Assembly: GCA_037388505.1 (NCBI GenBank)
Contig: JARRKC010000013.1
Coordinates: 9,999 to 73,998 of the forward strand
DNA: 64,000 bases
Origin: Acidobacteriota bacterium
GTDB taxonomy: Bacteria; Acidobacteriota; UBA6911; RPQK01; JAPXNP01
Direction of reading: 5' to 3'
Shown here: positions 1-64,000 of the stretch, piece after piece
How the letters are laid out: every line of letters starts with the position of its first letter
Numbering within the stretch: position 1 is the first letter of the stretch
Translations under genes and position numbers: made by a program
Notes under the pieces: generated by a model
Seen by the model: the letters and a program-made list of their open reading frames with translations, nothing else
Databases searched by the model: none
Told to the model about the DNA's origin: nothing

Positions 1-291
1 CACAGACAGAAAGGTACGTCGCTGAACGGACAGAGCCTCTTCTTCCGCGTTTCCGTGTGCCATGGACCCATAGTCAGCGACTGCACCCGAATTGTAAAGA
101 CTTGCGGTCCTCGGGACCTCCAGCTGGAATCGTTCCCGGAAGACGGAGGATGCCGGGGAGGGTCCACACCAACTGGAAAGCACGTTGCCCCCGGTTTCCC
201 CGGGGGAGTATGATCGGGGTATCGGCCCACCAGCGTCGTGGGCTCCAACCGTTTCAAGATTTGCTCACCAGAAGAAAGGAGGCTTCCAACT

Positions 292-1794
292 ATGGACCTC
301 ACTATCGAGAGTGCAGTCGCTCCGTCCGTACGTGAATTTGTTTTGGGAAAACGGCGGATGCTGATCAACGGCCAATGGGTCGATGCAGCATCGTCGAAGA
401 CTTTCGAGGTTTACGATCCGTCCACCGGCGAAGTTCTGGCTCATGTAGCCGAAGGCGACAGGGAGGATATCGATAAGGCAGTGCGTGCCGCTCGGCTCGC
501 TTTCGAAAGAGGACCCTGGTCGAAGCTCAGAGCGTCGGACCGCGGGCGCTTGATCTGGAAACTGGCCGATCTGATCGAGGAACATCTCGAGGAATTTGCC
601 GAACTGGAGTCGCTCGACAATGGCAAACCTTTGACGGTGGCTCGAGTTGCCGACGTGCCGCTGGCCGCCGACCTGTTCCGCTATATGGCAGGCTGGACCA
701 CGAAGATCGAAGGCAACACGATTCCCGTCTCGGTGGCTTACGCACCCGAAAGCCAGTTTCATTCCTTCACGATGAGAGAACCCGTGGGCGTCGTCGGCCA
801 GATCATTCCCTGGAACTTTCCCCTCCTGATGGCCTCCTGGAAACTCGGACCTGCTCTGGCAGCGGGTTGTACCGTCGTGCTGAAGCCCGCGGAGCAGACT
901 CCACTGTCGGCCTTGAGGCTGGGAGAACTGATTTGCGAAGCCGGCTTCCCGGACGGCGTCGTCAACATCGTCCCCGGTTTCGGGGAGACCGCCGGAGCCG
1001 CTCTGGCTGCTCATCCCGGTGTCGACAAGGTGGCCTTCACGGGATCGACGGAGGTTGGTAGATTGATCGTCCGCGCCGCCTCCAACGACTTGAAGAAAGT
1101 GACCCTCGAGTTGGGCGGAAAGTCCCCCAACGTCGTCTTCGACGATGCCGACCTGGAGGCAGCCATCGCCGGAGCAGCCAACGCCATCTTCTTCAACCAT
1201 GGACAGTGCTGCTGCGCCGGCAGCCGCCTGTATGCCGAACAGAGCATCTTCGACCAGGTCGTGGATGGTGTCTCCAAGATCGCGAAAAACATGAAGCTCG
1301 GCCGAGGCTTGGATCGCGCCACGCAGATGGGCCCGCTCGTCTCGGAAGAGCAACTCGAGCGGGTGACCGGCTACCTGAAATCCGGTTTCGCCGAAGGAGC
1401 GGAGGCTCTCTGTGGAGGCAAGCGCAAGGGAGACAAAGGCTACTTCGTGGAGCCGACCGTGCTCGTGAAGACGAAGCCGTCGATGAAGGTGGTCCAGGAA
1501 GAGATCTTCGGCCCGGTCGTGGTCGCTCAACCGTTCAAGGACTTCGAGGCGCTCGTTCCCGCGGCCAACGATACGGTTTACGGACTGGCGGCCGGCATCT
1601 GGACCCGGGATATCAGCAAGGCTCACAGGCTGGCTTCGAAGCTCCGGGCGGGAACCGTCTGGATCAACTGCTTCAACATCTTCGACGCTGCCCTGCCTTT
1701 CGGTGGCTACAAACAGTCCGGGTGGGGCCGCGAGATGGGTCATGCCGCGCTCGACAACTATCTGGAAACCAAAGCGGTCTGCATCCAGCTGTGA
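292..1794 (+). CDS. NAD(P)+-dependent aldehyde dehydrogenase (ALDH superfamily; betaine/succinate-semialdehyde-DH-like)
   Basis: Full-length ALDH fold: catalytic Cys in FFNHGQCCCAGSRL, general-base Glu in LELGGKSP, Rossmann GxxxxG. ATG at 292 preceded by AAGGAGG; the ORF-track start at 238 is a GTG upstream extension. Confidence 0.9.
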   Translation: MDLTIESAVAPSVREFVLGKRRMLINGQWVDAASSKTFEVYDPSTGEVLAHVAEGDREDIDKAVRAARLAFERGPWSKLRASDRGRLIWKLADLIEEHLEEFAELESLDNGKPLTVARVADVPLAADLFRYMAGWTTKIEGNTIPVSVAYAPESQFHSFTMREPVGVVGQIIPWNFPLLMASWKLGPALAAGCTVVLKPAEQTPLSALRLGELICEAGFPDGVVNIVPGFGETAGAALAAHPGVDKVAFTGSTEVGRLIVRAASNDLKKVTLELGGKSPNVVFDDADLEAAIAGAANAIFFNHGQCCCAGSRLYAEQSIFDQVVDGVSKIAKNMKLGRGLDRATQMGPLVSEEQLERVTGYLKSGFAEGAEALCGGKRKGDKGYFVEPTVLVKTKPSMKVVQEEIFGPVVVAQPFKDFEALVPAANDTVYGLAAGIWTRDISKAHRLASKLRAGTVWINCFNIFDAALPFGGYKQSGWGREMGHAALDNYLETKAVCIQL

Positions 1795-1875
1795 TCCGCC
1801 CTTTCTAGACAGACGCCAAAGGCGGCACGACTGTAGGCGCGATTCATTTCCCGGGATCGAACGGGGACGGGAGAA

Positions 1876-1923
1876 CCGGCCACCCGTCCTCCCGGCCACC
1901 CGTCCTCCCGGCCACCCGTTCTC
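1876..1923. repeat. 16-bp perfect/near-perfect tandem repeat x3 (CCGGCCACCCGTCCTC) in ALDH-GH intergenic region
   Basis: Seen directly: units at 1876-1891, 1892-1907, 1908-1923 (third unit CCGGCCACCCGTTCTC). Confidence 0.8.
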
Positions 1924-2050
1924 ACGTGCCAGTGGTGTCTGGCTTTGGGCGGCTGTCCGAAGCTCTCGGATGCGACTACGTCGTTGGCGTCTCACTCCCC
2001 GGCGAGCGGAACGTTTGACCTTTCCCGGGGCATCGCCGAGAATCCCCTTC

Positions 2051-3910
2051 ATGAAGAAGCTCTTCTGCGCCCTTGTTCTCACTACGGCGGCGACCTTCAG
2101 TTCGGCGTGGGCCGAAGTTCACGTCTGGGAAAAGGTCGAACTCACATTCGAAGCCAGGAACCCCTATGCGAACCCCTACACCGACGTCCAGGTCTGGGTG
2201 GACCTGAAGGGGCCCCGGTTCGACAAGCGTTGCTACGGGTTCTGGGACGGGGGAAACGTGTTCCGGGTGCGGGTCATGGCCACCCAGCCCGGCGAATGGA
2301 CCTGGCGCAGCGGGTCGAATCAAACCGATGCAGGCCTGAACGATCAAGAGGGAAGCTTCACGGCCATCGAATGGTCGGAGGCCGACAAGGCCGCCCTGCC
2401 GATCCGCCGCGGTCTGATCAAACCTTCGCCGGGCGGCCATGCGTTCGAATACGCCGACGGCACACCGTTCCTGCTTCTCGGCGATACCTGGTACGCAGCA
2501 TCAACGTCCCGCTTCCCCTGGCGGGACGACGACCAAGAGCACCCGATCGGTCCCCAGGCCGGCTTCCAAGACTATGTTCGTCTCCGAAAGAGTCAGGGAT
2601 TCAACAGCGTCGCCATCATCGCCGCATTTCCAAACTGGGCGAGCGATGGTCAACCCTGGGAGATCTGGATCGACCGCAATGACGGTCAGGGTCTGGGCGT
2701 CCGCTCGGCTTGGGTGCGTCAGGGAGACATTACCAATCAAGTCCCGAGAGACCAGTGGCAGGCCAAGGATATGTCCAACGAAGGCGGTCGAGCCTTCCTT
2801 TTTCCGGGTAAGGTGCCCGGCTACGAACAGATTTTCCCGGACGTCGACCGGATCAACCCGGAGTACTTCCAGTACCTGGACCGAAAGATCGACTACCTGA
2901 ATGCGCAGGGTTTCATCCCGTTCATCGAAGTGGCGCGCCGCGATATCACGGCTTGCTGGGCGAAATACTACGACTGGCCCGAGTCGTACAGCCGCTATAT
3001 CGAATATGTCTGGAGCCGCTATCAGGCCAACAACTGCCTCTTCAGCCCTGTTCACTATGACTATCCGGTGATGACCGCCACCGCGGCGAAGCTCAACCAG
3101 GCGGCCAACCGGGTCATTGCCGAGTATGGCCCGCCTCCGTTCGGCACTTTGGTCTCCTGCAATTCATCGATTTCAAGCCTCGTGGACTTCGGCGGCCCGG
3201 ACCAAAACAAGTGGCTCACGTTTCACCAGATCGGCAACGGCCGTGAACATGACTACTACTGGTATCTGACCGAGATCTATCAGTCGGAGCCGGCTCGTCC
3301 GGCCCTGAACGGCGAGCCCTACTATTCGGGCATGACCGACCGGCGCTATACGCCCACCTACCGCTTTGGAGCGCCGGGAGGAACCGAGGCGGACGACCGC
3401 GATGTCCGGTCGGGAATCTACGGCAGCTTTCTCTCAGGAGGCTTCGCCGGTCACATCTACGGCGCCGAAGGAATCTGGGGCGCCGACGTCGAACCGGGAT
3501 CCAGCCCCCCCATGTGGGAAGCGTTCTTGTGGAATTCGGCGAACCAGATGCAATATCTGAAGACGTTCGCCTTCTCCGAAGGGCGCCGTTACCAGGACCT
3601 CGTACCGGACGCGAATCTGATCTCACCCAACTCGACCTCCCTGACCAAGGGCTTCGCCGGCTGGGCGTACTGTGCCCGAACGCCGGAGCAGGATTTCTTC
3701 CTCGCCTACTTCGAAAAGGGATGTCCGACTTCCAACGTGATCCGGGGAGCCGTCCCGAACCGGTCGTACAAAGCCGAGTGGTTCGACCCGCGTACCGGTC
3801 AGTGGTCGAGGGCGGGAGACGGGCACATCGAGGCCAACATTTGGGGCCGGATCATGCTACCCGAGTTCCCCTCCGACGACGACTGGGGCCTGAAACTGAC
3901 GCTCGAGTGA
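2051..3910 (+). CDS. Secreted glycoside hydrolase, DUF5060 + DUF4038 architecture (GH140-like)
   Basis: Signal peptide MKKLFCALVLTTAATFSSAWA; N-terminal beta-sandwich then TIM-barrel-like region. Family call from memory of the DUF5060/DUF4038 pattern. The ORF-track ORF 1703-3910 is an upstream extension; ATG at 2051. Confidence 0.55.
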   Translation: MKKLFCALVLTTAATFSSAWAEVHVWEKVELTFEARNPYANPYTDVQVWVDLKGPRFDKRCYGFWDGGNVFRVRVMATQPGEWTWRSGSNQTDAGLNDQEGSFTAIEWSEADKAALPIRRGLIKPSPGGHAFEYADGTPFLLLGDTWYAASTSRFPWRDDDQEHPIGPQAGFQDYVRLRKSQGFNSVAIIAAFPNWASDGQPWEIWIDRNDGQGLGVRSAWVRQGDITNQVPRDQWQAKDMSNEGGRAFLFPGKVPGYEQIFPDVDRINPEYFQYLDRKIDYLNAQGFIPFIEVARRDITACWAKYYDWPESYSRYIEYVWSRYQANNCLFSPVHYDYPVMTATAAKLNQAANRVIAEYGPPPFGTLVSCNSSISSLVDFGGPDQNKWLTFHQIGNGREHDYYWYLTEIYQSEPARPALNGEPYYSGMTDRRYTPTYRFGAPGGTEADDRDVRSGIYGSFLSGGFAGHIYGAEGIWGADVEPGSSPPMWEAFLWNSANQMQYLKTFAFSEGRRYQDLVPDANLISPNSTSLTKGFAGWAYCARTPEQDFFLAYFEKGCPTSNVIRGAVPNRSYKAEWFDPRTGQWSRAGDGHIEANIWGRIMLPEFPSDDDWGLKLTLE

Positions 3911-3960
3911 GACGCCCCCCGAAACGTCCAACCTCACGCACTGCGGTCGTCTGCATCCCC

Positions 3961-4644
3961 TCATTGAGGAGGCTCAGGTGGTCCGGCGTCCTCAGGGCGA
4001 CGGCTTTTCGGATTCGTTTCGGCGAGTGCTGTGCGGATCCTGGCATAGGCATCCCGCAGGGCCTCACGATTGTCGTCCGCGTGAATGTACAGGCCTCCCG
4101 TTCGCTCGGCGAGGGCCTGAAGATTCCCAAGGTTCGAGGGGTACGGAGGGCCCTCGATTCCGACCGCATAGACGCGAACGTGAAAGCGATTCAGAGCATT
4201 GACTGCGGCATCCCGATTGGTCCGACCGCAGTTGTCTTCTCCATCGGTGGCCACGACAATGACTCGTCGCCCGTGACGGTCGGAAAGGAGGTCGGCTGCG
4301 GTCAGCATCAGACAGTCGAACAAGCAGCTCCGTCCGTCAGGCTCCTGTTCGTGCAACGCATCCCGGATGCCCCCGCCAACAACGGAGAAGTCCCTCACCA
4401 GCTGAACATAGTCGTTGAACCGGATGATTGCGAATGCCGCTGAGGAATCTGAAGCGAGCCCTTGAAGGAATCGAGTGGTGGCCTCAGCTCGAATCTCGAA
4501 ACTCGCCGTTCCGCTGAGGCTGTTATCCCAGGCTACGACCACCGAGAGGGGAACTGTCTCCGGAGCGGCTTGAAACCAGGAAAGAAGAAACATGCTCGCG
4601 AGCGAAACGATCACGGCGACTCTCCTGTCTGCAAGATACCGCAT
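3961..4644 (-). CDS. Secreted von Willebrand factor type A (VWA) domain protein
   Basis: Signal peptide; MIDAS-like motifs VVVAWDNSLS ... VIVVATDGEDN. Confidence 0.65.
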   Translation of the reverse strand: MRYLADRRVAVIVSLASMFLLSWFQAAPETVPLSVVVAWDNSLSGTASFEIRAEATTRFLQGLASDSSAAFAIIRFNDYVQLVRDFSVVGGGIRDALHEQEPDGRSCLFDCLMLTAADLLSDRHGRRVIVVATDGEDNCGRTNRDAAVNALNRFHVRVYAVGIEGPPYPSNLGNLQALAERTGGLYIHADDNREALRDAYARIRTALAETNPKSRRPEDAGPPEPPQ

Positions 4645-4833
4645 CCTGTATTGGTTAACAATCGAACGTCTGTAGCACGCAGATGGGTGAGACTAAGATT
4701 CCTGGATGGAAGGTCAGGGTCAGACCGGAGCTCGGAATCTCGTCCATGGGAAGAGAACGAGCTGGAAGCACGTCCACTCTCGGAACCCGGGACTCGGAAC
4801 TCGGAACCTGCCTCCGGGCTCCGGAATTCAGCT

Positions 4834-4998
4834 TCAAGGAGTCGCAACGCAGGCTCTGAGCAGGAAAATCACGAAGAGCACGAGGAAGATGAAGAAAAGA
4901 ACCTTAGCGATCATGACGGAGGCGGCCGCCGCTCCGCGGAATCCGAAAAATGAGGCAATAATGGCGATGATCAGAAAGATGAACGCCCAGATGAGCAT
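4834..4998 (-). CDS. UPF0391/DUF1328 small membrane protein (54 aa)
   Basis: Absent from the ORF track (below 60 aa). Hand-translated minus strand: [59 protein letters not shown] 7 nt upstream of the ATG. Matches the UPF0391 pattern (MLxWALIFL...GFGGIAG...IAKILFFIFL). Confidence 0.55.
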
Positions 4999-5216
4999 GC
5001 GACTCCTCCTTCAGGCAAGTACAACTGCATCTGATTCTCACCCACCGCCGTTCAAAAGTCGAGTACTTCGCTTCAAGAGGAACGACCACAGTTGAGGCTG
5101 GCCGCGCGCGTTCCTATACTCTTAATTAGCAGACAAATAGTGTCTCCCGACGCTCAGCTCGGCTTTCGACCCTTCGAGGGCGCGTTGCGGTTGAGACAAG
5201 CTGCAAGGAGCCAGCC

Positions 5217-6983
5217 ATGCCTATCGATGCTGTCCGGCAAGAAGAGCAGATTCGAATGGCGGAAGAGCTTTTCTTCTCAGGCGAGAAACTGCCCAGCTTC
5301 GCCCGGGCGCTCTTTTTCGGAGTGTGCGACTCACACCGTGTGTTTCCTTTTCCGCAGGTTGACCCGAGCGAACGGGCCCGCGTCGAGGAGGTGGTCACGA
5401 AACTCCGCAGTTTCTGTGACGAGCATCTGGACCCGGATTGGATCGACCGCCACGCCACCATTCCGAAGGAAGTCATCCAGGGTCTCGGTCGACTCGGTGT
5501 CCTCGGCTGCACCATTCCGACGGAGTACGACGGGCTCGGCTTGACGCAGTACGGCTACTGCCGCCTGGTGGAAGAGCTCGCGAGCCGATGCGGCTCAACG
5601 GCGCTCTTTGTCAATGCTCACCAGAGCATCGGCTTGAAGGCCCTTCTGCTGTATGGCACACCTCAGCAGAAGGACCGTTTCCTGCGTCCCCTTGCCCGGG
5701 GTGAGATGCTGGCAGCCTTTGCCTTGACCGAGCCCAACGCCGGCAGTGACGCAGCCGGGATCGAGACGACGGCCGAATTCGACCCCGACCATCGTGTTTA
5801 TCACATCAACGGTGCGAAACAGTGGATTACCAACGGCGGAATTGCGGGGATGCTCACGGTCATGGCCAAGGTCCAGATGGAAGGCCAGCAGCGCATCACC
5901 GCCTTCATCGTGACGCCCGACATGCCGGGTTTCAAGGTCGTGGATCCGGCTCTCGAGAAGGTGGGCATGCGGGGGACTCAGACCGCAAAGCTGGCCTTCG
6001 AGGATCTCGAAGTCCCGCCGGAGAATATCCTGGGTGAGCCCGGCCAGGGTCTGAAGATCGCCTTGACCTGTCTGGATTTCGGCAGAACGACCTTCGGTGC
6101 GGCCTGCACCGGCACTGCCCGTCAACTCTACCGCCTGGCCGTCGATCATGCCGTCCACCGCCGCCAGTTTCAGCGCCCTTTGGCTTCCTTTGGGCTCGTG
6201 AAAGAAATGATCGCTCGAATGGGGGCCCTTCTCTACGCCATGGAATCGGGGACCTACCTGACCGCCGGACTGTTGGACCGGGGCGAAGAAGATTTCATGC
6301 TGGAAACGGCCATGCTCAAGGTTTTTGCTTCCGAGGCGCTGTGGCAGATCGTCTACGACGCCATGCAGATCCTCGGAGGACGTTCCCTGTTCTGCGACCG
6401 GCCTTACGAGAGGATCATGAGGGACACCCGGCTGAATATGATCGGAGAAGGCTCCAATGAGGTGCTGCGAGCATTCATCGGAGCCGGCGGAATTCGGGAC
6501 GTCGGTATGCAGCTCAAAGAGGTGGTCGAAGCCACCCGTCATCCTTTGGCTCGACTCGGAAAGATCCTTGGATTCGGAAGAACGAGCATCCATCGCATCG
6601 TCACCTCGCCGACCATCCCGGTGCGCTCGGAACAGCTGCAAAAAGAAGCCGGCCAATTGGCTTCAAGAATCCGGCGCCTGGGACTCGCCGTCCCCAGGCT
6701 GCTTGCCCGCCACAAAGAAGAGATCATCGAACGCCAAATGATCCTCGACCGCCTGGCGGATGCGGGCATGTCAATGTACATGACGGCCGCCGTCTTGAGC
6801 CGGCTCGACACGGATCTGGAAAAGGATCCACGGCACACCACGCAGATCGGGGAAGAAATCGCCCTGGGAAAGCTCTATTGCACCCTGGCGTTTCAGAATA
6901 TGGATCGAGCCATGGACGGTTTCTTCGATAACGATGACGACCAGGTCGAACAGGTGTCCGACCGTATCACGGGCTGGAAATAG
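5217..6983 (+). CDS. Acyl-CoA dehydrogenase, long form (ACAD9/VLCAD-like, AtuD/LiuA-like)
   Basis: 588 aa; ACAD N-terminal, middle and C-terminal domains (…AFALTEPNAGSDAAG…, …GGRSLFCDRPYERIMRDTRLNMIGEGSNEVLR…). AAGGAG RBS. Confidence 0.85.
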   Translation: MPIDAVRQEEQIRMAEELFFSGEKLPSFARALFFGVCDSHRVFPFPQVDPSERARVEEVVTKLRSFCDEHLDPDWIDRHATIPKEVIQGLGRLGVLGCTIPTEYDGLGLTQYGYCRLVEELASRCGSTALFVNAHQSIGLKALLLYGTPQQKDRFLRPLARGEMLAAFALTEPNAGSDAAGIETTAEFDPDHRVYHINGAKQWITNGGIAGMLTVMAKVQMEGQQRITAFIVTPDMPGFKVVDPALEKVGMRGTQTAKLAFEDLEVPPENILGEPGQGLKIALTCLDFGRTTFGAACTGTARQLYRLAVDHAVHRRQFQRPLASFGLVKEMIARMGALLYAMESGTYLTAGLLDRGEEDFMLETAMLKVFASEALWQIVYDAMQILGGRSLFCDRPYERIMRDTRLNMIGEGSNEVLRAFIGAGGIRDVGMQLKEVVEATRHPLARLGKILGFGRTSIHRIVTSPTIPVRSEQLQKEAGQLASRIRRLGLAVPRLLARHKEEIIERQMILDRLADAGMSMYMTAAVLSRLDTDLEKDPRHTTQIGEEIALGKLYCTLAFQNMDRAMDGFFDNDDDQVEQVSDRITGWK

Positions 6984-6987
6984 CGGA

Positions 6988-8592
6988 ATGACCGAGGATG
7001 TACGCAGTCTCCGGCGGCTGAGGGACACGATTCTGGAAGAGGAGGCCCGCCTGCGGGAGGGTGGGGGGGAAAGAGGCCGGAAGCGACAGCGCAGGCTGGG
7101 CCGTCTGCCGGTACGGGAGCGACTCGCCAAGCTTCTCGATCCGACGCCGCCGTTCCTCGAAATCGGCCTGTGGGCGGCTCACGAGATGTATCCGGAGGTC
7201 GGATCCGTGCCGGCGGCCGGGTTGATCACCGGAATCGGTGATATCTGCGGCCGGCCCTGCATGGTGGTCGCCAATGACGCCACCGTGAAGGCCGGCGCTT
7301 TCTTCCCCCAGACCGTCAAGAAGCTCCTGCGTGCGCAGCGGATCGCTTTCGAATGTAACCTTCCGCTGATTTATCTGGTCGACTCGGCGGGAGTCTACCT
7401 GCCGATGCAGGACGAGATCTTCCCGGACGAGGACGATTTCGGTCGGATCTTTCGGAACAATGCCGTCCTGTCGGCTGCGGGCGTACCCCAGTACGCGGCC
7501 ATCATGGGAAACTGCATTGCCGGCGGTGCCTACCTTCCGGTGCTGTGCGACAAGATTCTGATGACGGAAGGCAGCGGGCTTTACCTGGCCGGCCCGGCGC
7601 TGGTCAAGGCCGCGATCGGACAGGACGTGGACACCGAAGAGCTGGGAGGAGCCGCGCTGCACGCCCAGGTCAGCGGTACCGTTGATTTCCGGGAGAAGGA
7701 CGATGAATCCTGTTTGTCCCGGCTGCGCTCACTGGTCGACCTTCTGCCCGCCCCGAACGATTCTCCAGCCGGTGAAACGCCGCCCGCGAAGGACGGGAAC
7801 CGTCTCTATGAGTTGATCGATGGCGGTACCGACGGAGGCTACGATGTACACGACCTGCTGGAGTGCATCGTCGATTCCGGCTCCTTCCAGGAATCGAAGC
7901 AGGAGTACGGTCAGACCGTCGTTACGGGCTATGCCCGTCTGGGCGGATATTCGGTGGGGATCGTGGCCAACCAGCGCATTCGGCGTCAGTCCCGCTCTGA
8001 GGGCATCCAGATCGGCGGCGTCATCTACACTGATAGCGCGGACAAGGCGGCACGCTTCGTTCTGGAATGCAACCAGTCTCAACTGCCCTTGCTGTTCTTT
8101 CAAGATGTCATGGGGTTCATGGTTGGAAAGCGTGCCGAGGAATCCGGAATCATCCGCAGCGGCGCCAAACTCGTCAATGCCATCAGCAACTCGACGGTGC
8201 CCAAGGTCACTGTCATCGTGGGGGGCTCCTTTGGAGCCGGCAACTATGCCATGTGCGGAAAGGCATACGACCCGGCCTTCATCTTCGCGTGGCCCACGGC
8301 TCAATACGCAGTCATGGGACCGGGGCAGGCATCGGAAGTCCTCCTGACCATTCAACAGAAGGCCGCCGAGAGAAGCGGACATCCTCTGGAGCCGGAGGAA
8401 CTCGAAGAACTGCGCGAGCGCGTCGCCTCCAACTATGAATCTCAGGCGGACATCCGCTACGGAGCGGCCCGCGGCTGGGTCGACGCGATCCTGCCTCCCG
8501 AAGCAACGCGTGGCGTCCTGCGCCGCACTCTCCGGCTGGTGAGCCGGGAACGTCCGAAAGGCCGGTTCCACACCGGCGTCATACAGGTGTAG
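6988..8592 (+). CDS. Acyl-CoA carboxylase carboxyltransferase (beta) subunit, methylcrotonyl-/geranyl-CoA carboxylase type (MccB/AtuC-like)
   Basis: Typical N-terminus (…RGRKRQRRLGRLPVRERLAKLLDP…) and tandem crotonase-fold CT domains. ATG at 6988, 4 nt after the ACAD stop, suggesting an operon. Confidence 0.85.
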   Translation: MTEDVRSLRRLRDTILEEEARLREGGGERGRKRQRRLGRLPVRERLAKLLDPTPPFLEIGLWAAHEMYPEVGSVPAAGLITGIGDICGRPCMVVANDATVKAGAFFPQTVKKLLRAQRIAFECNLPLIYLVDSAGVYLPMQDEIFPDEDDFGRIFRNNAVLSAAGVPQYAAIMGNCIAGGAYLPVLCDKILMTEGSGLYLAGPALVKAAIGQDVDTEELGGAALHAQVSGTVDFREKDDESCLSRLRSLVDLLPAPNDSPAGETPPAKDGNRLYELIDGGTDGGYDVHDLLECIVDSGSFQESKQEYGQTVVTGYARLGGYSVGIVANQRIRRQSRSEGIQIGGVIYTDSADKAARFVLECNQSQLPLLFFQDVMGFMVGKRAEESGIIRSGAKLVNAISNSTVPKVTVIVGGSFGAGNYAMCGKAYDPAFIFAWPTAQYAVMGPGQASEVLLTIQQKAAERSGHPLEPEELEELRERVASNYESQADIRYGAARGWVDAILPPEATRGVLRRTLRLVSRERPKGRFHTGVIQV

Positions 8593-8594
8593 GG

Positions 8595-9959
8595 ATGACG
8601 TTGAAGATCGGCAATGCACAAGGATTCTGGGGCGACGATCCCGACGCGCCGGCGCGTCTCGTAAGTCAGCAGAGCGACCTCGATTACGTCACGATGGACT
8701 ACCTGGCCGAAGTCTCGCTGTCGATCATGGCGGCACAGCGGGAACGGAAGCCTGAGCTCGGCTACCCGCGCGACTGCGTGGAGGCGATCCGCTCATTGGC
8801 CCCTTTCTGGAGGACCGGTCGCCGCATCCGCGTGGTGACCAACGGAGGCGGGCTCAACCCCCGGGGTTGCGCTGAAGCGTGTGCCGCGGCCTTGCGCAAG
8901 GACGGCTGCAAAGGGCTGAGAATCGGGATCGTCTCCGGCGATGACATTCTCGAGAGGATGCGCCGCCTGATCCGGGAGGGCTCGTCCGTCGATCTGATGC
9001 GCAACCTGGAGACGGGAGAAGGCATCGATCGGATCTCGGAACGTCTGGTCACGGCCAACGCCTACCTTGGGGTCGACGGAATCGTGCGGGCCCTCGAATC
9101 CGGCGCCGATATCGTTCTCACGGGAAGGGTCACGGACTCCAGCCTCGTTTGTGCTCCCTGTGTGCATCACTACGGCTGGAAGACGACGGAATACGACAAG
9201 CTGGCCGGAGGTCTGGTGGCGGCCCATGTAATCGAGTGCGGCATCCAAGTCTCCGGGGGAATCTCGACCGACTGGCTGGAGGTCCCCTCGCCTGCCGATA
9301 TGGGATTCCCCTTCGTGGAGGTGGAGCAGGACGGCACTTTCGTGGTGACGAAGCCTGACGGTACCGGAGGCTGTGTCACCGAACAGACGGTCAAAGAACA
9401 GCTCCTGTATGAGATCGGGGACCCCGAGCGATACCTGACTCCCGAAGCGACCGTCTCCTTCCGTGACATCGAGGTTCGGCAGGAAGGAACCGACCGCGTT
9501 CGGCTCTGGGGATTCCGAGGATCGGCGCCTCCTTCGACCTACAAAGTCAGCGCCAGTTACCGGGATGGCTTCTGGGCGCAGGGGACCCTGACGATCTTTG
9601 GCCGAGACGCCCTGGAAAAGGCCGAGCGCTGCGGTCGAATCGTGCAGGAACGGGTTCGCCGTGCCGGCTATGACCTGGAGGGCTTCGAGGTCGAATCGTT
9701 GGGAAGCGGCGCCTGCGCACCGGGCGTTCTGCCGGCGACCGAGTTGCTCGAAACCGTGCTTCGCATAGCGGTTCGCGATTCGCGTGAGGAGGCAGTGGAG
9801 CGATTCTGCCGGGAACTGACTCCCCTGGTCACCTCAGGGCCCCAGGGCCTCACCGGCTTTTCCGCCGGGCGCCCGCGACCGAGCCCGGTCTTCGGCTACT
9901 GGCCGTGTCTGATCCCGCGGGACATGGTGTCGGTAGATGTCGAGATCCTGGAGGTCTGA
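8595..9959 (+). CDS. atuA: AtuA-family protein (DUF1446, acyclic terpene utilisation)
   Basis: N-terminus MTLKIGNAQGFWGDDPDAP matches the DUF1446 start pattern. Translationally coupled to the neighbouring genes. Confidence 0.7.
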   Translation: MTLKIGNAQGFWGDDPDAPARLVSQQSDLDYVTMDYLAEVSLSIMAAQRERKPELGYPRDCVEAIRSLAPFWRTGRRIRVVTNGGGLNPRGCAEACAAALRKDGCKGLRIGIVSGDDILERMRRLIREGSSVDLMRNLETGEGIDRISERLVTANAYLGVDGIVRALESGADIVLTGRVTDSSLVCAPCVHHYGWKTTEYDKLAGGLVAAHVIECGIQVSGGISTDWLEVPSPADMGFPFVEVEQDGTFVVTKPDGTGGCVTEQTVKEQLLYEIGDPERYLTPEATVSFRDIEVRQEGTDRVRLWGFRGSAPPSTYKVSASYRDGFWAQGTLTIFGRDALEKAERCGRIVQERVRRAGYDLEGFEVESLGSGACAPGVLPATELLETVLRIAVRDSREEAVERFCRELTPLVTSGPQGLTGFSAGRPRPSPVFGYWPCLIPRDMVSVDVEILEV

Positions 9960-9960
9960 G

Positions 9961-10269
9961 ATGCGTCTTGGAGAGATTGCTTACGCACGCAGTGGTGACA
10001 AGGGTTCCGCGGCGACCCTCGCGATCTTCGCTCGCCGTCCCGAGGACTTTGGCCGGCTCGAGAGGGTCGTGACGGCCGAGAGGGTGCAGCGCTTCTTCGA
10101 ACCCATGGGATGCGGGCCCGTTCGCCGCTTCTCTCTGCCGAAGCTGCAAGCCCTCAACTTCATCCTCCCCGAGGTTCTGGCCGGCGGCGGCAGCCGCTCC
10201 CTGCGTGTCGATGCCCAGGGCAAAGCCATCGGCCAGGTAGCCCTCGAGATGGAGGTCGGTGATTTGTGA
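9961..10269 (+). CDS. DUF4387 (AtuA-associated C-terminal ferredoxin-like domain protein)
   Basis: 102 aa; ATG 1 nt after the AtuA stop. Has the YARSGDKG motif typical of the small protein encoded next to DUF1446. Confidence 0.55.
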   Translation: MRLGEIAYARSGDKGSAATLAIFARRPEDFGRLERVVTAERVQRFFEPMGCGPVRRFSLPKLQALNFILPEVLAGGGSRSLRVDAQGKAIGQVALEMEVGDL

Positions 10270-10315
10270 TTCGGCGGAGCTGGGAGCTCGAAGCTGGAAT
10301 AGGGGGGGCACAATC

Positions 10316-11083
10316 ATGACCGAGCAGCTGATTTTGATCGATCGTCCGAAACCGCAAACCACCATCCTCACGCTCAATCGGCCTGAGAAGCGAAATGCCC
10401 TCAACCTCCCTCTCATGGAACAGCTCTGTCTCCGTCTCGAGGAGCTGTCGAAGTCCGAGGCTTGTCGAGCGGTGATCCTCCGTGGGGCCGGACCCGTCTT
10501 CTGCTCCGGACTCGACCTGAAAGAGGGACTGGATACTACTCTTGCGGAACGCTCGGGTGAAATGGTGGCCCGAACCTTCCGAACACTCAGTGAGAGCCCG
10601 AAAGTGATCATCGCTGCGGCACACGGTGCCGCCATTGCCGGTGGAGGCGGCCTTCTGCTTGCCTGTGACCTTGTCGTCGCCGGCGACGATCTGCTCGTGG
10701 GTTTTCCCGAGGTGCGCCGTGGCCTCGTGGCGGGTCTGGTCATGGCGTATCTTCGCCGGCGCGTGAGAGAAATCGAGGCCAATGAACTGCTTCTCGGCGG
10801 AGAGCTGGTCGACGCCCCGCGCGCTCGCGAAATGGGACTGGTGAACCGGATTGTCTCGAGCGATCGACTGATGGCCGAAGCGCATCGGCTTGCCGCAGCG
10901 GTCTCCGAGGGGGCGCCCCAGGCCCTTCGGACGACCAAGGAGTTCCTACGTTCGCTCTGGCCGCACTCGCTGGAGGCGGATCTGGAGCAGGCCCTGGGGA
11001 TCCACGGCCGGGTGCGACTCGGCGAGGAAGCACAGGAAGGCATGCGCGCCTTCCTGGAGAAGCGGAAGCCGTCGTGGCGGTGA
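10316..11083 (+). CDS. Enoyl-CoA hydratase/isomerase (crotonase family)
   Basis: Crotonase signature …LNRPEKRNAL… and oxyanion-hole region AAAHGAAIAGGGGLLLACDL. Confidence 0.85.
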   Translation: MTEQLILIDRPKPQTTILTLNRPEKRNALNLPLMEQLCLRLEELSKSEACRAVILRGAGPVFCSGLDLKEGLDTTLAERSGEMVARTFRTLSESPKVIIAAAHGAAIAGGGGLLLACDLVVAGDDLLVGFPEVRRGLVAGLVMAYLRRRVREIEANELLLGGELVDAPRAREMGLVNRIVSSDRLMAEAHRLAAAVSEGAPQALRTTKEFLRSLWPHSLEADLEQALGIHGRVRLGEEAQEGMRAFLEKRKPSWR

Positions 11084-11103
11084 GGGAAACAGGAATGGGA
11101 CCG

Positions 11104-11173
11104 ATAGGACGCATAGGACCTATGGAACGGCGCGAAATTCAAGCCTCGGTCCTATACGTCCTGTTTGTCCTAT
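11104..11173. repeat. Heptamer array: ATAGGAC x3 (9-bp period), 20-bp spacer, GTCCTAT x3 (9-bp period); putative operator upstream of the peptidase gene
   Basis: Seen in sequence: ATAGGAC 11104/11113, ATGGAAC 11122; GTCCTAT 11149, GTCCTGT 11158, GTCCTAT 11167. Shares the 16-mer ATAGGACCTATRGAAC with the array at 35002-35104. Confidence 0.4.
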
Positions 11174-11225
11174 TTCTCCTACTGGCTTATAGTCACCCCC
11201 TGGAAAACCGTTCAGGAGAATGATC

Positions 11226-13388
11226 ATGAAGAGACTGATGCTCACTTTGGCCCTCGTCCTGCCCTTACTGTGGACCAGTTGCACGATACAGGAGAGTGAG
11301 AAGCTCAACTACCCGACGGCCAGACGCGACGATATCGTCAACGACTACTTCGGGACCAAGGTGCCGGCACCTTACGAGTGGATGGAGGACCTCAACAGTC
11401 CGGAGGTCCAGCAGTGGGTCACCGCCGAGAACAAGCTGACGGACGACTACTTTTCCAAAGTCCCCATCCGGGGATGGATCAACCAGCGGTTGACCGATCT
11501 TTGGAATTATCCCAAGGCGGGCGTGCCCGATGAGGAAGGCGGCCGGCTCTTCTTCCGAAAGAACAGCGGACTGCAGAACCAGTCCGTCGTCTACGTCCAG
11601 GATGGCCTGCAAGGGGAGGCACGGGAGCTTTTGAACCCCAACGTGCTCTCACCGGATGGATCTCTTGCTCTGGCGGGCTACGTTCCTTCGCCCGATGGCA
11701 AGCTCCTCGCTTATCAGCTTTCCGAAGGAGGTTCGGACTGGCAGACCATTCACCTCCTGGATGTCTCCACGGGAAAGACTCTGGACGACGCCGTGCGTTG
11801 GGTGAAGTTCTCCGGCGTGGCCTGGACTAAGGACAATCGGGGCTTCTTCTACTCCCGGTACCCGGAACCGCCGCAAGGCAAGGCCATCAGCCAGCAGGTG
11901 ACCAACCAGAAGCTCTATTATCACCGGCTCGGTACGGCGCAGGACCAGGACAAGCTGATCTACCAGCGCGAGGACCTGCCGGGCTGGATCGTCGAGGGTG
12001 CAGTGTCCGACGACGGCAGGTACCTGTATGTCCTTCTGGTCAATGGAACGGCTCACATGAACGAGCTCTTCTACGCCGACCTCGGCAACCCCACCAAACC
12101 GAACATCGGCGCCAAGTTCCAACCTCTGTACACCAGGAACGACGCCCTCTATGAACCCGTAGGTGACGATGGCAATACTCTGTATCTTCACACCACGCTG
12201 GACGCCCCGCGCGGTCGGATCGTGGCGACCACGTTCTCCGACCCCTCGCCCGAGAATTGGCGCGAGGTCGTACCTCAGCGAGAAGGAGTCATCAGCGGCG
12301 CTCTGTTGGCCGACCGACAGATCGTCGTCCTCTCCGAGGTCGTGGCCAAGAGCCAACTGGAAGTTTTCGATGAGAAGGGGGAGCATCACCGGCAGATCGA
12401 TCTACCCGGCATCGGGTCGGTATCCGGACTCAGCGGTCATAGCGGATCTGCGGATCTGTACTTCGGTTTCACCTCTTTTCTCGCCCCCGGAGCCGTTTAT
12501 CACTACGATCTGAAATCGGATCAGCGTTCGACCTTCTTTGCACCCAAGGTCGACTTCGATGCTTCGAAATACGTGACCGAGCAGGTCTTCTACGCCTCCA
12601 AAGACGGCACGCAGATCCCCATGTTCATCACTCACATCAGGGATCTTCAGCTCAACGGCAAAAATCCCACTATCCTCTATGGATACGGCGGCTTTGACAT
12701 TACCGTGAGTCCCAGCTTCAACCCCATCTACCCGGTCTGGCTCGAGTTGGGCGGTGTCTATGCAGTGCCCAACCTGCGAGGCGGAGGCACCTACGGGGAG
12801 AAATGGCACCAGGCCGGCATGCTCGGCAACAAGCAGAATGTTTTCGACGACTTTGCCTGGGCCGCCAAGTACCTCATCGATCAGAAATATACGGACCGCG
12901 ACCACCTCGGCATCCAGGGCTATTCCAACGGCGGTTTGCTGGTGGGGGCCTCGATCACCGAGCATCCCGAACTGTTCGGCGCCGCCTACGCCGGAGCGGG
13001 GGTGCTCGACATGTTGCGCTATCAGCGCTTCTCCGGGGGCGACCTCTGGGCTCCCGAGTACGGCACCTCGGAAAACGAGGAGGCTTTCAAATGGCTGTAT
13101 GCCTACTCGCCGCTCCAGAACGTCAAGGATGGTGTTTGTTACCCGCCTACGATCATTACCACGGCAGACCATGATGACCGCGTCGTTCCCAGTCACTCCT
13201 ACAAGTTCGCCGCTGCCCTCCAGCACGCTCAGGGTTGCGACAACCCGGTGTTGATTCACATTGCGACCAACACGAGTCACGGCTACATGCCCACGGACAA
13301 GCGCATCTCCCAGACCGCCGACGTGTGGGCTTTCGAAGCCTGGAATCTGGGCGTCAAGCAGCCGCCCGCTTCGGCAGACGGAAAGTAG
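11226..13388 (+). CDS. Prolyl oligopeptidase (S9A prolyl endopeptidase), secreted/lipoprotein
   Basis: Beta-propeller N-terminal half plus alpha/beta-hydrolase C-terminus with catalytic Ser in GIQGYSNGGLLVGA, and Asp/His downstream. Signal peptide; AGGAGA SD. Confidence 0.9.
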   Translation: MKRLMLTLALVLPLLWTSCTIQESEKLNYPTARRDDIVNDYFGTKVPAPYEWMEDLNSPEVQQWVTAENKLTDDYFSKVPIRGWINQRLTDLWNYPKAGVPDEEGGRLFFRKNSGLQNQSVVYVQDGLQGEARELLNPNVLSPDGSLALAGYVPSPDGKLLAYQLSEGGSDWQTIHLLDVSTGKTLDDAVRWVKFSGVAWTKDNRGFFYSRYPEPPQGKAISQQVTNQKLYYHRLGTAQDQDKLIYQREDLPGWIVEGAVSDDGRYLYVLLVNGTAHMNELFYADLGNPTKPNIGAKFQPLYTRNDALYEPVGDDGNTLYLHTTLDAPRGRIVATTFSDPSPENWREVVPQREGVISGALLADRQIVVLSEVVAKSQLEVFDEKGEHHRQIDLPGIGSVSGLSGHSGSADLYFGFTSFLAPGAVYHYDLKSDQRSTFFAPKVDFDASKYVTEQVFYASKDGTQIPMFITHIRDLQLNGKNPTILYGYGGFDITVSPSFNPIYPVWLELGGVYAVPNLRGGGTYGEKWHQAGMLGNKQNVFDDFAWAAKYLIDQKYTDRDHLGIQGYSNGGLLVGASITEHPELFGAAYAGAGVLDMLRYQRFSGGDLWAPEYGTSENEEAFKWLYAYSPLQNVKDGVCYPPTIITTADHDDRVVPSHSYKFAAALQHAQGCDNPVLIHIATNTSHGYMPTDKRISQTADVWAFEAWNLGVKQPPASADGK

Positions 13389-13689
13389 GGAGCGAACTGG
13401 AGGAATTCTGAGGTTTGGGGTTTGCGATTTCGAGGGGGAACCGGACGCAGCACCGTGTCCCATGCGTGTGCCGCAGCTCCATGCTCGAAGCTCTTCGCCG
13501 ATTCCCGCATACGCCTACGATGGCGAGGCAACCATAGTAGAATCGACGATCGCCATCGACTCGACGCTTCTCGCGGCCTCAGTTAGACTGGGCATGGAAG
13601 GGACTTCCTGGAAGCGGCTCGATCCACCATAGGGGGTCCGAATACCAGGTGCCGAGTGCGCATGGGGCGAGTCTAGGAGCGTTGGGGGA

Positions 13690-16600
13690 ATGGAAACGAT
13701 GAAGCGCATAAAGCGAAGTCCTGAGGCTCGTCTCTCCGGATCAGCGAATCCGGTAAATGGCTCTTCAGACCAGCGGGGCAGCCACCTGATCGATTTCTAC
13801 CATCAGATTGCAGAGGGTGCACCCGACTGGGAATGTTGGCGAACCCCTGAGGGCAAGTGTGTCTACGTTTCTCCCTCTTGCGAGCGGATCACCGGGTATC
13901 GGGCTCAACAGTTCATGTCCGACCCTGAGCTGCACCTTTCCGTGATCCATCCTGAAGATCGTTCCCGCGTCGCCGCACATTTTTGCGAGTCAGGTGAGCT
14001 CGCAGATGCGGTTCCCCTGGAGTTCAGGATCCTGCATCGTAATGGGCAAGTCCGATGGGTGAATCATGTCTGCCACCCGATTTGCGATGAGCGCGGAAGC
14101 CTGATGTGGAGACGCGTGCTGCAACGGGATATCACGTCCTACAAAGCGGCCCAGCTGGCCCTTGCCGGACAGGAGAAACTCTTTCGCGAGTTGGCCGAGA
14201 ACCTGGAAGAAGTCCTGTGGATCGTCTCACCCGACTGGAATGAAGTGCTCTACGTCAGTCCGGCCTACGCCGAATTGTGGGGCCGCTCGTGTGAGGAGCT
14301 TCGGGTTTCTCCACGTTCCTGGCTCGATGCGGTCCTCGAAGAAGATCGGCCCCGAATCCTGTCGAACATCACCCGTGTGGCTCAGGAACCGCTACAGGGA
14401 TTGGCATCTGTGGAGTACCGTGTCCGCCGTCCGGATGGATCGATCCGTTGGGTGCGGGCGCGCGGCTTTGGGATCCACGATGAGACGGGCCGGATCCACC
14501 GCGTGGTTGGGATTGCCGAAGATGTCACCGACCAAAAGCAAGTCGAGAACGCCCTCCGCCGACGCCAGCAGGAATATCAGACCCTGGCCGGAAACCTGCC
14601 CGGACTCGTTTACCGAGTGTATTTGCAGGAGGGGAGCAGGATGCACTTCTACAACGATCTCCTCGAGCCGACGACCGGCTTTCGGGCCGAAGAGCTGACG
14701 ACCGGCGAAATCTGTTCGATCATTCGACTCATCGTTCCGGAGGATCGGGAGCGTGTCATCGAGACCGTGGAGGAGGCTGTCGAGAAGGAGCAGCCCTTCG
14801 ACATAAGCTACAGACTCGAGCGAAAGAACCGCGAGATTCGTCACATGAGCGAGCGCGGTCGCCCGATCCGTGACGAGAACGGGCGTCCACTCTACATCGA
14901 CGGACTCATCTTCGACGTCACGGATCAAATGCTGCAGGAGGAACAACTCCGGGAGAGAGAAGCTCAGCTGCGGGCTTTTTTCGATGCCAACGCCGTGTGC
15001 ATGAGCATCGTGGCGCTCGATGACGACGATCTCGTCTACGTGCGTCCCAACGAGACAATGGCGGCTTTCTACGGTCTGACGGCTACGACCTTGAGCGGCA
15101 AGCGCTGCCGAGAGCTGGGAGTCAGCGAAGAGACGCTGGCCGGCTGGATCGAGATGTTCGCGGAGTGCCTGCGAACCGGTGAACCTGTGTCCCGCGAGTA
15201 CAACTTCGGGTTGCATGGCCAGGAGCACTGGTATCACGGGACCATAAGCCCGATCTCGCTATCTTCCGACTCCCCCCTGTTCGCACTGGCGACCGTCGAC
15301 ATCACCGAACGCAAGAAGACCGAACAGGCTTTGCGCGAGAGCGAAGCCCGCTTCCGGGAGGTCCTCGAGAACGCTCTCGACGCCTCCTATCGTCGCGATC
15401 TCACTTCAGGTCGGTTGGATTTCATGAGCCCTGTCATCGAACAGATAACCGGATTCTCTCCGGAGGAAATCGCGGCACTTGACGTTCAACAGGGTCTGGA
15501 TCTCGTGCACCCCGATGACCGCCAAGCCGTGATCGGGGAGATCCAGAGGTCCGCCTCAGGCGAAGCCGGTTTCGTGGAATATCGGTTCCGTACCAAGAAC
15601 GGAGAGTACCGCTGGTTCGGTGACAAGATGCGAGTCGTCATGGCGGGTGGCGAGCCGCGCTACCGGGTGGGAGTCGTGCGTGACATTACGCACCGCAAGC
15701 AGGTCGAGGAAGCCCTGCGTCGTGCCAAGGATGAACTCGAGGAGCGGGTGCACCAGCGGACAAAGGAACTCGAACTGCGGGCAAACCAACTGGCACGCCT
15801 CTCTTCAGAGTTGACAATCGTCGAGCAGAGGGAGAGGCGGCGCCTGGCTCAGGTCCTTCACGATCATCTTCAGCAACTTCTCGTCGGGGCGAAATTCGGG
15901 CTCGACGTCCTTTCACGGAGAATCGGCCAGAAACACATGGACACGATCGGACAGGTGGAAGCGCTTCTGAACGAATCGATCAATACGGCCCGGTCCTTGA
16001 CTGCCGAGTTGTCTCCACCCATCCTCCATGAGGCCGGCCTCAATGCTGCTCTGGAATGGTTGATCCGGTGGATGAAGGAGAAACACGGCCTGACCGTGGA
16101 ATTCGACACCGACGAAGAAGTCCGTACCAGTCGCGAGGACATCCGGGTGCTCATCTTCGAATCGGTTCGCGAAGCCCTGCTCAATGTCGTCAAACATGCA
16201 AAGGTGACCCGGGCAAAGGTCAGCTTGACTCGTCACGACCCGGAACATCTACGGGCACTGATCAGCGATGAGGGTGTCGGTTTCGAACCCGGAGTTCTGT
16301 CCAACCGCGACGATTCGACGAAGGGCGGCTTCGGGCTGGTCAGCATGCGGGAACGTCTGAGATTAATGGGTGGCTCACTGGAGATCGAAAGCACCGCCCA
16401 CGAAGGCACGCGCTTGATCCTTACCGTCCCGATAGAGTCCCCGGCGGCGGTCATGGGCGAGGAGGAAGCAGAGGAGACTCGTGAAGAAGAGGGGGCTCAG
16501 CCCGAGACAGGACAACAGGCCGGTGGGGGAGGGAAATCCGCCAGGAAGGGTCGCATCCGTGTTCTGCTCGTCGACGATCATGTGGTGATGCGGCAGGGCC

Positions 16601-16917
16601 TTTCCATGCTGATCGGCGAGGAATCTGATATTGAAATCGTTGGAGAGGGATCCAACGGCAATGAGGCCATCGCTCTCGCCCGGGATCTCCAACCGGATGT
16701 CATCCTCATGGACTTCAGTATGCCCGAAATGAACGGGGTTGAAGCCACCCGGATCATCCATTCGGAACTGCCCAAGATCCGGATCATCGGGCTTTCGATG
16801 TATGAAGAAACCGACCGCGCCGCGGCCATGCAGGAAGCGGGGGCCGTTGCCTACCTCAGCAAGAGCGGCCGGTCGGATGCGCTTCTGCAAACCATCCGGG
16901 AAGCACGGACAGACTAG
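13690..16917 (+). CDS. Multi-PAS hybrid sensor histidine kinase (HisKA_3/HATPase_c) with C-terminal receiver domain
   Basis: Repeated PAS/PAC modules; H-box RRRLAQVLHDHLQQLL (HisKA_3, NarX-like); ATPase G-boxes; then REC IRVLLVDDH…DVILMDFSMPEMNG…. Confidence 0.85.
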   Translation: METMKRIKRSPEARLSGSANPVNGSSDQRGSHLIDFYHQIAEGAPDWECWRTPEGKCVYVSPSCERITGYRAQQFMSDPELHLSVIHPEDRSRVAAHFCESGELADAVPLEFRILHRNGQVRWVNHVCHPICDERGSLMWRRVLQRDITSYKAAQLALAGQEKLFRELAENLEEVLWIVSPDWNEVLYVSPAYAELWGRSCEELRVSPRSWLDAVLEEDRPRILSNITRVAQEPLQGLASVEYRVRRPDGSIRWVRARGFGIHDETGRIHRVVGIAEDVTDQKQVENALRRRQQEYQTLAGNLPGLVYRVYLQEGSRMHFYNDLLEPTTGFRAEELTTGEICSIIRLIVPEDRERVIETVEEAVEKEQPFDISYRLERKNREIRHMSERGRPIRDENGRPLYIDGLIFDVTDQMLQEEQLREREAQLRAFFDANAVCMSIVALDDDDLVYVRPNETMAAFYGLTATTLSGKRCRELGVSEETLAGWIEMFAECLRTGEPVSREYNFGLHGQEHWYHGTISPISLSSDSPLFALATVDITERKKTEQALRESEARFREVLENALDASYRRDLTSGRLDFMSPVIEQITGFSPEEIAALDVQQGLDLVHPDDRQAVIGEIQRSASGEAGFVEYRFRTKNGEYRWFGDKMRVVMAGGEPRYRVGVVRDITHRKQVEEALRRAKDELEERVHQRTKELELRANQLARLSSELTIVEQRERRRLAQVLHDHLQQLLVGAKFGLDVLSRRIGQKHMDTIGQVEALLNESINTARSLTAELSPPILHEAGLNAALEWLIRWMKEKHGLTVEFDTDEEVRTSREDIRVLIFESVREALLNVVKHAKVTRAKVSLTRHDPEHLRALISDEGVGFEPGVLSNRDDSTKGGFGLVSMRERLRLMGGSLEIESTAHEGTRLILTVPIESPAAVMGEEEAEETREEEGAQPETGQQAGGGGKSARKGRIRVLLVDDHVVMRQGLSMLIGEESDIEIVGEGSNGNEAIALARDLQPDVILMDFSMPEMNGVEATRIIHSELPKIRIIGLSMYEETDRAAAMQEAGAVAYLSKSGRSDALLQTIREARTD

Positions 16918-17055
16918 TCCCCACTCGCCTGAGTGACGCGGTCAGTCTCACCTCGTACGAACCCATCGGTTCCGACACCCGATTTGTCGTAGACTAGCCA
17001 CCGGACCCGGTGAGAAACCGGCTTCTGGCACTCACAGCCTGAGGAAGGAAACGCC

Positions 17056-18432
17056 ATGAGATCCTTGCTTCGATGCTCTCCCCTTTTCGCCTTGAGTCTC
17101 CCATTCCTCGCTTTCCAGACCACTTCGGCTCAACAACCGGGTCGGGCGTCTTCCTCCGAAGCCCAGCGGTTCGAGCTTCCGGCCACCGATGACGGTCTGC
17201 CCGGCGAGGGCCCGATCCGCCGGTACGACTGGTTTCGCGACCTCTGGCGAGAACGCCGAAGCGCCTGGTCCAAACAGGTCGAACAGGACCAGCGCGCACT
17301 GGTGTTCCTCGGGGACTCGATCACGCAGGGATGGGGTGACGACTTCGGGGGAGCCTTTCCCGGAGTCCACGTGGCAAATCGTGGCATCATCGGCGACACG
17401 ACACGCGGCATGTTGATTCGTCTGCAGGAGGATGTGCTGGCTCTGAATCCAAGCGGGGTAGTCCTGCTCCTTGGCACCAATGATTTGGAAGAGAACGCCG
17501 AACCGGAGACGGCTGCCGGCAACCTCGAGCTGATCCTGACGGAGTTGGAAAGCTACAGCAGGAAAATGCCGATCGTGCTGTGCCGGGTCTTTCCGAGTTC
17601 GCCTTCGAAAAATCGCCCTGCCGACAAGATTCGTGCCATCAACCGACTCTATGCTCGAGTTGTCGCGCACGACCCGCAGGTGACCCTCTTGGACACTTGG
17701 ACGTTGTTCGCTGACGATCAGGGCAATGCGAAAGCCGAGGAGTTCCCGGATCTGCTGCACCCGAACGCCGCAGGATACGCCAAATGGGCGGCTGCTCTGA
17801 GACCGATCCTGGCTACTCTCGGCTTCATGGATACTGAACCGGACAACTTCTCTCCCGAGCCGGGATTTGAAAGCCTTTTCAACGGTCGTGACCTGACCGG
17901 CTGGGGCTTCCGCCCGACGAGCCCGGAAGACATCGAGGCGCGCAACCATTGGCAGGCGACCGATCCGAATGCCGCCGCCTGGCCGGTCGTGACCAAAGCG
18001 ATGGTCCTCGACGGCCGAACGGCGAGTGACGATGGACGCTATGTGGTCGTCAACGGCCGCCTCGTCGTGACCACACCGCCGGAGGGGCGCCGCATCCAGC
18101 AGATCTGGACGAGCCGGGAGTTCCCAAGAGACTTTGTCTTGAGACTCGAGTTCCGCGCCACCCCGAATGCGGACAGCGGGATTTTCATCCGTGGACCACA
18201 ACTGCAGTGCAGGGACTACCTGCTGGCCGGTCCTTACAAGCAACTCCAGCACTACAAGCCGCAGCAGTGGAATCAGATCGAAGTGACGGTCAAGGGTGGC
18301 ATCGCTCGGGCCACCTGCAACGGTGAAGTCCTGGAAGAGGCGATGGAGGTCCCCTCCACCGGCCCGATCGGTCTGGAAGGCGATCGGGGCCAGATGGAGT
18401 ACCGTCACATCGAGATCCGCGAATTGCCCTGA
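17056..18432 (+). CDS. Secreted SGNH/GDSL hydrolase fused to DUF1080 (3-keto-disaccharide hydrolase-like) domain
   Basis: Signal peptide; FLGDSITQGWG (SGNH block I); C-terminal DUF1080-like jelly-roll (…FRDFVLRLEFRATPNADSGIFIRG…EYRHIEI…). Confidence 0.7.
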   Translation: MRSLLRCSPLFALSLPFLAFQTTSAQQPGRASSSEAQRFELPATDDGLPGEGPIRRYDWFRDLWRERRSAWSKQVEQDQRALVFLGDSITQGWGDDFGGAFPGVHVANRGIIGDTTRGMLIRLQEDVLALNPSGVVLLLGTNDLEENAEPETAAGNLELILTELESYSRKMPIVLCRVFPSSPSKNRPADKIRAINRLYARVVAHDPQVTLLDTWTLFADDQGNAKAEEFPDLLHPNAAGYAKWAAALRPILATLGFMDTEPDNFSPEPGFESLFNGRDLTGWGFRPTSPEDIEARNHWQATDPNAAAWPVVTKAMVLDGRTASDDGRYVVVNGRLVVTTPPEGRRIQQIWTSREFPRDFVLRLEFRATPNADSGIFIRGPQLQCRDYLLAGPYKQLQHYKPQQWNQIEVTVKGGIARATCNGEVLEEAMEVPSTGPIGLEGDRGQMEYRHIEIRELP

Positions 18433-18515
18433 CTGGACACCCGATCGGAACCGCGGCTCACTCCTTCCGGGGCCGAGCCGGCGGACGGTGGCCCCGCAGT
18501 GGAGATGAATCCTTG

Positions 18516-19841
18516 CTAGAAGCCGGTCTGAAGCGTGACCTGGACTCTGTTCTCTCCAGGAATCATGTCGGAACTGTGATTGGTTCGCTGATAGTCGACC
18601 AACCAGATGTTCCCTTTGTACATGCGCCAGGCAATTCCGGCGATGTAGCGGTGGGTAATATCCGAGTAGATCTCGGTGTCCGCGTTGAAGTCGTCAAAGC
18701 GGCCCAACACGCTGATCCTGCTCCCGAAATGCGGCGTTGGAATGTGTGCCGCAGCAAACAATGAGTATCCTCTCTGGCGTGCGGCCCTTCCGTCGGGAGC
18801 CAGTGCCTTGCCCGACTGGTTGCCTCTGCCTACGTATCCCTGAGCCGTGCCGGTGAAGAAGCGGCTCTCGTACGAAACCATCCCGTCGAAGCTTCTCCAG
18901 TTGGGGGGCTGCATTCCGTCTTCTACCGGCTGGTTCCCCTTGCCGACGATACCGAAAGCACTGAACTGGAGCCCCGGCACGACGTCGGGCAGCGGCCGGA
19001 CCGAGAGGCGACCCTCGAAGACTTTGTTCTTGTTCTGCTCGGCGGCATGATAGCCGCCGCCATTGTAGATCCCGGCCTGCCATGAGCCGTATCGACCGGC
19101 GTAGTGAGGATTCACTTCGGCCTTGTATTCGCTGCTCAGGGTTCCCCCGAAATCCGATCCGAAGAGCACTCCGGTGTCGGCGCTGTTGAAAACGCCGTTG
19201 CGCTCCAGAAACATCGTATCCTGCATGCGGTATCCGTTGATGGCTTCCTCGAAGTCCAGCCAGGGCATGTGCGCCAGGCCGAACTCCATGTAAGGGCCGG
19301 TGATGGCCTTGTTGCCCTTCCAGTGGAACTTGCCATAGATGTACTTGGCGCGCGGCTTCACATCGCCGGTCGAATCGACGGTGATATCGGTGACGAAGCG
19401 CGCGGTCAGGTAGGGCGTGACAGCGACGTCCGCTCCGAAGTATCCCCGTTTCAGAAGAAACGCGTTGTAGTCGCTGGTCTCATTGGGGACTCCGGAGTAC
19501 CTGGTTCCGTTCTGGTAGGACAAATAGAACAGCCCGATCGGCTTGAAGCTCCTCAAAGGTTCCGGTATTTCGGCTTTCACCGCTCCCAACTGCCCGCCGG
19601 ATCCGGTCGCCGCCTGGGGCGCGGCGGCTTGGCTCGCGGGTGGAGGAGTGCCGGATTTCTGTCGATTGTACTCGGCCTGCACCTGGGTGGCTTGAACCTG
19701 GGTGATGACTCCATTCTGAACAAGCAGTTTCAGCAGAGGATCCATGTTTTCAGAATCGGTCTGGGTAGTATCGGATGCGTAGACCATGCCCCAGAGGCAA
19801 AAAGCAAAGAGAATGCACGCCATGATCGTCTTCTTCATCAT
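18516..19841 (-). CDS. Outer-membrane beta-barrel porin-like protein
   Basis: Signal peptide MMKKTIMACILFAFCLWGMVYA, alternating amphipathic beta-strands, C-terminal …TLQTGF (aromatic terminal residue). The ATG at 19841 has a GGAGAGAAGGGAAG SD; the ORF-track start at 19943 is an upstream extension. Confidence 0.5.
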   Translation of the reverse strand: MMKKTIMACILFAFCLWGMVYASDTTQTDSENMDPLLKLLVQNGVITQVQATQVQAEYNRQKSGTPPPASQAAAPQAATGSGGQLGAVKAEIPEPLRSFKPIGLFYLSYQNGTRYSGVPNETSDYNAFLLKRGYFGADVAVTPYLTARFVTDITVDSTGDVKPRAKYIYGKFHWKGNKAITGPYMEFGLAHMPWLDFEEAINGYRMQDTMFLERNGVFNSADTGVLFGSDFGGTLSSEYKAEVNPHYAGRYGSWQAGIYNGGGYHAAEQNKNKVFEGRLSVRPLPDVVPGLQFSAFGIVGKGNQPVEDGMQPPNWRSFDGMVSYESRFFTGTAQGYVGRGNQSGKALAPDGRAARQRGYSLFAAAHIPTPHFGSRISVLGRFDDFNADTEIYSDITHRYIAGIAWRMYKGNIWLVDYQRTNHSSDMIPGENRVQVTLQTGF

Positions 19842-20219
19842 CTTCCCTTCTCTCCGATGCAACTCCGCAGCCGGCCGAGACCTTTCGGTCGGCGAATAGC
19901 GGGAGTCTATGCAAGCCGTGTTACACGAATTTGAACGTTCCATGAGGATTTCTTTAAGGAGTGAATTCTGGAAGATCGAACGCCCGCACGGCGCTCGTAT
20001 GCGACGGGCCAGGGCGCTAACCTGGATCCAGCGCCCTACTTTTCGTATTCAAAAAAGTGGCGTGCGCCTATAATCGACTCGACATTCTGGAATTCGTAGA
20101 AAGGAGGTACGATGTCCGATCAACCCCAAGGATGCGCCCGGATCACCGGCACTGTATCCAGTGACGGCTCCAAGGACGAAGATACCGGAAAGCATCTCAT
20201 CAAAGAAAAGGAGGTCAAA

Positions 20220-20837
20220 ATGGCCGTCCTCGTTGGTCAGAAAGCCCCTGATTTCGCCGCTCCCGCTTACCAAAACGGCGGTTTTTCCACAGTGAAACTC
20301 TCCGATTTCCTGGGTAAATGGGTTCTGCTCTGTTTCTACCCCGGTGACTTTACCTTCGTCTGAGCGACCGAAGTGTCGGCGGTCGCCGACCAATACAACA
20401 CACTCCAAGACTTGGGCGTAGAAGTCATCTCCGTCAGCGTGGACAGCCATTTCGTTCATAAGATGTGGAACGACCATGAATTGAGCAAAATGGTCTCGGG
20501 TGGTATCCCCTTCCCGATGGCTTCGGATCAGGCCGGCAATCTGGGTCGGGCTTATGGCATCTACGATGAAGCACAGGGCATCGAACTCAGGGGACGCTTC
20601 ATCATCGATCCCGACGGTGTTGTGCAGGCAATGGAGGTGATGACACCGCCTGTGGGACGCCGTATCGGCGAGACCATACGCCAGATCCAGGCCTTTCAGC
20701 AGGTGCGCGCCACGAAAGGCAGTGAAGCGACACCCGCGGGCTGGGAACCCGGACAGCCGACCCTCCACCCGGGTCCCGCTCTGGTCGGAAAAGTCTGGGA
20801 AGTCTGGAATCCTTCCATGGAACGAACCAAACACTGA
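20220..20837 (+). CDS. Peroxiredoxin (AhpC/Prx1 subfamily) with in-frame TGA at the peroxidatic Cys position, read as a putative selenocysteine peroxiredoxin (alternative start 20112)
   Basis: FYPGDFTFV-[TGA 20361-20363][35 protein letters not shown]. The two ORF-track ORFs 20112-20363 and 20373-20837 are in the same frame and together give a complete Prx. AAGGAGG SD precedes both ATG 20112 and ATG 20220. Confidence 0.6.
20364..20386 (+). promoter_or_regulatory. Candidate bacterial SECIS hairpin immediately 3' of the in-frame UGA
   Basis: GCGACCG-AAGUGUCGG-CGGUCGC: 7-bp GC stem, 9-nt loop containing GU. Confidence 0.45.
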
Positions 20838-21148
20838 CCGTGTCTCGCGCCCTTCGGGAGACGGGAAACGGGAGACGGGAATTCCGAATCCCGAATCCCG
20901 AGGGCGTGTTGCCGAAGTCCTTAGGACCTCAGCTCGACCTTGGTACTCGTCCGTCGAGATTTGAAGATCCGACCTCATGGAAGCCGCCACGGACGGCAAT
21001 GGCTCCAGAACAAAGAAATCCTTTGCGCACCTGGCGCTTCTGCGTGAAATCGAGTCGCCGAGGCTTCACACTGTTACCGGGATTCAGGCCAAGTCGGGCC
21101 TGAGGCTATTGGGGCAGCGCGCCCCGTGTCCCGACTTCCGTTTGCCGG

Positions 21149-22111
21149 CTACCAGGTTCGCTCCTTCAGGATTTCCTGAATCTGCTCCTTGGGAACTGGC
21201 AATTCGTCCATGTGGTCCTTGAGCCAGTTGGAAAAGTCTCGTTCGATTTCGGCGGACCAGCGCGTATCGATTTGGCCGGCGGTGTATTTGCCTTCACGCA
21301 ACCGTTCGTGACCGAAAAGGTCTCGAAGTCGCACGATCTCCGAGGTCTTCACAACCTTCTCGGCAAGTTGAGGCGGAATGAAGATGACGCCCCCATCCTT
21401 TCCGAGTACGACGTCACCCGGCATGACGGTCGCGTGGCCGATTCGGATCGGACAATTGATGCCCATCATGGTCGAGTTGAGGTTGGGGCCGAGATTCGAG
21501 AAGTGGTGAGAGGGATCGTAGGAGCGGACGAACGATACGAAGTTGGGCAACTCCTTCAATCCTTCGATATCGCGGATGGCGCCGTTATATACGATTCCGT
21601 TGCCGCTCTTTGCGTAGATTGCATTGCCGACGTTGTCACCGATCGAAGGTCCGTCGACCTTCAACTCGAAATGATCACAGACGTAGACATCACCTGGTTG
21701 GAGTTCATCGACGGGCCAGGCGTTCTGCCCACCGATCCGGCCATCCTGCTTGCCCACTTCCTCGATGACCTTGTGGATGTCGGGTCTTCCCGGCATCCAG
21801 ACTGCCGTCAAGGCCCGCCCCACGAGGGCCTTGTCAGGATGGATGCTCAACCAGCCATCCTCATACTCATGGCGGAAACCCGCGTTGCGAAGAACGGCCC
21901 ACGCCTCTTCCAGGGTGACCGACTTCATCCGCTCGAGAATGCCGTCGGGCACTTTCGGTCGCCCGTCAGGAAAACGTTCCCCCTTCCATTCCGGGGTGTA
22001 CTTGATCAGATCTTCCTTTGAGAAGACCCCCGGCTGCGCAAGCAGGACTGCCCAGGTGAGAGACACCGACAACGCGATGCAGAGCATGACTCGAAGGGCG
22101 TTTCTTTTCAT
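21149..22111 (-). CDS. Secreted RraA/MenG-like (demethylmenaquinone methyltransferase/HMG-aldolase fold) family protein
   Basis: Signal peptide MKRNALRVMLCIALSVSLTWAVLLA; GDVYVCD … GNAIYAKSGNGIVYNGAIRDIEG resembles RraA-family motifs. Start moved to ATG 22111 (SD AAGGAAAG). Confidence 0.45.
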   Translation of the reverse strand: MKRNALRVMLCIALSVSLTWAVLLAQPGVFSKEDLIKYTPEWKGERFPDGRPKVPDGILERMKSVTLEEAWAVLRNAGFRHEYEDGWLSIHPDKALVGRALTAVWMPGRPDIHKVIEEVGKQDGRIGGQNAWPVDELQPGDVYVCDHFELKVDGPSIGDNVGNAIYAKSGNGIVYNGAIRDIEGLKELPNFVSFVRSYDPSHHFSNLGPNLNSTMMGINCPIRIGHATVMPGDVVLGKDGGVIFIPPQLAEKVVKTSEIVRLRDLFGHERLREGKYTAGQIDTRWSAEIERDFSNWLKDHMDELPVPKEQIQEILKERTW

Positions 22112-22353
22112 TTCGACTTTCCTTATTCGGGTGAACGGGCGGGAGAAACCGGCACTGCGGCGCCGGCAACAGACGTGAGTGAACGTCGGGAATCCAAGGG
22201 GCTCCTTCCGAATCGAGACGAGAGTCACGAAACCGGTTTGATGGTAGACCACGAGCCAGCTTCTGGCAAGAGACCGGCCGGCGCTCGCCCCCCGGGATCG
22301 CGCTTTGCCTGCAACAGGACTTGATATGCTTGGACCCAAGGAGCCTTGTCGAT

Positions 22354-25300
22354 ATGCGATGTCATCGTCTTCTTTCGTTCGCACTCCCTGCCGTCATCAT
22401 CCCGGCATTACTCGCAACGAGCAGCGAGGCGCAGCCAATGCCCGGGAATCTGTTCCAGGAGATGCACTGGCGGATGATCGGTCCTTTCCGCGGCGGGCGT
22501 ACGCGCGCCATCTCGGGCGTTCCGGGCCAGCCGAATCTCTTCTATATGTGTCCGGTCGACGGTGGTGTCTGGAAATCTGAGGACTCCGGGCGCACCTGGA
22601 CACCCATTTTCGACCAGGAGTCGACCCAGTCCGTTGGTGCTATCGCCGTCGCTCCATCCGACTCCAGGATCATCTATTTGGCCAGTGGCGAGGGACTGGC
22701 ACGTCCCGATTTGTCGGTGGGAAACGGCATCTACAAGTCGACCGACGCCGGACGGACGTGGGTGCATCTGGGGCTTCGCGACGGCCAGCAGATTCCGGCT
22801 CTCGTCGTGGATCCGCGCGATCCCGACCGCCTGTTTGCAGCGGTGCTCGGACATCCCTACGGACCGAACGCCGAGCGTGGTGTCTTCCGTTCGACGAACG
22901 GCGGCCAAACCTGGGTGAAGGTCCTCTATCAGAACGAGAACATCGGAGCCTATGATGTGGACCTGGATCCGGGCAACCCCGACGTGGTCTACGCTTCACT
23001 CTGGGAGGAGCGACAGGGACCTTGGGAGTACGACAACCTGTACGGCGGAGAGGCAGGCGGGCTATACAAGTCGACCGACGGTGGCAACACCTGGCATCAG
23101 CTCACGAACGGACTGCCGGAGCACGTCGTCCAACTCAATCTGGCCATCGCCCCCAGCGACCCCAGCCGGCTCTATGCCGTTCTCTCGACGACACTCGAGA
23201 GCCCCTACGAATCGGGCGAAGGCTTGGGCTTCTTCCGCTCAGACGATGCCGGCGCCAGCTGGTACCGAGTGACGACCGATCCCCGACCGGTCATGCTCAT
23301 CGGTGGCGGAGACCTGCCGATGCCCGCTGTGGACCCGAGGAATCCCGATATCGTCTACAGCACTTCCATCGTGACGGTCCGATCAACCGACGGTGGCAGG
23401 ACCTGGACCAGCATACGCGGCGCCCCAGGCGGCGACGACTACCAGAACATTTGGATCAACCCCAACGACCCGAGCATTATCTTTCTGGCCAGCGACCAGG
23501 GAGCGATCATTTCTGTCGACAACGGTCAGTCCTGGAGTTCCTGGTACAATCAGCCGACCGCTCAGCTGTATCACGTTCAAACCAACAACGAGTTCCCCTA
23601 TCAGGTCTGCAGCGGTCAGCAGGAGAGCGGCTCGGTCTGCATTGCCAGCCGCGGCAACGACGGACGGATCACGTTTCGGGACTGGCACCCCGTCGGCGCC
23701 ATCGAATACGGGTACGTGGCCCCGGACCCGCTCGACCCCGATATCGTTTACGGAGCCGGCCGCAACGTCGTCACACGCTATCACCGCCCGACGGGACAAG
23801 TGCAGGATGTCACGCCGATACCGCTGCTGAGCGGCGAGTACCGCGTGGATCGGACCCAACCGATCATCTTCTCTCCGGTCGATCCCCATATTCTGTACTA
23901 TGCCGCGAGCCGGGTTTTCCGGACCGAAGATGGTGGCCGGACGTGGCAGACGGTGAGTCCGGACCTCGGGAGACAGAACCCGGGCATCCCGTCCAGCCTC
24001 GGCACTCTGGCCGATAAAGATCCCGCAGCGGCGAAAAAGCGCGGGGTCGTCTACGCGCTGGGGCCCTCCTTCAAGAGCGTCGACACATTGTGGGCCGGGA
24101 CCGATGACGGCTTGATCTGGGTGACCCGGAACGGAGGCAGCGCCTGGACGAACGTGACCCCTCCGGAGATCACGCCCTGGAGCAAGGTCACGCAGATCAC
24201 CGCCTCCCATTTCGATGACCAGTCGGCCTACGCCTCCGTAAGCCGCTTTCGCGTCGACGACCTGCGGCCCTACATCTACCGCAGCCACGACGGCGGCCGC
24301 TCCTGGGAACTCATCACTGCGGGATTGCCTTCCGATGCTCCCGTGAACGCGGTACGCGAGGACCCCGAACGTCCGGGCTTGTTGTTTGCTGGGACCGAAA
24401 CCGGTGTCTGGGTCTCATTCGACGACGGCGATCATTGGCAGTCGCTTCAGCTCAACTTGCCGCACACTTCGATGCGCGATCTGTGGATCCACGACGACGA
24501 TCTCATCGTCGCCACCCACGGGCGCTCGTTTTGGATTCTGGACGATCTCTCACCCTTGCGACAGATCACTGAAGCGACCGCGGCTCGAGAGGTGGTCCTG
24601 TTCAAGCCGGCCCGCGCCTACCGAGTCCGGCGCGATACGAACACCGACACGCCCCTGCCCCCGGACGTGCCGGCAGGAGAGAACCCTCCCGACGGAGCGA
24701 TTCTCGACTACTATCTTGCTCGCCCTTCGTCCGGCGCCGTGACCCTGGAGATTCTCGATACGAGCGGCAAGCTGGTGCGCCGTTACTCCAGTGAAGACGT
24801 GTACGGCCCCAGTGAGAAGGATCTCAGCAAACAGCTGATCCCTCTCTATTGGCTGCGCCCTCCGAGGGTCCTGTCGACAGACGCGGGAATGCACCGGTGG
24901 ATCTGGGATCTCCGATATCCGGCCCCGGAAGCGACGAATCACTCTTATCCGATTTCAGCGGTCCCCCACGACACTCCGCTATACCCGGTGGGACCACTGG
25001 TGCTTCCAGGGAGGTATGAGGTCCGACTGACGGCAGGCGGGCAAAGTGTGACTCAACCGCTCACCATCGAGATGGATCCTCGAGTCAAGACTCCGCCTTC
25101 CGGACTCGAACAGCAGTTCGAGCTCGAGATGCGTCTGTCGAGTTTGATGAGCGACAGCTCGCACGCGGTCAACGAGGCCCGGTCGATCATCGAGCAGATC
25201 GAAGGTCTGGCGGGGAAGGCAGTCGGCACGTTGAGCGACCAGCTGACCGCTTTGAAGCGGAAGGTAGATGCAGCTCTTCATGGTTCCACGGAGCTTTCCG

Positions 25301-25575
25301 AGTCGACGATCGACCCGACAACGCTCAGCAAGCTGAACAACGAAGTCTCAACGCTTTATGGGATGGTGGGGCAGGCGGACGTAGCGCCCACTCCGGTCCA
25401 GATCCGGGCGGCCCAGGAGCTGGAGGGGGAGTGGCCCGCCCTTCAGAAGCGGTGGGAAGATACGAAAGAGCTGGATCTTGCCAGGGTCAATCATGCTCTG
25501 CAAGCGGCCGGGTTGACCGAGATACGACCCGAAGTGAAGCCCACAACGGAGGCTGCACCAGTCAACCTCGAGTAG
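22354..25575 (+). CDS. Secreted BNR/Asp-box repeat protein (sortilin/VPS10- or GH74-like double beta-propeller)
   Basis: At least 8 S-x-D-x-G-x-T-W Asp-box motifs (DSGRTWT, DAGRTWV, DGGNTWH, DGGRTWT, DNGQSWS, DGGRTWQ, NGGSAWT, DGGRSWE). Confidence 0.7.
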   Translation: MRCHRLLSFALPAVIIPALLATSSEAQPMPGNLFQEMHWRMIGPFRGGRTRAISGVPGQPNLFYMCPVDGGVWKSEDSGRTWTPIFDQESTQSVGAIAVAPSDSRIIYLASGEGLARPDLSVGNGIYKSTDAGRTWVHLGLRDGQQIPALVVDPRDPDRLFAAVLGHPYGPNAERGVFRSTNGGQTWVKVLYQNENIGAYDVDLDPGNPDVVYASLWEERQGPWEYDNLYGGEAGGLYKSTDGGNTWHQLTNGLPEHVVQLNLAIAPSDPSRLYAVLSTTLESPYESGEGLGFFRSDDAGASWYRVTTDPRPVMLIGGGDLPMPAVDPRNPDIVYSTSIVTVRSTDGGRTWTSIRGAPGGDDYQNIWINPNDPSIIFLASDQGAIISVDNGQSWSSWYNQPTAQLYHVQTNNEFPYQVCSGQQESGSVCIASRGNDGRITFRDWHPVGAIEYGYVAPDPLDPDIVYGAGRNVVTRYHRPTGQVQDVTPIPLLSGEYRVDRTQPIIFSPVDPHILYYAASRVFRTEDGGRTWQTVSPDLGRQNPGIPSSLGTLADKDPAAAKKRGVVYALGPSFKSVDTLWAGTDDGLIWVTRNGGSAWTNVTPPEITPWSKVTQITASHFDDQSAYASVSRFRVDDLRPYIYRSHDGGRSWELITAGLPSDAPVNAVREDPERPGLLFAGTETGVWVSFDDGDHWQSLQLNLPHTSMRDLWIHDDDLIVATHGRSFWILDDLSPLRQITEATAAREVVLFKPARAYRVRRDTNTDTPLPPDVPAGENPPDGAILDYYLARPSSGAVTLEILDTSGKLVRRYSSEDVYGPSEKDLSKQLIPLYWLRPPRVLSTDAGMHRWIWDLRYPAPEATNHSYPISAVPHDTPLYPVGPLVLPGRYEVRLTAGGQSVTQPLTIEMDPRVKTPPSGLEQQFELEMRLSSLMSDSSHAVNEARSIIEQIEGLAGKAVGTLSDQLTALKRKVDAALHGSTELSESTIDPTTLSKLNNEVSTLYGMVGQADVAPTPVQIRAAQELEGEWPALQKRWEDTKELDLARVNHALQAAGLTEIRPEVKPTTEAAPVNLE

Positions 25576-25627
25576 AGGCCGCAGTCCTGTTTCTTTTGCA
25601 GTCTGACGAGAGTATTCGGTATCATAG

Positions 25628-26674
25628 GTGAGATTGAGACGAGACGGGTTTCCGGCTTCCACCCGGTTCGAGGACCTGACTGAAGTGACCAAGAGCCTGC
25701 ATTTTCCGCTCAGGCATCTGCCGTTCATTGCAGCGGTAATGGTTCTCCTCACCCTTCCGACCCTGGGCGCGGTCTTGGAGTGTCGCATCGAGATCCCAGC
25801 CGGGCGCCGCCTTCCCGAACATGCTCAGATTGATTTGAGAAACGTTTCCGGCAGTCAGGTCGGCAGCGCTAGCGTTCAGGGCAATGGAACCGCCATATTC
25901 GATCGAGTGCCTGCCGGCTCCTACAGTGTCTCCGTCCGGGCCGAGGGTTTCCTACCGGTGACGCAGGATGTCGAGATTCCGAGCGGATACATCGGCAGCA
26001 GTCTTTTCAGCGTCACGATCCGCTTGAACCCCCAACCCCAGTCGGAGGGTCGGCCGCGAGGAGAGAAGACGGTCTCCGTCCAGTCTCTGAAAGTGCCTCA
26101 GGAGGCGATCGACGAGGTCGAACTCGCCGAGAAAGCCGCCGCAGAGGGAAGCTTTCAGGAAGCCATCGAGCACTGTAAGAAGGCGGTGGAAATCTACCCA
26201 GCGTACTTCCAGGCGTACAACAACCTGGCCGTGTATGAGTATCAGGCGGGCGAACCCGCGAAGGCCGTCGAGTTCTTCGAAAGGGCCCTTGTCTTGAACC
26301 CGGATGCAGTCGGCGCCAACCTGAACCTGGGTCGGGTTCTCATAGACCGGAACCGCCCGCAGGACGCGATTCGCTATCTCGAGCACGCCGCCAAGATCGA
26401 TCCGACGTCATCGCAGGTTCAATATCATCTGGCTCGGGCTTACATCCTCTCGGCTTCACTCTCCCAATCCGTCAAACCACTTCAGCTGGCCCTGGAACTC
26501 CAGCCACCGGTCGAACACGCCCGGTTTCTGCTGGCCCATGTCCTCTATCAACTCGGAGACGCCCCCCGGGCCGTCCAGGAACTCGAGCTTTACCTGAAGA
26601 CCAAGCCGAAAAACGAGCGCGAGCTGAAGCAGACTCTGAAAGCCTGGAAAGCAGCGGCCAAGGGCCAACGCTAG
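25628..26674 (+). CDS. Secreted CarboxypepD_reg-like domain + TPR repeat protein (paralog 1)
   Basis: PAGSYSVSVRAEGF…VEIPSG (carboxypeptidase regulatory-like fold) then TPR repeats (YNNLAVYEY…). GTG start; start uncertain (alternative ATG 25739). Confidence 0.55.
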   Translation: MRLRRDGFPASTRFEDLTEVTKSLHFPLRHLPFIAAVMVLLTLPTLGAVLECRIEIPAGRRLPEHAQIDLRNVSGSQVGSASVQGNGTAIFDRVPAGSYSVSVRAEGFLPVTQDVEIPSGYIGSSLFSVTIRLNPQPQSEGRPRGEKTVSVQSLKVPQEAIDEVELAEKAAAEGSFQEAIEHCKKAVEIYPAYFQAYNNLAVYEYQAGEPAKAVEFFERALVLNPDAVGANLNLGRVLIDRNRPQDAIRYLEHAAKIDPTSSQVQYHLARAYILSASLSQSVKPLQLALELQPPVEHARFLLAHVLYQLGDAPRAVQELELYLKTKPKNERELKQTLKAWKAAAKGQR

Positions 26675-26842
26675 CCCGATCGAAGAGTGATTTGACGCTT
26701 CCTGCGATCAGTGTGAGCACTCTTGAATCCTCATTGAATCGAGACAGAGCCACCTCGGTCTGGCAGGGGCGTCCTCTCCGCCTCGTTCGTTTCCAGTTGC
26801 AGCGAGGTCGGGGATTCCATTAGTCTAGATTCAACGCGTCGA

Positions 26843-27874
26843 ATGCACTTTCGGCTCGATCGCTGCCCGGGAACGGTTTTCGTGATCAAGAGTGCCGCAG
26901 CAGTTTTCATACTTGTCACCGCCCTCGCCACGGCTTGGGCTTTGCCGTTCAAGCACCTCTCCAACCGGATCGTGTGTCACCTCCAACCACCGCCAGGCTA
27001 TCCGATGCCGGACGGCGCGGTCGTCGATCTCAACCTGACCTCGGGTGGGCGAATCGGAACCGGTGACCCGTCCGGCAATGGTAGCTTTACTTTCAGCGAA
27101 TTGCCGCCAGGTCAATACACGATATCGGTGAAGGCGGAGGGATATGAGCCGATCGAACGGGACATCGAGGTTCCAAGCGGGTACCTTCACAACGTCGTTA
27201 ATGTCACTCTTAACCTGACTCCTCGGCCCCAAGCGAGCGGGGCTCCTCCCTCGAAGGAAGAACGAACGGTTGGGATCAAATCGCTGAGAATCCCCGCGGA
27301 TGCATTGGATGAACTCAAAGCCGCGGAGAAGGCGGCTGCCGACAAGAGCTTCGATCAGGCCATCCAGCATGCCGAAAGGGCGCTCGAGTTGTATCCGGAC
27401 TACTTCGAAGCTTATAACAACCTGGCCGTGTACCAGTCCAAGGTAGGGCAGAATGAAAAGGCGGTCTCGCTTTTTCAGAGAGCACTGACTCTCGAGCCCG
27501 ACGCAGTCGGCGCCAGTCTGAATCTGGGCCGAGTGCTCATAGGTTTGAAACGGCCACAGGAGGCGGCCCTCTATCTGCAGCATGCCGCAGACGTCGATCG
27601 AACTTCGTCGGAGATTCAATATCATCTGGCCCGGGCACTGATCCTCTGCCTACGGCTGCCCGACTCGATTCCGCGTTTGAGAATGGCCCTGAAGCTTCAG
27701 CCCCCCGTCAATCATGCCCGGTACCTTTTGGCCAATGTCCTGTATCAACTCGGGGATGTTTCCGAAGCGATACAGGAGATGGAAGCCTATCTCAAGACGA
27801 AGCCCCCCGAAGGGAGCGAATTGAAGCAACAGTTGAGAGCCTGGAAAAAGCTCGCAGCCTCCGCCGGAAAATAG
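26843..27874 (+). CDS. Secreted CarboxypepD_reg-like domain + TPR repeat protein (paralog 2, tandem duplicate of 25628-26674)
   Basis: Roughly half identical and collinear with paralog 1 (…PGQYTISVKAEGYEPIERDIEVPSG…YNNLAVYQSK…QEMEAYLKTKP…). Confidence 0.6.
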   Translation: MHFRLDRCPGTVFVIKSAAAVFILVTALATAWALPFKHLSNRIVCHLQPPPGYPMPDGAVVDLNLTSGGRIGTGDPSGNGSFTFSELPPGQYTISVKAEGYEPIERDIEVPSGYLHNVVNVTLNLTPRPQASGAPPSKEERTVGIKSLRIPADALDELKAAEKAAADKSFDQAIQHAERALELYPDYFEAYNNLAVYQSKVGQNEKAVSLFQRALTLEPDAVGASLNLGRVLIGLKRPQEAALYLQHAADVDRTSSEIQYHLARALILCLRLPDSIPRLRMALKLQPPVNHARYLLANVLYQLGDVSEAIQEMEAYLKTKPPEGSELKQQLRAWKKLAASAGK

Positions 27875-28030
27875 GGCTTAACCGCTGAAGATTGCCTCTC
27901 CGCGATCCTCTTCGCAGAGTCCGCCCGCTGAAGTCTCATCTGCCCATTCTGTTCGGAAGGATGTTAGAATCTCGAACTCGCCGCCGTTCAGGTGGCTCTG
28001 GATTCTCGCGACGCCGGTTACGTGGAGAGG

Positions 28031-29203
28031 ATGAACGGCTTGACGGATTCGACAGCGCGCCAAGATTCGCTACGGAACCACAGTGCGCGACGGGTTCTTA
28101 GCTTGCTGTTCCTCGGGTTCCTGCTGTTCGCTCTGCTCGAAGTCCTGATTTTTCGGCCCGAAGTCTATGGTCGATTCGTGGAACCGCATTCTTACCCGGG
28201 CTACATGGAGATGCTGATCTCAAGGGAGCGCAGCCTGGCACCTGATGACTCTCGGTTCCGAATGACGATCGTTGGAGACTCCAGAATTGCGGAGGGATTC
28301 TCCGAGAAGAGGGCAGAGGAGCTGGAGGAAGGGAGATGGCGATTCATCAATAACGCTATCCCGGGATCGACTCCCCGTGTCTGGTACTACATCCTGCGCG
28401 AAACGGATCCTCGCCGCGACCGCAGCGATTTCGTAGTCATCCCGCTGCAGGACTATCCTGATTTCGATGCCTTCGAGGATCTCTCCGACCGCTTGCTCGA
28501 TCTTCGAATCGCCATCTTTCATTTGGGTCTGTCCGATCTCCCGGGATTAATGCGGTCTTTCGATAACTGGAGTGACCGGTGGCGGGTCTTGCGCACGGTA
28601 CTCCTGAAGGGCGGCACCCTCAAGAAGGATCTTCAGGACCTGCTCAGCGACCCCTGGAGGCGGCTCCATCGAATCGAGCAGTCTCACGAGCGATGGGCCC
28701 GCTCGCGTTACGAATACCCCGGGCGGGAGGGATCTCTAGAAGGACTTCAATATGATCCCTCAACGGGGGAGTTCGTCTTTCCGGCTTCCTTACCGGATCG
28801 ACAGCGCAAGCTGCTCCTGCGCTCGCTCAGTGAGCCTCCCCAGCGCGGTGTGATGCGCCGGTACAGACGGACTTGGCTTACAGCTATCGTTGATTACTAC
28901 CGCAACACCTCGACACATGTGGTCTTCCTCAGAATGCCCCGTGGTCCGGTCGTTGCGCCTTACAGAAGAGGGGCTGGGTCCCGGGGAATAGTGTTCAGGC
29001 TGGCTCGGGAACCGAACGTGGAACTCCTCCCTGAGCATTTGTTCGATGCTCTCGAGCGACCCGGCTACTTCTTTGACAGCGTACACATGAACCGGACCGG
29101 GCGCGAGAAGTTCACAGAGATTCTGGTTCGAACCCTGGAGGAGCTGCAGGCTTCCAGCAACAGCGACCACTCTTCCGTCAACCGCACTGCGACAGGAACA
29201 TAA
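28031..29203 (+). CDS. Membrane-anchored SGNH-like hydrolase/acyltransferase partner of MBOAT (AlgJ/AlgX/PatB/DltD-like)
   Basis: N-terminal TM helix; GDS block (MTIVGDSRIAEGF) and D-x-x-H block (FDSVHMNRTG). Lies immediately upstream of, and is coupled to, the MBOAT gene. Start set at ATG 28031 (GGAGAGG SD); the ORF-track start 27992 is a GTG. Confidence 0.5.
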   Translation: MNGLTDSTARQDSLRNHSARRVLSLLFLGFLLFALLEVLIFRPEVYGRFVEPHSYPGYMEMLISRERSLAPDDSRFRMTIVGDSRIAEGFSEKRAEELEEGRWRFINNAIPGSTPRVWYYILRETDPRRDRSDFVVIPLQDYPDFDAFEDLSDRLLDLRIAIFHLGLSDLPGLMRSFDNWSDRWRVLRTVLLKGGTLKKDLQDLLSDPWRRLHRIEQSHERWARSRYEYPGREGSLEGLQYDPSTGEFVFPASLPDRQRKLLLRSLSEPPQRGVMRRYRRTWLTAIVDYYRNTSTHVVFLRMPRGPVVAPYRRGAGSRGIVFRLAREPNVELLPEHLFDALERPGYFFDSVHMNRTGREKFTEILVRTLEELQASSNSDHSSVNRTATGT

Positions 29204-29208
29204 CAACC

Positions 29209-30609
29209 GTGCTCTTCAATTCCTGGGAATACTGGCTGTTCTTCCTGATCGTCATTCCGCTCTTTTACTCGAGTCCTTTGCGAATCGGTCGGTACGTGCT
29301 GCTGGCGGCCAGCTACTTCTTCTACATGTGGTGGAACCCCAAGTTCATACTCCTGATCCTGACCTCCACGCTGATCGACTATCTGTGCGGCATGGCCCTC
29401 CCCAGGCTCACCAGAAACCGTCGGCTCGTGCTGGTCGTGAGCCTGATCACCAACCTGGGCCTCCTGGGATTCTTCAAGTACTACAACTTCTTCTCCTCCT
29501 CGATTGCGGAAGTCCTCGGAATCAGCACTGACTCCCTGTTCCTGCAAATCGTGCTGCCGGTAGGAATCAGCTTCTATACGTTCCAGAGCATGTCGTACAC
29601 CATCGACATCTACCGGGGCGAACTCGAGCCGGTGCGGAGCTTCGTCGACTTTGCACTCTTCGTCGCATTCTTCCCCCAGCTGGTTGCGGGGCCGATCGTC
29701 CGGGCCCGCGAGTTTCTGCCGCAGCTCAAAGGATGGCACAGCCCTTGCGGCCGGGACGTTCAAGAAGGGATCATGCTCGTCCTCCTCGGGTTGGTCAAGA
29801 AGATGGTCCTTGCCGACAATTTCGCCCGGATCTCCGACGCCTATTTCGGCAATGTGGGAGGCTCTCCCGGTCCCTGGGCCGCGTGGACGGCGACTCTGGC
29901 CTTTGCCATGCAGATTTTCTTCGACTTCTCGGGCTACACGGACATTGCCCGAGGTTCCGCTTTGCTGCTGGGTTTCCGATTCCCGACCAACTTCGAACGA
30001 CCCTACCTGGCTTCCTCGATCACGGAATTCTGGCGCAGGTGGCATATTTCCTTGTCAACCTGGCTCCGAGACTATCTTTACATCCCTCTCGGAGGAAATC
30101 GGAAGGGCCGGCTGCAGACCTACCGGAATCTGATGGTCACCATGCTGCTCGGCGGACTCTGGCATGGGGCCAGCTGGAATTTCGTAGCGTGGGGTGGCTA
30201 CCATGGCGGGCTGCTGGCGGCTCACCGGGTGATCGGACGACGGTCTCGGTCCGAGCCGGTGACCTGGTTCACCCGTGCCCTCCGTCCAGGAGCCGTCCTT
30301 CTGAACTTCGGCCTCGTCCTGATCGGCTGGGTCTTCTTCCGCGCCCGGAGTTTCGAGGATTCCTGGGCGGTCCTCCGCAACCTCTTCTCTCTGCACGTCG
30401 TCAGCGGCAGTCTGATGGGTTGGGGGCTCTGGATCGCTCTCATCGGATCGATGGCGCTGGCCGTCGTCGAGGAGAAGTGGGGCACGTTTCAACGCCTGGT
30501 CGATGCGCCGGCTGCGATCAGGGTGCTCTACTATGTCGGCATCCTGACGGTGCTCGAACTGTTCTCCGTCACCGACCTTCGGATCCCCTTCGTCTACTTT
30601 CAGTTTTGA
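29209..30609 (+). CDS. MBOAT family membrane-bound O-acyltransferase (AlgI/DltB/PatA-like)
   Basis: Multi-TM protein with the conserved MBOAT core (…FWRRWHISLSTWLRDYLYIPLGGNR…LLGGLWHGASWNFVAWGGYHG…), including the invariant His. Confidence 0.85.
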   Translation: MLFNSWEYWLFFLIVIPLFYSSPLRIGRYVLLAASYFFYMWWNPKFILLILTSTLIDYLCGMALPRLTRNRRLVLVVSLITNLGLLGFFKYYNFFSSSIAEVLGISTDSLFLQIVLPVGISFYTFQSMSYTIDIYRGELEPVRSFVDFALFVAFFPQLVAGPIVRAREFLPQLKGWHSPCGRDVQEGIMLVLLGLVKKMVLADNFARISDAYFGNVGGSPGPWAAWTATLAFAMQIFFDFSGYTDIARGSALLLGFRFPTNFERPYLASSITEFWRRWHISLSTWLRDYLYIPLGGNRKGRLQTYRNLMVTMLLGGLWHGASWNFVAWGGYHGGLLAAHRVIGRRSRSEPVTWFTRALRPGAVLLNFGLVLIGWVFFRARSFEDSWAVLRNLFSLHVVSGSLMGWGLWIALIGSMALAVVEEKWGTFQRLVDAPAAIRVLYYVGILTVLELFSVTDLRIPFVYFQF

Positions 30610-30618
30610 ATCATCAAA

Positions 30619-31041
30619 TCACCGAAAGTCTTCTCGGGGCGGCGTAAATGCGTCGATCAGCCTGGCAGTGGGCGTGAGGACCCGGATCCCATGCGGTACA
30701 TTCGAGGGTACGCGGTACGCCCCTCCGGGACCGATTTTGCGCACCTCCTCACCGATCTGCACCTCGATTTCGCCGTCAATCAGGTACGTAACCTGGTCGT
30801 GCTCGTGGTGATGGAGCAGGATCGGCCCCTGCTCCGGGCCTTTGGCTTCGATGACGGCCATGGTCAGCTTGCCGCTAAAGATGGACTGCCGCCGCCAGCC
30901 GTTCGGCAGGACCGTCCAGTCGGCCTCCGATGCCGGCAAAATCGTTTCATCGCTCTGCATGACGTTCCCCCAGATTTGAACACCCACGAAGACGGCCATC
31001 AGGCAGATGGCCGGGATGATCCAAAGGCGTATTCCTCGCAT
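30619..31041 (-). CDS. Cupin-domain protein with N-terminal membrane anchor
   Basis: Cupin motifs HHHEHDQVTYLIDGE … PSNVPHG. Confidence 0.6.
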   Translation of the reverse strand: MRGIRLWIIPAICLMAVFVGVQIWGNVMQSDETILPASEADWTVLPNGWRRQSIFSGKLTMAVIEAKGPEQGPILLHHHEHDQVTYLIDGEIEVQIGEEVRKIGPGGAYRVPSNVPHGIRVLTPTARLIDAFTPPREDFR

Positions 31042-31387
31042 CGTCTCCTCCGTCTTCTCTTTGCGTTATGCGGCCACTCGACCCGCGCGACCTGGCCCCC
31101 CGCGCGGCAAGGTCCACCTCGAGTGCCTATTCCTTATCACAAACTCAGATCTCTGAGACAGAGGCCTCCCCGTTAGCGGGGAGGTAAGATGCGGAAACTC
31201 CGAGAGGGGAGTGGGGATCGTTGAGACTTGGAGATGGGAGGCTATGCCGCGCGAAATTCCAGGGCGCCCCGTTTTCCGAAGGTTGGTGGGTGTCGGCTCG
31301 GCATCTTCCAGGCAGGCCCGGGACCGGAGTACCATACTCCCGCCCCGGGCGAAGTGGAGAAGAGACCATACTGAGCAGATCGAGTCC

Positions 31388-31894
31388 CTAGCGGGGAATC
31401 ACAACGGAATCGATCACGTGAATCACGCCGTTCGAACAGGCGATATCGGTCTTGATGATCTTCGCCTGATCGACCATGGCACCTTCCCCGACCGTCACGC
31501 GGAGATCCTGCCCCTGGACCGTCTTCAGTTCGGCCTGTTTGACGACATCGCTGGCCATCAATCGACCGGGAACCACATGGTAGGTCAGGACGGCGGTCAG
31601 CTTCTCCTTGTCCTGGAGAAGGTTCTCGAGCGTGCCGGCGGGCAGCTTGGCGAAGGCCTCGTCGGTAGGAGCGAAGACCGTGAACGGCCCTTCGCCCTTC
31701 AGAACGTCGACCAGCCCTGCGGCCTGGACGGCTTGGACCAGGGTGGTGAAATTGCCCGCAGAAACGGCCGTATCCACGATGTCGCTTTTCTTCGTGGCGT
31801 CGCTGTGGGTGCTTTCCCCATCGACGGGGGCCACGGCAAAGGACAAGCCCATGACCATGACAGACATAAACAATTGCCAGTTCTTCAGTTTCAT
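31388..31894 (-). CDS. Secreted fasciclin (FAS1) domain protein
   Basis: Signal peptide; FAS1 signatures [11 protein letters not shown] … [10 protein letters not shown] … GVIHVID. Confidence 0.8.
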
Positions 31895-31980
31895 TTCGTT
31901 TCCTCCTGTGTTCCGTGATAGAGAAGGTTCTCATTCCTGGAACTCACATGTTGATCGTTGGAATGGGATATGTCTAAATC

Positions 31981-32042
31981 GTGTCCATGGTTTCAGATTG
32001 TTGTCCATGTTTTGATATTTTGTTGTCCATTATTATCTGGAC
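31981..32042. promoter_or_regulatory. AT-rich island with TGTCCAT x3 direct repeats (20-22 bp spacing) plus one inverted copy (TGGACA); putative operator/promoter region between divergent genes
   Basis: Seen in sequence: TGTCCAT at 31981, 32001, 32023; TGGACA at 32037. The local AT content is far above the genome background. Confidence 0.35.
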
Positions 32043-32108
32043 ACTGCGAATTCGGGCCCGTCCTTCTCAACCCCAATGCGGAGGACTCAGCGAGGAGGAG
32101 TCGCTAAA

Positions 32109-33560
32109 ATGACGAAACCGCGTATTCTTCTGACTGGAGCCAGCGGGTACGTGGGAGGCCGCCTCCGGCGGCGTTTTGAGCAACGGGGCGTACCGCTGCG
32201 ATGTCTGGCGCGAAAGCCTCTCTACCTGGAGACGCGAGTCGCCGAGACGACTGAGGTGGTGGCGGGGGACATACTCGACCGCGACTCTCTCAAACCATCA
32301 CTCAACGGGATCGATGTCGCCTACTACCTGGTCCACGCCATGGGTGCCGCGGGTGACTTCGAAGAAAGAGACCGGCAGGGCGCCGAGAACTTCGCTTCCG
32401 TCGCCCGGAGCGCCGGTCTGCGTAAGATCATCTACCTTGGAGGCCTGGGCCGCGGCCCGAACCTCTCCGCGCACCTGCGGAGTCGACAAACCGTCGGGGA
32501 CATCCTGCGGAGTTCGGGCGTTCCGACGATCGAGTTGCGTGCATCGATCATCATCGGTTCCGGTAGTCTCTCCTTCGAGATGATTCGCTCATTGGTGGAG
32601 AGACTCCCCATCATGATCACACCTCGGTGGGTTCGGATCGCTTCACAACCGATTGCGATCGATGACGTCCTGGACTACCTCGAGGAGGCGGCAGACTCGC
32701 GGTTTCATCAGTCTGAGACCTACGAAATCGGCGGTCCCGATCAAGTTTCTTACAGCGACGTGATGCGCGTATACGCGCGGCAGAAGGGATTGCGCAGGCT
32801 CATCCTTCCAGTTCCCATGTTGACCCTCCGACTCTCCAGCCTCTGGCTCGGACTCGTAACGCCGATCTACGCCCGCATCGGGCGAAAGCTGGTCGACAGC
32901 GTGCGCAACGAGACCGTGGTCAGCGACGAACGAGCGCTGCGGGATTTCTCGGTTCGCCCACGGGGCATCGACGAGGCGATCCGGAGAGCCTTGACCAACG
33001 AAGACCAGACCCTCTCCGAAACTCGATGGTCGGATGCTTTGTCCTCACTGGGCGTCGTCTCGGGCTACGGGGGGCTCAGGTTCGGCAGTCGCCTGGTTGA
33101 CTCCCGTTCGGTCACCGTTCGTGCTGCTCCCGAGGCCGCGTTTCGCCCCATCCGACGGATCGGAGGGGCCAGCGGTTGGTACTATGGCAACTGGCTCTGG
33201 GAGTTGCGCGGTTTTCTCGATCTTTTGGCGGGCGGACCCGGCATTCGCAGGGGCCGGCGGGATCCCGACCAACTGGAGGTCGGAGACGCACTCGATTTCT
33301 GGCGGGTGGAGGCCGTCGAAGCCAATCGCCTCCTGCGTCTGCAGGCTGAGATGCGGGTCCCTGGTCGTGCCTGGCTCCAATTCGAAGTGGAAGAGGCCGG
33401 CGAGGGCAGGAGTTCCATCCGCCAGACGGCCATCTTCGATCCGCTGGGACTGTCTGGACGTCTGTACTGGTACGCCGCCTTCCCGGCTCATCAGTTTGTC
33501 TTCCGAGGAATGCTCGCAGCGATAGCCCGACAGGCGACCGGGGAGAACCCGCCTCCCTGA
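32109..33560 (+). CDS. NAD(P)-binding Rossmann (NmrA/atypical SDR-like) + DUF2867 domain protein
   Basis: ILLTGASGYVGGRL (GxxGxxG) N-terminus; the C-terminal half resembles DUF2867. Confidence 0.65.
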   Translation: MTKPRILLTGASGYVGGRLRRRFEQRGVPLRCLARKPLYLETRVAETTEVVAGDILDRDSLKPSLNGIDVAYYLVHAMGAAGDFEERDRQGAENFASVARSAGLRKIIYLGGLGRGPNLSAHLRSRQTVGDILRSSGVPTIELRASIIIGSGSLSFEMIRSLVERLPIMITPRWVRIASQPIAIDDVLDYLEEAADSRFHQSETYEIGGPDQVSYSDVMRVYARQKGLRRLILPVPMLTLRLSSLWLGLVTPIYARIGRKLVDSVRNETVVSDERALRDFSVRPRGIDEAIRRALTNEDQTLSETRWSDALSSLGVVSGYGGLRFGSRLVDSRSVTVRAAPEAAFRPIRRIGGASGWYYGNWLWELRGFLDLLAGGPGIRRGRRDPDQLEVGDALDFWRVEAVEANRLLRLQAEMRVPGRAWLQFEVEEAGEGRSSIRQTAIFDPLGLSGRLYWYAAFPAHQFVFRGMLAAIARQATGENPPP

Positions 33561-33714
33561 CCGGCCGTCGCGTGGCACCACGGAGAGAGGACCCGCCGTC
33601 GCCCGCTCTTCGACGAGAAGCGCCGATACCAGCCCCTCATGACTGGCTTTGTGCGAAATTCCGGGAGAGAATGGGCCCCAGTTCGGGCACGAGGCCATGA
33701 AAGGGAGGATTTCA

Positions 33715-34476
33715 ATGAATCGGAGAGAATTCAGTCTGGCAGCGATCGCGACATCCGCGGCAGGAATATCGGGCAATGTGCTGGCTCAGGACGACAAGAG
33801 GCCGGCATTCTACGAATTGAGAACCTACGAGTTGCGCAGCGACCTGCCGGTCGCGAAATTCCGCACCTTTCTGGAGAAGAGCTACCTGCCCGTTGTCCGG
33901 CCTCTGGTCTCAGGCCCGATCGGCGTTTTCGAGGTGGTGACCGGACAGGACTCTCCGGCCGTCATTCTGCTGCTTCAGTATGATTCCCCCGACAAACTCC
34001 CCGCCAACTCCCAACTGGCGTCCAAGGCGGATCAGAGCTGGAAGGACTTCGTGTCCTCCGGCATGCCCTATGTGCGATACAGATCCGAGCTTCTTCGTGC
34101 GTTCGAAGGTCAACCCCGGATCGTGGTGCCGGCCGAGCGGCAGTCCGGACATCTTTTCGAATTGCGCACGTACGAATCCAAGAATGCCCTCAAGGCTGCC
34201 GCCAAGGTGGACATGTTCAACACCGAAGAGATGAAGATCTTTCGCGCTTGCGAGATGCCCACGGTCTTTTTCGGCGAAGCACTGATCGGCCAGAAACTGC
34301 CTCACCTCACCTACATGCTCGCCTTCGACGACATGGCGGCTCGTGAGACAGCCTGGGCCCGCTTCGGCTCCAATCCCGACTGGAATCGCATCAAGGACGA
34401 TCCCCGCTGGGTCGACACTGTGTCGAGCATCCACGCGTCTTTCCTGCGACCGGCGTCTTTTTCGGAGATCCGATAG
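33715..34476 (+). CDS. Tat-exported NIPSNAP-family (tandem dimeric alpha/beta barrel) protein
   Basis: Twin-arginine signal MNRREFSLAAIATSAAG; two NIPSNAP-like repeats (…FYELRTYEL… and …LFELRTYES…). GGGAGG SD. Confidence 0.6.
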   Translation: MNRREFSLAAIATSAAGISGNVLAQDDKRPAFYELRTYELRSDLPVAKFRTFLEKSYLPVVRPLVSGPIGVFEVVTGQDSPAVILLLQYDSPDKLPANSQLASKADQSWKDFVSSGMPYVRYRSELLRAFEGQPRIVVPAERQSGHLFELRTYESKNALKAAAKVDMFNTEEMKIFRACEMPTVFFGEALIGQKLPHLTYMLAFDDMAARETAWARFGSNPDWNRIKDDPRWVDTVSSIHASFLRPASFSEIR

Positions 34477-34504
34477 TCCGGTCTCGGAGGTCGGTCCAGA
34501 CAGT

Positions 34505-34900
34505 TCAGTAAGTCATCAACCCGACGTCAGCGACACCAGCCCCCTTGGCGATGTCGATAATTCCGGCGATGGTGCCGAAAGCCAGGCCCTCATCCGCCCG
34601 GACGAACAGGTTCTTACCCGAGCGTCGGCTGAAGATCTCAAACAGGCGCTGACCCAACGTAGCCAACCTGACCCGTTCTCCGTTGATCTCCATCCGGAAG
34701 TTCGCGTCGATGCTGAGAACAATGGCGGGCGGCGGCTGGACTGCCGACTTCTGCGGAGGATCGGGGATGCGCGCCTCCAGGTCGAACATCTCGAGCGGCT
34801 GCAGGACCATGAAGATGATCAGCAGGACGAGCAGGATATCGATGTAAGGAGTGATGTTGATGTCTGCCTTCTTGCGACCGGTCTTTCCTTTCCTTCTCAC
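34505..34900 (-). CDS. exbD: ExbD/TolR-family biopolymer transport protein
   Basis: …ADINITPYIDILLVLLIIFMV… is canonical ExbD. Start placed at GTG 34900 (SD GGGAGGAGG) rather than the ORF-track TTG at 34921. No exbB or tonB is adjacent. Confidence 0.75.
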   Translation of the reverse strand: MRRKGKTGRKKADINITPYIDILLVLLIIFMVLQPLEMFDLEARIPDPPQKSAVQPPPAIVLSIDANFRMEINGERVRLATLGQRLFEIFSRRSGKNLFVRADEGLAFGTIAGIIDIAKGAGVADVGLMTY

Positions 34901-35001
34901 GGGTTCCCTCCTCCCATTCAAGGCTCTATGGTCTTAGAGCCCGCGCTTCCGGACAGGTTCCCGTGAGTGGGTAGGTCTGCCATCAGCGGGAGAACAGAGG
35001 A

Positions 35002-35104
35002 ATAGGACCTATAGAACAGAGGGGGATTGGGTTCTCGAATCCCTCCACAGCCTTCCGGCCGTCCCATTTGTCCTAATATGTCCTATTGGTCCTATTCGTC
35101 CTAT
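35002..35104. repeat. Heptamer array: ATAGGAC/ATAGAAC x2, 43-bp spacer with short hairpin, GTCCYAW x5 at 9-10 bp period; putative operator between exbD and a secreted hypothetical gene
   Basis: Seen in sequence: ATAGGAC 35002, ATAGAAC 35011; GTCCCAT 35061, GTCCTAA 35070, GTCCTAT 35080/35089/35098. Same motif family and orientation as 11104-11173. Confidence 0.4.
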
Positions 35105-35126
35105 TTCCCAGGGCTGTCCCCATTCC

Positions 35127-35990
35127 CTACCGAGCCCGAGACACCGGCAGTTCCCACATGGCATCGGCCGTCACGGCCAGTGAAACCAGCGCGATCCTGG
35201 CTTGGAAAGCGGTCTCGCCTCGCAGCGTTCCCTTGAGCGCGGTAGAGTCCAGCGGAGTCACCCAGGGCAGCTGATCCACGAACTTCACCAGTTGCCCTTT
35301 GGCGGGAAGGATCACCGCGGTTTCGGCGAGCGTGCCGCCATCCGGTCCCCGCAAGCTGAGATTGACCATGACCCTCTGATTCTCGAGGTTCGTCAACGCA
35401 ACCGCGTTTCTCACCGGACGGGCGTTGCGAGCCCCTGGATCCAGCGGAGCGACGAAGGAGGCGACGGCCGGACTGTGCTCCATGGCCGCGCCGCCGGTTG
35501 GCCCGGTGATGACGAGGCTCCCGGAAATCGGGCCGCTGGCGTGGACGACGGCGGACCCGACCTTGAGTGGGCCGGCGCCCGTGCCCGAAAGGATCAGCAT
35601 CCCTCCGGGGACGATCTCAAACGGGAGTCCGTCCAGGGTGGATTCGTCGTTGAGCACCACGTCGACTGGGTCACCCTGGGCTCCCCAGACGCGAACGAGT
35701 CCCTTCACCGGATCCGTGTCACTCAGATTGATCAGAATCAACCGGCTGACGAAGCTGGCGGGAAGAGGGATGCCGACGGCCGAATCGGCGTTCGTCGTGG
35801 CGGGTATCTCTCCATCGGCGAAGAGAGCGAAGTGCAGGCTGTGGGCATACGCTTCGGCGGGATCGGTGGTGCCCGCTCTCCCGGCGGCGGCGCCCGCCCG
35901 ATCCTGAAACGCGCGCTGTGCCGAAATGGAACCGGCGCAGAGACTCACGATGACAAGCAGCCCCAGAACGAAGTGTTTTTTCATTTTCAT
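35127..35990 (-). CDS. Secreted hypothetical protein (Gly/Ala-rich, beta-rich)
   Basis: Signal peptide MKMKKHFVLGLLVIVSLCAGSISAQ. Chosen over the overlapping plus-strand ORF because of that signal peptide. No recognisable family. Confidence 0.45.
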   Translation of the reverse strand: MKMKKHFVLGLLVIVSLCAGSISAQRAFQDRAGAAAGRAGTTDPAEAYAHSLHFALFADGEIPATTNADSAVGIPLPASFVSRLILINLSDTDPVKGLVRVWGAQGDPVDVVLNDESTLDGLPFEIVPGGMLILSGTGAGPLKVGSAVVHASGPISGSLVITGPTGGAAMEHSPAVASFVAPLDPGARNARPVRNAVALTNLENQRVMVNLSLRGPDGGTLAETAVILPAKGQLVKFVDQLPWVTPLDSTALKGTLRGETAFQARIALVSLAVTADAMWELPVSRAR

Positions 35991-36315
35991 CCCTTGTGCG
36001 ACCTCCTCTCATGATTCATTGAGCTGAAGACGACAGACGGATGCGCAAGATGCGTACCACTCGCGGCCTCACCGCAATCATCGACTAACTTGTTCTATTC
36101 AAGCTACTTACGTAGAATGAAAGACTCGTTCCCCAGAGCTCGACGGGTCAATCCGGCCCGGCGCCCGGATCGATAGGACCCGTCGGTGACAGACGATCGG
36201 GATACTCCGGGACTCATCCTGGGCCTTGACGACCAGACCTCGACCATTGAAGCCCCTCGCGAATGCCTCTATGATCACGAAGGTCGTTCGACGACCGATC
36301 GAAAGGAATCGCGCC

Positions 36316-37269
36316 ATGAAACGGACCGCGCTCGGGATCTGTTCTCTGTTGATGGTTCTCATTTCCGCCTTTTCCGCGGCCCTTCTGGCGCAGGACGGGA
36401 TGGAGGGCCGCTGGCTCCTGACGGAGAGGTCGGGTGATCAGTCCTACGCTTCCTGGCTGCGCGTCACTCACCAGCCCGGGGAAGACTGGAAGGCGCTCTA
36501 CCTGCACCGGGGCGGGCATCCTCTTCCGTGCGACGTGCGCGTCGACGGAAATCGCATCGAAGTTCAGATCGTTCCCGAGTCAGGATCCACCGCCAACCCG
36601 AACTCCCGGCGCCCGAAACTGACCGGCGTACTCGAGAACGGTCGACTCCAGGGCACCGGCACGGACGGAGGTGGCAGGACCTTCAGTTGGAAAGGAGATC
36701 GGGCTCCCGATCGCCTGGAAGGCCAGGGACGAAGCGTCACCTGGGGAGAGCCGATCCCGCTCTTCAATGGCCGGGATCTCGAAGGCTGGCGGACGGTTGA
36801 ACAGAGGGAAAGCAAGTGGAAGGTCGTCAACGGCCTCTTGGTCAACGAGTCCACCGGCGCCAACCTTCGAACGACCCGGGAATTCAGGGATTTCAAACTG
36901 CACGTGGAGTTCAAGATCCCGCCGGAGAGCAACAGCGGGATTTACTTGCGCGGGCGCTACGAGACGCAGGTGGCCGATGACTTCGGCAAGGAACCCTACA
37001 TCCGCATGGTCGGCGGCATCTACGGCCAGATCGCACCGCTCGTGAATGCCTGCAAGCCCGCCGGGGAATGGAACGTCCTCGATGCCACGCTCGTAGGTTA
37101 CCGGGTCACGATTCTGCTGAACGGTCAGACGACGGTGGACGGCCAACTGATCGACGGCATCACCGGTGGAGCGCTCAGCGCCGACGAAAGGGCTCCGGGC
37201 CCGATCATGCTCCAGGGCGACCACGGCCAGGTCTCCTATCGCAACATCGTCCTCACCCCGGCAAAGTGA
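36316..37269 (+). CDS. Secreted DUF1080 (3-keto-disaccharide hydrolase / LamG-like jelly-roll) domain protein
   Basis: Signal peptide; …FRDFKLHVEFKIPPESNSGIYLRG…GQVSYRNIVL… matches the DUF1080 pattern (second copy in the window, see 17056-18432). Confidence 0.7.
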   Translation: MKRTALGICSLLMVLISAFSAALLAQDGMEGRWLLTERSGDQSYASWLRVTHQPGEDWKALYLHRGGHPLPCDVRVDGNRIEVQIVPESGSTANPNSRRPKLTGVLENGRLQGTGTDGGGRTFSWKGDRAPDRLEGQGRSVTWGEPIPLFNGRDLEGWRTVEQRESKWKVVNGLLVNESTGANLRTTREFRDFKLHVEFKIPPESNSGIYLRGRYETQVADDFGKEPYIRMVGGIYGQIAPLVNACKPAGEWNVLDATLVGYRVTILLNGQTTVDGQLIDGITGGALSADERAPGPIMLQGDHGQVSYRNIVLTPAK

Positions 37270-37532
37270 CCGAATCCGCGCAAAGCGCATCCACGTCAGT
37301 GCATGAACGAAGTGAGTGCCGCACGGATGCCCAATTGCCAGGGCCTGACCGTTCCCGGCAAAGCCCACCGTCCGTCGAATCGTCACGGTGCCACTCGTGC
37401 TCATTTTGGGGAGACAAGTCAGGAAGTCGGCGACCGTGCAGGGGGTCGCTCACGTCGTTCGCGCACCGACGCTTCCCCGTGACCCGTCCACTGCCCGAAG
37501 CACTGATGCCGCTGACGCTGGCGCTGCGGCGC

Positions 37533-38075
37533 TCACCAGGTCGGTGGCGGCGGCTCGTTGTGCTCCGTTCCCAGCCAGTCGATGCCGATGTCGACCCGCC
37601 GGCGCAGGATCAGCGCAAGCTGTGCTGCGTGATGCTGGGTGTGTCGCAGACTGTTGATCAGGAACTCCCCGACGTTCAGCTTGTACCACCAGAACCCGCA
37701 GCGCTCGCGGGCGCGCTGCTCGGTCAGCGCGGCGAAGACGCCCCTGCACTTTTCCGTGCAGTGATCGGCATACTCCAGCATCTGTTGTCTGCTGTAACAC
37801 TCATCGGGCGTGGTCACGATTCCCGCGTACTCTTTGTAGTCTCCCGGTAGGAAATGATAGTTGTCGACATGATAGTCCCGGGCTCGAAAGCTCTCCAAGT
37901 CATCCGACAAGTAGAGATCGCAAAAGAACAGCGCATGATAGGCAATATGCCAAAAAGGCGTGCCGTCGGACCGATCGTCCCACAGTTCGTCGGGACAGGC
38001 GTCGATCGTGTTACGGAGCATCTCGATCGCCGTGACATATTGTCGACCCATGACTTCGTTCCAGAACGCCGACAT
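37533..38075 (-). CDS. DinB_2/YfiT-like four-helix-bundle metal-dependent hydrolase-like protein
   Basis: His triad-like pattern (HIAYHALFF … HTQHHAAQL). Start moved to ATG 38075 (SD GGGAAGGGGG); the ORF-track start at 38435 is an upstream extension. Confidence 0.5.
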   Translation of the reverse strand: MSAFWNEVMGRQYVTAIEMLRNTIDACPDELWDDRSDGTPFWHIAYHALFFCDLYLSDDLESFRARDYHVDNYHFLPGDYKEYAGIVTTPDECYSRQQMLEYADHCTEKCRGVFAALTEQRARERCGFWWYKLNVGEFLINSLRHTQHHAAQLALILRRRVDIGIDWLGTEHNEPPPPTW

Positions 38076-38262
38076 ATCTGCCCCCTTCCCTCTGTTCCGG
38101 ATCAATGAAGACTGATGCCTACTCTGGCAGCTTTGACAAGTCCGCACAAGTCTCGTTCCGAACAGCGAAGACGAGGCATATGGAAGCGTTCGGAGGAAAA
38201 TCCTACACCGCTTATATTCAAGTGCAGACAGGGACCTGCCTTCGTAGTAACGTCTCAGGATT

Positions 38263-39417
38263 ATGATCCTCCTCCGAGTACTCGTCTGCCTGGGGTTTCT
38301 CCTCTCTCCTTCTCTGACCGCAAACAACGAACTACCGCCGCTGAAAGTCACGGCCTGGCTCCAGGCGCCGTCAGGCTTCAGCGGAGAGTGGAGCACACTG
38401 CGCGGCAAGGTCGTCGTCGTGGAGTTCTGGGCCACCTGGTGCTCCCCCTGCGTTTCCGCCCTGCCTCACTTGAACCAGTTGGCCGAGGAGTTTCAGAACG
38501 AAGATGTCCTGTTTCTCGCGATATCCGAAGACGACCCGAAACGTCTGGAGGGATTTCTGGCGGGTCAATCCGTTCGTGCCATTATCGGAATCGATGCCGA
38601 CCGCAAGACCTGGAAGGCCTTCGATGTCCCGTCGATCCCGCATACCGTCATCATCGACGCGAAGGGACGGCTGATCGGTGCGACAACACCGGAGCAGCTT
38701 TCAGCGGAACGCCTCCGGAGGGTCCTCGCCGGGGAAACCGCAAAGTTTCCGCCGAAGGAGGGAATACGCTGTGATCTCCAGTGGGACGAGGATTCCATCG
38801 AGTGGCAAGATGGTGTTCGACCGACGACCTACGCGATCATCAAGCCGATCAAAACCACCATGGGTGGCTATCTGCCTCAACCGGGCCACCTGACCGCGGA
38901 TGGAGTCCCTCTCAGGACTCTCGTTCAGATCGCGTATCAGACCGATCCCTTCCACATCGAATGGAACCTGCCCAGGGACGACCGGACCTACCGGGCTGCC
39001 TTTCGCGTTCCGTCAGGGCGGGAGCAGCGGCTCTTCCCCCTCATTCGGCAGACACTCGCGGATGCCTTCGGCTTCCGCGCACGCTGGGAGGAACGCCTGC
39101 ACGAGGTTCGTGTGTTGCGTCGCATCGAAGGAGGTTCGATCGTGCCCGAGTCCCGGGCCGATGAGGATCTGGTCCAGGTGATGAAAGGTCGGATTACTTT
39201 ACGCCGCCAACCTGTCAGCAGGCTCTGCCAGATTCTCACGCAGCATGGATTGGGGGCTATCGTCATCGACGAGACGGGAATGAACGGACTCTACGATTTC
39301 GATCTTCCCTACCAGCCGGGCCAACCCGAAGTGACGCTTGGGGCCCTCAATGAAGTTGGTCTCGAGGCGGTCGATGCTCGCCGCACGATTCGCATCCTCG
39401 TGGTCGATCGGCAGTAG
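38263..39417 (+). CDS. Secreted TlpA/ResA-like thioredoxin (WCSPC) fused to TIGR03435-like (Acidobacteria-specific) C-terminal domain
   Basis: Signal peptide; EFWATWCSPCVSALP CxxC; C-terminal region ending …GALNEVGLEAVDARRTIRILVVDRQ resembles the TIGR03435 ending (…GLKLE…VLVID…). Confidence 0.65.
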   Translation: MILLRVLVCLGFLLSPSLTANNELPPLKVTAWLQAPSGFSGEWSTLRGKVVVVEFWATWCSPCVSALPHLNQLAEEFQNEDVLFLAISEDDPKRLEGFLAGQSVRAIIGIDADRKTWKAFDVPSIPHTVIIDAKGRLIGATTPEQLSAERLRRVLAGETAKFPPKEGIRCDLQWDEDSIEWQDGVRPTTYAIIKPIKTTMGGYLPQPGHLTADGVPLRTLVQIAYQTDPFHIEWNLPRDDRTYRAAFRVPSGREQRLFPLIRQTLADAFGFRARWEERLHEVRVLRRIEGGSIVPESRADEDLVQVMKGRITLRRQPVSRLCQILTQHGLGAIVIDETGMNGLYDFDLPYQPGQPEVTLGALNEVGLEAVDARRTIRILVVDRQ

Positions 39418-39586
39418 GAAGATGTCCGCCACAGACCGGGACGACAGGTCAGGAAGTCGGCGACAGTGCGAGGGCTCGCGCACCGAAGGTGCACGGACAA
39501 CGGAACGCGCAATTTGCGGATCTGTGGATGAACGGACCCCTTGGGCGGCTCGACGCAAGCCTGCCCGGAGAATCGTTCTCGAAAGG

Positions 39587-40528
39587 TCATGTACTGAGTT
39601 CCAACTGTGCGCTGACACAGCTCTCGACCATGCCGAGAGAGTGATTGACGCGCTCCGGGCGCCCCCAGTCGCTCCACAGGATCCCTGTCAGCGGCATGAC
39701 CAGGCAGTGCCGGGCGGCCCGATTCAGGAGTGCATAAGAGAGGTTCGTCCTGGGCAGGAGGGCATAGAGATTCAAGAGAGCCTGGCATTGGTAGGCGGCG
39801 GAGCAACCCGAAAGAAACGGCAGTTGTTTCACGAACAACTCGAACAATCGGTGGACTTCGGGCATATAGACGCTCGCCAGCGACCACAGTTTTCGGATCC
39901 GACAACTGATGATGAGCGTGTTCCAGAGGCAGTGTCGAGCATAGAGCAGCTCTGCCATCTCCTGGGTGGGTTTCTCGCAGAAGGTCAGGACCTTTCGGGG
40001 GACATCCTCGACGAGCTCACTCCATCCATCCAGCGGTTCCCCGGGCTGAATCCAGCCATAATCGCTCTCCGGCCGGTTGGGTTGTGCTCCCAAGAGGACC
40101 AGATAGTCGGGATTCGCCCTGACGATTTCCGCGGCGCGTCTCATCTGGAGGTTGAACAAGTCATCCGGCGAGATGAAATGATCAGCTGGGAACACGTGAA
40201 TCAGGGCGTCCGGATCCCGGGCGAGGATGTGCGCTGCCGGGAGAAGAAGCCCCGGACCCGTGTCACGGGACACGGGTTGTTCGAGGATCGTTCCCGGGAG
40301 CCGGTCGGGACCCAGGAAAACGCGATGACGTTTCCGGATGACGGTAACGACGTGTTCGGGCTCGACCAGCTGGCAAGCGCGATCAATCGTGTGCTCGAGC
40401 ATGGTCCGGTTTCCGTAGAACTTGCAGTACTGCTTGGGATAGGGATGCCCGAATTGGTCGCGGATCCAATGGCGCATCCTCTTTCCCTCACCTCCAGCCA
40501 ACACGATCGCCCAGTCCGACATCGTCAT
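39587..40528 (-). CDS. Sugar-phosphate nucleotidyltransferase (mannose-1-phosphate guanylyltransferase-like)
   Basis: N-terminal AIVLAGGEGKRM nucleotide-binding motif. Confidence 0.65.
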   Translation of the reverse strand: MTMSDWAIVLAGGEGKRMRHWIRDQFGHPYPKQYCKFYGNRTMLEHTIDRACQLVEPEHVVTVIRKRHRVFLGPDRLPGTILEQPVSRDTGPGLLLPAAHILARDPDALIHVFPADHFISPDDLFNLQMRRAAEIVRANPDYLVLLGAQPNRPESDYGWIQPGEPLDGWSELVEDVPRKVLTFCEKPTQEMAELLYARHCLWNTLIISCRIRKLWSLASVYMPEVHRLFELFVKQLPFLSGCSAAYQCQALLNLYALLPRTNLSYALLNRAARHCLVMPLTGILWSDWGRPERVNHSLGMVESCVSAQLELST

Positions 40529-41066
40529 TTCTCCTTGATCTTTGAAACCCGGAGCAGGTGGATTCGCTCGGTCGAGCTTCGATTCACCGAACCCGTTATC
40601 GAATAGTGAAAGGAGAGACTCCCTGTGACAATCGGGAGAGCTGGCACTACGACATAGGGAAATCCAGTAGATTTTCGCGTCGGCGGTTGAGCCGTACCAA
40701 ATTCGATCTTCCGATGAGAATCGGAAGGACCATGATTCAGGGCAACGGAAGAGCGCTGCTCAGTGGCTCCAGATTCGATTGATCATTGTGCGGAGAATCA
40801 CCTATCAATGACGGCTTTTCTACATTCCATCGCTCCATGGGGCCCCCAGATTGCCGCGCTCCTCTCCAGCGCGGATTTCGGGGACTCTGGAGGGAGGACC
40901 GAGACGTCCCACGTCTTCAGGAGCTGAACGTTACGAATCCCTTCACCGACTCAACCGGCGCCCTGAGGGGGGCGCACGTCTTCGCGCATTCGAGTAGAGG
41001 CTCCTGGGTGCATCGGGAATGACATGACCTGCGGTCGCAGCTGAGACATCCTTCGACAGTTTCTTA

Positions 41067-41095
41067 TTGACAATCAATAGAGACCAGGCTATCTT
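41067..41095 (+). promoter_or_regulatory. Predicted sigma70-type promoter of the padR-ADOP operon (TTGACA-N17-TATCTT)
   Basis: TTGACA 41067-41072, 17-nt spacer, TATCTT 41090-41095; 25 nt further on, the AGAGGAAG SD and ATG 41121. Confidence 0.4.
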
Positions 41096-41120
41096 CCTAC
41101 AGAACTACAAGAGGAAGTGA

Positions 41121-41450
41121 ATGGCAGAAGATCGCATGAATTTGCTTCAGGGAACCCTCGATCTGCTCGTGCTCCAAACGTTGTACGCGATGGGCCCGAT
41201 GCATGGCTGGGGCATCGCGCGACGGCTGGAGCAGGTGGCCGACGAGCGAATCCGGATCAACTACGGGACGATGTATCCGGCCCTGGTTCGGCTGGAGCAG
41301 AGAGGGTGGATCCGAGCCGAGTGGGGCGCGTCGGAAAACAACCGCCGGGCCAAGTTCTACGCCTTGACGAAGGTCGGACGAGAGCGATTGGAGAGCGAAA
41401 AGAGAGACTGGCACGCGATGGCCGCCATCGTCGACAAGGTTCTGGAGTAG
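41121..41450 (+). CDS. PadR-family transcriptional regulator (Acidobacteria PadR/ADOP-associated type)
   Basis: Winged-helix PadR motifs (LLQGTLDLLVLQTL…HGWGIARRL…NYGTMYPALVRLEQRGWI). Confidence 0.85.
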   Translation: MAEDRMNLLQGTLDLLVLQTLYAMGPMHGWGIARRLEQVADERIRINYGTMYPALVRLEQRGWIRAEWGASENNRRAKFYALTKVGRERLESEKRDWHAMAAIVDKVLE

Positions 41451-41585
41451 GACAACCTTCCAGGTTGTCCAGCTGCCGGGGTCGCGGCCACCGGGAAAGC
41501 TGAACGGCGCATCGAGACAGGAGCGTCCGTGGCGGCGTCGAGGAATCGTTCATTAGGGGCAGGGAGACAACCGGGGACGGTTGTC
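41450..41585 (+). promoter_or_regulatory. Two hairpins sharing one stem sequence (GGACAACC…GGTTGTCC) in the padR-permease intergenic region
   Basis: Hairpin 1 at 41450-41470 (9-bp stem, loop TCC) starts at the padR stop. Hairpin 2 at 41566-41585 (GACAACC-GGGGAC-GGTTGTC) ends 23 nt before the permease ATG. Confidence 0.3.
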
Positions 41586-41608
41586 CTACGTTGTCGGGAA
41601 AGTTCGAA

Positions 41609-44263
41609 ATGGGAGTCTTCTGGAATCGGCTTCGCAGTCTGTTGCGCAATGGAAGACTGGACGGCGAGCTGGACGAAGAGCTCGAGTTTGTTTTTCAGAT
41701 GGAGGTCGACGCCAACCTCGAGCGTGGCCTGAGCCCGGAAGAAGCAAGGCGGCAAGCACGGATCACCCTGGGGAGTCTCGAATCGATCAAGGAGGCCCAT
41801 CGTGACGCCCGGGGCATCCCCTGGCTCGACAACCTCCGCCGGGACACGATTCAGGCTGTCCGCTCCTATCGTCGAACCCCTTTGTTCACCGGCGTCGTCC
41901 TGATCACCCTGGCTGTGGGAATCGGCTTCTCCACCTTCGTGTTCAGCCTGATGGATGGGATTCTGTTGAAGCCCCTGCCCTATCCGCACGCCGAGAAGAT
42001 CGTCAGGCTCTTCCGAAATGTCGAAAGTCCCTTCTATCTGCGGGAATTCGCCTCCTCTCTCTATCTCGAGGACCGCGCGAACCAACCGGACAGTATCGAA
42101 GCCGTCGCGACCTTCCGACAATCCGGATTCAACATGGCCGGATCCGGCGAGCCACTTCGGGTCTCAGGAGCCTGGGCTACGCCTTCGTTCTTCAACGTGC
42201 TGGGGATCCCTCCTTATTTGGGAAGGACCTTCTCGCGGGACGATGTCAAAAGCGGTCGGTCCCTCGCCGTACTGAGCTACGCACTTTGGCAAGGAGCCTT
42301 TTCAGGAGAGCGATCTGCAATTGGGAGGAAGATCCTCCTCGACAACAAGCCATTCGAAATCATCGGCGTGATGCCCGAGGGCGAAGACCTTCTGGACGGC
42401 AGCTCCTACCAGCTTTGGCTGCCCCTGGATCTCAGCGCCCGCCCTCGGATCCGCGACGGCTTTTCGATCGACCAGGCCCAGGCCGAGGTCGATCTGTGGG
42501 CCGCGCGCATGCGCCGTACCTATCCGGGAGTGAAAGAGGAACTCGGACTCCATATCGAGCCCTACTTCGACGACCGATTTGCCGAGGCGGAGACGCACCT
42601 CTGGATCCTCTCATCTGCCGTCGCCTTAGTCCTGCTGCTGACCTGCGTGAACGTCGCGGGCCTCCTGCTTGCCAGGGGTTCGAGGCGAGGCCGGGAAGTC
42701 GCCCTCCGCTCGGCTCTTGGCGCGGGTCGGTCCCGACTGGTCGTGCAATTCCTGACGGAGAGTCTGCTCCTCGCCGTGCCGGCCGGCATCCTGGGGCTGG
42801 GCTTGTCCTATCTTGCGCTGCAGACCATGCGGATGTGGTCTCCCAACGGGCTGCCCCGTCTGGACAACGTTACCCTGGGTTGGTTCGAACTTCTGTTCGC
42901 CGTGACACTGGCCCTGGTTTCCTGCTTGTTGCTGGGCCTGGGTCCGGCGCTGAGAGACTCCCGTGCAAGACCGATGACGGCGTTGAAACAGAGCAACTTG
43001 ACGACCACCGGTGGCAAGAACCGGGGACGATGGAATTCGGTCCTGGTCGCCGGACAGATCGCTCTGGCTCTGATCCTGATGTTGGGAGCCGGCCTCTTTC
43101 TCAAGAGCTACTGGGAACTCTCCCACGTCGAGCTCGGCTTTCAGACCGAGAACGTCCTCACGGCCCGGCTGGATCTCTCTCAGGCGTTCACCTCCGAGGC
43201 GGAACGGGGTTCGTTGTCGCCCATCAACGATCGCCAGCAGGAACGGATCGTGGATTTCACGGGAAGGGTCATGGATGAACTCCTGAGTCTTCCGGGGGTC
43301 GAGTCGGTGGGGGTCGCGGTAGCTCCCCCACTGGGAGACTGGACGATCGGTTTGAGCGGTCTCGAAAGCGAAGACTCCAAAACTGGAGACGTGGGAAGCT
43401 TCACCGCCCGCGCTTCAGCTGTCAGCCCTGGCATCTTCGAGGTGCTGGGACTCCACCTGCTCGAGGGCCGGTTCTTCGATGCCCGCGACACTCGGTCGGG
43501 TGAATCGACACTGATCGTCGATCGGATGGTTGCAGACCGGTTCTGGCCCGACCAGAGCCCGCTCGGAAAGCGCCTGAAGTTCGGTAAACAGTGGCGGCGA
43601 ACGGTTGTCGGAGTCGTCGGGAGCATCCATTCAGCCGGCCCCAGTCGGCCTGCCGATCCGAAGGTTTACTTCCCCTTTGCCCAGTACCCCCTCCTGTCCG
43701 ACGTGACGTTCCTCGAGAAGGGCCGTATCGGCACGCCTCAGTTCGGGCGGGAGATCAAGAGGATCGTCGCCGGTTTAGAGCCGAATCTGCCGGTCTACGG
43801 TGTCGAAACGCTCGACGATCGCCTCGATCTTTGGAACTCGACCGAGAAACTCGTCAGCCTGCTCTTAGCCTTGTTCGCCGTTGTCTCCCTGTTTCTGGCC
43901 GCGGTCGGCCTCTATGGAACACTCGCCTTTCTGGTATCGGAAAGAACTCAGGAGGTCGGCATCCGCATGTCGCTCGGCGCCGATCGCGCCCGGATCTTTC
44001 GGATGATCACCTTCAGGGGCCTGTCCCTTGTTCTCGCGGGCTTCATTCTCGGATCGATCGGGGGTCTGGCCGTCAACTACTTCCTGGCCGGGCTGGTCTC
44101 CTGGGACCCGAACGCTCAGCTGATCTTTCAAGCGAAGGCCCTCGACATCTCCGTCTTCGCAGCCGTCGGCCTGCTCCTCCTCCTGATCGGTTTCCTGGCC
44201 TGCGCGATCCCGGCCCTCCGGGCCGCACGCCTGGACCCCAACCGGGCGCTGCGCTATGAGTGA
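41609..44263 (+). CDS. ADOP-family duplicated FtsX/MacB-like permease (TIGR03434-type)
   Basis: N-terminal …LRSLLRNGRLDGELDEELEFVFQMEVD…LSPEEARRQARITLGS… followed by two FtsX permease halves. ATG 41609 preferred over TTG 41591. Confidence 0.85.
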   Translation: MGVFWNRLRSLLRNGRLDGELDEELEFVFQMEVDANLERGLSPEEARRQARITLGSLESIKEAHRDARGIPWLDNLRRDTIQAVRSYRRTPLFTGVVLITLAVGIGFSTFVFSLMDGILLKPLPYPHAEKIVRLFRNVESPFYLREFASSLYLEDRANQPDSIEAVATFRQSGFNMAGSGEPLRVSGAWATPSFFNVLGIPPYLGRTFSRDDVKSGRSLAVLSYALWQGAFSGERSAIGRKILLDNKPFEIIGVMPEGEDLLDGSSYQLWLPLDLSARPRIRDGFSIDQAQAEVDLWAARMRRTYPGVKEELGLHIEPYFDDRFAEAETHLWILSSAVALVLLLTCVNVAGLLLARGSRRGREVALRSALGAGRSRLVVQFLTESLLLAVPAGILGLGLSYLALQTMRMWSPNGLPRLDNVTLGWFELLFAVTLALVSCLLLGLGPALRDSRARPMTALKQSNLTTTGGKNRGRWNSVLVAGQIALALILMLGAGLFLKSYWELSHVELGFQTENVLTARLDLSQAFTSEAERGSLSPINDRQQERIVDFTGRVMDELLSLPGVESVGVAVAPPLGDWTIGLSGLESEDSKTGDVGSFTARASAVSPGIFEVLGLHLLEGRFFDARDTRSGESTLIVDRMVADRFWPDQSPLGKRLKFGKQWRRTVVGVVGSIHSAGPSRPADPKVYFPFAQYPLLSDVTFLEKGRIGTPQFGREIKRIVAGLEPNLPVYGVETLDDRLDLWNSTEKLVSLLLALFAVVSLFLAAVGLYGTLAFLVSERTQEVGIRMSLGADRARIFRMITFRGLSLVLAGFILGSIGGLAVNYFLAGLVSWDPNAQLIFQAKALDISVFAAVGLLLLLIGFLACAIPALRAARLDPNRALRYE

Positions 44264-44784
44264 GAAGCAACGTCCAGGTTGGCGGCCTGTTGAGTCGGAC
44301 GGGCTGCGCCACCCGACGAGCTTGGAGGTATGGATTCGTCGCTCAACCAGGAAATCGCAGTCATCATCCGAACGGCCTTTGCGGAGAATTGCGTCGAAGG
44401 GAACACGTCGATGTCTGGGCAGGGCCGCCTACTTCATGGCCTACAACTATTTCCTCCGCGGGCTGGCCTCTTCCGCCCGCTTCTGGGTGGATCGGGCCCT
44501 GGAGCTCACGCCCACCCTCGAAGGGGCCCACTACCTGTCCGGAGTCCTCTATTTCGGAGAGCATGATCTTGCGAGGGCAGCCGAAGAACTCCGGCAGGTC
44601 GTGGAACCGGGGACGACGATCTGCGACGCATACTTCAAGATCGGCTGAACGCGATCCCGGTCGACGAATAGGCAACGGCCATCCCGCCTCGTTGAACCTG
44701 TCTCGGTTCGCGCCGTCGGACCCACTCGATTGACAACGAGGGCAGCCGATTCTAGAGTCGCCTTAAGGTGGGAAGGAGGCAGCT

Positions 44785-47283
44785 TTGGCAGTTCCTGGTC
44801 AGATCATCTCCGGTGACGAGGCGAAGGAGAGAAGCGCGGACGATCTCTTTACTCAGCTGAAAAGCAGTCGCCAAGGTTTGACGACTTCCGAGGCTGAGCA
44901 GCGTCTGGCCCAGTACGGCCCCAATGCCCTGGAAGAGGAAAAGGTCAATCCCATTCTGAAATTCCTGGGTTACTTCTGGGGACCCATTCCGTGGATGATC
45001 GAGGTCGCAGCCATCCTTTCGGCCGTCGTCCGCCACTGGACCGATCTGATCATCATTCTCGTCCTGCTGCTGTTCAACGCACTGGTGGGTTTCTGGCAGG
45101 AGTACAAGGCAGCCAACGCCCTCGATGCTTTGAAGAAGCAGCTGGCTCTCAAGGCCCGGGTCTTGCGGGACGGCAAGTGGCAGGACATCTCGGCCCAGGC
45201 ATTGGTCCCGGGAGACATCATCCGTCTCCGTCTGGGAGGAATCATTCCGGCCGACGTGAAGCTGATCGAAGGTGACTACCTCAGTGTCGACCAGTCTGCC
45301 TTGACCGGAGAATCGTTGCCCGTCAGCAAGGAGGCCGGAGACATCGCTTACTCCGGATCGGTAGCGAAGCAGGGAGAAATGGTGGCCCTGGTCACCGGCA
45401 CGGGGACCGACACTTACTTTGGCCGTACGGCCAAGCTGGTCCAGACGGCCGGAGCTGCTTCACACTTCCAGAAGGCCGTTCTGCAAATCGGAGACTACCT
45501 GATCTTCCTGTGCATCGGGTTGGTCATCATCCTCATTCTGGTGCAGCTGGCACGCGGTGACCAGATTCTCACCCTGGTGCAGTTCGCCCTAATTCTTACG
45601 GTAGCCTCCATCCCCGTGGCCCTGCCAGCCGTGCTCTCCGTGACCATGGCGGTGGGGGCGCTGGCCCTGTCCCGGATGAAGGCCATCGTCACCCACCTTC
45701 AATCCATCGAGGAGATGGCCGGCATCGATATTCTGTGCTCCGACAAGACGGGCACTCTGACTCAGAACAAGCTGACCCTTGGAGATCCCATTACCTTCGC
45801 CGCCAAAGATCCTCAGGAGTTGATCCTTTACGGGGCGTTGGCCTCCAAGGAAGAGGATGAAGATCCGATCGATCTGGCGGTTTTGGGCGGTGTGCAGGAC
45901 AAGGAGAAGCTGCAGTCCTATTCGCTCGTGAATTTCGTGCCTTTTGATCCGGTCCACAAGAAGACCGAGAGCACGGTCAAGGACTCAAAAGACAGAACAC
46001 TCAAAGCCGCCAAGGGTGCTCCTCAGGTGATCATGGAACTGTGTCGCCTTGATGGGGACACGCTTGCCCGTGCTCAGAAGAAAGTGGAAGAGCTGGCAGG
46101 CAAAGGTTACCGCACCCTTGGAGTAGCCCGCTCCTCGAATGGCGACTCATGGGAATTCCTGGGCATCCTGCCGCTGCTGGACCCGCCCAGGGAGGACTCG
46201 GCGGCTACCATCAAGGACGCCGAGAAGCATGGCATCGAGATCAAGATGGTCACCGGTGACGACGTGGCCATCGGTCGCGAAATCGCAAGGAAGATTGGAC
46301 TGGGCGACGCTATTCAGCCCGCCACGGAGCTTTTCAAGAAGGACACCGATGTCGACAACCTGAGCTCGAAGGCCATCAGTGAAATCGAGAAGGCCGAGGG
46401 CTACGCCCGGGTATTTCCGGAACACAAGTACAGCATCGTCCGCGCTCTGCAGTCGAGGGGACACTTCGTCGCCATGACCGGCGACGGAGTGAACGACGCT
46501 CCGGCGATCAAACAGGCCGATGTCGGCATCGCGGTCAGCGGAGCCACCGACGCGGCCCGCAGCGCGGCGGCGCTGGTTCTCACCGCCCCCGGCCTTTCGG
46601 TGATCGTCAGCGCGGTCGAGGAGGCACGCCGGATCTTCGAGCGGATGAACAGTTATGCCATCTACCGCATTGTCGAGACGATTCGGATCATGTTCTTCGT
46701 GGTGTTGGCCATCGTCTTCTTCAATTTCTATCCGATCACGGCGATCATGATCATCCTGCTGGCCTTCTTTAACGACGTTCCCATCATGACCATCGCGTTC
46801 GACAACACCCGGGTCGACCCCAATCCGGTGAAGTGGAATATGCACCGGGTTCTGACGATCTCCACGGCGCTGGGCCTGACGGGAGTCGCGGGAAGCTTCC
46901 TGATGTTGATCGTCGCCAGGAACTGGCTCAATCTGGACATTCGAGAGATCCAGACCTTTGTCTTTCTGAAAATGGCGGTGGCCGGCCATCTGACGCTCTT
47001 CGTAACCCGAACCACCCGCAAGTTTTGGCAAAAGCCCTATCCCGCACCCATCCTTCTCTGGTCGGCCGTAGTCACGAAGATTTTGGCGACCTTTTTCGTG
47101 GTCTACCCCTTCGGCCTGATTACCCCAATCCATTGGAGGAGTGTGGGCGTCATTTGGGGCTACTGCATTGCCTGGCTCTTCATGGGTGACTTCGTCAAAC
47201 TGGCCGTGCTGAGACACCTGGAGATGAGCGGCTCGAGACATACCGGTTTCCTGCGGTTCGTGAAGAAGTGGGTTCACCCGTAG
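44785..47283 (+). CDS. P-type ATPase, type IIIA (plasma-membrane H+-ATPase-like)
   Basis: TGESLPV…, phosphorylation site CSDKTGTLTQN, TGDGVNDAPA. TTG start with GGAAGGAGG SD. Confidence 0.8.
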   Translation: MAVPGQIISGDEAKERSADDLFTQLKSSRQGLTTSEAEQRLAQYGPNALEEEKVNPILKFLGYFWGPIPWMIEVAAILSAVVRHWTDLIIILVLLLFNALVGFWQEYKAANALDALKKQLALKARVLRDGKWQDISAQALVPGDIIRLRLGGIIPADVKLIEGDYLSVDQSALTGESLPVSKEAGDIAYSGSVAKQGEMVALVTGTGTDTYFGRTAKLVQTAGAASHFQKAVLQIGDYLIFLCIGLVIILILVQLARGDQILTLVQFALILTVASIPVALPAVLSVTMAVGALALSRMKAIVTHLQSIEEMAGIDILCSDKTGTLTQNKLTLGDPITFAAKDPQELILYGALASKEEDEDPIDLAVLGGVQDKEKLQSYSLVNFVPFDPVHKKTESTVKDSKDRTLKAAKGAPQVIMELCRLDGDTLARAQKKVEELAGKGYRTLGVARSSNGDSWEFLGILPLLDPPREDSAATIKDAEKHGIEIKMVTGDDVAIGREIARKIGLGDAIQPATELFKKDTDVDNLSSKAISEIEKAEGYARVFPEHKYSIVRALQSRGHFVAMTGDGVNDAPAIKQADVGIAVSGATDAARSAAALVLTAPGLSVIVSAVEEARRIFERMNSYAIYRIVETIRIMFFVVLAIVFFNFYPITAIMIILLAFFNDVPIMTIAFDNTRVDPNPVKWNMHRVLTISTALGLTGVAGSFLMLIVARNWLNLDIREIQTFVFLKMAVAGHLTLFVTRTTRKFWQKPYPAPILLWSAVVTKILATFFVVYPFGLITPIHWRSVGVIWGYCIAWLFMGDFVKLAVLRHLEMSGSRHTGFLRFVKKWVHP

Positions 47284-47450
47284 GCGAAACTGACCCAGTA
47301 TCCCGAGTCGGAAATCCGCGTGCACCTGCCGCTTTTCGATTCGCCGCCGGGCCAGGGCTTCCAGGCGGTTCATGGAAGTTCAGACTACGGTCGCCGGAAC
47401 AGGGTGTCAATCTCGGAGTGGAACACGGATCTCCTCCGCGCAAATTCGGC

Positions 47451-47498
47451 CTTGACTCCGTTACACATGTCACTTAAGCTTCCGTTACACGGGTAACG
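47451..47498 (+). promoter_or_regulatory. Putative blaI promoter with TACA/TGTA-type operators (TTGACT-N17-TAAGCT; palindrome CGTTACAC-GGGTAACG)
   Basis: -35 TTGACT 47451-47456, -10 TAAGCT. ACATGT-centred half-site in the spacer. Perfect 6+6 inverted repeat CGTTAC…GTAACG at 47483-47498, 5 nt before the blaI ATG. Confidence 0.4.
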
Positions 47499-47503
47499 CC
47501 AAG

Positions 47504-47881
47504 ATGAGACTCTCCGCTACGGAATGGACGGTCATGAACGTGGTCTGGGAGGAGCAGCCGGTCTCTTCGCGAGACGTACATGACCGGGTCGCGGACGGAA
47601 CGGGTTGGGCTTTCGACACGGTCCGAACGATTCTGAACCGCCTGGCGAAGAAGGGCGCCCTGAAATCCGAGGTGCGAGGCGGTACGGCTTATTTCACATC
47701 TCTTCTGAGCCGGGAAGAAGCCCGTCAGTCGGCGCTCTCCTGGATCGCCGAGAAGGCCTTCGGTGGTGCCCGGGAGGCCATGATGCAGTTTCTGGTCAGC
47801 CGCCACGATCTATCCCCGGCAGAGCGGGAGACCCTGCAAAAGCTTCTGGCCGAGTTGGACAACGAGGAGTCGGAACCATGA
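47504..47881 (+). CDS. BlaI/MecI/CopY-family transcriptional repressor
   Basis: Penicillinase-repressor winged-helix N-terminus MRLSATEWTVMNVVWEEQPVSSRDVH…TVRTILNRLAKKGAL. Confidence 0.85.
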   Translation: MRLSATEWTVMNVVWEEQPVSSRDVHDRVADGTGWAFDTVRTILNRLAKKGALKSEVRGGTAYFTSLLSREEARQSALSWIAEKAFGGAREAMMQFLVSRHDLSPAERETLQKLLAELDNEESEP

Positions 47882-50628
47882 TCGAGACCTTGAACGAATG
47901 GGCGTCTCTGTGGTGGGCCTGGATGTCGCCGCTGACGCTTCAGGTCTCGCTTCTGATCGGTCTCGTCTATCTCTTCGAGCTCGTGACACGACGCTGGGTC
48001 TGGCCTCAGTTGCGGCTCGTGCTCTGGCTTCTCGTCCTCGCACGCCTCCTGCTGCCCCCATCATTGAGCTCGCCGTGGAGCGTGACAGCACCCATTTACA
48101 CGGAGACCACACAGCTTCTTCGGGCGTTCGTTTACCCTCAGGATCCGCCTGCCGTGGATCCGCCCCTGGATGCATCGACGGCGGTCTTCCCTGAGTTTCG
48201 ATCCGACGGCCCGGAGCTTTCCGGGCCTCGAGATCACAGCACGATCCAGGGCCGAGATCCACAACCTTCAGTTCTTCTTCGAGCCGACGGCGTCCCGCCC
48301 CGGCCGGGGCTGACCTGGCAGTCCTGGCTGCTGATTCTCTGGGCCGTCGGGCTGATCGTATTCTTCTCTCTTCTGGCGGCATCCGTCCATCGATTGAAGA
48401 AGGAGCTTTCCGGAACACGGCGGGATCCGGAACTGACCGACATCGCCTCGAGGGCCGCCAGAACCGCAGGATTGAGAGCGGCACCCGACGTCCGCATCTC
48501 CTCGAGCGTGCCGACACCCGCCGTCGTCGGTGTCTTGCGCCCTGCCGTCCTGGTGCCTAAAGACCATGCGTCGGTGCTTCGCCCCGAAGACGTCCGCAAT
48601 GCTCTCCTTCACGAGATGTGCCACATCAAGCGGCGCGACCTTCTCGTTCAAAGAGCAGCGCTTCTGCTGCATCTCCTGTACTGGTTCAATCCGCTGCTCT
48701 GGGTCGTTCGTCGAAGAATCCGCCACCTGACCGAGATGAGCTGCGATGCCCGTGTGGTTCGATTGCTTCGGGGAGAAACGGACAGCTATCGCGCGACGAT
48801 TCTGCGCGCACTTCGGCCTCTCCTCGACGGCCCCATGCCGAGCAGACTCGACCAACTCGGTCTCGTCGAATGGCCGGGCCGGCTGACGGACCGGCTGAAC
48901 TGGCTCACCCGGACCGTTGGATCGAGATTCCGTGTGCCGGTCGCCGCCGCCGTGTCACTGGTGGCGATCGCTCTCGTGCTTCCGATGGTGCCCCCGGCCA
49001 GGGGCGACGCCGACGGTTTCGCCATTCTGCGCATCACAACCTTCACTCCGGTCGGAAACGGACAGAGCTACTTGGAAGGCCTCGATCTGTTCATCGGAAG
49101 GCCCTCAGAGACAATGGGCCTTTGGTTCCTCGGCCAGTTCACTGATCCCGAGCAGCCCCGCCGGATGCAGATCAGCATGCAGGTCGACAATATGGGGCCG
49201 GTTGGCCTGTTTGATGGAGACGGGGACAGTCGTGTGCCGGGGGATCGTTTCGTTCGGGAGGATCGAGTTCTGCGACATCGGACGCTCGTCTACCGGACAG
49301 AACCACTGGGCGTCCGCGGCGACGTGACCGAGGAGTCCCTTGCGCCGGAGTTCGGGTCTCGGTCACTGAAGAGCCTCACGGCATCTCGAGACGGAATTAC
49401 AGAAACCAGGACGGTCTTGATTCGAGGCGACGAGAGGCTTGCGGATTCGCTCGGTCTACCCGATCTGTCGGAAGAGTCTTTGCGGAAACGCTATCCCGGG
49501 CCGACGGAAATGAGTTCCGAGAAGGTCCAACAGTCCTTCCCGAAGGTCATCGCCCTGATGAACGATCAGTTGGAGAATCTCAGCTCGATGTCCCTCGTGA
49601 GCGACTACCGGGAATCCGTGCGGAAGGCGGCCCGATCGCTCGTCTGGGAAGAGACGGGTCCCGAGGTCACCAGTCGTGCCTTCGAATATCCCCTCGCGTA
49701 CCAGGAAACGGCTGTCATCGGTCCCGGCAAGAAGTACTTCCTGACGCGTCGTGGCGTGGACGTCATCCACCGATGCCAGGAAGACGGGGGCATCCTCGAG
49801 AGCTATCCGGTCGGTCCGGAGACGCTCGCCGCAACCCACCGGTCCTTCACCGTTGATTCGCAGGGGCATCTGGTCACCCTCCTCCAACGACCCGATTCCT
49901 TCAAGACCTTGCGTCGAGGAGAGTTGGTTCGGATCTTCGAATCGCCCGAGTCGTACACCGAAATTCCCCTCGCGCCCCCGGTCCGGTGGCCGATGGATCT
50001 CTCGATCGATGCGGCCGGCCGATACTACGTGCTGCGATGGCATGCCACTGCGGCCGACGTTCGCCGGATGGGACGAGAACTCTTGCCCCCCGCCTCTCAC
50101 TCGCTCTCGGTCGACCGCTACTCACCCGGTGGGAAACTCGAACAATCTCTGCTGCTGGATTCTTTCCTGACGGATGCACCGGCGGGCCACACCTGGAACT
50201 GGCCAAGGCCGGCCAGCCTCGCAGTTCTGGGAGACGGACGGACATTCATCCTTGCGTTGAGCAACCGGAAGGAGGGCGGAGCTCGGGTCACCTCGGGTCG
50301 CTTGTTTGAAGTCGATTGGCGGGGCTCGATTTTGCGTCCGGTTCCGCTCGAAGTTCCGGCAGCAGGACCGGTCACTTTGACCGACGTACATGGCCTTGGG
50401 AACATCCTGGCTCTGGAATGGTCGGATTACACGTCCATCCCGGAGGGACAGCCATCGATATCGACGCTTACAGTGAAGAGACTGCAACTCTGGCAGGACG
50501 GCGCGAACGAGCCCCTGGTCAACATCCGGGGAATCATCGAGGCCGTCTCCGGGGATCAGGCGCTCGTCACCCGAGCGGTGGCGGGAGGACCCGACACGCC
50601 GTCACTCTTCCTGGTGACTTACCGTTGA
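47878..50628 (+). CDS. BlaR1-like M56 family zinc-metallopeptidase signal transducer with ~600-aa non-PBP extracytoplasmic C-terminal domain
   Basis: ATGA overlap with blaI. TM helices, HEXXH (ALLHEMCHIKRRD), then a large domain of unknown family. The ORF-track 47605 start is an upstream extension. Confidence 0.8.
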   Translation: MIETLNEWASLWWAWMSPLTLQVSLLIGLVYLFELVTRRWVWPQLRLVLWLLVLARLLLPPSLSSPWSVTAPIYTETTQLLRAFVYPQDPPAVDPPLDASTAVFPEFRSDGPELSGPRDHSTIQGRDPQPSVLLRADGVPPRPGLTWQSWLLILWAVGLIVFFSLLAASVHRLKKELSGTRRDPELTDIASRAARTAGLRAAPDVRISSSVPTPAVVGVLRPAVLVPKDHASVLRPEDVRNALLHEMCHIKRRDLLVQRAALLLHLLYWFNPLLWVVRRRIRHLTEMSCDARVVRLLRGETDSYRATILRALRPLLDGPMPSRLDQLGLVEWPGRLTDRLNWLTRTVGSRFRVPVAAAVSLVAIALVLPMVPPARGDADGFAILRITTFTPVGNGQSYLEGLDLFIGRPSETMGLWFLGQFTDPEQPRRMQISMQVDNMGPVGLFDGDGDSRVPGDRFVREDRVLRHRTLVYRTEPLGVRGDVTEESLAPEFGSRSLKSLTASRDGITETRTVLIRGDERLADSLGLPDLSEESLRKRYPGPTEMSSEKVQQSFPKVIALMNDQLENLSSMSLVSDYRESVRKAARSLVWEETGPEVTSRAFEYPLAYQETAVIGPGKKYFLTRRGVDVIHRCQEDGGILESYPVGPETLAATHRSFTVDSQGHLVTLLQRPDSFKTLRRGELVRIFESPESYTEIPLAPPVRWPMDLSIDAAGRYYVLRWHATAADVRRMGRELLPPASHSLSVDRYSPGGKLEQSLLLDSFLTDAPAGHTWNWPRPASLAVLGDGRTFILALSNRKEGGARVTSGRLFEVDWRGSILRPVPLEVPAAGPVTLTDVHGLGNILALEWSDYTSIPEGQPSISTLTVKRLQLWQDGANEPLVNIRGIIEAVSGDQALVTRAVAGGPDTPSLFLVTYR

Positions 50629-51006
50629 AGCGCCGTCTTGAGGACCGCGTTTCAGGATTGCGTCCCTCGCTGGGGCGCCTGCAAGTTGGGTGGATTCGGC
50701 GAACCCGGGGTGGTGCTTGCCGGTCGGTCCCGATTGACCCCGAGCTGGGATCGTGCCCCTCGAGGGTATCCGGTTGTTGAGTTCGCCCTTCGCTGACCGA
50801 ACCAGTTCGGGGCCTTGGCCCCGGCAGGGGCCGGATTCCTCTTGCCCGGGGCCAAACCGCTTCGGTCCGGCCCCGGCTTTGGCGGGCCAAAGCGACCAAG
50901 TCCGCTCCGGTGAGGGGCGGGATATCGCTTCGATTCGCCGCTTGGAACAACTCCGACGCGAACACGTCGTGAACGGCTCATCCTGCAGCCGGAGGAGGCA
51001 TCGACA

Positions 51007-52839
51007 ATGAAACACCGTCATCTCCACACATTTTCGATTGGATCGGCCGGCGTCCTCCTTTTCCTCCTGATCGGAGGCACCTGCGAATCCAGTCTCGCAG
51101 AGATCATCGTGCCCGGCGAGCGTGTGCACTGGGGTGACACGATTCACGTCGTCGTGAAGCCGAATCCGGAGAGGGGGCTCTATCCCGGCGACCGAGCCTG
51201 GCTGACAGTCGGCTTCTGGCGCCAGGGAGTGGAATTCATCCGATACGAGCCGCTCCAATCGGAGGGAGGGCAGTTCAGCTGCGATCTGACTCTGCCGGAC
51301 GACTGGGAGTACGCGAACGCCAGCGTCGTGACGACTGAGAGGTGGATCCCAGGCGGAAAGGGCCTGGCTGCCCTTGATCGAAACGGAGAGATTCCCCCGG
51401 GCGCACCCGTTCTCGAGACCAGCTTCATCTGGAACGGCTCCTCCCGGCGAGCCGACTGGGAAGCCGTTGCGAAAGCTGAACTGTCGCGGTACCCGACTCT
51501 CTGGTGGCTCTATCCCGAGGTTTGGGGACTTCATTTCATGGCGAGCGGAGGCAAGGTTCCCGTCGAGCTGATCCGAGATCAGCTCCCGTTCCTCGAACAG
51601 GCCGACGAGAGCGCCGTACTCCTGCGGGTATTGATGCAGGCAAACTGGGAGCTCGGAGAGACCACCGAGGCACTGCGGCAGTTGGAGCGTCTGTGTGAGC
51701 ACTACCCGGACTCCCGCGATACGATTCGAGCACTGAACAAAGCCGGCTATGAGATTTTCAAGAGGGGATTGCTCCCGGTTTCGAATGAGAGATGGAAAGC
51801 TCTGGCGGCTCAGGCCGTCAACGGTGCCCCCGACAACCCTGCGTTGCGAGTTTATGATATCGGTCTCTACTCGAACGAAGCGATTACGCTCGCTTCGTTC
51901 CGTCGGCTTTTCGAAGCCTGGACGAAGGATGACGGCGAGAGTCCCTACCCTTACATCCTACTGGCTCGAGCTCTCGCCCGCGAAGAGACGGAATTGGACC
52001 GAGCAGAAAAGCTTCTCACTCGAGGTCTCGAACTGTCGTTCGCCGTGCGACCGGTCCTGCTCTACGCACGGTACCCCGGCCTGGCTTTTCGTCTCCGTTC
52101 CGATTTGCGTGCTCGACGAGCCGACACCGCCGGAGCGCTTGCCGATATCCGGGCTGCGCAAGCTCTGGCTCGGAAGGGTGATCCGACGGACATCGAAACA
52201 GAGGCCGAAATCTGGCTTCAGGCGGGCAGGCCCGTCAAGGCGGAAACGGTGGCCCTGGAAGCGTACCGCAAGGGATCCCTCGAGGCCGAGGCATTCGTCA
52301 AGGATCTCTACGCGACGCGCACCGGTCGCTCGAACGGAGCGGAGGAGTATTTCTGGAGCCGGCTGACGGAGGGTGCCGACCGGCCCGGCGATCCTTCCGA
52401 CGAACCGGAAGACGCTCCCCATTTCGAGGGCGTGACCCTGGAGGGCCGTCGAGTCGACAACGCCTCTCTGAAGGGCAAGGTGGTCGTCCTGAACTTCTGG
52501 TTCACCACCTGCGGCCCCTGCATCGGAGAAATGACGGAGCTGAACGAGCTGGTTCGGGACTTCGGCGACCGGGTCCGCTTTCTGGCCTTCACCCACGAAC
52601 CACCCGAGATGGTTCGGACGTTCCTCGAGAGTCACGAATTCGATTATGAGATCGTCCCGAATGCGCGCGAGATCGAGGAATCCTTCGGCATCGGCTCACA
52701 CCCGACGCACGTTCTCATCGATCAGAAGGGCAAAGTCCGCTGGCAGGGCCTGGGAGCCAACCCCGACAACCTCAAGCGCCTCCGCGCGACTATCCAGCGA
52801 GTCCTGACAATAGGTGACACGCACGTAGTGAGTCCGTAA
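51007..52839 (+). CDS. Secreted TPR-like helical domain + C-terminal TlpA-like thioredoxin (CGPC) protein
   Basis: Signal peptide; C-terminal VVVLNFWFTTCGPCIGEMTEL… thioredoxin fold. Confidence 0.55.
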   Translation: MKHRHLHTFSIGSAGVLLFLLIGGTCESSLAEIIVPGERVHWGDTIHVVVKPNPERGLYPGDRAWLTVGFWRQGVEFIRYEPLQSEGGQFSCDLTLPDDWEYANASVVTTERWIPGGKGLAALDRNGEIPPGAPVLETSFIWNGSSRRADWEAVAKAELSRYPTLWWLYPEVWGLHFMASGGKVPVELIRDQLPFLEQADESAVLLRVLMQANWELGETTEALRQLERLCEHYPDSRDTIRALNKAGYEIFKRGLLPVSNERWKALAAQAVNGAPDNPALRVYDIGLYSNEAITLASFRRLFEAWTKDDGESPYPYILLARALAREETELDRAEKLLTRGLELSFAVRPVLLYARYPGLAFRLRSDLRARRADTAGALADIRAAQALARKGDPTDIETEAEIWLQAGRPVKAETVALEAYRKGSLEAEAFVKDLYATRTGRSNGAEEYFWSRLTEGADRPGDPSDEPEDAPHFEGVTLEGRRVDNASLKGKVVVLNFWFTTCGPCIGEMTELNELVRDFGDRVRFLAFTHEPPEMVRTFLESHEFDYEIVPNAREIEESFGIGSHPTHVLIDQKGKVRWQGLGANPDNLKRLRATIQRVLTIGDTHVVSP

Positions 52840-52938
52840 GTACCTGTCAATAAAGACTTCCGAGGCGAGTCTGGCACCAACCTCTGATTCTGCGGCCGGG
52901 GAGACTCGATTCCAGGCGACGACGATCCCCCTCGCAAC

Positions 52939-53328
52939 CTAGACAACCTTCGGCATGCGGAAGGGCTCCACCGTCTTGTGGAACGCCCGGAGGTACAGGG
53001 GGAACTCCGGGCTATAAAAGAGATGCGTCGGACAATCGCAATCACTCGAGCCGAACCCGGCCGGTCCCGGTGTGAGGATCGAACCCATGGCTTCGGCAAG
53101 CGCGCACTCCTGGCGCAGGGACGAGCGGATGGGGAGCGCGCGACACTCCAGAGCTGCCTCTCGCAGGTAGTCCACGTGCCAGCGAAAGCGCTTTCGGTGC
53201 CGCAGGTGACGGGCAATTCTCGCCGTCAGATTCCGCATCGCCGAACCGACATAGACGTACCAGCCGCTCTCAAACCTCAGCTCTCCGAGCTTTCCGACAC
53301 AGATCGGACGATTTTCGGTGAGCTTCAT
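52939..53328 (-). CDS. DUF123-family protein (predicted nuclease-like; GxYxYVGSA / HWHxDYL motifs)
   Basis: …GWYVYVGSAMRNLTARIARHLRHRKRFRWHVDYL… Start placed at ATG 53328, overlapping the sfsA 3' end by 59 nt; true start uncertain (ORF extends to 53598). Confidence 0.4.
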   Translation of the reverse strand: MKLTENRPICVGKLGELRFESGWYVYVGSAMRNLTARIARHLRHRKRFRWHVDYLREAALECRALPIRSSLRQECALAEAMGSILTPGPAGFGSSDCDCPTHLFYSPEFPLYLRAFHKTVEPFRMPKVV

Positions 53329-54076
53329 CAGCAGAAGATAGGCGCCGCAGTCCTGCGCCTCCCTCTCGATGAAGGCCCAAGGAATCGACAGCGGCTTGGG
53401 CCGACCCTTCAGCCTCAATGACGATGTCCATCCCAGGGCAACCGGAAGAATACGTGTGATAGTCCGGAAGGAATCGTTCGACTCGATTGGAATGGACCAG
53501 GAACAAGACCACTGGTTTCGGTTCATCAGTTCGTGCAGCATCGGACCCAAGTCCAGCCAACTCCAATAGATGCCGTCGGCCCCGTTCCGTGACGGCATCC
53601 GGAAAGAGGGCGGCGCCGTTGCCGAACAGGGTCACCGACTTCACTTCGAGGAAAAACCTCTCTCGGTTCTCCTCCATCAAGAAGTCGAAGCGGCTGGATC
53701 CGAGCGGAACCTCCGATCTGACGACTTTGGCAGATTCCAAGCCCGGGATCCGCTGCTGTTCGAGCAGGTTTCGGGCGACGGCGTTGGTCTGGTGAGTGTG
53801 GATGAAGATCGTCTCGCCCTCCCGGTCGACGGCCCAGGCCGTGTAGCGGGTCTTTCTGGGAGCCCTCCGATGGGCACGCGGCACTCTCCTTCGAGAGGAC
53901 TCGAGTTCGTCCGCCAGGTAGATGGTCACCCCGGGGAGCAGAAGTTCGTCGAGCCTGCCGGAGTTCGGCATTTGCGCTTCGACGACACCCCTTCCGTGGA
54001 TGCGACAACGGACGAGAAACCGGTTCGGACGTTCGACGAAGATGCCCTTTACCAAGCGACCCGGCACGAGATCCAT
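53270..54076 (-). CDS. sfsA: SfsA (sugar fermentation stimulation protein A) family nuclease-like DNA-binding protein
   Basis: Collinear with E. coli SfsA from N-terminus through …FFLEVKSVTL…FPDAVTERGRRHLLEL…VLFLVHSNRVERFLP…. Confidence 0.7.
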   Translation of the reverse strand: MDLVPGRLVKGIFVERPNRFLVRCRIHGRGVVEAQMPNSGRLDELLLPGVTIYLADELESSRRRVPRAHRRAPRKTRYTAWAVDREGETIFIHTHQTNAVARNLLEQQRIPGLESAKVVRSEVPLGSSRFDFLMEENRERFFLEVKSVTLFGNGAALFPDAVTERGRRHLLELAGLGSDAARTDEPKPVVLFLVHSNRVERFLPDYHTYSSGCPGMDIVIEAEGSAQAAVDSLGLHREGGAGLRRLSSADEAHRKSSDLCRKARRAEV

Positions 54077-54158
54077 GGCCTGTCATGATCTCATCATTCG
54101 GCCATAGTGACCTCAATTGGTCCCGGCTTTCGCGGTAGGGGAGCCAAGTCTCGAGACG

Positions 54159-54545
54159 TCACATGTAATTGACGAGTCGCAGTTGGGGAACCCGTTCGAA
54201 ATGACCCTGATCCGACGTCACCAGCTCGGCCTCGGCTTCGAGTGCCGTCGCCGCAATCAGGATGTCAAAGTCCCCGATGCTTTTCCCCTGCCGGCGCAGA
54301 TACCTGCGGACACGACTCCCTATCCTGCAGACATTCTCATTGACCTCGAGTCTGACGAAAGGCTCCAGAAAGTCCTCGCCGTCTTTCGTTCGCTCGTAAC
54401 CTTCGAGGAACTCGAGCATGCTGATGACTGAGATGGCAAACTCATCATCCTCATGGAGTGTGAGGAATTGTTGCGCTGGACCCGGCTCTCCGGCCGCAAG
54501 CTCCCGTTGCAGATCAATCAGAAAGGTGGTGTCGAGAACCTTCAT
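54159..54545 (-). CDS. vapC: VapC PIN-domain toxin
   Basis: MKVLDTTFLIDL… with acidic PIN residues. ATGA overlap with the upstream antitoxin. Confidence 0.8.
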   Translation of the reverse strand: MKVLDTTFLIDLQRELAAGEPGPAQQFLTLHEDDEFAISVISMLEFLEGYERTKDGEDFLEPFVRLEVNENVCRIGSRVRRYLRRQGKSIGDFDILIAATALEAEAELVTSDQGHFERVPQLRLVNYM

Positions 54546-54802
54546 TTCGTTGGATCCTGCTTCCATCGTGAAGGGCTTGCGGTGCGGACCTGCTCGACAC
54601 CGCCCTTCCAGTACTCCAGAGCCCGGCGATCCGCCTGTTTCACCCCTCGATTCCGCAACGCTCGCAGAACCGACCGACCCGACGCATCTGGAGGTCCGAA
54701 ACGGGCTCGCCGCACCACCTCGGAAAAGGACTCACCAGGTCTCTTGGCGGAGCGAAGCTTCTCGTAGGCGTCAAGCTCGAGGGAAATGGTCTTCGTTGAC
54801 AT
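54542..54802 (-). CDS. vapB: VapB-type antitoxin
   Basis: MSTKTISLELDAYEKLRSAKRPGESFSEVVRRA…; 87 aa. TATTAT -10-like hexamer 7 nt upstream of the ATG (possible leaderless mRNA). Confidence 0.65.
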   Translation of the reverse strand: MSTKTISLELDAYEKLRSAKRPGESFSEVVRRARFGPPDASGRSVLRALRNRGVKQADRRALEYWKGGVEQVRTASPSRWKQDPTK

Positions 54803-54971
54803 GCATGAAATAATACACGAAACTGTCTCAGTTCGCTCCAATTTCGTCCAAACGCGGTGACACACCAAAACCTCTGCCTCTGAGCCTCCCTTGAAAAGCC
54901 TGGCCCCGTTGCGCACTCGTGAATAGACCCCAGAGAGGCCTGAGAATCGTGTGTTTGTAGCAACTTACAAA

Positions 54972-55024
54972 GGTGAAAGGGACAGACTGATTCTCGGTTG
55001 GTGAAAGGGACAGGCTCGTTCTCG
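54972..55024 (+). repeat. Tandem pair of a ~25-nt locus-specific repeat (GGTGAAAGGGACAGRCTSRTTCTCG)
   Basis: Copies at 54972-54996 and 55000-55024; see also 56692-56748, 61262-61284 and 61971-62144. Confidence 0.7.
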
Positions 55025-55098
55025 CTCCCCCTTGGGACTTCCCGGGATCTCCGGAGCGGATGGGTCGCGGCGCAATCTCAAGACATCCGCAGCCGGCC

Positions 55099-56334
55099 CT
55101 ATGGCTTCCGCTTCAGCTCGACACGCCGGTTCAGAGCCCTTCCCTGCGCGGTCTCGTTACCGGCCACCGGCCGGTCCTCTCCGTAGCCCTGAGGCTCGAG
55201 TCGTCCGGAATCGATTCCCTGTTCGACCAGCCACGCCACAACGGAGCGGGCGCGGCGCCGCGAAAGATCCCGGTTGTAGGCGGCGTCGCCCGTGGAGTCG
55301 GTGTGACCTTCAACGATGAGAGCGAGCTCCGGTTGCTGTTCCATCACGTTCAGCACTTCCTGAAGCGTAGCCTCAGAGTCGGAGCGCAGCCGGTCCGAAT
55401 CGAGGTCGAAGTGAATGCCATAAACGATGGCCCGGCCACTCTCCCGGAGCGACTTCTGGAGGGATCCCTCGTGTTGGAGTTGACAGGAGGGTCGTTCGCC
55501 GGGCGCGGCGCGGGAGCCCACCCAGAACCCTCTGTAGGCCCCCTTCTCATACCAGAGTCCATTCAGTTGGTCGCCCGTCGAAGAGAGCACCATGAGAGCT
55601 GTTCCGATCTGCTGTCCCTCGTTTTCGCGCCACTCGAACTGGATGACCCGACCATCGAGATTCCCGCTGAGCGAGCCCTGGTCCCAGTCATAACAGCCGC
55701 TGATACTGGACCCGTCCTGCGCGAAGAGAACAAGGCCGAAGTTGGTCCGATAGACCCCCGAAACCCGAACCTCCGACGCTTCTTCTTCCAGTTGTCGACC
55801 ATACGCTTCCAGTTCCATGAGCTCGGTGTAGCTTTCCTGACCCCAGTTCGACAGGATGACAATCTTGAGCCATCGAGCCTGCGTACCTGCCGCGAACTCG
55901 AACTGAGTGCGGCTTCCCTTTTCGGCCTCCACTCCGAGGACTTCGGAAAAGGGGCCCGTAGGACCTGCACTGGAAGTCCACACTCCGATTCGGCGCGCCG
56001 AGATCCCCGGATAAGAGTCTTCCTGAGCGGTCGAGTTGTCGAACACGATCGAGGTGAGCTGACTCGGTCGGTCCAGTTCGATGACGACCTGATGCGGAAA
56101 GGCGGCACCTTCAGCCGTGCACCAACCCTGTTCCGCCGTGTCGTCGAGTACCAGGAGAGCCGCCCACTTCTCATTGAACTGGCTCGACTGAGAGAGCACA
56201 ACCGCTCCTTCGGCAAGATTCAGAAGGTCAACGGAGGGCTGCCCGTTGTTTTGCTCCGCTCGTGTCGAACCGATACAAAGAGAGAAGCAGACGAAGAGAA
56301 CCAAATGGCACGATGGCCGGACAGAAATGTTCAT
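55099..56334 (-). CDS. OmpA-family peptidoglycan-binding protein with N-terminal F5/8 type C (discoidin-like) domain
   Basis: C-terminal OmpA_C motif (…EGHTDSTGDAAYNRDLSRRRARSV…NRRVEL); signal peptide from ATG 56334. Confidence 0.7.
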   Translation of the reverse strand: MNISVRPSCHLVLFVCFSLCIGSTRAEQNNGQPSVDLLNLAEGAVVLSQSSQFNEKWAALLVLDDTAEQGWCTAEGAAFPHQVVIELDRPSQLTSIVFDNSTAQEDSYPGISARRIGVWTSSAGPTGPFSEVLGVEAEKGSRTQFEFAAGTQARWLKIVILSNWGQESYTELMELEAYGRQLEEEASEVRVSGVYRTNFGLVLFAQDGSSISGCYDWDQGSLSGNLDGRVIQFEWRENEGQQIGTALMVLSSTGDQLNGLWYEKGAYRGFWVGSRAAPGERPSCQLQHEGSLQKSLRESGRAIVYGIHFDLDSDRLRSDSEATLQEVLNVMEQQPELALIVEGHTDSTGDAAYNRDLSRRRARSVVAWLVEQGIDSGRLEPQGYGEDRPVAGNETAQGRALNRRVELKRKP

Positions 56335-56691
56335 TGTCCTGAGGAATGCACCACAAATGCCGCCTCCTGGGAATTGACCTCGGACTGCTCCTTTAGGCAA
56401 AACGACACCTCCTCGGCTGACGACTGGTCAATACGAACTGGCGGATCGCGTTCATCATATACAGCGTCCCTGTCGGACCGACGGGAGCCTTGCCCTCTGA
56501 AGCATGCGGTGGATGCCGATCACATAGCTCCGTCACCGGTCACCCATTCACCCGAATTCACCAGGCGCAGCGTCAGTGCGCGAACGCACGTGAGCGATCC
56601 CGCTCACGGTCGCCGGCTCCCTGTCTTCCCCCGGGGCACGAGCACCGGCGGCAATCTACCGCATCGGCACGAGCCGAAGAACCAAGGTGGT

Positions 56692-56748
56692 CCAAAAGGG
56701 ACAGGTTCGTTCTCGCCCGAAGAGTCGAAAGGGACAGGCTGGTTCTCG
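56692..56748 (+). repeat. Second tandem pair of the GAAAGGGACAGGYTNGTTCTCG repeat
   Basis: Copies at 56692-56715 and 56726-56748, between the divergent OmpA-like and lipoprotein/TlpA genes. Confidence 0.7.
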
Positions 56749-57022
56749 TCAGGTACGGGCGGCTCTCATCTCGATAGGATCCGCCGAGTCCAGTCGTTGG
56801 TGTGCGTTGACCTTGCTGCGGCCGTTCTTCTGCTTTGAGATTCCCGTAGGGCGAGCCCCAGTTTCGGAAGCCCGGCCTCTCGGGCTGTCATGAAATTGGT
56901 CGACTCGTTGCGAATGCCCGGATCTGGCGATATAGGATCTTGATCATATCGTCTTTTCGCGGACAGTAGGAGAGAAAGTACTATCCGACTCGGGCCAGGG
57001 CCTGACGAGCAGGAAGGGGATC

Positions 57023-57358
57023 ATGAGACGATCCAAGGCTTCATCTTTCTTCATCATGGTATCGCTGTTGGGTTGCGCGGCGGCATGCCGATCGGGAAAA
57101 CCCGATGACTTGACGCCCCGGTATCTTTCCTCACCTACCCCACAGAACCTGCAGGCCCCGCCACTTACTCTCCGCAAACGGATCGTTCTCCGGGATTGTG
57201 AGAGTCTGTCGATGCAGTACGTTCTCACGGTTACTCCCGCCGAAGATGCTTATTACCTGTTCACCTCGCAGGGAATCGGTCAAATCGATTCTACGGGGCG
57301 ACTGGTGCGGCTCCTGGGGGACGACCTCGTCAAGCAGCGAACGCAGGACGTTCGGTGA
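57023..57358 (+). CDS. Lipoprotein N-terminal fragment (possible 5' part of a frameshifted lipoprotein-TlpA gene)
   Basis: Lipobox MVSLLGCAAAC. Protein-like sequence ends at TGA 57358, while a different frame carries protein-like sequence from ~57366 onward. Confidence 0.35.
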   Translation: MRRSKASSFFIMVSLLGCAAACRSGKPDDLTPRYLSSPTPQNLQAPPLTLRKRIVLRDCESLSMQYVLTVTPAEDAYYLFTSQGIGQIDSTGRLVRLLGDDLVKQRTQDVR

Positions 57359-58319
57359 TCCAAGCCATGAGTATAGAAAGAGTTTTCTACCTCGGTTCCT
57401 CCTCGCAACGGATTCCCGTGCGGAGATCTTCGCCGTCAATGCTATTGATTACGAGATTAGAAAGTATGACAGCCGAGGTGACTACATCGGCGACTTCCGC
57501 CTCTGCGAGGATGAGGACTATCGACCTCCTCCAGAATCCGTCGACGTTGAGCGGCTCAGCACCGACCTCGACTGGCGGACTGATTGGGCCAACACCTGGA
57601 CCCGGCTCAAGAACGTAGAAACGATCGACGACCGTTACCTGATCGTCCAATTGACGTCCCCCGAGTCGCAAAGGTACCGCCTGCAATTCTATTCCCTCGA
57701 CGGAGCGGTCGCCTTCAAGCCAATCGACTGGGATCTGGAACTGGCCGATGCCGATCAAGCGGGAAATCTCTACTTCGAGGAGAGGGACGCGGGCGGCGGC
57801 GTCACGGCTCTGGATGTCTACGGACTCGGACCCAAGAGGGACGAAGCTCGGCAGACGCTGGTTCCTGCTGTGACGGGCATGACAAATCGACGGGCTGAAT
57901 CTCCGGTGCCGGCGCCTGAATTCTCGGTCACTGATCTCGAAGGAAACGAGTTCTCGTTGGAGAATCTACGAGGACGCGTGGTTCTGGTGACTTTCTGGTC
58001 CATCGGCTGTTCTCCTTGTCGAGCGGAGGTACCTCGACTGAACGCACTGGCAGAGGAGTTCAAGGGTCTGCCCGTCACTTTTCTCGCGCCGACACCGGAT
58101 GGAGCCAAAGCGCTGCAGCAATTCCTATCAACGACCGATTTCCGGTTCCGGGTTATCAATTATGCGGGCACGGACTTGGCGGATCGCTTCGGTGTCCACG
58201 GCAGTATCCCCGTTCATTTCCTGATCGATAAGAAAGGGAATGTCGATTCGGTGATCAACGGCGCCGTAGTGAACGACGAGCGGCTCGGTCGGCGAGTCAG
58301 GCAGTTGCTTGACCGCTGA
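57198..58319 (+). CDS. TlpA/ResA-like thiol:disulfide oxidoreductase domain protein (upstream region probably frameshifted, so start unreliable)
   Basis: C-terminal thioredoxin fold VVLVTFWSIGCSPCRAEVPRL. The first ~55 codons of this ORF (Cys/Ser/Arg-rich) look non-coding. Confidence 0.5.
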   Translation: MRVCRCSTFSRLLPPKMLITCSPRRESVKSILRGDWCGSWGTTSSSSERRTFGDPSHEYRKSFLPRFLLATDSRAEIFAVNAIDYEIRKYDSRGDYIGDFRLCEDEDYRPPPESVDVERLSTDLDWRTDWANTWTRLKNVETIDDRYLIVQLTSPESQRYRLQFYSLDGAVAFKPIDWDLELADADQAGNLYFEERDAGGGVTALDVYGLGPKRDEARQTLVPAVTGMTNRRAESPVPAPEFSVTDLEGNEFSLENLRGRVVLVTFWSIGCSPCRAEVPRLNALAEEFKGLPVTFLAPTPDGAKALQQFLSTTDFRFRVINYAGTDLADRFGVHGSIPVHFLIDKKGNVDSVINGAVVNDERLGRRVRQLLDR

Positions 58320-58435
58320 CCAGGTCTATCACTGGAGAAGAATAAACAGGGTCTTCGTTCAGAGTCAGTACCAACTCTCTTCCGACTGGGCGTCTCTCTC
58401 CTCGGATTCGGTGGACGCAGAATGGGTAGGAGAGC

Positions 58436-61243
58436 CTACCTGGCCCTACGGTGCTGCAAAGCCCGGAGGATGGCATCGATCACATCGTCAAGATGCTTTC
58501 CGAGATCTTGCGCAAGGAATCGCAGTACCAGATAGCCGTTCTCCTGCAGCAGATAGTCCTTGCGGCGATCGCGACGATAAGCGTCCGTGTCGGCGACGTG
58601 TTGGGGGCCATCGACTTCGAGGACCAACCTGGACTCAGCACAGAGGAAGTCCACCTCCATCGCTCCCCGTCCGTCGAAGGGGATCGGCAATGTCACGTTC
58701 AGTTGAAACCGCCCGGCGGTCTGGGGGAGCGTTTCCAGACGCCGGAAAAGGAAGGCCTCACTGCCACTTCGAGCCCGGCCGACCTCCGTCGCATCGGCGG
58801 ACGGAGTTCTGGTTGCGCGGACGAACAGATCGGCCAGCGGCTTATCCACGCCGTCTCGAACCAGCCTCCGGACACTGGCTGCATAATCCTCTTTCCAATC
58901 GGGATCGACGGGGAGCGACACGTCTGTGGGCCAGCCGGGCAACGCGTGGGCCGGCAGGATGATCTTGTATCCCGCCGCCTCGTAGCCTTTGCAGCGTCGG
59001 TCGAACATCCGCGCCAGCATAGGCACGTTCAGATCGGCATAGTCATAGACTCGAACTTCACGCTTCCTTTCATGCAGACGATGGAGCCGGCCGAGATACT
59101 GTGCGATCGTCCCCCGCCACGAGACGGGAAGAGTTAGAAACAGAGTATCCAACCGGGCATCGTCGAATCCTTCTCCGATGAAGCCACCGGTCGCCAAGAG
59201 AACACGCTCCTCAGTCTCCGGGATCGCGGCCAGCTGGGCTCGTGCTTCCCGAAGGGCCTTGCGTCCCATGCCGCCCCTCAACGTGACCAAGTGCGTCACT
59301 CGATCCGACAACGCCCGAGCCAGGATATCGAGATGCTCGTTGCGTTCGGTCAGAACGATGGGCGAGCGACCTTCTCGGACCGTCTGCACGACGTCCTCAC
59401 AGATGGCGCGGTTTCTTCTTTCATCGACGGTCAACTCATCATAGAGATCCTGAAATCGCAATCGGACATCGGGATCCGCAGGTCGAAGCGCACGAAAATC
59501 CGTAGGACGAACCAGCACCTTATGATCGAAGGGACGTCGGGCAGCCTGCCTTCTGGGATCCACGCGGTATCGGATCGGACCGCACTGCATGAAAATGATG
59601 GGATGGTGGCCGTCCTTGCGGATGGGCGTCGCCGACAGGCCGAGCACGAACTTCGACTTCGCCTCACGTGCAGCCAATTCGAAGCTGTGTGCAGGAATGT
59701 GGTGGCATTCGTCGACGATCAAATGGCCATATCGGCTCACGAGGTCGTCGACCTCCCCCTTGCGGACCAGGCTCTGGATCACCGCCACGTCCAGGAGACC
59801 CGTGGGCTTCTTTCGTCCTCCGCCGATGGTACCGATGCTCAACCTGGAAAGGCCGAGGAACGAGCTCAGTCTCTCGACCCACTGCTCGAGCAACTGTCTC
59901 CGATGAACGATCACCAGGGTATTGACACGGCGCCGGGCGATCATCCACGCGGCCACGACCGTCTTTCCGAAAGCCGTCGTCCCGGACAGCACCCCGATGT
60001 CGGAGACCAGCAGCGCGTCGGCGGCGAGCTTCTGCTCCGGCCGCAGGCGGCCCTGGAATTCGACATCCAGCGGCTCACCGCAGTAGCGTTCCTCCCGGAT
60101 TGCGGTTTCGATCCCAAGATCGGAGAGAAGCTGCATCAGGTCCTCCAAACATCCCCGTGGAAGGCCGACGTGCCGCGGGTAGTCTCGGGCACATCCGATG
60201 ATGCGAGGTTTGCGGAAGGTGGGAAGCCGCATCGCCTGGGCCCGGTAGAACTCGGGGTTCTGAAAGGCAGCCAGACGGATCAACCGGTTACGTAAGGCTG
60301 GCGCCAAGTCCTCTTTGGGAATGAAGATCTCATTTCCCAGAACGATCTCGAGCCGTTCCGGCAGCGGACCCGTGACGGGTGGGCCGACCCATCGGCGTGA
60401 CGGAGACGTCTTCCAGGGAGTCGCATCGTCGTCATCGGGCGCGAGGCGCACGCCGAGGATTCTCCCGCGGGCTTCCGCTTCGTCGACAACCGCTTCCACT
60501 TCAGCGCGCGTCATCTTCCGGATTTTCGACAGGAAGCTCCACTGATCCGAATAAGGAACAAACTGGTCGTCAACAAAGACTGAGTTTCCACCTTCCCTGG
60601 GTCCCTTTTGAAGGGGAAGGGCGATGAGATTGCCGAATCCGCCCTTCGGCAGGGTATCCTGATTCGGAAAGAGACGATCATACGAATCCAGGCCGATGTC
60701 CGGGCAACGCTCCATGGTTTCGGTCAAGATGAATGTGCCGAGCGAACGTGCCATTCGCGCGGGAATCGACTCATCGAAGAAGAACCACACATGGGCGCCG
60801 CCGCCGGACCGCGAGCGTTCCATGGCTGCCGGAAGATCAAACACGCGGCAGGTCTGAAGGAAGGCCAGTGCGTCCTCCTGCCAGTTCTCCTTGTCGAAGT
60901 CGGCAGCCAGAAAGAAGCAGGTTTCGTCCCGGAGCATCGGGTAGACGCCGACTACGCAATCCTGTTCCCGATCGTCTCGTCCCTCCAGATGGAAGCGGAT
61001 GACGTCGTCCGTCACGGCCAGAAAGCGCTGATGTGGACAGCGACTGCATTTGATCTTCGGCTTCTCGCACACGCCGGCCACCCACTCGTTCCCACAAGCC
61101 GGAGAGTATCCGGACCGGCCCGTCCTGCGGCTTTCGAATCGCCGCGGATACACGTCCTCGCGTCCTCGGAACAAGGACCGAAAGAGCGCGATCTTTACTT
61201 CCGGAGGAGAATGAAGATCGACGGCTAACGGCACTTCATCCAC
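58436..61243 (-). CDS. Multidomain protein: Zn-ribbon + archaeo-eukaryotic primase-polymerase (Prim-Pol) + XPB/Rad25-like SF2 helicase + C-terminal DUF559 (Vsr-like endonuclease fold)
   Basis: AEP motifs I FLAADFD, II SGGGAHVWFFF, III GLDSYD. Helicase motifs I GTTAFGKT, II VDECHH, III LSATP, VI QYLGRLHR. DUF559 …LVLEVDGPQHV…YRRDRRKDYLLQENGYLVLRF…. Confidence 0.8.
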   Translation of the reverse strand: MDEVPLAVDLHSPPEVKIALFRSLFRGREDVYPRRFESRRTGRSGYSPACGNEWVAGVCEKPKIKCSRCPHQRFLAVTDDVIRFHLEGRDDREQDCVVGVYPMLRDETCFFLAADFDKENWQEDALAFLQTCRVFDLPAAMERSRSGGGAHVWFFFDESIPARMARSLGTFILTETMERCPDIGLDSYDRLFPNQDTLPKGGFGNLIALPLQKGPREGGNSVFVDDQFVPYSDQWSFLSKIRKMTRAEVEAVVDEAEARGRILGVRLAPDDDDATPWKTSPSRRWVGPPVTGPLPERLEIVLGNEIFIPKEDLAPALRNRLIRLAAFQNPEFYRAQAMRLPTFRKPRIIGCARDYPRHVGLPRGCLEDLMQLLSDLGIETAIREERYCGEPLDVEFQGRLRPEQKLAADALLVSDIGVLSGTTAFGKTVVAAWMIARRRVNTLVIVHRRQLLEQWVERLSSFLGLSRLSIGTIGGGRKKPTGLLDVAVIQSLVRKGEVDDLVSRYGHLIVDECHHIPAHSFELAAREAKSKFVLGLSATPIRKDGHHPIIFMQCGPIRYRVDPRRQAARRPFDHKVLVRPTDFRALRPADPDVRLRFQDLYDELTVDERRNRAICEDVVQTVREGRSPIVLTERNEHLDILARALSDRVTHLVTLRGGMGRKALREARAQLAAIPETEERVLLATGGFIGEGFDDARLDTLFLTLPVSWRGTIAQYLGRLHRLHERKREVRVYDYADLNVPMLARMFDRRCKGYEAAGYKIILPAHALPGWPTDVSLPVDPDWKEDYAASVRRLVRDGVDKPLADLFVRATRTPSADATEVGRARSGSEAFLFRRLETLPQTAGRFQLNVTLPIPFDGRGAMEVDFLCAESRLVLEVDGPQHVADTDAYRRDRRKDYLLQENGYLVLRFLAQDLGKHLDDVIDAILRALQHRRAR

Positions 61244-61261
61244 AGTTGTAGTGTACCTTTT

Positions 61262-61284
61262 GAAATAGGGACAGGCTGCTTGAG
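61262..61284 (+). repeat. Single copy of the GGGACAG repeat family (GAAATAGGGACAGGCTGCTTGAG), 19 nt upstream of the Prim-Pol/helicase start
   Basis: Seen in sequence. Shares GAAATAGGGACAG with the inverted copy at 62008-62022. Confidence 0.6.
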
Positions 61285-61294
61285 TTCGAGCGAG

Positions 61295-61786
61295 CTACAG
61301 CCTCTCCCGGCAGAACAGAACGAAGTCCGTGGAGGCGGCAGGAAGACCGGATTGTCTCAGCAGGGTCGTAATCTGTCCGCGATGGTAGCTCGAGTGATTG
61401 ACCACGTGAAACAGGAGTTGCCACAGAGGTTGGGCGAACGGCTCCCCGGACGTATTTCGATAATGCAGGACTTCGCCCAGTGATGCCTCGGTCAAACCGG
61501 ACAGGAATTTGGCCATTTCACTGTCGACTTCTCGCCACCGTTCTCGGATCTTCGGAATGGACGACGAGTTCCAGCCCTCCGGTATCCCGGAGGGGGATGT
61601 TCCGGTCCAGCGTTCGAGCCAGACCCACTCGGCCGAGAGAATATGGTCGAGTGTTCCCTGGATTGACGCAAAGCTGCTCGAAAGGTCGCGCTGCAGCTCG
61701 TCCGAGCCGACGGCCGAGACAACATCCAACATGCGCCGGTTGGCCCACCCATTGTAGCCATAGAATTCTCGAATCTCTTTGAGCAT
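61295..61786 (-). CDS. DinB_2/DUF664-family (damage-inducible DinB-like four-helix bundle) protein
   Basis: …YNGWANRRMLD…HILSAEWVWLERW…HVVNHSSYHRGQI… typical of the DinB/YfiT family. Confidence 0.7.
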   Translation of the reverse strand: MLKEIREFYGYNGWANRRMLDVVSAVGSDELQRDLSSSFASIQGTLDHILSAEWVWLERWTGTSPSGIPEGWNSSSIPKIRERWREVDSEMAKFLSGLTEASLGEVLHYRNTSGEPFAQPLWQLLFHVVNHSSYHRGQITTLLRQSGLPAASTDFVLFCRERL

Positions 61787-61970
61787 GGGTCTCCTTCTCC
61801 CGCAGACAGGCTGGAGGAATCCCTGTCAGGTGCAATTACTCTGTCAGGTGTTGAGGAAGGAATGGACTTGACCCGTGTCCCGTGCTGCTTGAAGTCGTCA
61901 ATCATGAACGTAGCGTTTCAGATGCCGTAACAAGAGACCACATCGGAGCCGTCTTCAGCTTGCCGTGCAG

Positions 61971-62144
61971 CCTGTCCCTTTCCTACGTTCCTGACCGCGT
62001 AAACGAGGCTGTCCCTATTTCCGTCCTGTTGTCTCCTGCCTTTACCTTTCGCCCCGGCTGCAGTCTGTCCCCTTCCCCTGCCCGCGCTCGCGTGAATGAG
62101 TCTGTCCCCTTCTTCCGTCGTGAAGGAGTCTGTCCCTTTCTTGG
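61971..62144 (-). repeat. Array of five copies of the GGGACAG repeat (plus-strand form RGYCTGTCCCYTTYC) within a 780-bp non-coding gap upstream of dinB_2
   Basis: Copies at 61971-61983, 62008-62022, 62063-62078, 62098-62116 and 62126-62144 (spacings 37, 55, 35, 28 bp), all in the same orientation and inverted relative to the copies at 54972-61284. Confidence 0.7.
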
Positions 62145-62563
62145 TCATTGGGCGGATACCGAGGAACGGGATCCGAAGGGGAGATCCACGGAGAGGCCAA
62201 GTCACCGTGAGCCTTCCTCACCTCTGTCCCCTCCTCGTGGCCCAATATGCAACTCGTTCAGTCCACACCGGAAGCCGACCTCAGTTAGGATTCCGAGGGT
62301 GTGTTGCCGAAATCGTCTAGATCCTGCCTCGGCCTTGTCCAGTGTTCGTCGAGACTTGCTGAATCGATTCCTACGCTAAGCTCACCGAGGGCCTTAAGAC
62401 AGAGAAATCCTTTGCGTGAGATCGAGCCGGCGAGGTTCCGCATGCGCGCGAAGTGTCCAACCAAGCCGGGGCTGAAACCATTTGGGCAAAACGCCCACGG
62501 ACATCGAGCTGCTCCTGAAAGGATCACCAACCTGGTCAAGTCGAGCGTGGCGACTCTCGCGCA

Positions 62564-64000
62564 TCACGAGGTCGCCAGATGGGCGACGGTATAAGAGCGT
62601 GCCGGCAGCTTGAAGGTCATCCTCGCACCCGCCTGCGGCGCATCGAGCTTGCTCGGAACGACCAGATTCGGCTGATCGAAGGTGTTGAGCGCCTTCAGAT
62701 CCCCGCCGGTCAGCGTCTCGCAGGCCAGAACGCTCGTAGGGGTCGGATCCCGCCATTCGAGGATCAGTTCCCTCTCCGAATCGAGATCCCGATTCAGCAT
62801 GAATACCGATGCCTGGCCGTTCTTCCGGTCCATCGTTGTCACAACGTCCAGGTACGGCACGTCATCGTTACGAGCGAAATCCGCCTGCAAATGACCTGCC
62901 CTGATCGGATAGGTCTCGGATTCTACTTCCAAGTCGAGCACTCGCCCATTGGCGTACTTAAGTGCCCAGGCGAACGGATAGTAGATCGTCTGCTTGAGGA
63001 CCGAAGTCTCATTGGTCATTAGCGGCGCAATCACGTTGACGAGCTGAGCCAGGCAAGCCACTCGCACGCGATGCGACTCCCGCAGGAGCGTGTTCACGAA
63101 TCCGCCGACGAGCAGTGCGTCTTCGAGGTTATAGGGCTCCTCCAGGAGGTGAGGTGCAAAGGTCCGCTCGCCGTCGACGAAACGTCCGTTACGAGCACGA
63201 TACCAGACATTCCATTCATCGAAGGAAAGCCAAAGCTGTTTGGGAGATTTGCGCAGCCCCTGGACATAGTCGCAGACCGCGATGATTTCCTGGATCTGTT
63301 TCTCCATGTCGAGATTCATCGCAAGGTAGCGCGAGGTGTCGTTCCCTGACAGTTCGGGTGTGTTGCCGTAGTAGTTGTGCAACGAGATGCCGTCGACCAG
63401 ATCGAAACACTCCTCGAGCACCTCGCGGTCCCAAGTGAGGTAGGTGGGCATGTTCGTGTTGCTCGATCCACAGGCGATCAGCTTGGCATTGGGGGTGGTA
63501 ACGCGAATCTGCTGAGCGGCATCGCGCGCTTTGCGGCCATACTCGCGCGCCGGCATGTGGCCCATCTGCCAAGGCCCATCCATCTCATTGCCCAGACACC
63601 AGTACTTCACGTTCCAGGGCTTTTCGTAGCCGTGCTGACGCCTCAGGTCGCTCCACTTCGTACCCTTCTCGATGTTGCAGTATTCGGCCAGGGCCGCAGC
63701 GGATGCAGGTGTGCCCGTGCCGAGATTGAATCCAAGCAACGGCTCCGTGTTGACCAGTTGACACCACTGCATGAACTCATTCGTGCCGAACTGGTTGGTT
63801 TCAATCGAATTCCAGGCCTTTTCCAAGACGGTCGGGCGCTGATTCTTTGGTCCGACACCGTCCAACCAGTTGTAGCCGGAGACGAAGTTTCCGCCGGGGT
63901 ACCGAATGATCGGGACACCCAGTTCCTTTACAGCCGCCATCACATCGCGGCGGAAGCCGTGTTCATCGGCCAGAGGGGAACCCGGCTCGTACACGCCTTC
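62564..64000 (-). CDS. Alpha-L-arabinofuranosidase, GH51 (5' end beyond window)
   Basis: Collinear with GH51 AbfA (…YEPGSPLADEHGFRRDVMAAVKELGVPIIRYPGGNFVSGYNWLDGVGP…, catalytic …CLGNEMDG…). About 35 N-terminal residues lie outside the window; the ORF-track M at 63994 is an internal GTG. Confidence 0.8.
   Translation of the reverse strand, partial: EGVYEPGSPLADEHGFRRDVMAAVKELGVPIIRYPGGNFVSGYNWLDGVGPKNQRPTVLEKAWNSIETNQFGTNEFMQWCQLVNTEPLLGFNLGTGTPASAAALAEYCNIEKGTKWSDLRRQHGYEKPWNVKYWCLGNEMDGPWQMGHMPAREYGRKARDAAQQIRVTTPNAKLIACGSSNTNMPTYLTWDREVLEECFDLVDGISLHNYYGNTPELSGNDTSRYLAMNLDMEKQIQEIIAVCDYVQGLRKSPKQLWLSFDEWNVWYRARNGRFVDGERTFAPHLLEEPYNLEDALLVGGFVNTLLRESHRVRVACLAQLVNVIAPLMTNETSVLKQTIYYPFAWALKYANGRVLDLEVESETYPIRAGHLQADFARNDDVPYLDVVTTMDRKNGQASVFMLNRDLDSERELILEWRDPTPTSVLACETLTGGDLKALNTFDQPNLVVPSKLDAPQAGARMTFKLPARSYTVAHLATS

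Follow-up and report, generated by a model that had tools for sequence, protein, structure and literature searches.

A predicted selenocysteine peroxiredoxin of the PrxU family and its conserved SECIS hairpin in an uncultured member of the Acidobacteriota

In peroxiredoxin (Prx) chemistry a peroxidatic selenolate reduces the peroxide and yields a selenenic acid. Prx proteins that carry selenocysteine (Sec) in the AhpC-TSA domain (PF00578), in the arrangement TxxU, are among the experimentally verified prokaryotic selenoproteins (PMC13188914), and were first demonstrated in Eubacterium acidaminophilum (PMC13188914, citing Sohling et al. 2001). Twelve Sec-Prx genes were counted in 2006 (PMC1794560); by 2016 the count stood at 91 genes in 78 organisms, seventh by organism number (PMC5029168). 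Under the name ‘PrxU’ the literature searched gave little beyond citations of Sohling 2001. Sec is also used by the Prx-like thiol:disulfide oxidoreductases, selenoproteins of the UxxC/UxxU type that belong to the same Pfam clan, AhpC-TSA/redoxin (PMC13188914).

Here we describe a locus in a 64-kb stretch of DNA (the window) from an uncultured acidobacterium, in which a Prx reading frame is interrupted by a single TGA. Like PrxU of E. acidaminophilum and the proteins grouped by the NCBIfam model NF040737, its product is predicted to adopt the AhpC/Prx1-type fold and to carry, at the peroxidatic position of TxxU, a Sec encoded by UGA; we see no family-defining difference in the window protein, and the host here is uncultured, its nearest locus (L001) and its gene content pointing to the Acidobacteriota. 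With typical 2-Cys peroxiredoxins, such as human PRDX3 (5ucx) and Salmonella AhpC (1yep), it shares the domain and the active-site pocket, but it would have Sec in place of the peroxidatic Cys, it lacks the C-terminal resolving Cys (Thr207 instead), and it adds an N-terminal arm that bears a Cys, as well as an invariant Cys 10 residues before the Sec. The Prx-like thiol:disulfide oxidoreductases are a separate family, as their Sec motif is the thioredoxin-type UxxC, whereas the motif here is the peroxidatic TxxU. The prxU locus is a member of an already known family for which a curated model exists; its novelty is therefore low, and nothing in the finding alters what is known of selenoproteins. 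Its practical value is a corrected annotation: naming the gene PrxU, with Sec84, would restore a functional antioxidant enzyme to the record and mark the uncultured host as a likely selenium user.

One reading frame across an in-frame UGA

The plus strand of the window between 20112 and 20837 holds 242 codons in one frame, and the sole internal stop is the TGA at 20361–20363. In its long form the prxU coding sequence comprises 241 residues, including Sec84, followed by the TGA stop at 20835–20837. Translation gives 157 sense codons 3' of the internal TGA before the terminal TGA is reached; the earlier note had rightly described an uninterrupted frame, but its figure of 158 codons takes in the stop. 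We consider, with a probability of about 93%, that 20112–20837 encodes one protein, predicted from its sequence to be a thioredoxin-dependent PrxU with the AhpC/Prx1 fold, whose peroxidatic Sec would be supplied by UGA recoding.

When Cys was substituted for Sec in the query, the protein scored 389 bits against the equivalog model NF040737 (peroxi_PrxU; cutoff 270), the match running from residue 6 to residue 235 over positions 2–232 of the 233 in the model, N-terminal extension included. Pfam AhpC-TSA (PF00578) was matched with an E value of 3e-40, with the TGA read as Cys, in one stretch (residues 41–173) that passes across position 84; the 1-cysPrx_C domain was also matched, and solved 2-Cys peroxiredoxins were matched at E ~1e-45. 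The Pfam and solved-structure matches bear out the earlier description of the downstream frame as AhpC/Prx1 sequence, at a level well above anything that chance would give. Alignment to the solved proteins places the TGA at the Cys of their DFTFVCPTE motif, confirming that the stop stands exactly where the catalytic Cys would be. The active site around it reads FTFV-U-ATE, and the UGA, on the evidence of orthologue conservation and structure alignment, would be read as Sec84 at the peroxidatic position of P-x3-T-x2-U (P77-G-D-F-T81-F-V-U84). In alignment A3, P77, T81, R160 and R162 are invariant. AF2 prediction of a Cys-form homologue, P0054, gave pLDDT values above 90 in the core and below 60 for residues 1–40.

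Gene callers divide this frame in two. A mechanical ORF list gives 20112–20363 (83 aa) and 20373–20837 (154 aa, GTG start), and the identical 83 + 154 aa split is found in the public gene calls for a contig 98.7% identical to the window, as had been expected of standard annotation in the earlier note. In public collections the halves appear as an 83-aa ‘hypothetical protein’ (15 contigs) and a 154-aa truncated ‘AhpC’. A scan of 19850–21200 for consensus promoters and terminators found none.

Orthologues were drawn from a one-genome-per-species scan of GTDB, from which the best 80 of 592 related stretches, at 63–82% identity, were retained. The peroxidatic column holds TGA in all 80 of these best loci. 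They come from more than 10 phyla and include members of the Acidobacteriota, Chloroflexota/Anaerolineae, NC10, Pseudomonadota, Neomarinimicrobiota, KSB1, Calditrichia and Gemmatimonadetes, together with Planctomycetota (Pirellulaceae), Thermodesulfovibrio, Desulfobacteraceae, Actinomycetota, Cytophagia, Spirochaetia and others; the proteobacterial carriers among them (Beta-/Gammaproteobacteria) include Thauera, Thiobacillus, Ottowia and Marinobacter. The TGA is also kept in two independent assemblies that are nearly identical to the window, with gene calls of 83 + 154 aa in both: GCA_964420675.1 (NCBI), with 98.7% DNA identity to the window over 12.7 kb, and an ENA scaffold.

These data bear directly on the possibility that an ordinary Cys Prx owes its TGA to a nonsense mutation (TGC to TGA), or to faulty base calling or assembly, which would make the locus a pseudogene or an artefact. 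A single transversion separates the two codons, Cys-form homologues with FTFVCATE exist, and no Sec machinery was seen in the window. Nevertheless, we regard such an origin as very improbable, given that all 80 loci, from many phyla, have TGA in this one column and that two independent assemblies keep it, that the 157 downstream codons are undamaged and show purifying selection, and that the covarying hairpin described below is confined to the TGA forms, where it follows the codon.

Alternatively, the host code might read TGA as a sense codon (Trp or Gly), in which case the residue would not be Sec. Public gene callers do report W at this site in many cases: of the 120 nearest public protein clusters, 87 have W, 13 are fragments that end or begin at the TGA, 19 have Cys and one has Ser. 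The 87 W-bearing clusters are, however, TGA codons translated by gene callers with a Trp-reading table, presumably one chosen for short contigs. Trp at the peroxidatic position would leave the enzyme inactive, and TGA is the stop of 14 of the 28 Pfam-supported ORFs in the window, which indicates that the genetic code is standard. Thauera, Thiobacillus, Acidobacteriota and Chloroflexota likewise use the standard code. We attach next to no weight to an alternative code. The presence of TGA in 80/80 loci, its retention in two assemblies and the standard code together lead us to reject pseudogene, sequencing error and alternative code.

The earlier note had called Sec-containing Prx rare, which is overstated. 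Sec forms outnumber Cys forms by 100 to 19 among the closest 120 public clusters, and in a published tabulation of selenoprotein families in bacteria, Prx takes seventh place by number of organisms (PMC5029168). Within this Prx clade the Sec form is the dominant one across many phyla from the environment.

The hairpin downstream of the UGA

The predicted SECIS lies on the plus strand at 20375–20390, with a 5' arm GUCGGC (20375–20380), a GGUC loop (20381–20384) and a 3' arm GCCGAC (20385–20390). Its stem begins 11 nt and its loop 17 nt after the UGA. The minimal SECIS of Escherichia coli fdhF is reported (Liu et al. 1998; Huttenhofer et al. 1996) to be a 17-nt stem-loop 11 nt after the UGA, with a GGUC loop and a bulged U. 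The two elements are alike in lying within the ORF, in having a stem 11 nt after the UGA and in the GGUC loop, and their loops start at nearly the same distance from the UGA (17 nt in the window, 18 nt in fdhF). They differ in that the window stem is a continuous 6 bp without the bulged U. A continuous stem of at least 6 bp is present in 57 of the 81 sequences, the window included, while in 12 of the 81, most of them proteobacterial, a bulged U of the fdhF type separates a 4-bp upper stem from a lower one.

A different hairpin had been proposed in the earlier note, starting immediately after the UGA at 20364–20386 on the same strand (GCGACCG, a 9-nt loop AAGUGUCGG, and CGGUCGC). It overlaps 20375–20390, and the two are mutually exclusive. 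Both were tested on alignment A2, which contains 81 sequences and no gaps. At 20375–20390, 92.6% of cells are paired and 47 cells are changed on both sides; covariation is 0.291, compared with 0.087 in shuffled alignments (0 of 500 reach the observed value), and lies far above that of all slid registers. The pair 20378/20387 (A2 columns 30/39) is GC in 50 sequences, AU in 18, CG in 5 and UA in 4, and is unpaired in none. It links the third positions of a Ser (UCN) and an Ala (GCN) codon, both synonymous, and shows cleanly how pairing within the SECIS places such sites under selection. The core of the hairpin is intact in all 81 loci, of which 77 have a GGUC loop and four an AGUU loop. In six Cys or Ser homologues the hairpin has decayed, with three to five of the six pairs left.

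Might the Sec-Prx be genuine and the hairpin at 20364–20386, directly after the UGA, be its functional SECIS? Folding of the window's own sequence favours it: its energy is -12.0 kcal/mol against -10.4 kcal/mol for 20375–20390, and with a GUC/GAC extension it becomes the minimum-free-energy local fold (-14.7 kcal/mol, z -2.08). Moreover, its pairing over the whole alignment reaches 91%. The pairs, however, sit on columns whose constancy has another cause, as its 3' arm coincides in part with the loop and stem of 20375–20390; there is no compensatory change, the two variable pairs are unpaired in 19 and 24 of 77 sequences, and covariation (0.026) is no better than in shuffled alignments (0.032). 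When non-pairs are removed, its energy ranges from -12.5 to +2.0 kcal/mol across orthologues, and in the Thauera and Thiobacillus genes, orthologues that adjoin selA and selB, it is ~0 kcal/mol, whereas the hairpin at 20375–20390 persists there. RNAalifold, with no structure supplied, does not choose it but returns a 4-bp core of 20375–20390 with the GGUC loop. Finally, apical loops of bacterial SECIS elements are found 16–37 nt after the UGA (PMC10778597); the loop at 17 nt falls inside this range, and that of 20364–20386, which begins 7 nt after the UGA, falls outside it. On this comparative evidence we reject the hairpin at 20364–20386 as the SECIS, despite the single-sequence folding in its favour, and consider a role for it as such improbable. 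It does exist, as the earlier note had it, and is the local minimum-free-energy fold, but the conserved SECIS of prxU is the hairpin at 20375–20390, for which SelB binding is predicted. That note had also pointed to related genomes as the place to look for conservation of the TGA and its hairpin. Both are conserved there, the TGA in 80 of 80 loci, although the hairpin is not the one it named.

An Rfam scan of the whole window at gathering thresholds gave no match to a SECIS family, and relaxing the E value to 10 over 20300–20460 returned two chance snoRNA matches; a short hairpin within a coding sequence may score too low for such models. The 66-nt region as a whole folds no better than its shuffles (z -0.33), and no conserved lower helix encloses the UGA. 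A pattern scan (TGA, 8–15 nt, stem, [A/G]GU loop) identified the prx site as the only one within a long open frame. One fdhF-like SECIS, with a GGUC loop and fixed spacing, is kept throughout the phyla surveyed.

Selenocysteine machinery and UGA recoding

Among the ~40 ORFs of the 64-kb window surveyed with Pfam, none was selA, selB or selD, and tblastn with the SelA and SelB proteins of two orthologous loci (L033 and L030) found no match in the window. ARAGORN, run on the window and on 60 orthologous loci, predicted no tRNA and hence no tRNA-Sec. In eight proteobacterial loci among the best 80, tblastn placed selA directly downstream of the TGA-containing prx on the same strand (L028, L030, L032, L033 (Thauera sp. 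WH-2), L035, L040, L042 and L068), and selB follows selA in these loci wherever the locus extends far enough. An NCBIfam scan of two of them, L030 (Thiohalophilus) and L033 (Thauera), gave 591–597 bits for selA (TIGR00474, cutoff 268) and 336–383 bits for selB (TIGR00475, cutoff 242). Clustering of flanking ORFs over the 80 loci revealed this proteobacterial linkage to selA and selB only, with no redox partner conserved across phyla. The identification of the gene as a PrxU-type Sec peroxiredoxin, first made in the earlier note, is upheld by the NF040737 score, the TGA in 80/80 loci, the covarying SECIS and the linkage to selA and selB in eight loci.

We envisage that the UGA at 20361–20363 would be recoded during translation by the bacterial Sec pathway. 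The hairpin at 20375–20390 in the mRNA, inside the ORF, would recruit SelB with Sec-tRNA(Sec) to the ribosome, so that Sec84 would be inserted and termination would not occur. We infer the recruitment of SelB from the geometry of the hairpin, the covariation within it and the presence of selA and selB beside orthologues.

A brute-force list of TGA-separated ORF pairs in the window proved uninformative in sequence of 60% GC. One pair, 41081/41501 (140 + 919 codons), has formate-dehydrogenase-like geometry but was rejected, as the sequence after its TGA is that of a membrane protein and a low-complexity stretch precedes it; its downstream part is taken, from sequence, to be an FtsX/MacB-type permease.

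Cysteines, the N-terminal arm and a second start

In the proposed catalytic cycle, the Sec84 selenolate, lying in the P77-x3-T81-x2-U84 pocket with conserved Arg, would attack the O–O bond of the peroxide and become a selenenic acid. Thioredoxin would regenerate the oxidised enzyme; it is the reductant expected from the NCBIfam name. Which thiol might resolve the oxidised Sec is raised by the C-terminal region: the position of the canonical resolving Cys is occupied by Thr207 (codon 20730–20732, plus strand), in the context EATPAGW as compared with EVCPANW of 5ucx. The substitution implies that another thiol must resolve the oxidised Sec. Across the 81 loci position 207 is Thr in 62, Cys in 15 and Met in four.

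Two other cysteines are conserved. Cys74 (TGT, 20331–20333, plus strand) lies 10 residues before the Sec; Cys is found at this position in 81/81 loci and is invariant in A3. Cys8 (codon 20133–20135) belongs to the arm motif G-C-A-R-I-T-G (20130–20150, plus strand) and is a candidate resolving or relay thiol. The motif G-C-A-R-x-T-G occurs in about 78 of the 81 loci, and Cys8 is invariant in A3. Codons within the motif vary freely: the Cys is TGC in 45 loci and TGT in 34, all four Ala codons are used, and Arg is encoded by both CGN and AGR. The conservation of the motif as amino acids, with free synonymous variation, argues that the N-terminal extension is translated. A variable, charged linker separates it from the Prx core.

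The best candidate for the resolution of oxidised Sec84 would be Cys8, carried on a flexible arm of ~36 residues; the alternatives would be Cys74 or direct attack by thioredoxin. A flexible arm is predicted, and fits the pLDDT below 60 over residues 1–40 in the AF2 prediction of the Cys-form homologue P0054. In that prediction the arm has no confident position, and therefore nothing can be deduced from it about Cys8. Cys8 is not a simple substitute for the canonical resolving Cys, since 15 orthologues have both. A role for Cys8 as a mobile thiol, either resolving or relaying, is a conjecture, which we hold with low confidence.

The long form has a Shine–Dalgarno sequence, AAGGAGG (20101–20107, plus strand), 4 nt upstream of the first ATG, and 74 of 79 orthologous loci have an SD-like core ahead of their first ATG. 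A second AAGGAGG lies inside the gene at 20209–20215, followed by an in-frame ATG at 20220–20222, the two forming a probable second start (20209–20222, plus strand) 36 codons into the ORF. The 5-mer core of this internal SD is present in 74 of 81 loci, as compared with 14% of control windows inside the gene, and has been kept within a linker that varies in other respects; ATG serves as the start codon in 78 loci and GTG in three. This arrangement probably yields an arm-less form of 205 aa beside the 241-aa form. No description of an internal second start was found in the literature searched; the original PrxU paper lay outside that search.

The two features could be connected in a single scheme, in which, in PrxU enzymes of this clade, Cys8 on its disordered, swinging arm would form a selenenylsulfide with Sec84 and so stand in for the lost C-terminal resolving Cys, the internal start would provide an arm-less isoform from one and the same mRNA, and oligomers would mix armed and unarmed subunits. 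We offer this scheme tentatively and think it rather doubtful; if true, such a use of the Cys8 arm would add to the mechanisms so far described for peroxiredoxins of the AhpC/Prx1 type. The PrxU purified from E. acidaminophilum was reportedly ~203 aa long, a length that matches the 205-aa short form and not the 241-aa long form.

Probable second start and N-terminal arm of PrxU

An internal Shine-Dalgarno sequence, AAGGAGG, and an in-frame ATG (window 20209-20222) lie 36 codons into the selenocysteine peroxiredoxin gene, prxU. Both elements are kept in 74–79 of the 81 orthologues in the alignment, as compared with 14% of control windows. This conservation in sequence suggests that prxU gives rise to two isoforms, a long form of 241 aa and a short form of 205 aa. 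The PrxU N-terminus itself carries the motif G-C-A-R-x-T-G (20130-20150) with an invariant cysteine (Cys8, 20133-20135), borne on a variable, charged linker. Conservation of the motif is at the level of protein, with synonymous sites varying freely. The N-terminal arm is predicted by AF2, using a Cys-form homologue of PrxU, to be disordered.

RNA structures within and downstream of prxU

The mRNA of the window itself can form either the conserved SECIS stem-loop (20375-20390; -10.4 kcal/mol) or the non-conserved hairpin proposed in the earlier note (20364-20386; -12.0 kcal/mol), but not both at once, and the latter is slightly the more stable.

A further, very stable stem-loop (20839-20914) is located directly 3' of the prxU stop codon. 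Short repeats, both direct and inverted, make up this structure (GGGAGACGGGAAAC, GGGAGACGGGAAUU and CCGAAUCCCGAAUCCCGAG), whose folding energy is -49.3 kcal/mol (z -3.5). Because it has no U tract, it was not called by the terminator scan.

PrxU homologues, their annotation and gene linkage

A close homologue (protein P0022, encoded at 967-1566 of locus L087) has the active-site codon TCA, specifying serine and differing by one base from TGA, and the SECIS stem has decayed, with three of its six pairs left. This protein is probably a Sec-to-Ser derivative and is possibly inactive as a peroxidase.

Mis-annotation of PrxU in public collections is systematic. In 87 of the 120 closest public protein clusters, tryptophan is stored at the Sec position because the TGA was translated by a Trp-reading table; of the two halves of the window prxU, that of 83 aa is entered as a 'hypothetical protein', on 15 contigs, and that of 154 aa as 'AhpC'.

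At eight loci from Beta- and Gammaproteobacteria (L028, L030, L032, L033, L035, L040, L042 and L068), selA lies on the same strand as a TGA-containing prxU and 3' of it, and selB comes next after selA in those loci that extend far enough. The prxU-selA-selB cluster spans positions 3001-6714 of L033 and 528-4218 of L030.

Other ORFs in the window

Besides prxU, three + strand ORFs encode TlpA-like AhpC-TSA/redoxin domains (38263-39417, 51007-52839 and 57198-58319), one as a fusion with DUF3738. They cluster around an ORF for a BlaR1-type M56 peptidase (47605-50628, +), and in-frame TGA is absent from these three redoxin-domain ORFs. A large ORF (41591-44263, +) lies 3' of an in-frame TGA (41501), in a geometry of 140 + 919 codons that gave a first impression of a Sec formate dehydrogenase. 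That assignment was rejected, the translation 3' of the TGA resembling a membrane protein and the stretch 5' of it being of low complexity; from its sequence, we take the ORF to be a putative FtsX/MacB-type permease. Finally, a 935-aa ORF (58436-61243, -) combines an AEP-TOTE primase domain (PF22548, 2e-98) with ResIII/DEAD helicase and DUF559 endonuclease-like domains, and looks like a TOTE conflict-system gene.

Follow-up and report, generated by a model that had tools for sequence, protein, structure and literature searches.

The blaI-M56 gene pair of an uncultured Acidobacteriota genome probably (at a probability of about 0.7) encodes a two-gene switch of the BlaI/BlaR1 type, acting by regulated proteolysis, in which the sensor has been exchanged. 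The pair was analysed within a window of 64 kb, by which the whole stretch of DNA under study is meant. The outer module of the receptor most likely senses an envelope ligand other than a beta-lactam and is a new sensor variant, the type of signalling itself being already known. The analysis established the domain identities, the predicted topology, the absence of a PBP-like sensor, the modelled propeller fold, the layout and conservation of promoter and operators, and the rarity of the sensor.

Repressor and protease

A sequence-only reading of the window had recognised a BlaI-BlaR1 signalling pair, and profile searches bore this out. The repressor matched Penicillinase_R (PF03965) with an E-value of 2.9e-29 (102.2 bits, cut-off 22.6; profile positions 1-114 of 115), which places it in the BlaI/MecI/CopY family, and the product of the second gene matched Peptidase_M56 (PF05569) with an E-value of 8e-37 (127.4 bits, cut-off 31; residues 149-311). 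The Pfam matches of the pair and of the thioredoxin genes described below lie far above chance level. The features are collected in Table 1.

Table 1. Features of the blaI-M56 locus (nucleotide positions within the window, residues where stated).
Feature	Position	Strand	Basis
-35 box TTGACT of the blaI promoter	47452..47457	+	read from sequence
Operator-like dyad 1, CCGTTACACATGTCAC, TACA-N2-TGT core, fills the 17-nt spacer	47458..47473	+	
-10 box TAAGCT, 17 nt after the -35 box	47475..47480	+	judged from position and conservation
Operator-like dyad 2, CCGTTACACGGGTAAC, GTTAC-N4-GTAAC palindrome covering the predicted start of transcription	47482..47497	+	
blaI, BlaI/MecI/CopY-family winged-helix repressor, 125 aa	47504-47881	+	PF03965 and alignment
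M56 membrane zinc metalloprotease with novel ectodomain, 916 aa, MEJ2145147.1	47878..50628	+	
Transmembrane/protease module, residues 1-371 (TM1-TM3, L2 loop, gluzincin domain, TM4)	47878..48990	+	PF05569, hydropathy
L2 loop of the M56 protein, extracytoplasmic	residues 62-146	+	hydropathy
HEMCH zinc-binding/catalytic motif, residues 245-249	48610..48624	+	alignment to BlaR1
Proximal ectodomain, residues ~380-515, beta-rich, tentatively LolA/RseB-like	49015..49422	+	
Predicted helical linker, residues ~519-587	49432..49638	+	helices in both AF2 models, low confidence
Predicted six-bladed NHL-like beta-propeller, residues ~595-916	49660..50625	+	
Secreted 610-aa protein: N-terminal beta-rich region (by inspection), TPR, TlpA/ResA-like thioredoxin, MEJ2145148.1	51007..52839	+	

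Position 47451, previously given as the start of the pair, coincides with the promoter's -35 box and is not the start of a coding sequence; the first in-frame start codon after a stop codon is at 47504. BlaI was aligned without gaps to the sequences of the MecI (1okr) and BlaI (1sd4) crystal structures over residues 3-118. In this alignment, the scissile N101-F102 of MecI/BlaI lies opposite F96-L97 (Q95-F96 one position before), so that the sequence of the cleavage site is not conserved. With scores below the equivalog and exception cut-offs of NCBIfam (NF012168, 62.3 versus 180; NF000243/4, 42-46 versus 250; NF000186, 37.9 versus 250; TIGR02698, 70.3 versus 121.95), the protein would not be assignable as an orthologue of the beta-lactam-responsive BlaI/MecI or the copper-responsive CopY.

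The M56 gene overlaps blaI by ATGA, as had been noted, its ATG lying on the blaI TGA. Its canonical M56 domain and transmembrane region were likewise recovered by PF05569 and by hydropathy, which gave four hydrophobic helices (residues 19-37, 45-63, 152-170 and 353-371). The loop at residues 171-345 contains 31 lysines and arginines and is, by the positive-inside rule, cytoplasmic; the predicted topology comprises four transmembrane segments, with the protease loop in the cytoplasm and the C-terminus outside. Residues 205-310 were aligned to the cryo-EM sequence of S. aureus BlaR1 (8exp), in which the HExxH motif has its counterpart and whose NEVEAD corresponds to a TEMSCD motif that starts at residue 285 and contains the predicted third zinc ligand. 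Against the BlaR1/MecR1 models of NCBIfam (NF000326, NF033108/9), the protein reached 94.6 bits (cut-off 400), covering profile positions 103-269 of 585 only. A 916-aa protein in the same 90%-identity cluster carries the JGI/IMG label 'beta-lactamase regulating signal transducer'.

Among the parts of the M56 protein, dN was highest in the extracytoplasmic L2 loop and the proximal ectodomain (0.43-0.59) and lowest in the protease core (about 0.18), a contrast that fits a sensor which changes while its transducer stays conserved. The use of dN/dS as a test for positive selection on the ectodomain was dropped, dS being saturated at 1.1-2.0.

Ectodomain

An extracytoplasmic C-terminus of some 600 aa had been proposed; the tail exists, at a length of about 545 aa (residues 372-916). 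As anticipated, it showed no Pfam match to Transpeptidase or beta-lactamase families indicative of a penicillin-binding sensor and left the sensor half of the blaR1_generic model unmatched, and it fell into no recognised family at all (no Pfam match at E ≤ 0.1). Structure prediction did not yield a class-D beta-lactamase; the structural neighbours listed were propellers and LolA-like folds.

The C-terminal part of the ectodomain is predicted to be a six-bladed NHL-like propeller composed of six four-stranded blades around a central axis. Its similarity to known structures is generic (5-13% identity). Neither NHL (PF01436) nor another described propeller family was matched at E ≤ 0.1 in the window protein, P0004 or P0006-P0009, and a PDB profile search gave a best E-value of 0.14, for virginiamycin B lyase. 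Both AF2 models were built on alignments of 5-8 sequences only, and about 230 proximal residues, a third of the sensor, had a pLDDT below 60. When the proximal ectodomain was modelled alone, no confidence was gained (pLDDT 44), and Pfam searches at E ≤ 10 returned nothing for this region in all five members. It possibly adopts a LolA/RseB-like fold, an assignment taken as a lead only at this pLDDT. A degenerate class-D-like domain in the proximal part was considered and rejected, given that the S-S-E-K at 'MSSEKV' is not conserved among homologues, that the region is predicted to be all-beta followed by helices and that the blaR1_generic sensor half is unmatched. The ectodomain contains a single cysteine (C633, replaced by Val in P0006) and no CxxC, and a cysteine pair conserved in homologues is Ser/Ser in the window protein.

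Promoter and candidate operators

The two dyads in the blaI promoter are candidate BlaI operators, judged by their form as inverted repeats of the TACA/TGTA type. Dyad 1 differs from GTTACANNTGTAAC by one mismatch and had a PWM score of 21.7, dyad 2 scored 21.4, and the best site outside the blaI promoter reached 12.3; two sites of the dyad type were observed in the 64 kb and 0.22 expected. TTGACT/TTGACA/TTGCAA was aligned at the position of the -35 box in the homologous loci L001, L002 and L003, the -10 box has the counterparts TAGCAT or TAGAAT in homologous loci, and the order -35/operator/-10/operator is common to four loci. TAAGCT being a weak -10 box, the blaI promoter was not called by a generic promoter scan. 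At L003, the same regulatory logic is reused in a promoter of this layout before other genes.

Since the dyads are the only such sites in 64 kb, autoregulation is the sole output that can be predicted. The PWM scan of the window revealed no target gene besides the blaI-M56 operon, and further targets probably lie outside it.

Homologous loci and rarity of the sensor

The sensor was found at five loci (the window, L001, L002, L003/L004 and L009), each of which carries a blaI-M56 pair. It is very rare: a set of 1.84 billion proteins yielded 8 representatives. A profile search (alignment A1) of a set of 5.8 billion proteins returned only three proteins, all found already, of the two loci given by a scan of GTDB genomes one had been known before, and a metagenome scan with free-standing propellers as query recovered only P0009 again. 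No second propeller, M56 or BlaI was detected when the window was searched by tblastn. A literature search combining BlaR1, beta-propeller and sensor returned a single genome report, with no sign of such a fusion in its title or abstract; a search for TIGR03435/DUF3738 gave no matches.

Neighbouring genes and alternative readings

The gene downstream of the pair had been described as encoding a secreted TPR protein with a CGPC thioredoxin, which agrees with a signal-peptide-like N-terminus, TPR_14 (residues 205-243) and AhpC-TSA/Redoxin (469-591; E-values 4.1e-17 and 1.6e-15), the CGPC being at residues 502-505 (52510-52521). The ResA subfamily model was matched at 3.4e-18 but under its cut-off; the fold, the CxxC and the hydrophobic N-terminus, from which export is predicted, fit a TlpA/ResA-like periplasmic thioredoxin. 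Two further thioredoxin-fold proteins were found as reported, one encoded at 57198-58319 (C-terminal Redoxin, CSPC) and one at 38263-39417 (Redoxin, CSPC), in which DUF3738 occurs fused to the thioredoxin.

From these three genes and the pair, an envelope circuit sensing thiol/redox state or an unknown ligand had been suggested. Read as a redox circuit, thiol-disulfide stress would be sensed by the ectodomain, and the output, transcribed by read-through from the blaI promoter, would consist of the TPR-CGPC thioredoxin and perhaps the other two proteins. In favour of this, the thioredoxin gene follows the M56 gene on the same strand after a gap of 378 nt that contains no convincing terminator (for terminator-like hairpins, the count of 3 does not exceed the 3.9 expected), the order blaI-M56-TPR/thioredoxin recurs in L001, and a stretch of 20 kb contains three genes for secreted CxxC thioredoxin-fold proteins. 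The gene is missing, however, downstream of blaI-M56 at the more distant sensor loci L002 and L003/L004, so that the three genes co-occur in the window and L001 only, and shared regulation was not apparent. All three orthologues examined, on long contigs (L011-L013, 53-63% identity), lack blaI or M56 nearby; each is a solitary gene preceded by a gap of some 400-780 nt. No BlaI-type operator is present in the 378-nt gap of the window or in that of L001, and when the upstream region was aligned across five loci, neither a promoter nor an operator stood out as conserved. In the comparison of the window with L001, dS was 0.17 for the thioredoxin gene, about five times below that of blaI (0.93) and M56 (1.09-1.11), with 0.63-0.77 for flanking genes, so the thioredoxin gene has had a history separate from that of blaI-M56. 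The single, unconserved cysteine of the ectodomain also speaks against thiol sensing, and the other two thioredoxin genes are 8-9 kb and 6.5 kb distant, with unrelated genes between. On this evidence from synteny, operators, dS and cysteines, the redox circuit is unsupported and quite unlikely, and the TPR-thioredoxin gene is most likely a mere neighbour, into which some read-through transcription may still occur.

A receptor for small secreted proteins was considered on the basis of the related loci. The propeller could be a domesticated copy of a secreted, free-standing propeller that partners a cysteine-rich protein, with the M56 fusion detecting such a molecule, its own or a competitor's, and triggering a response. 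The free-standing paralogues carry signal peptides, the one at L003 aligned to the sensor profile with an hhalign probability of 99.2%, and three of the four loci concerned encode, directly upstream of the propeller, a secreted protein of 95-128 aa with about 10-11 cysteines. At L003, this pair directly follows blaI-M56, behind a second promoter (TTGACA/TATTAT) with two BlaI-type dyads. Such examples number three or four only, though, at an identity of only about 20% the homology of the cysteine-rich proteins is unproven, the pairs at L005, L006 and L007 have no convincing BlaI-type operator upstream, and adjacency of genes shows no binding. The window has neither a small secreted cysteine-rich ORF, a scan for which turned up nothing but off-frame artefacts of the GC-rich sequence, nor a propeller paralogue. 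The idea is unlikely to hold. In a slightly less probable extension, all propellers of the family, whether free-standing or fused to M56, would belong to an undescribed kind of receptor that recognises small secreted proteins rich in disulfides. The M56 fusion would then act as a BlaR1-type receptor of a toxic or signalling peptide and control, by way of BlaI operators, a cassette of peptide and propeller, as the promoter at L003 suggests; in the lineage of the window, the adjacent CGPC thioredoxin would have been recruited as a disulfide-reducing countermeasure. If true, BlaR1-type signalling would reach from small-molecule antibiotics to proteinaceous ligands.

The receptor might also sense cell-wall or beta-lactam damage indirectly, like the sensor-less mycobacterial BlaR, by binding muropeptides, lipoproteins or lipids through the propeller (as in TolB) or the LolA/RseB-like domain. 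The propeller similarity is too generic and the pLDDT of the LolA-like model too low to favour this, and a scan of 33 large ORFs of the window brought up neither a beta-lactamase or PBP nor a cell-wall gene; we consider it very unlikely. The same scan supports the earlier view that the pair does not serve antibiotic resistance.

Proposed mechanism

For the preferred reading, a BlaI/BlaR1-type switch with an exchanged sensor, the following course can be envisaged. At rest, BlaI, presumably as a dimer like BlaI/MecI, would occupy both dyads, one filling the spacer of the TTGACT-17-TAAGCT promoter and the other covering the transcription start, and hold expression of the blaI-M56 operon down. The receptor would span the membrane four times, with its zinc protease domain (HEMCH and downstream Glu) towards the cytoplasm and the proximal beta-rich domain, helical linker and propeller outside. 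By analogy with BlaR1/MecR1 of S. aureus and B. licheniformis, we infer that a non-beta-lactam ligand binds the outer module, that the signal passes via TM4 and the L2 loop to activate the protease, and that BlaI is then cleaved, which would derepress the operon and any targets beyond it.

Significance and comparison with known systems

BlaR1/MecR1 is the textbook receptor that converts an outside ligand into proteolysis of an inner repressor, and nearly all of its mechanism has been learned from the beta-lactam sensor. In the window, this transducer and its operator logic appear joined to a completely different, very rare ectodomain, which provides a small natural set of variants for comparison and supports the view that M56/BlaI serves environmental bacteria as a general, modular device for signalling in one step. 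With defined candidate operators, a probably soluble ectodomain and a candidate regulon at a related locus, the system is a tractable case for activation of an M56 protease by non-acylating ligands. In annotation, such genes should not be taken as beta-lactam resistance determinants.

With BlaI/BlaR1 and MecI/MecR1 of S. aureus and B. licheniformis, the locus shares an operon of a BlaI-family repressor and a four-TM M56 protease (HExxH and downstream Glu), a cytoplasmic protease loop, an extracytoplasmic C-terminal sensor and two TACA/TGTA-type dyads in an autoregulated promoter. It differs in that a module of ~545 aa with a predicted six-bladed propeller replaces the class-D-beta-lactamase-like penicillin-binding domain, in lacking an adjacent gene for a beta-lactamase or PBP2a and in having no conserved N-F dipeptide at the scissile position. 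In addition, blaI precedes blaR, with the ATGA overlap, the reverse of the staphylococcal order blaR1-blaI.

M56 proteases are known with other extracytoplasmic domains. DUF3738/TIGR03435 is associated with M56 in Acidobacteriota, and an M56 domain reportedly occurs among the TonB homologues of B. thetaiotaomicron. Like the M56 proteins with TonB_C (Bacteroidota) or DUF3738/TIGR03435 (Acidobacteriota), the window protein combines an M56 transducer with one of several interchangeable C-terminal domains, but its module matches none of them and is far rarer. BlaIR systems without a beta-lactam response or sensor have been described as BlaIR in M. tuberculosis and M. abscessus and as PvmSR in P. 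aeruginosa (bioRxiv 10.64898/2026.08.03.742534). They likewise pair an M56 protease with a BlaI-family regulator, lack a penicillin-binding domain and are not dedicated to beta-lactam resistance; their proteins are essentially devoid of an ectodomain, whereas that of the window protein is large and in two parts, which makes a dedicated extracellular ligand probable.

Propellers serve as sensors elsewhere, too. The NHL propeller of M. tuberculosis PknD (1rwi) shares only about 13% identity with the one predicted here, which has no Pfam NHL or Reg_prop match, and its output is a kinase instead of a protease; the periplasmic propellers of hybrid two-component systems in Bacteroides differ in the output module in the same way. 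The proximal ectodomain possibly shares its fold with RseB/MucB of the sigma-E pathway, in which a periplasmic ligand-binding beta half-barrel of the LolA fold gates a membrane proteolytic cascade.

BlaI repressor, M56 protease and promoter

The pairing of a BlaI-type repressor with an M56 membrane protease was borne out at 47504-50628 by Pfam matches, the HEMCH motif and the ATGA overlap between the genes. Its start had been placed at 47451 in the sequence-only reading; the locus is real, and that coordinate falls in the promoter, ahead of the coding sequence. BlaI matched Penicillinase_R over the whole profile (Pfam, E 2.9e-29), and its alignment with the MecI and BlaI sequences from crystal structures needed no gaps; it scored far under the NCBIfam cut-offs for beta-lactam BlaI/MecI and for CopY. 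The cleavage site is not conserved in sequence, because F96-L97 stand opposite the scissile bond of MecI (N101-F102), with Q95-F96 one position earlier.

At up to two mismatches, GTTACANNTGTAAC was matched in the 64 kb by the two promoter dyads only, against an expectation of 0.22. A position weight matrix that combined the sites of every locus gave the dyads scores of 21.7 and 21.4, compared with 12.3 for the best site outside the blaI promoter. The order -35/operator/-10/operator was also found upstream of blaI in three loci encoding the same pair (L001, the closest relative, L002 and L003). Such an arrangement is classical for autoregulated BlaI/MecI/CopY promoters, and BlaI would presumably bind here.

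The M56 protein (NCBI label 'MAG: M56 family metallopeptidase [Acidobacteriota bacterium]', MEJ2145147.1) matched Peptidase_M56 at residues 149-311 (Pfam, E 8e-37). In alignment with S. aureus BlaR1, for which cryo-EM structures are available in the PDB, HEMCH (245-249) and the TEMSCD Glu (motif from residue 285) fall on the zinc site. Hydropathy analysis gave four helices (19-37, 45-63, 152-170 and 353-371), and loop 171-345 carries 31 Lys+Arg. As judged from its sequence, the protein is a four-TM gluzincin with intact catalytic motifs, and its topology is that of classical BlaR1, the protease being predicted inside and residues 372-916 outside.

Features of the window and of related loci (window coordinates unless a locus is named)
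Feature	Position	Strand	Description
-35 TTGACT	47452-47457	+	Upstream of blaI, followed by a 17-nt spacer
Dyad CCGTTACACATGTCAC	47458-47473	+	Fills the promoter spacer
-10 TAAGCT	47475-47480	+	After the 17-nt spacer
Dyad CCGTTACACGGGTAAC	47482-47497	+	Over the expected transcription start
blaI	47504-47881	+	125 aa; no in-frame start codon lies between the preceding stop and 47504
M56 gene	47878-50628	+	916 aa; ATG within the ATGA overlap with the blaI stop
Cys-pair positions	49240-49250 and 49365-49375		M56 residues ~455 and ~497, Ser in the window
TPR-thioredoxin gene	51007-52839	+	Hydrophobic N-terminus, TPR, Redoxin/AhpC-TSA domain, CGPC at 502-505
Thioredoxin-DUF3738/TIGR03435 fusion	38263-39417	+	Secreted thioredoxin (CSPC); unrelated genes between it and blaIR
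Thioredoxin-fold gene	57198-58319		Unrelated genes between it and blaIR
Hybrid histidine kinase	13690-16917	+	1075 aa; at least four PAS, HisKA_3, HATPase_c, receiver domain
Tandem paralogues	25628-26674 and 26843-27874	+	CarboxypepD_reg-like domain and TPR repeats
DUF123 and SfsA ORFs	52939-53598 and 53270-54076	-	Span 52939-54076, overlap ~330 nt
Long ORF	55060-56838	+	No family match
Defence-type gene	58436-61243	-	935 aa; TOTE-conflict-system AEP primase (E 2.4e-98), ResIII/DEAD helicase, DUF559
Second near-consensus promoter	L003 3841-3885		TTGACA, 18-nt spacer with TTTACAGTTGTAGT, TATTAT, then GTTATAGTTGTAGA (two BlaI-type dyads); between M56 gene and Cys-rich/propeller pair
Cys-rich protein	L003 4181-4480		Secreted, 99 aa, ~10 cysteines; behind the second promoter
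Free-standing propeller	L003 4530-5585		Secreted, 351 aa; hhalign vs sensor propeller profile 99.2%, E 1.6e-19
Cys-rich protein and propeller	L005 5571-5957 and 6001-7131		Cys-rich protein 128 aa, directly before propeller
Cys-rich protein and propeller	L006 326-613 and 667-1704		Cys-rich protein 95 aa, directly before propeller

Relatives and predicted fold of the sensor

The earlier view that this protein is not a beta-lactam sensor was supported. Residues 312-916 had no match in Pfam or NCBIfam, and the generic BlaR1 model scored 94.6 bits (cut-off 400) by matching its protease positions 103-269 of 585 only, leaving its sensor half unmatched, which places the protein outside the NCBIfam beta-lactam sensor-transducers. 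A phmmer search with residues 366-916 against 1.84 billion representative proteins returned eight relatives only, and a word-indexed search of 5.8 billion proteins returned three. Full-length fusions numbered four (902-916 aa): the window protein, P0002 (51-53% identity), P0004 (40%) and P0006 (29%). The taxonomically labelled fused copies come from Acidobacteriota MAGs (the window record, L008, which is the same as L002, and L009), and the remaining ones from metagenome contigs that carry no taxonomic assignment. Three others, P0007-P0009, are secreted as free-standing proteins of 324-376 aa and match the last ~300 sensor residues only. In a further relative, P0005 (141 aa), the translated blaI promoter region runs into the BlaI C-terminus (…MQFLVSRHDLSP…ETL), directly followed by the last ~100 propeller residues (73% identity); either the locus has undergone two internal deletions in a relative, or the sequence is an assembly artefact.

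Structure prediction, proposed with the original observation, modelled the C-terminus as a propeller. In the AlphaFold2 model of residues 366-916, built on an alignment of 8 sequences, the first ~225 residues were poor (pLDDT below 50), and the remainder had block-mean pLDDT values mostly of 63-96, with a few blocks at 37-57. This remainder comprised 24 strands, arranged as six blades of four. Its structural neighbours (scores in brackets) were the NHL domain of Brat (1q7f, 19.2), DUF4221 (3s9j, 17.8), the NHL domains of Mei-P26 and TRIM71 (7nyq and 6fpt, 16.6-17.7), the extracellular sensor of the M. tuberculosis kinase PknD (1rwi, 16.4) and several TolB, lactonase and sialidase structures (14-16), all at 5-13% sequence identity. 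Residues ~595-916 are thus predicted to be a six-bladed NHL-like propeller by fold, and they matched no described sequence family in Pfam or a PDB profile search.

The proximal domain carries a Cys pair conserved in P0002, P0003 (a fragment spanning the second position only), P0004 and P0006; in the window protein, both residues are Ser. The pair probably forms a disulfide in the homologues, with Ser/Ser in the window representing a paired loss.

Non-synonymous divergence between the window and L001 was calculated over aligned codons for segments of the M56 gene. It was lowest in the protease core (codons 201-350, dN 0.18-0.19), intermediate in the C-terminal propeller part (codons 701-850, 0.26-0.27), 0.43-0.52 in the extracytoplasmic L2 loop and highest in the proximal ectodomain, linker and first blades (0.45-0.59). 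Positive selection is not claimed, because dS was saturated; such a pattern is consistent with a conserved transducer whose putatively ligand-facing surface changes fast.

Cysteine-rich proteins paired with free-standing propellers

A small secreted protein with ~10-11 cysteines, followed by a six-bladed-propeller paralogue, recurred in L003 (the locus of P0006) and on two contigs with free-standing propellers (L005 and L006); a fourth such contig is too short to show the upstream partner. Neither partner has a Pfam family, and the Cys-rich proteins share only ~20% mutual identity. In L003, the pair lies behind a second promoter that copies the architecture of the blaI promoter; no BlaI operator was seen upstream of the pair in L005 or L006. 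The 64-kb scan of the window gave no Cys-rich peptide and no second propeller. These pairs hint at a possible partnership between the propeller family and disulfide-rich secreted proteins, one of which the fused copy may sense.

The thioredoxin neighbour

The sequence-only reading had joined the pair and the thioredoxins of the window in a thiol/redox circuit. Five lines of evidence (synteny, orthologues, operators, dS and cysteines) argue against a functional M56-thioredoxin module. The order blaI-M56-thioredoxin recurred in L001 only: downstream of the M56 gene, L002 encodes a PIN-domain protein and, judged from sequence, an apparent ribbon-helix-helix-type antitoxin, and L003/L004 encode the Cys-rich protein and the propeller paralogue. 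Three thioredoxin orthologues, at 63, 54 and 53% identity, each stand alone behind a long intergenic gap; their contigs measure 106 kb to 1.6 Mb, and no blaI or M56 gene lies within 7 kb. The 378-nt gap before the thioredoxin gene was unconserved in alignment and contained no operator in the window or L001. Between these two loci, the thioredoxin showed 93% amino acid identity (dS 0.17), compared with 80% for BlaI (0.93), 63% for the M56 membrane/protease part (residues 1-371; 1.09), 51% for the ectodomain (1.11), and 75% and 73% for the flanking MacB-like and OmpA-like proteins (0.63 and 0.77). The ectodomain has a single cysteine, C633 (Val in P0006), and no redox-active cysteine motif. The two other thioredoxin-fold genes are separated from blaIR by genes including those for an ABC-type MacB permease, a P-type ATPase, DUF123, SfsA and an OmpA-like protein. 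Transcription of the thioredoxin gene by read-through from the blaI promoter could still occur; terminator-like hairpins did not exceed the number expected by chance.

Nucleotide identity of 93.5% extends over a block (window 51003-52839, L001 9917-11763) from 4 nt ahead of the thioredoxin start codon to its stop, whereas the other syntenic genes showed 71-82% (dS 0.63-1.11). This one gene may have been transferred recently, have undergone gene conversion, or be under unusual constraint.

Other genes of the window

In Acidobacteriota, DUF3738/TIGR03435 usually forms the C-terminus of M56 proteins, and the thioredoxin fusion carrying it is another M56-type 'sensor' domain outside M56. At the locus of the long ORF without family match, the syntenic L001 gene was called on the minus strand and encodes OmpA and F5/8-type-C domains; the real gene is probably 55099-56400 (minus strand, 73% amino acid identity to L001). 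The DUF123 start probably lies further downstream, since the domain begins at residue 108. In L001, a fragment of the orthologue of the defence-type gene adjoins the thioredoxin gene.

Proposed mechanism and comparison with known systems

If the system follows its staphylococcal and Bacillus counterparts, a ligand bound outside would activate the cytoplasmic protease, which would remove BlaI from its operators and derepress the operon. Since the protein lacks a serine-acylation domain, the ligand would not be an acylating beta-lactam. The preferred candidate is a protein, peptide or glycan on the propeller face; a lipid or lipoprotein could bind the proximal domain, if that is truly LolA-like. 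Probable BlaI operators sit in the system's own promoter and the extracytoplasmic module ends in the propeller; no output beyond autoregulation was found in the 64 kb.

M56 proteins are also known with other C-terminal modules (TonB_C and DUF3738), and PknD provides a precedent for an extracellular NHL propeller as a sensor. No account of an M56-propeller fusion came up in the literature searches. M56/BlaI pairs lacking a penicillin-binding domain have been described in M. tuberculosis, M. abscessus and P. aeruginosa (PvmSR) (bioRxiv 10.64898/2026.08.03.742534). Because such pairs and alternative C-terminal modules are known, the principle has precedents; the novelty lies in the predicted six-bladed-propeller sensor behind a proximal domain. 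The system, a member of the Pfam families M56 and Penicillinase_R that would work like BlaR1/BlaI, offers a case from nature in which the BlaR1 transducer carries a swapped sensor, and the small peptide/propeller lead adds to its interest.

Follow-up and report, generated by a model that had tools for sequence, protein, structure and literature searches.

Ten short intergenic repeats in an Acidobacteriota bacterium: probable REP-like sequences associated with a RAYT-type transposase

What are ten copies of a ca. 23-nt motif, spread over four consecutive gaps between genes, doing in the genome of an Acidobacteriota bacterium? They lie at 54974-62141 of the window, by which we mean the whole 64-kb stretch of DNA that was analysed, and their consensus there is GAAAGGGACAGRCTSNTTCWCG. 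A preliminary description had offered two answers, operators for a single regulator or the multi-site ends of a transposon. We consider it quite probable that they are instead REP-like, RAYT-associated short extragenic repeats of an Acidobacteriota lineage, and not a local gene switch.

Four arrays between the genes of one locus

Pattern, core and weight-matrix searches all recovered the ten copies where they had first been placed, and gene calls across the window put every one of them in intergenic DNA. Searched with up to two mismatches, the pattern GRAARGGGACAGRCT matched ten times, where shuffled sequence would lead one to expect 1.12 and not one shuffle in 100 gave as many; nine of the matches are copies of the family and the remaining one, at 51355, is a chance match. 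The copy outside this pattern (62009-62015) was recovered by the core search and by the weight-matrix scan. In that scan, with a matrix made from the ten window copies and applied to the whole 64 kb, the ten scored between 23.8 and 35.3 bits, all other positions stayed below 14 bits and no further copy was found. A stretch near 44019, pointed out earlier for its resemblance to the motif, does share the core, but with only 10.7 bits it is no family copy. The four arrays fall within 7 kb and none is found in the other 57 kb, a local concentration stronger than random dispersal predicts.

The leftmost array (A1) lies between the stop of an OmpA-like gene (55099) and the start of vapB (about 54802). 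It contains copy 1 (TGAAAGGGACAGACTGATTCTCG; 54974-54996; 35.3 bits) and, 28 nt past it, copy 2 (TGAAAGGGACAGGCTCGTTCTCG; 55002-55024; 34.8 bits), both on the plus strand. The position between the OmpA-like gene and vapBC was given correctly in the preliminary description, although vapBC is not convergent, vapB and vapC being both on the minus strand. The OmpA-like protein (55099-56400, minus strand), which also carries an F5/8 type C domain, separates this array from the next one and is itself outside the repeat family. Array A2 occupies the gap from which the OmpA-like gene and the small-ORF and TlpA-like genes diverge, with copy 3 (CAAAAGGGACAGGTTCGTTCTCG; 56693-56715; 31.6 bits) and copy 4 (CGAAAGGGACAGGCTGGTTCTCG; 56726-56748; 35.2 bits) on the plus strand, at a measured period of 33 nt and not the 34 nt reported before. 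There follow a TlpA/ResA-like thiol-disulfide oxidoreductase (57198-58319, plus strand) and, on the minus strand (58436-61243), what had been called a Prim-Pol/helicase; the AEP-TOTE primase domain and the ResIII helicase are indeed there, but a DUF559 nuclease is fused to them as well. Within the 51-nt gap that separates the start of this gene (61243) from the stop of a DinB-family gene (61295), and 19 nt from the primase-helicase start codon, is the single copy 5 (A3; AAATAGGGACAGGCTGCTTGAGT; 61263-61285; plus strand; 27.2 bits), the 3' half of which has diverged.

The last array (A4) has five copies, all on the minus strand. Copy 6 (61961-61983; 23.8 bits) is the closest to the start of the DinB-family gene (61786) and is followed by copy 7 (61999-62021, the region of GAAATAGGGACAGCCTCGTTTACG; 30.0 bits), copy 8 (62054-62076; 25.2 bits), copy 9 (AGAAGGGGACAGACTCATTCACG; 62091-62113; 35.3 bits) and copy 10 (AGAAAGGGACAGACTCCTTCACG; 62119-62141; 35.0 bits); the 3' half is diverged in copies 6 and 8. 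Copies 9 and 10 jointly mirror copies 1 and 2, in that the two outermost pairs (54975-55025 on the left, 62090-62140 on the right), each with a 28-nt period, form a 51-nt inverted repeat that is 76% complementary. The DinB-family (PF05163) gene (61295-61786, minus strand) is bracketed by repeats, with copy 5 downstream on the opposite strand and copies 6-10 upstream on the same strand. This geometry is that of RayT genes in other genomes. All ten copies are retained in a contig of a sister MAG (L001), identical to the window at 99.9% over most of the shared locus and at 98.8% at the vapBC-side end. As had been noted before, no transposase domain was found in the genes between the arrays, and neither the 64 kb of the window nor the sister contig yielded a RAYT gene to a clade profile HMM (E ≤ 10).

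A dispersed motif family and the transposase it flanks

The repeat had been called locus-specific, which is correct inside the 64-kb window but not beyond it, as the motif was found in other genomes, mainly of Acidobacteriota. A scan of species-representative genomes (one per species) with ARRGGGACAGRCTSNTTCWCG retrieved 31 loci, 13 of them from Acidobacteriota; the matches outside this phylum were all single, as were the 30 matches of a metagenome scan, which are about what chance would give. In eight of the 13 Acidobacteriota loci the motif forms arrays of 2-7 copies, same-strand or mixed, with irregular spacings of 29-77 nt. A ninth multi-copy locus (L017) has two single copies ca. 1.9 kb apart, one of which overlaps an edge ORF, and is the exception among the nine, since in the other eight the arrays lie between real genes. 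These gaps may be convergent (L006, L012, L014), tandem (L010, L025) or divergent (L033), and the neighbours have no function in common (YhhN, an enolase-like protein, GntP permease, CobW, M19 peptidase, transglutaminase, GSDH, a cytochrome c protein and alanine racemase, among others). The arrays are mostly head-to-tail, with orientations mixed within one array only in L012, and in other genomes one-sided arrays occur, for which no inverted partner lies within 8 kb. Neither inverted doublets (REPINs) nor alternating BIMEs are evident among the arrays of the window and of the Acidobacteriota. Whole arrays can be paralogous within one chromosome (L025 6233-6425 and L034 597-755, 84-88%), and one MAG (JAUVSF01) has a RayT gene with flanking copies (L035) plus dispersed copies (L004, L017). 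The complete 5.1-Mb chromosome CP070717.1 has three strict matches, each inside an array of 5-7 copies, and the data suggest a low copy number per genome, tens rather than hundreds. All this essentially corresponds to the generic REP-like element that the preliminary description had set against its own readings, except that the copy number per genome looks low and not high.

The family consensus is CGAGAAAGGGACAGGCTGGTTCTCG, and its most conserved part is the 13-nt centre AGGGACAGGCTGG, which is not a stem. The consensus of 58 copies does have complementary 6-nt arms (CGAGAA/TTCTCG), with no covariation seen. Complementary arms of 5-7 bp are confined to the family consensus and to some copies in other genomes, and some of the latter (L010, L012, L014, L069) have folding energies of -5 to -6 kcal/mol. 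Folding of the ten window copies as single-stranded DNA gave structures no more stable than those of shuffled sequences. A GTAG or CGTC tag is absent from the 58-copy consensus, and GTAG is found beside only a few copies.

The conserved gene that the motif flanks is more informative about its nature. In L033, inverted motif pairs enclose an ORF of 313 aa with the motifs THYHSIV and YVELNAVRAGLV. It matched, each time below the curated cut-off, REP_Tyr_transpos of NCBIfam (E 9.6e-8) and Y1_Tnp of Pfam (E 0.007). Among its 355 homologues many have PF01797, and several go by the name "REP element-mobilizing transposase RayT". An alignment of 48 homologues showed the HxH and Y..ELNAVRAGLV motifs to be nearly all invariant (the first His and Y, E, L and N without exception; A, V, R, A, G and the last V in at least 90%). 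A sequence profile had no match in the PDB. The AlphaFold model of one homologue (pLDDT 84) had as its best fold match 4ER8_A (E 4e-5, TM 0.67), the E. coli REP-associated tyrosine transposase bound to its REP hairpin (PMC3479197), followed by the TnpA proteins of IS608 and ISDra2. By its motifs, by the names and PF01797 domains of its relatives and by its predicted fold, the flanked protein belongs to the RAYT type of Y1/HUH tyrosine transposases.

At all six loci of this clade that were examined (L033, L035, L036, L037, L038, L072), where the protein has 311-313 aa, motif copies stand on the sense strand upstream of the gene and on the opposite strand downstream of it. In the five loci other than L033 (57-81% identity) they lie within ca. 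400 nt on either side, in contrast to the 57 kb of the window outside the arrays, without a single match of at least 14 bits. Copy 3 of the window shares a 17-nt identity with a copy upstream of the RayT gene in L035. Some genomes have two or three RayT copies that are 95-100% identical, and in one genome two paralogues, 99% identical, share a unit that comprises the gene with 90 nt before it and 60 nt after it, while their flanking arrays differ in sequence and spacing. As only the gene unit is shared, the arrays are not the termini of an element that is copied along with the RayT gene.

Regulation, replication or transposition

Operators would be the most familiar answer to the question. One transcription factor would then co-regulate the vapBC, OmpA-like, TlpA-like, primase-helicase and DinB-family genes, perhaps as a stress or SOS-like regulon, and this could draw on the intergenic position of all four arrays, three of them upstream of a start codon, and on the conservation of the motif from one genome to the next, suggestive of a protein that reads it. 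We regard it nevertheless as very unlikely. Such a regulon should have its sites in the promoters of related genes and at positions kept in orthologues, and here it fails, as arrays elsewhere sit in convergent gaps, with no promoter, and beside unrelated metabolic genes. Here and in the other genomes the copies have no consistent orientation relative to transcription of the downstream gene, the irregular spacings within the window (28, 33, 37 and 56 nt) are out of step with the DNA helical repeat, the six RayT genes have copies downstream as well as upstream, and close primase-helicase orthologues (84% nt identity) have no motif upstream. Nor does the label dinB_2 help, for the protein is a helical bundle of the DinB family (PF05163), which is unrelated to DNA polymerase IV, so that there is no reason to expect SOS control at this gene. 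That the repeats are iterons, i.e., replication or recognition sites of the adjacent AEP primase-helicase-nuclease protein, is hardly credible. Primase-helicase replication proteins of mobile elements do often act on nearby iterons, one copy is next to the start codon of this gene and the arrays surround it. However, five homologous loci (L002, L003, L069-L071; 71-84% nt identity) have no motif adjoining the gene; in L069 the only copy lies 540 nt downstream, and the sole match in L071 (17 bits) lies within the AEP ORF and not between genes. Arrays in other genomes, for their part, adjoin unrelated genes and not primases. Since homologues elsewhere lack the motif at the equivalent position, the repeats are not iterons of the primase-helicase, and the comparative data contradict this candidate.

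The idea of multi-site transposon ends was loosely right, in that the repeats are tied to a Y1/HUH RAYT, but the relation is that of REP and RAYT and not of Tn7-type ends. Ends like those of Tn7, Mu or Tn402 are not supported, given that no transposase domain was found between the arrays and that copies at 56693-56748 and 61263 are internal. A looser version would make 54972-62144 a non-autonomous unit with inverted ends (two copies left, five right), mobilized in trans by a RAYT or another transposase and carrying the OmpA-like, TlpA-like, primase-helicase and DinB-family genes as cargo. The 51-nt inverted repeat with its equal periods is what one would expect of such a unit, the left-hand copies are all plus and the right-hand ones all minus, the motif is linked to a transposase family, and the primase-helicase gene clearly moves between genomes, its homology to orthologues ending at the ORF ends. 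Yet those orthologues move without repeats, the internal copies do not fit a two-ended element, arrays elsewhere are single-sided, and neither an empty site nor a further copy of the block turned up, the one other instance retrieved being the same locus in the sister MAG (L001). No target duplication is visible at the edges either, but none would be expected of a Y1 transposase. We judge this version quite unlikely. Highly improbable, in our opinion, is that the arrays stem, as ends or solo ends, from an autonomous IS200/IS605-like insertion sequence, left in the window by excised or decayed copies. The Y1 fold of the flanked protein, the IS-like multiplicity of nearly identical RayT genes in some genomes and the RayT-like arrangement of repeats around the DinB-family gene are compatible with it. 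But near-identical paralogues have the gene unit in common and not the arrays, no transposase remnant is detectable in the window, and the flanking copies are inverted, whereas IS200/IS605 elements have both end hairpins on the same strand.

Repeats of a RAYT in Acidobacteriota

We favour RAYT-associated repeats because the motif flanks every RayT-like gene examined while arrays also occupy unrelated gaps. On this view a conserved RAYT-type (Y1/HUH) tyrosine transposase has in these repeats its cognate, REP-like sequences. By analogy with the E. coli TnpA-REP and Pseudomonas REPIN/RAYT systems, it may bind the motif, probably on single-stranded DNA exposed in replication, and may cut and rejoin there, so that repeats would be copied or amplified into intergenic DNA, to be tolerated or used afterwards by the host. 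The four arrays of the window would be passive by-products left between genes, with no regulatory role for vapBC or for the OmpA-like, TlpA-like, primase-helicase and DinB-family genes, and the gene for the RAYT would lie at another place in the source genome. As to why four arrays came to lie within 7 kb, our guess is local spread or a lost RAYT locus.

The closest known parallel is the REP/BIME family of E. coli with its YafM RAYT (PMC3479197; Nunvar et al., 2010, PMC2817692), likewise extragenic repeats of ca. 23-25 nt found in intergenic clusters in either orientation. The inversion of the same sequence around a Y1/HUH transposase gene (six of six loci), a fold nearest to 4ER8 and the lack of sharp IS ends at the transposase gene are further points of resemblance. 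In contrast, the Acidobacteriota motif is conserved mainly in its 13-nt centre and not in a stem, the hairpin potential of the window copies is weak or absent, there is no GTAG/CGTC tag (cf. PMC3733652), the arrays are mostly head-to-tail and irregularly spaced where BIMEs alternate, copies seem to number tens and not the classical >100, and the transposase, at ca. 313 aa, has a long C-terminal extension compared with the 165-residue E. coli chain. As in Pseudomonas (PMC3116915, PMC5581495), the RAYT gene has copies of its own repeat family on both sides, and the family is dispersed extragenically, although no inverted REP doublet is evident as a unit. The low abundance of the flanking repeats is like that of RAYT Groups 1 and 4, for which the flanking 16-mer occurs 12-14 times genome-wide (PMC5581495); Groups 2 and 3 are typically single-copy, unlike the genomes with two or three nearly identical RayT paralogues. 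With IS200/IS605 elements (IS608, ISDra2) the system shares the Y1/HUH fold and short specific DNA elements beside the gene, putatively for recognition; it departs from them in that the repeats are inverted, lie outside the duplicated unit and also occur far from transposase genes, where the hairpins of those elements move with the gene. Tn7, Mu and Tn402-type ends also have several ca. 22-nt sites at two places in opposite orientation, but here DDE transposase, TnsABC-like and TniABQ-like genes are lacking, internal arrays are present, the same sites are one-sided elsewhere and the associated enzyme is of a different (HUH) class.

It could be asked whether these traits (a 313-aa RAYT, a conserved 13-nt target that is not a stem, head-to-tail arrays) mark an undescribed RAYT branch whose arrays act as joints for the swapping of cassettes, each bounded by arrays: the OmpA-like gene, the TlpA-like and AEP-TOTE defence-type genes, and the DinB-family gene. 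We think this unlikely; if true, it would explain the fourfold clustering and the presence of a DinB-family gene in the exact geometry of a RayT.

To our knowledge, no such repeats have been described in Acidobacteriota. A literature search on RAYT returned papers on other groups only, and there is no mention of Acidobacteria in the 2017 RAYT survey. The comparison reported here removes a tempting but wrong SOS-like operator reading from this locus, places its repeats in a recognisable class and documents the REP/RAYT pairing in Acidobacteriota. The motif can also serve as a marker for repeat masking when regulatory motifs are searched for in these genomes, and the repeats account for the RayT homologues being so often on short contigs (mostly 1-3 kb). 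The unusual traits of the system, namely a conserved core that is not a stem, direct arrays, a low copy number and the C-terminal extension of the RAYT, could inform how RAYTs recognize their substrates.

Ten repeat copies in four intergenic arrays

The repeat of ten copies reported in the preliminary description was confirmed in the window. Pattern GRAARGGGACAGRCT, with up to 2 mismatches allowed, gave 10 matches against 1.12 expected from shuffles, a number equalled in none of the 100 shuffled sequences. Nine of these are previously described copies, and the match at 51355 is due to chance; the copy that the pattern missed (core at 62009-62015) was found with an exact-core search and with a weight matrix made from the ten window copies. 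By this matrix the copies score from 23.8 to 35.3 bits, no further site of at least 14 bits was found in the 64 kb, and the stretch near 44019, which had been said to resemble the motif, reached 10.7 bits. The copies form four arrays: A1 (54974-55024, + strand, two copies with a 28-nt period), A2 (56693-56748, + strand, two copies with a 33-nt period), A3 (61263-61285, + strand, a single copy) and A4 (61961-62141, - strand, five copies with spacings of 37, 56, 37, and 28 nt). The outermost pairs are mirror images with the same 28-nt period, and A1 together with the outer pair of A4 makes a 51-nt inverted repeat (76% complementary). All four arrays lie within 7.2 kb and the remaining 57 kb has none, so that they are markedly concentrated.

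The region contains, from left to right, genes for SfsA (-), a vapC/PIN protein (54159-54566, -), vapB (start at ca. 54802, -), an OmpA-like protein with an F5/8 type C domain (55099-56400, -), a small ORF and a TlpA/ResA-like thioredoxin-fold protein (57023/57198-58319, +), a 935-aa fusion of AEP-TOTE primase, ResIII helicase and DUF559 nuclease (58436-61243, -), a DinB-family PF05163 protein (61295-61786, -) and an arabinofuranosidase (-). From these positions, all four arrays are intergenic. The contig of the sister MAG GCA_037388625.1 that carries the same locus (L001) keeps all ten copies, with 99.9% identity over most of the shared locus and 98.8% at the vapBC-side end. A 92-nt segment at the 3' end of the OmpA-like gene (55116-55207) is replaced there by a different 59 nt (L001 13043-13101) and, therefore, the annotated L001 OmpA-like ORF runs through both A1 copies; this difference reflects either true variation or an artefact of the assembly.

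The window also has several paralogous DinB-superfamily and AhpC/TSA (TlpA-like) thioredoxin-fold genes (37533-39417, 51007-52839, 57198-58319, and 61295-61786), and near 37.5-39.4 kb a DinB_2 gene adjoins a thioredoxin-fold gene, echoing the DinB-family and TlpA-like genes beside the arrays. A second repeat of ca. 59 nt is present in two inverted copies, 85% identical (37411-37473, +; 56569-56627, -), one lying in the convergent gap that separates a 3-keto-disaccharide hydrolase gene from a DinB_2 gene, the other adjoining A2 upstream of the OmpA-like gene. It contains a perfect 8-bp stem (CGTGAGCG-GGAT-CGCTCACG in the 56.6-kb copy), its RNA fold was no better than that of shuffles and it had no Rfam match.

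The motif in other genomes and its association with RayT genes

A species-level scan (one genome per species) with pattern ARRGGGACAGRCTSNTTCWCG yielded 31 loci, of which 13 are from Acidobacteriota. When these loci were rescanned with the weight matrix, arrays of two to seven copies were present in eight of the 13, and a ninth multi-copy locus (L017) had two single copies ca. 1.9 kb apart, while the loci from other phyla had single matches only, as chance predicts. The repeat had been considered locus-specific, which holds within the 64-kb window but not elsewhere, given the arrays in other Acidobacteriota genomes. The complete 5.1-Mb chromosome CP070717.1 contains three strict matches, and two arrays on one chromosome are paralogous over ca. 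200 bp (84-88% identity). Thirty loci were retrieved from metagenomes with the strict pattern; all but L068 had single matches, GC content varied widely among them and RayT was absent, which is consistent with chance. In viral contigs the single-copy pattern had no matches and the tandem pattern 28, among which no array resembled the family; L098 had three weak (16-20-bit) same-strand matches 36 nt apart. Some ORFs directly beside copies lack any Pfam or NCBIfam match (L017 1030-2409, +; L034 778-2886 and 2903-3841, +). The 459-aa ORF of L017 has outward-facing single copies on either side, and in L034 a five-copy array ends 15 nt before the start of the 702-aa ORF.

In L033, two inverted motif pairs bracket an ORF of 313 aa with the motifs HxH (THYHSIV) and YVELNAVRAGLV. 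This ORF has sub-threshold matches to the NCBIfam family of REP-associated tyrosine transposases (RAYT, here RayT; E 9.6e-8) and to Pfam Y1_Tnp (E 0.007), and several of its 355 homologues are named RayT by JGI, many with PF01797. A sequence profile of the clade found no match in the PDB, so that a comparison of folds was needed. The AlphaFold model of a homologue (mean pLDDT 84) had as its best PDB match 4ER8_A (E 4e-5), the E. coli REP-associated tyrosine transposase bound to a REP hairpin, followed by the TnpA proteins of IS608 and ISDra2. All five further loci of the clade (57-81% identity) have copies upstream on the strand of the gene and copies downstream on the opposite strand, in both cases within ca. 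400 nt. REP/RAYT systems are defined by this arrangement, in which a gene has inverted copies of its own repeat on either side (PMC2817692, PMC3116915). In one MAG, a RayT gene with copies on its flanks (L035) occurs alongside dispersed copies (L004, L017). No RayT gene was found in the window or in the sister contig; the DinB-family gene of the window is placed exactly like the RayT genes, its upstream copies being on its own strand and its downstream copy on the other.

The preliminary description had also considered the multi-site ends of a Tn7-like transposon. Two 99%-identical RayT paralogues of one genome are identical only from 90 nt upstream to 60 nt downstream of the gene and their flanking arrays differ; the arrays are thus not the ends of a unit copied together with the gene, which favors a RAYT-like over an IS-like relationship. 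The transposon idea is right only so far as the motif is likely read by a protein of a transposase family. The identical segment (ca. 1,090 bp, between non-identical arrays) is suggestive of gene conversion, or of the gene having inserted into existing arrays. Some genomes have two or three RayT paralogues with 95-100% identity (L038 and L072 on one 5.17-Mb contig; P0192/P0193, P0194/P0198/P0199, and P0223/P0224), which is unusual for domesticated single-copy RAYTs.

Regulatory, replicative, and other readings

An array of operators for one regulator, possibly SOS-like, had been proposed from the window. However, arrays are found between convergent, tandem and divergent genes, no common function is apparent among the adjacent genes, and the arrays have no consistent orientation with respect to the transcription units on their flanks, in the window and elsewhere, all of which points to a dispersed extragenic repeat and not to a regulon. 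The gene annotated as dinB_2 does not encode DNA polymerase IV and, therefore, gives no hint of SOS control. The LexA box reported for Acidobacterium is GTTC-N7-GTTC, and comparison with the motif found no such box in it. Sigma-54 and ECF promoters were rejected by their spacing, judged by eye against the known consensus sequences. Between 54700 and 62500 no sigma-70-like sites were detected, and terminator-like sites were fewer than in shuffles, with none at the repeats. Rfam gave no RNA family, with gathering thresholds for the whole window and with E <= 1 for the 7.8-kb region. A CRISPR-like array was discarded too, with periods of 28-56 nt, no cas genes nearby and copies in four gaps. PADLOC identified nothing beyond a PrimPol-like primase domain and a ZorB-like OmpA domain, and no system that takes in the repeats.

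A further candidate reading was that the repeats serve as iterons of the primase-helicase gene. This fusion has thousands of homologues, ca. 70% identical across Acidobacteriota, Planctomycetota, and other phyla, and they support the 935-aa form over the later NCBI start (833 aa). The motif does not adjoin the gene in any of five homologous loci (L002, L003, L069, L070, and L071); in L069 the one copy present is 540 nt downstream. When the window is compared with the orthologues (71-84% nucleotide identity), DNA homology ends at the ORF ends (window 61221-58442). Both facts indicate that the repeats are neither iterons nor operators of this gene. The neighboring genes differ in every fetched locus, and in these comparisons the fusion gene behaves as a single-gene mobile unit. 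L069 and L071 (86-87% orthologues) share a conserved leader within 300 nt upstream of the AEP gene, e.g., GGTGACACGCACGC ... CTATCTGGCAGGGG, missing from the window, where the DinB-family gene and copy 5 abut the AEP start codon. No relevant literature was found on "TOTE".

Comparison with classical REP systems

The consensus of 58 copies, CGAGAAAGGGACAGGCTGGTTCTCG, has complementary arms of 6 nt on either side of a strongly conserved center of 13 nt. As single-stranded DNA the window copies folded no better than shuffled sequence, and among the 58 copies there was no covariation signal for a hairpin beyond base composition. Classical REPs carry a GTAG or CGTC tag, which this family lacks (cf. 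PMC3733652), and they are arranged as REPIN doublets or alternating BIMEs, whereas here the arrays are head-to-tail. Besides, copy number looks low, closer to that reported for RAYT Groups 1 and 4 (PMC5581495).

A regulatory interpretation of the repeats is not supported. The clustering of four arrays could come from local spread, from a former RayT locus or from recombination of gene cassettes at the arrays. The repeats are most likely a REP-like, RAYT-associated repeat family of Acidobacteriota.

Follow-up and report, generated by a model that had tools for sequence, protein, structure and literature searches.

The gene at positions 58436..61243 (minus strand, GTG start codon, stop codon at 58436-58438) of the 64-kb window, i.e. 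the whole stretch of DNA analysed here, encodes a protein of 935 amino acid residues. By its sequence, the protein is a member of the IEE family carrying a tail of 173 residues with a predicted nuclease. We favour, with a probability of roughly 55%, the reading that it represents a chromosomal member of the IEE or "AEP-TOTE" group which, equipped with a Vsr-like nuclease, would take part in the removal or repair of mobile-element DNA intermediates. Its most likely function would be that of a self-contained enzyme which cuts or trims DNA ends on such intermediates and then joins them through microhomologies. The open reading frame and its reading as a fusion of an AEP primase-polymerase, an SF2 helicase and a DUF559 endonuclease had been part of the original prediction and were borne out, the three domains by Pfam profiles and by matches to solved structures. 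Homologs of 930-950 aa aligned over residues 1-935.

IEE (ECs1305/Z1568) from Escherichia coli O157:H7 was reportedly discovered by Kusumoto in 2011 and is, to our knowledge, the sole bacterial enzyme dedicated to the removal of insertion sequences. Its mechanism is disputed, with end joining after a double-strand break and strand switching during copy-out as the two proposals. The original prediction had missed this protein, the closest characterised relative. In a BLASTP comparison with IEE of E. coli O157 (the EDL933 coding sequence identified as IEE by its length of 786 aa and by residues Y128, D142, D144, K451 and R735), the two proteins were 49% identical across 747 aa (E=0). The alignment covered query residues 17-762, hence the AEP and helicase domains, its end at 762 corresponding to residue 778 of the 786 residues of IEE. 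The residues D142, D144, D216, H178 and Y128 of IEE correspond to D115, D117, D189, H151 and Y101 of the 935-aa protein and are invariant in 45 homologs; the Walker A lysine K451 and the arginine finger R735 correspond to K427 and R719, both likewise invariant. The Pfam family PF22548 fits both proteins equally well (E=1.7e-98 for IEE and E=2.4e-98 for the 935-aa protein). Both are also encoded by single genes without a conserved partner. In contrast, IEE stops right behind the helicase and has about 33 more residues at the N-terminus, and it is located on an integrative element (SpLE1-type context), whereas the gene described here is chromosomal and its context differs from genome to genome. 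The two-domain plan of IEE was not matched: the 935-aa protein has 173 extra residues that include DUF559 and is therefore regarded as a variant of IEE rather than as its orthologue.

The AEP/PrimPol domain (residues 17-251; 60491..61195, minus strand) scores 328.8 bits with PF22548 (AEP-TOTE; cut-off 27), the family to which the "Z1568-like" AEP of IEE also belongs. The putative catalytic residues are D115 and D117 of the motif FLAADFD, H151 of the motif SGGGAH (in which S144, S146 and G149 were also checked in homologs) and D189 of the motif SYD; Y101 aligns with Y128 of IEE. The nearest solved AEP structure is the CRISPR-associated PrimPol 7nqd (E=2e-9). The catalytic cores of CRISPR-associated PrimPol (CAPP) and the 935-aa protein are related, but their fusion partners differ, and a score of 78.5 bits with the model NF040561 (CAPP), below its cut-off of 200, places the 935-aa protein outside that group. 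A cluster of four cysteines (C50-x8-C59-x6-C66-x2-C69; 61037..61096, minus strand) is located within the N-terminal part of the AEP domain. It is invariant in 45 of 45 homologs, is also kept in E. coli IEE and probably forms a zinc-binding element; since its fold was modelled without confidence (pLDDT 35-48), zinc binding is only inferred.

The AEP domain is joined to the helicase by a strongly conserved region (residues ~296-398, including AAFQNPEFY..AQAMRL; 60050..60358, minus strand), which probably corresponds to the domain found at the N-terminus of XPB-type helicases. Foldseek alignments to XPB chains of 435-440 aa cover about 485-500 columns, and residue 296 marks the start of the matches to phage helicases. 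The SF2 ATPase/helicase core follows at residues 399-762 (58958..60049, minus strand), with a ResIII/DEAD match at 399-542 (E=5e-20). It displays motif I (GKT, K427), motif II (DECHH, 511-515), motif III (SAT, 537-539) and motif VI (QxxGRxxR with R719; Q715, G718 and R722 were also checked in homologs). Archaeal XPB-II/Rad25 is the closest solved structure to the 935-aa protein (E=9e-20), and with the predicted model XPB ranked first and T4 UvsW third in Foldseek; the full-length model is of moderate quality (mean pLDDT 64.7, 76-90 in the nuclease part) and was built on homologs too similar to one another. The RED motif is a hallmark of XPB. In the 935-aa protein, motif III continues as SATPI-R542-K543-D544, of which the arginine and aspartate are invariant and the lysine nearly so, and IEE from E. 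coli has R-R-D. The NCBIfam equivalog model for XPB was matched at 57.2 bits, far below its cut-off of 610. The earlier assignment to the XPB/Rad25 type consequently holds, judged from the sequence, in the sense of the closest solved relative and not in the sense of orthology.

The C-terminal extension (residues 763-935; 58439..58957, minus strand) has no counterpart in E. coli IEE. A linker (763-825), highly conserved inside the DUF559 clade and modelled with low confidence, leads to a predicted DUF559/Vsr-like PD-(D/E)xK endonuclease domain (residues ~826-930; 58454..58768, minus strand). It matched PF04480 at 49.9-53.7 bits, well above the cut-off of 20.6; DUF559 was located at 863-930 with E=3.3e-13, or 2.1e-14 when the tail was searched alone, and the solved DUF559 relative is 3hrl (E=4e-6). 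Residues E863, D865, E876, D878, Q881 and H882 of the predicted nuclease are invariant in 45 homologs. The catalytic motifs of all three domains, each present as originally quoted, are strictly or almost strictly conserved among 45-118 full-length homologs. All three predicted active sites are conserved, that of the nuclease being predicted from sequence.

The architecture had been considered unusual, a view that the database searches refuted. A search with the 935-aa protein gave matches to at least 8000 database clusters, all with E ≤ 1e-10, and among the matches listed 120 of 120 have the same full-length architecture with about 70% identity. At least 592 loci were found in species-representative genomes from more than 10 phyla. 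The family is common and already named, in Pfam as PF22548 "AEP-TOTE" and at NCBI as [quoted passage not shown]; the 935-aa protein is, as far as its sequence tells, a nuclease-bearing variant of this known family. In other branches of the family the C-terminus is either bare or carries a PLDc_2 nuclease (E about 1e-11 to 1e-12) at the same position. The presence of unrelated nuclease folds (DUF559 and PLDc_2) at one C-terminal position argues that DNA cleavage is a part of the pathway. The GC content of the gene follows that of the host (r=0.91), with GC3 values from 0.31 to 0.83, and protein identity across phyla is 60-70%; a long residence under strong purifying selection is evident at the level of the sequences. 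Recent horizontal spread as the cause of the high identity is weakened, since both GC and GC3 of the gene vary with those of the host. A phage origin was unsupported: the phage matches comprise the helicase only at 25-27% identity, and 2.9 million viral contigs yielded 10 matches.

Nuclease-less relatives are located on conjugative plasmids and integrative elements, and relatives also occur on a few viral contigs. AEP-helicase fusions are described as typical of mobile-element replicases in PMC5862659 and PMC11724360. The 935-aa protein might hence serve an integrated mobile element as its primase-helicase for replication, similar to the PrimPol-helicase replicases of plasmids and viruses, a role that we consider very improbable. 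Its helicase is an XPB/UvsW-like SF2 protein and not a hexameric replicative helicase of SF3 or SF4, the related IEE does not unwind DNA (PMC9943667), and a fused Vsr-like nuclease is foreign to replicases. Moreover, the composition of the gene is that of its host, neither a conserved element context nor flanking repeats were observed, the 64-kb window has no tRNA gene, and a Pfam scan of the nine flanking genes revealed no integrase.

In the window, the gene is surrounded by genes for a DinB-fold protein, VapB/VapC, SfsA and a DUF123 protein, all present as originally described. In 82 loci compared for flanking genes, DinB and VapBC recurred in 0/82, and the genes for SfsA and DUF123 recurred solely in the closest relative. 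An operon with VapBC, SfsA or DUF123 was rejected (recurrence in 0-1 of 82 loci). No conserved neighbour was found among the 82 loci: no family occurred in more than 7/82, and the most recurrent ones were generic (SNF2 helicase, ABC-F, kinase, AbiEi and AAA ATPase). DNA homology between loci ended at the borders of the ORF. The lack of a conserved partner together with these sharp borders therefore defines a single-gene unit. The repeats shared upstream, a further element of the original prediction, are real within the window, in which a short repeat with the core GGGACAG occurs in 9 copies against 1.65 expected, all within 54976-62139; it was not found with the gene at other loci. No tandem repeat array was present in 50-64 kb of the window, and no Rfam match around the gene. 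Nor was there support for a single gene that moves by itself, bounded by terminal repeats or preceded by a conserved RNA: flanking DNA is not shared, Rfam gave no match and the repeat is local.

The DinB gene is located 51 bp upstream without a predicted terminator (the scan for promoters and terminators was uninformative), and its adjacency had suggested a module for the repair or tolerance of DNA damage. In a host repair pathway of this kind, XPB-like opening, nuclease incision and gap filling or lesion bypass by the PrimPol would amount to an excision repair by one protein. Several observations agree with such a role: XPB is the closest solved helicase, including complexes of XPB with the nuclease Bax1, AEP enzymes such as LigD and Prim-PolC work in bacterial repair (PMC9943667), and purifying selection is strong. 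The archaeal XPB-Bax1 pair shares with the 935-aa protein an SF2 motor of the XPB type, the best match in sequence and fold among solved structures, and the association of this motor with a nuclease. DinB-fold proteins are thiol-transferase-like enzymes and not DNA polymerase IV; the family (PF05163/PF12867) comprises no DNA polymerase, and DinB is not adjacent to the gene in any of the 82 loci. In the 935-aa protein the nuclease is fused, Vsr-like and unrelated in fold to Bax1, a PrimPol is added, and the stretch behind motif III reads R-K-D. The patchy distribution of the gene in ever different contexts, the low score with the XPB equivalog model and the ATPase activity without unwinding of IEE (PMC9943667) further speak against repair of host damage, which we consider improbable.

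The names given to the family in databases point in another direction. TOTE is the acronym of conflict systems composed of TPR, OB, TBP and Effector (Aravind, Iyer and Burroughs 2022, cited by PMC12458937). The AEP domain of the 935-aa protein owes its Pfam name to these systems, but the partner genes for TPR-OB and TBP proteins are absent beside its gene and beside those of the 87 relatives inspected. None of the nine flanking genes encodes a TPR-OB protein (S1/cold-shock domain); the sole TPR match near the gene is a secreted AhpC/TSA protein at a distance of 5.6 kb, and a CspA-like domain was located near the gene in 1/82 loci. TBP family members were absent among the Pfam-annotated neighbours in the window and in the loci L001 and L002 as well as in the annotated plasmid and E. 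coli loci, and no small neighbour is conserved in the 82 loci. A canonical TOTE operon is thus unsupported, with no neighbour family in more than 7/82 loci and no TPR, OB or TBP partner. Since DinB recurs in 0/82 loci and TPR/OB/TBP partners are missing, neither DinB-linked repair nor a canonical TOTE operon is supported.

A function as an anti-phage or anti-plasmid effector, either as the "E" of TOTE or as a stand-alone helicase-nuclease that translocates on and cuts foreign DNA while the PrimPol senses or amplifies damage, is nevertheless possible, although doubtful. The conflict-gene reading fits the labels of Pfam PF22548 and NCBI, and PMC12458937 cites TOTE as a conflict system. ARMADA defence systems contain fusions of a helicase with a Vsr nuclease, and the top match in PADLOC was the profile of the cas-associated PrimPol (E=7e-93), whereas no whole-protein defence model was matched. 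Genes for toxin-antitoxin systems, integrases, HNH proteins and AbiE are frequent neighbours. On the other hand, the partners that define TOTE are absent in the window, the 82 genomic loci and the inspected plasmid and E. coli loci, an identity of 60-70% across phyla is atypical of arms-race genes, nuclease-less relatives reside on the side of the mobile elements, and an experimental defence phenotype for the family was not found in the literature.

The reading as an IEE-like enzyme draws on the activities of the E. coli protein, an Mn-dependent, error-prone DNA polymerase that catalyzes microhomology-mediated end joining (MMEJ) with the need for both domains (Calvo et al. 2023, PMC9943667). 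IEE is a DNA-dependent ATPase without unwinding activity, and the model of the authors needs nucleases for making and resecting ends, leaving nicking and trimming to the transposase together with unidentified nucleases of the cell (PMC9943667). By analogy, the SF2 module of the 935-aa protein would bind duplex DNA and pair two DNA ends, hydrolysing ATP probably without unwinding; the AEP module would search 3' tails for shared microhomologies of 4 nt or more and extend them with dNTPs; and the fused nuclease may provide the nicking or end-trimming step in cis. Such a reaction would, for example, excise insertion sequences of the copy-out-paste-in type and produce deletions as by-products. In E. 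coli, IEE co-occurs with IS3-type (copy-out-paste-in) insertion sequences in 94.75%. The in vivo role of IEE has been shown in E. coli only, where it depends on the transposase.

LigD and Prim-PolC likewise use an AEP polymerase for joining or filling broken DNA, and LigD combines it with an end-processing phosphoesterase domain in the same polypeptide, comparable to the nuclease of the 935-aa protein. In contrast to both, the 935-aa protein affiliates with another AEP clade and has an SF2 ATPase instead of a ligase domain. At the sugar-discriminating position it has the tyrosine aligned with Y128 of IEE, a residue linked to the preference for dNTPs, whereas LigD has a histidine there and prefers rNTPs (PMC9943667). 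Against an IEE-like role, the fused nuclease might reflect another substrate or another function, such as an attack on foreign DNA. The "conflict system" label of Pfam and NCBI also speaks against it, as do the frequent toxin-antitoxin and integrase neighbours, which are likewise seen in defence islands.

The nuclease-fused forms may even represent an autonomous IEE pathway, in which mobile-element DNA or transposition intermediates would be recognised, cut out and resealed without the transposase of the element, a "genome-cleaning" immunity based on a single protein and directed at transposons or other invaders, whether integrated or replicating. We consider this extension unlikely. If it were true, the two independent fusions, Vsr-like and PLD, would indicate the nuclease step that is lacking in the action of IEE, and a substrate that does not co-evolve, a DNA structure rather than a protein, would account for the unusually strong conservation over more than 10 phyla.

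In the nuclease-bearing clade the gene stands alone, with no TOTE partners, and its current annotation name may therefore suggest a multi-gene system that is absent. The comparison with IEE joins two nomenclatures for one domain, the "AEP-TOTE conflict system" of Pfam and NCBI and the "IEE/Z1568-like" proteins of the experimental literature. Large family branches with a fused nuclease of two unrelated folds offer a testable handle on the missing end-making step of IEE.

The gene at 58436-61243 (minus strand) is listed among the ORFs of the window as a 935-aa protein with a GTG start. The original prediction of an AEP primase-polymerase, an SF2 helicase and a DUF559/Vsr-like nuclease in one polypeptide was confirmed by Pfam-type profile searches, which placed the AEP domain at residues 17-251 (PF22548, E=2.4e-98), the helicase core at residues 399-542 (ResIII/DEAD, E=5e-20) and the nuclease at residues 863-930 (PF04480, E=3.3e-13 for the whole protein and 2.1e-14 when the last 173 residues were scanned separately). 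Among solved structures, sequence comparison matched the helicase best to archaeal XPB-II/Rad25 (E=9e-20), the AEP domain to the CRISPR-associated PrimPol 7nqd (E=2e-9) and the tail to the DUF559 protein 3hrl (E=4e-6). An AlphaFold model built from 45 homologs was of moderate quality overall (mean pLDDT 64.7) and confident in the AEP core, both RecA lobes and the DUF559 domain. With this model as query, Foldseek against the PDB ranked XPB first (XPB-Bax1 complexes, TFIIH) and T4 UvsW third. Alignments of full-length homologs (118 and 45 sequences) showed every motif initially quoted to be invariant or near-invariant: AEP residues D115, D117, S144, S146, G149, H151 and D189, the cysteine cluster C50, C59, C66 and C69, helicase residues K427, D511-E-C-H-H515, S537-A-T539, Q715, G718, R719 and R722, and nuclease residues E863, D865, E876, D878, Q881 and H882. 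Residues 252-398 and 763-860, which lack any profile match, are as conserved in the homolog alignment as the catalytic domains.

Two proteins in NCBI (P0001 and P0002) match the window protein at 100% identity and are annotated at 833 aa. Their start lies approximately 102 codons downstream, which would cut about 100 residues, the Cys4 cluster among them, from the beginning of the AEP domain. Since homologs of 930-950 aa agree with the 935-aa reading, the start annotated in the public records is probably incorrect.

The architecture, at first considered unusual, is that of a common and already named family. A protein search yielded at least 8000 scored candidates, all at E <= 1e-10, and the 120 matches listed all share the full-length architecture (120/120) at about 70% identity. 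Some homologs are named 'TOTE conflict system archaeo-eukaryotic primase domain-containing protein' by NCBI, and JGI uses 'superfamily II helicase/very-short-patch-repair endonuclease'. When a single genome was scanned for each species, at least 592 loci were detected. The 80 loci retrieved from these encode proteins 60-87% identical to the window protein and span, among others, Acidobacteriota, Planctomycetota, Verrucomicrobiota, Lentisphaerota, Riflebacteria, Gammaproteobacteria (including Coxiella and Legionellales), Saccharimonadales and Methylomirabilota. The family is known, named and abundant, with an experimentally studied member.

The E. coli EDL933 record encodes a 786-aa protein with Y128, D142, D144, K451 and R735 exactly at the positions described for IEE, the IS-excision enhancer of E. 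coli O157:H7 (Calvo et al. 2023; PMC9943667). With IEE, the window protein shares 49% identity over 747 residues (query 17-762, IEE 50-778, E=0); it consists of the IEE core and a 173-residue C-terminal extension bearing DUF559. At the level of sequence, these alignments establish its family membership and the conservation of its active sites. IEE matches PF22548 as strongly as the window protein does (E=1.7e-98); the 'AEP-TOTE' domain of Pfam and the AEP that IEE papers call 'Z1568-like' are therefore one family. Y101 of the window protein aligns with IEE Y128, a tyrosine set against the histidine of rNTP-preferring LigD-type AEPs (PMC9943667). IEE and transposase are both required for IS629, along with other insertion sequences thought to move by copy-out-paste-in, to be excised at high frequency. 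In vitro, IEE is a Mn-dependent, error-prone DNA polymerase that joins 3' overhangs sharing at least 4 nt of microhomology, for which both domains are required, and its ATPase is DNA-dependent without unwinding DNA (PMC9943667). The IEE literature examined makes no mention of a fused nuclease; the TOTE review, outside that scope, may depict this architecture.

In 82 loci, the ORFs lying up to 6 kb from the gene were called and clustered. The commonest neighbour family occurred in seven of them, and the recurrent families were generic. DinB_2 adjacency had been taken as a clue to repair, but DinB lies beside the gene in none of the 82 loci. A DinB-linked repair module is consequently improbable, as it relies on an adjacency that is not conserved and the DinB protein here is not a polymerase. 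The VapBC, SfsA and DUF123 neighbourhood fared no better: VapB and VapC were absent beside the gene in all 82 loci, and SfsA and DUF123 recur solely in the closest relative (L003). DNA similarity among loci ends at the ORF borders, even in the 87%-identical L003. In the Pfam-annotated contexts of two homologs, and likewise in five loci with annotation from plasmids or E. coli, the gene is solitary, often with integrases and toxin-antitoxin pairs nearby. That it serves as a mobile-element replicase seems very improbable, given the lack of an element context around the gene and an SF2 domain of XPB/UvsW type, presumably non-unwinding.

As called, the SfsA and DUF123 (GIY-YIG-like) ORFs of the window (52939-54076, minus strand) share a strand and overlap by ~330 nt. 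They also adjoin in L003 (4293-4531), and this repeated adjacency suggests a conserved pair or fusion in this lineage. A 111-aa ORF (57023-57358, plus strand) whose product has a signal peptide of lipoprotein type (…LLGCAAAC…) overlaps the beginning of a 373-aa AhpC/TSA-redoxin ORF (57198-58319, plus strand) read in a different frame; the overlap could reflect a frameshift, by sequencing error or in a pseudogene, within one lipoprotein thiol-disulfide oxidoreductase gene.

A unit of ~25 nt (GGTGAAAGGGACAGRCTSRTTCTCG, core GGGACAG) occurs in nine copies in the window versus 1.65 expected, all of them intergenic and confined to four stretches from 54.9 to 62.2 kb: upstream of vapBC (54972-55024), upstream of an OmpA-like gene (56691-56748), between DinB and the IEE-like gene (61262-61277) and upstream of DinB (61969-62142). 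Copies are often tandem at a spacing of 28-37 nt, too short for a CRISPR array, and have no Rfam match. The unit is unlinked to the IEE-like gene in other genomes (two incidental matches in 87 loci) and may be an operator array or REP-like element. Two tandem pairs (54975-55025 and 62090-62140) form 51-nt inverted repeats, 76% complementary, that flank a 7.1-kb segment with the OmpA-like, AhpC/TSA, IEE-like and DinB genes.

The database label 'conflict system' and the island-like neighbourhoods speak for a defence effector. TOTE stands for TPR, OB, TBP and Effector, as PMC12458937 explains (citing Aravind et al. 2022). Of these components the effector domain alone is present here; the defining partner genes were not found at the loci inspected, a cold-shock-type OB domain neighbours the gene in one of 82 loci, and no PADLOC system model matched. 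The DUF559-bearing clade is a stand-alone gene. Its GC content follows that of the flanks (r=0.91; GC3 from 0.31 to 0.83 across hosts), hence it has resided in each lineage long enough to acquire host composition. That the protein nevertheless stays 60-70% identical indicates strong purifying selection on the whole polypeptide, a pattern not typical of arms-race genes. We therefore regard a defence role as possible but rather unlikely.

The C-terminal nuclease varies within the family. Residues 1-386, searched against 1.84 billion 50%-identity representatives, matched 1782 clusters at E <= 1e-30. Among the 150 representatives listed, 55 extend to the helicase end: 32 stop directly after it like IEE, three carry a DUF559 tail and 20 another tail of 100-161 aa. 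In each of the four non-DUF559 tails scanned, a PLD-family HKD nuclease domain exceeded the gathering score (PF13091, E=5e-8 to 5e-12), and the ten tails printed all resemble one another in C-terminal sequence pattern. Such a domain replaces DUF559 in the homologs P0136, P0152, P0164, P0200 and others (metagenomic tails scanned); in a 950-aa Bacillus wiedmannii plasmid homolog (L086, 6803-9655), PLDc_2 scored 21.5 bits, below the gathering score of 27. A rough neighbour-joining tree built on the common core put the DUF559 forms together in a single compact clade, next to forms without a nuclease from conjugative plasmids of alphaproteobacteria, and grouped the long, PLD-type forms apart. Such plasmids carry the nearest relatives lacking a nuclease (55-61% identity; length about 813 aa), among them genes on Rhizobium binae plasmid p5 (locus L083, 8821-11262), near ParB-N-terminal-domain and DUF736 genes and a tyrosine recombinase trio, and on Acidiphilium pACMV1 (locus L084, 8839-11277). 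A DUF559 tail was found in none of the 75 plasmid matches listed (drawn from 264 records as best-ranked and spread samples; no alignment beyond query residue 805) and in one of ten viral-contig matches, counts whose meaning is limited by database taxonomic bias.

In the published IEE model, transposase makes breaks, 'cellular nucleases' resect the ends, and IEE pairs microhomologies and then extends them (PMC9943667). Two nuclease folds unrelated to each other occur as fusions at one and the same site of the IEE core, as would be expected if cutting or trimming of DNA were integral to the IEE pathway. Both points favour, with a probability of roughly 0.55, the window protein as a self-contained machine for nicking or trimming, end-holding and microhomology extension. 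We infer its activities, substrate and link to insertion sequences as follows: the Vsr-like domain would nick or trim DNA, the SF2 ATPase would grip the duplex and draw ends together, and the AEP would extend from microhomology with dNTPs. The analysis joins the TOTE and IEE nomenclatures and assigns stand-alone status to the DUF559-bearing clade, and with two independent nuclease fusions the missing nuclease step of IEE action is now testable.
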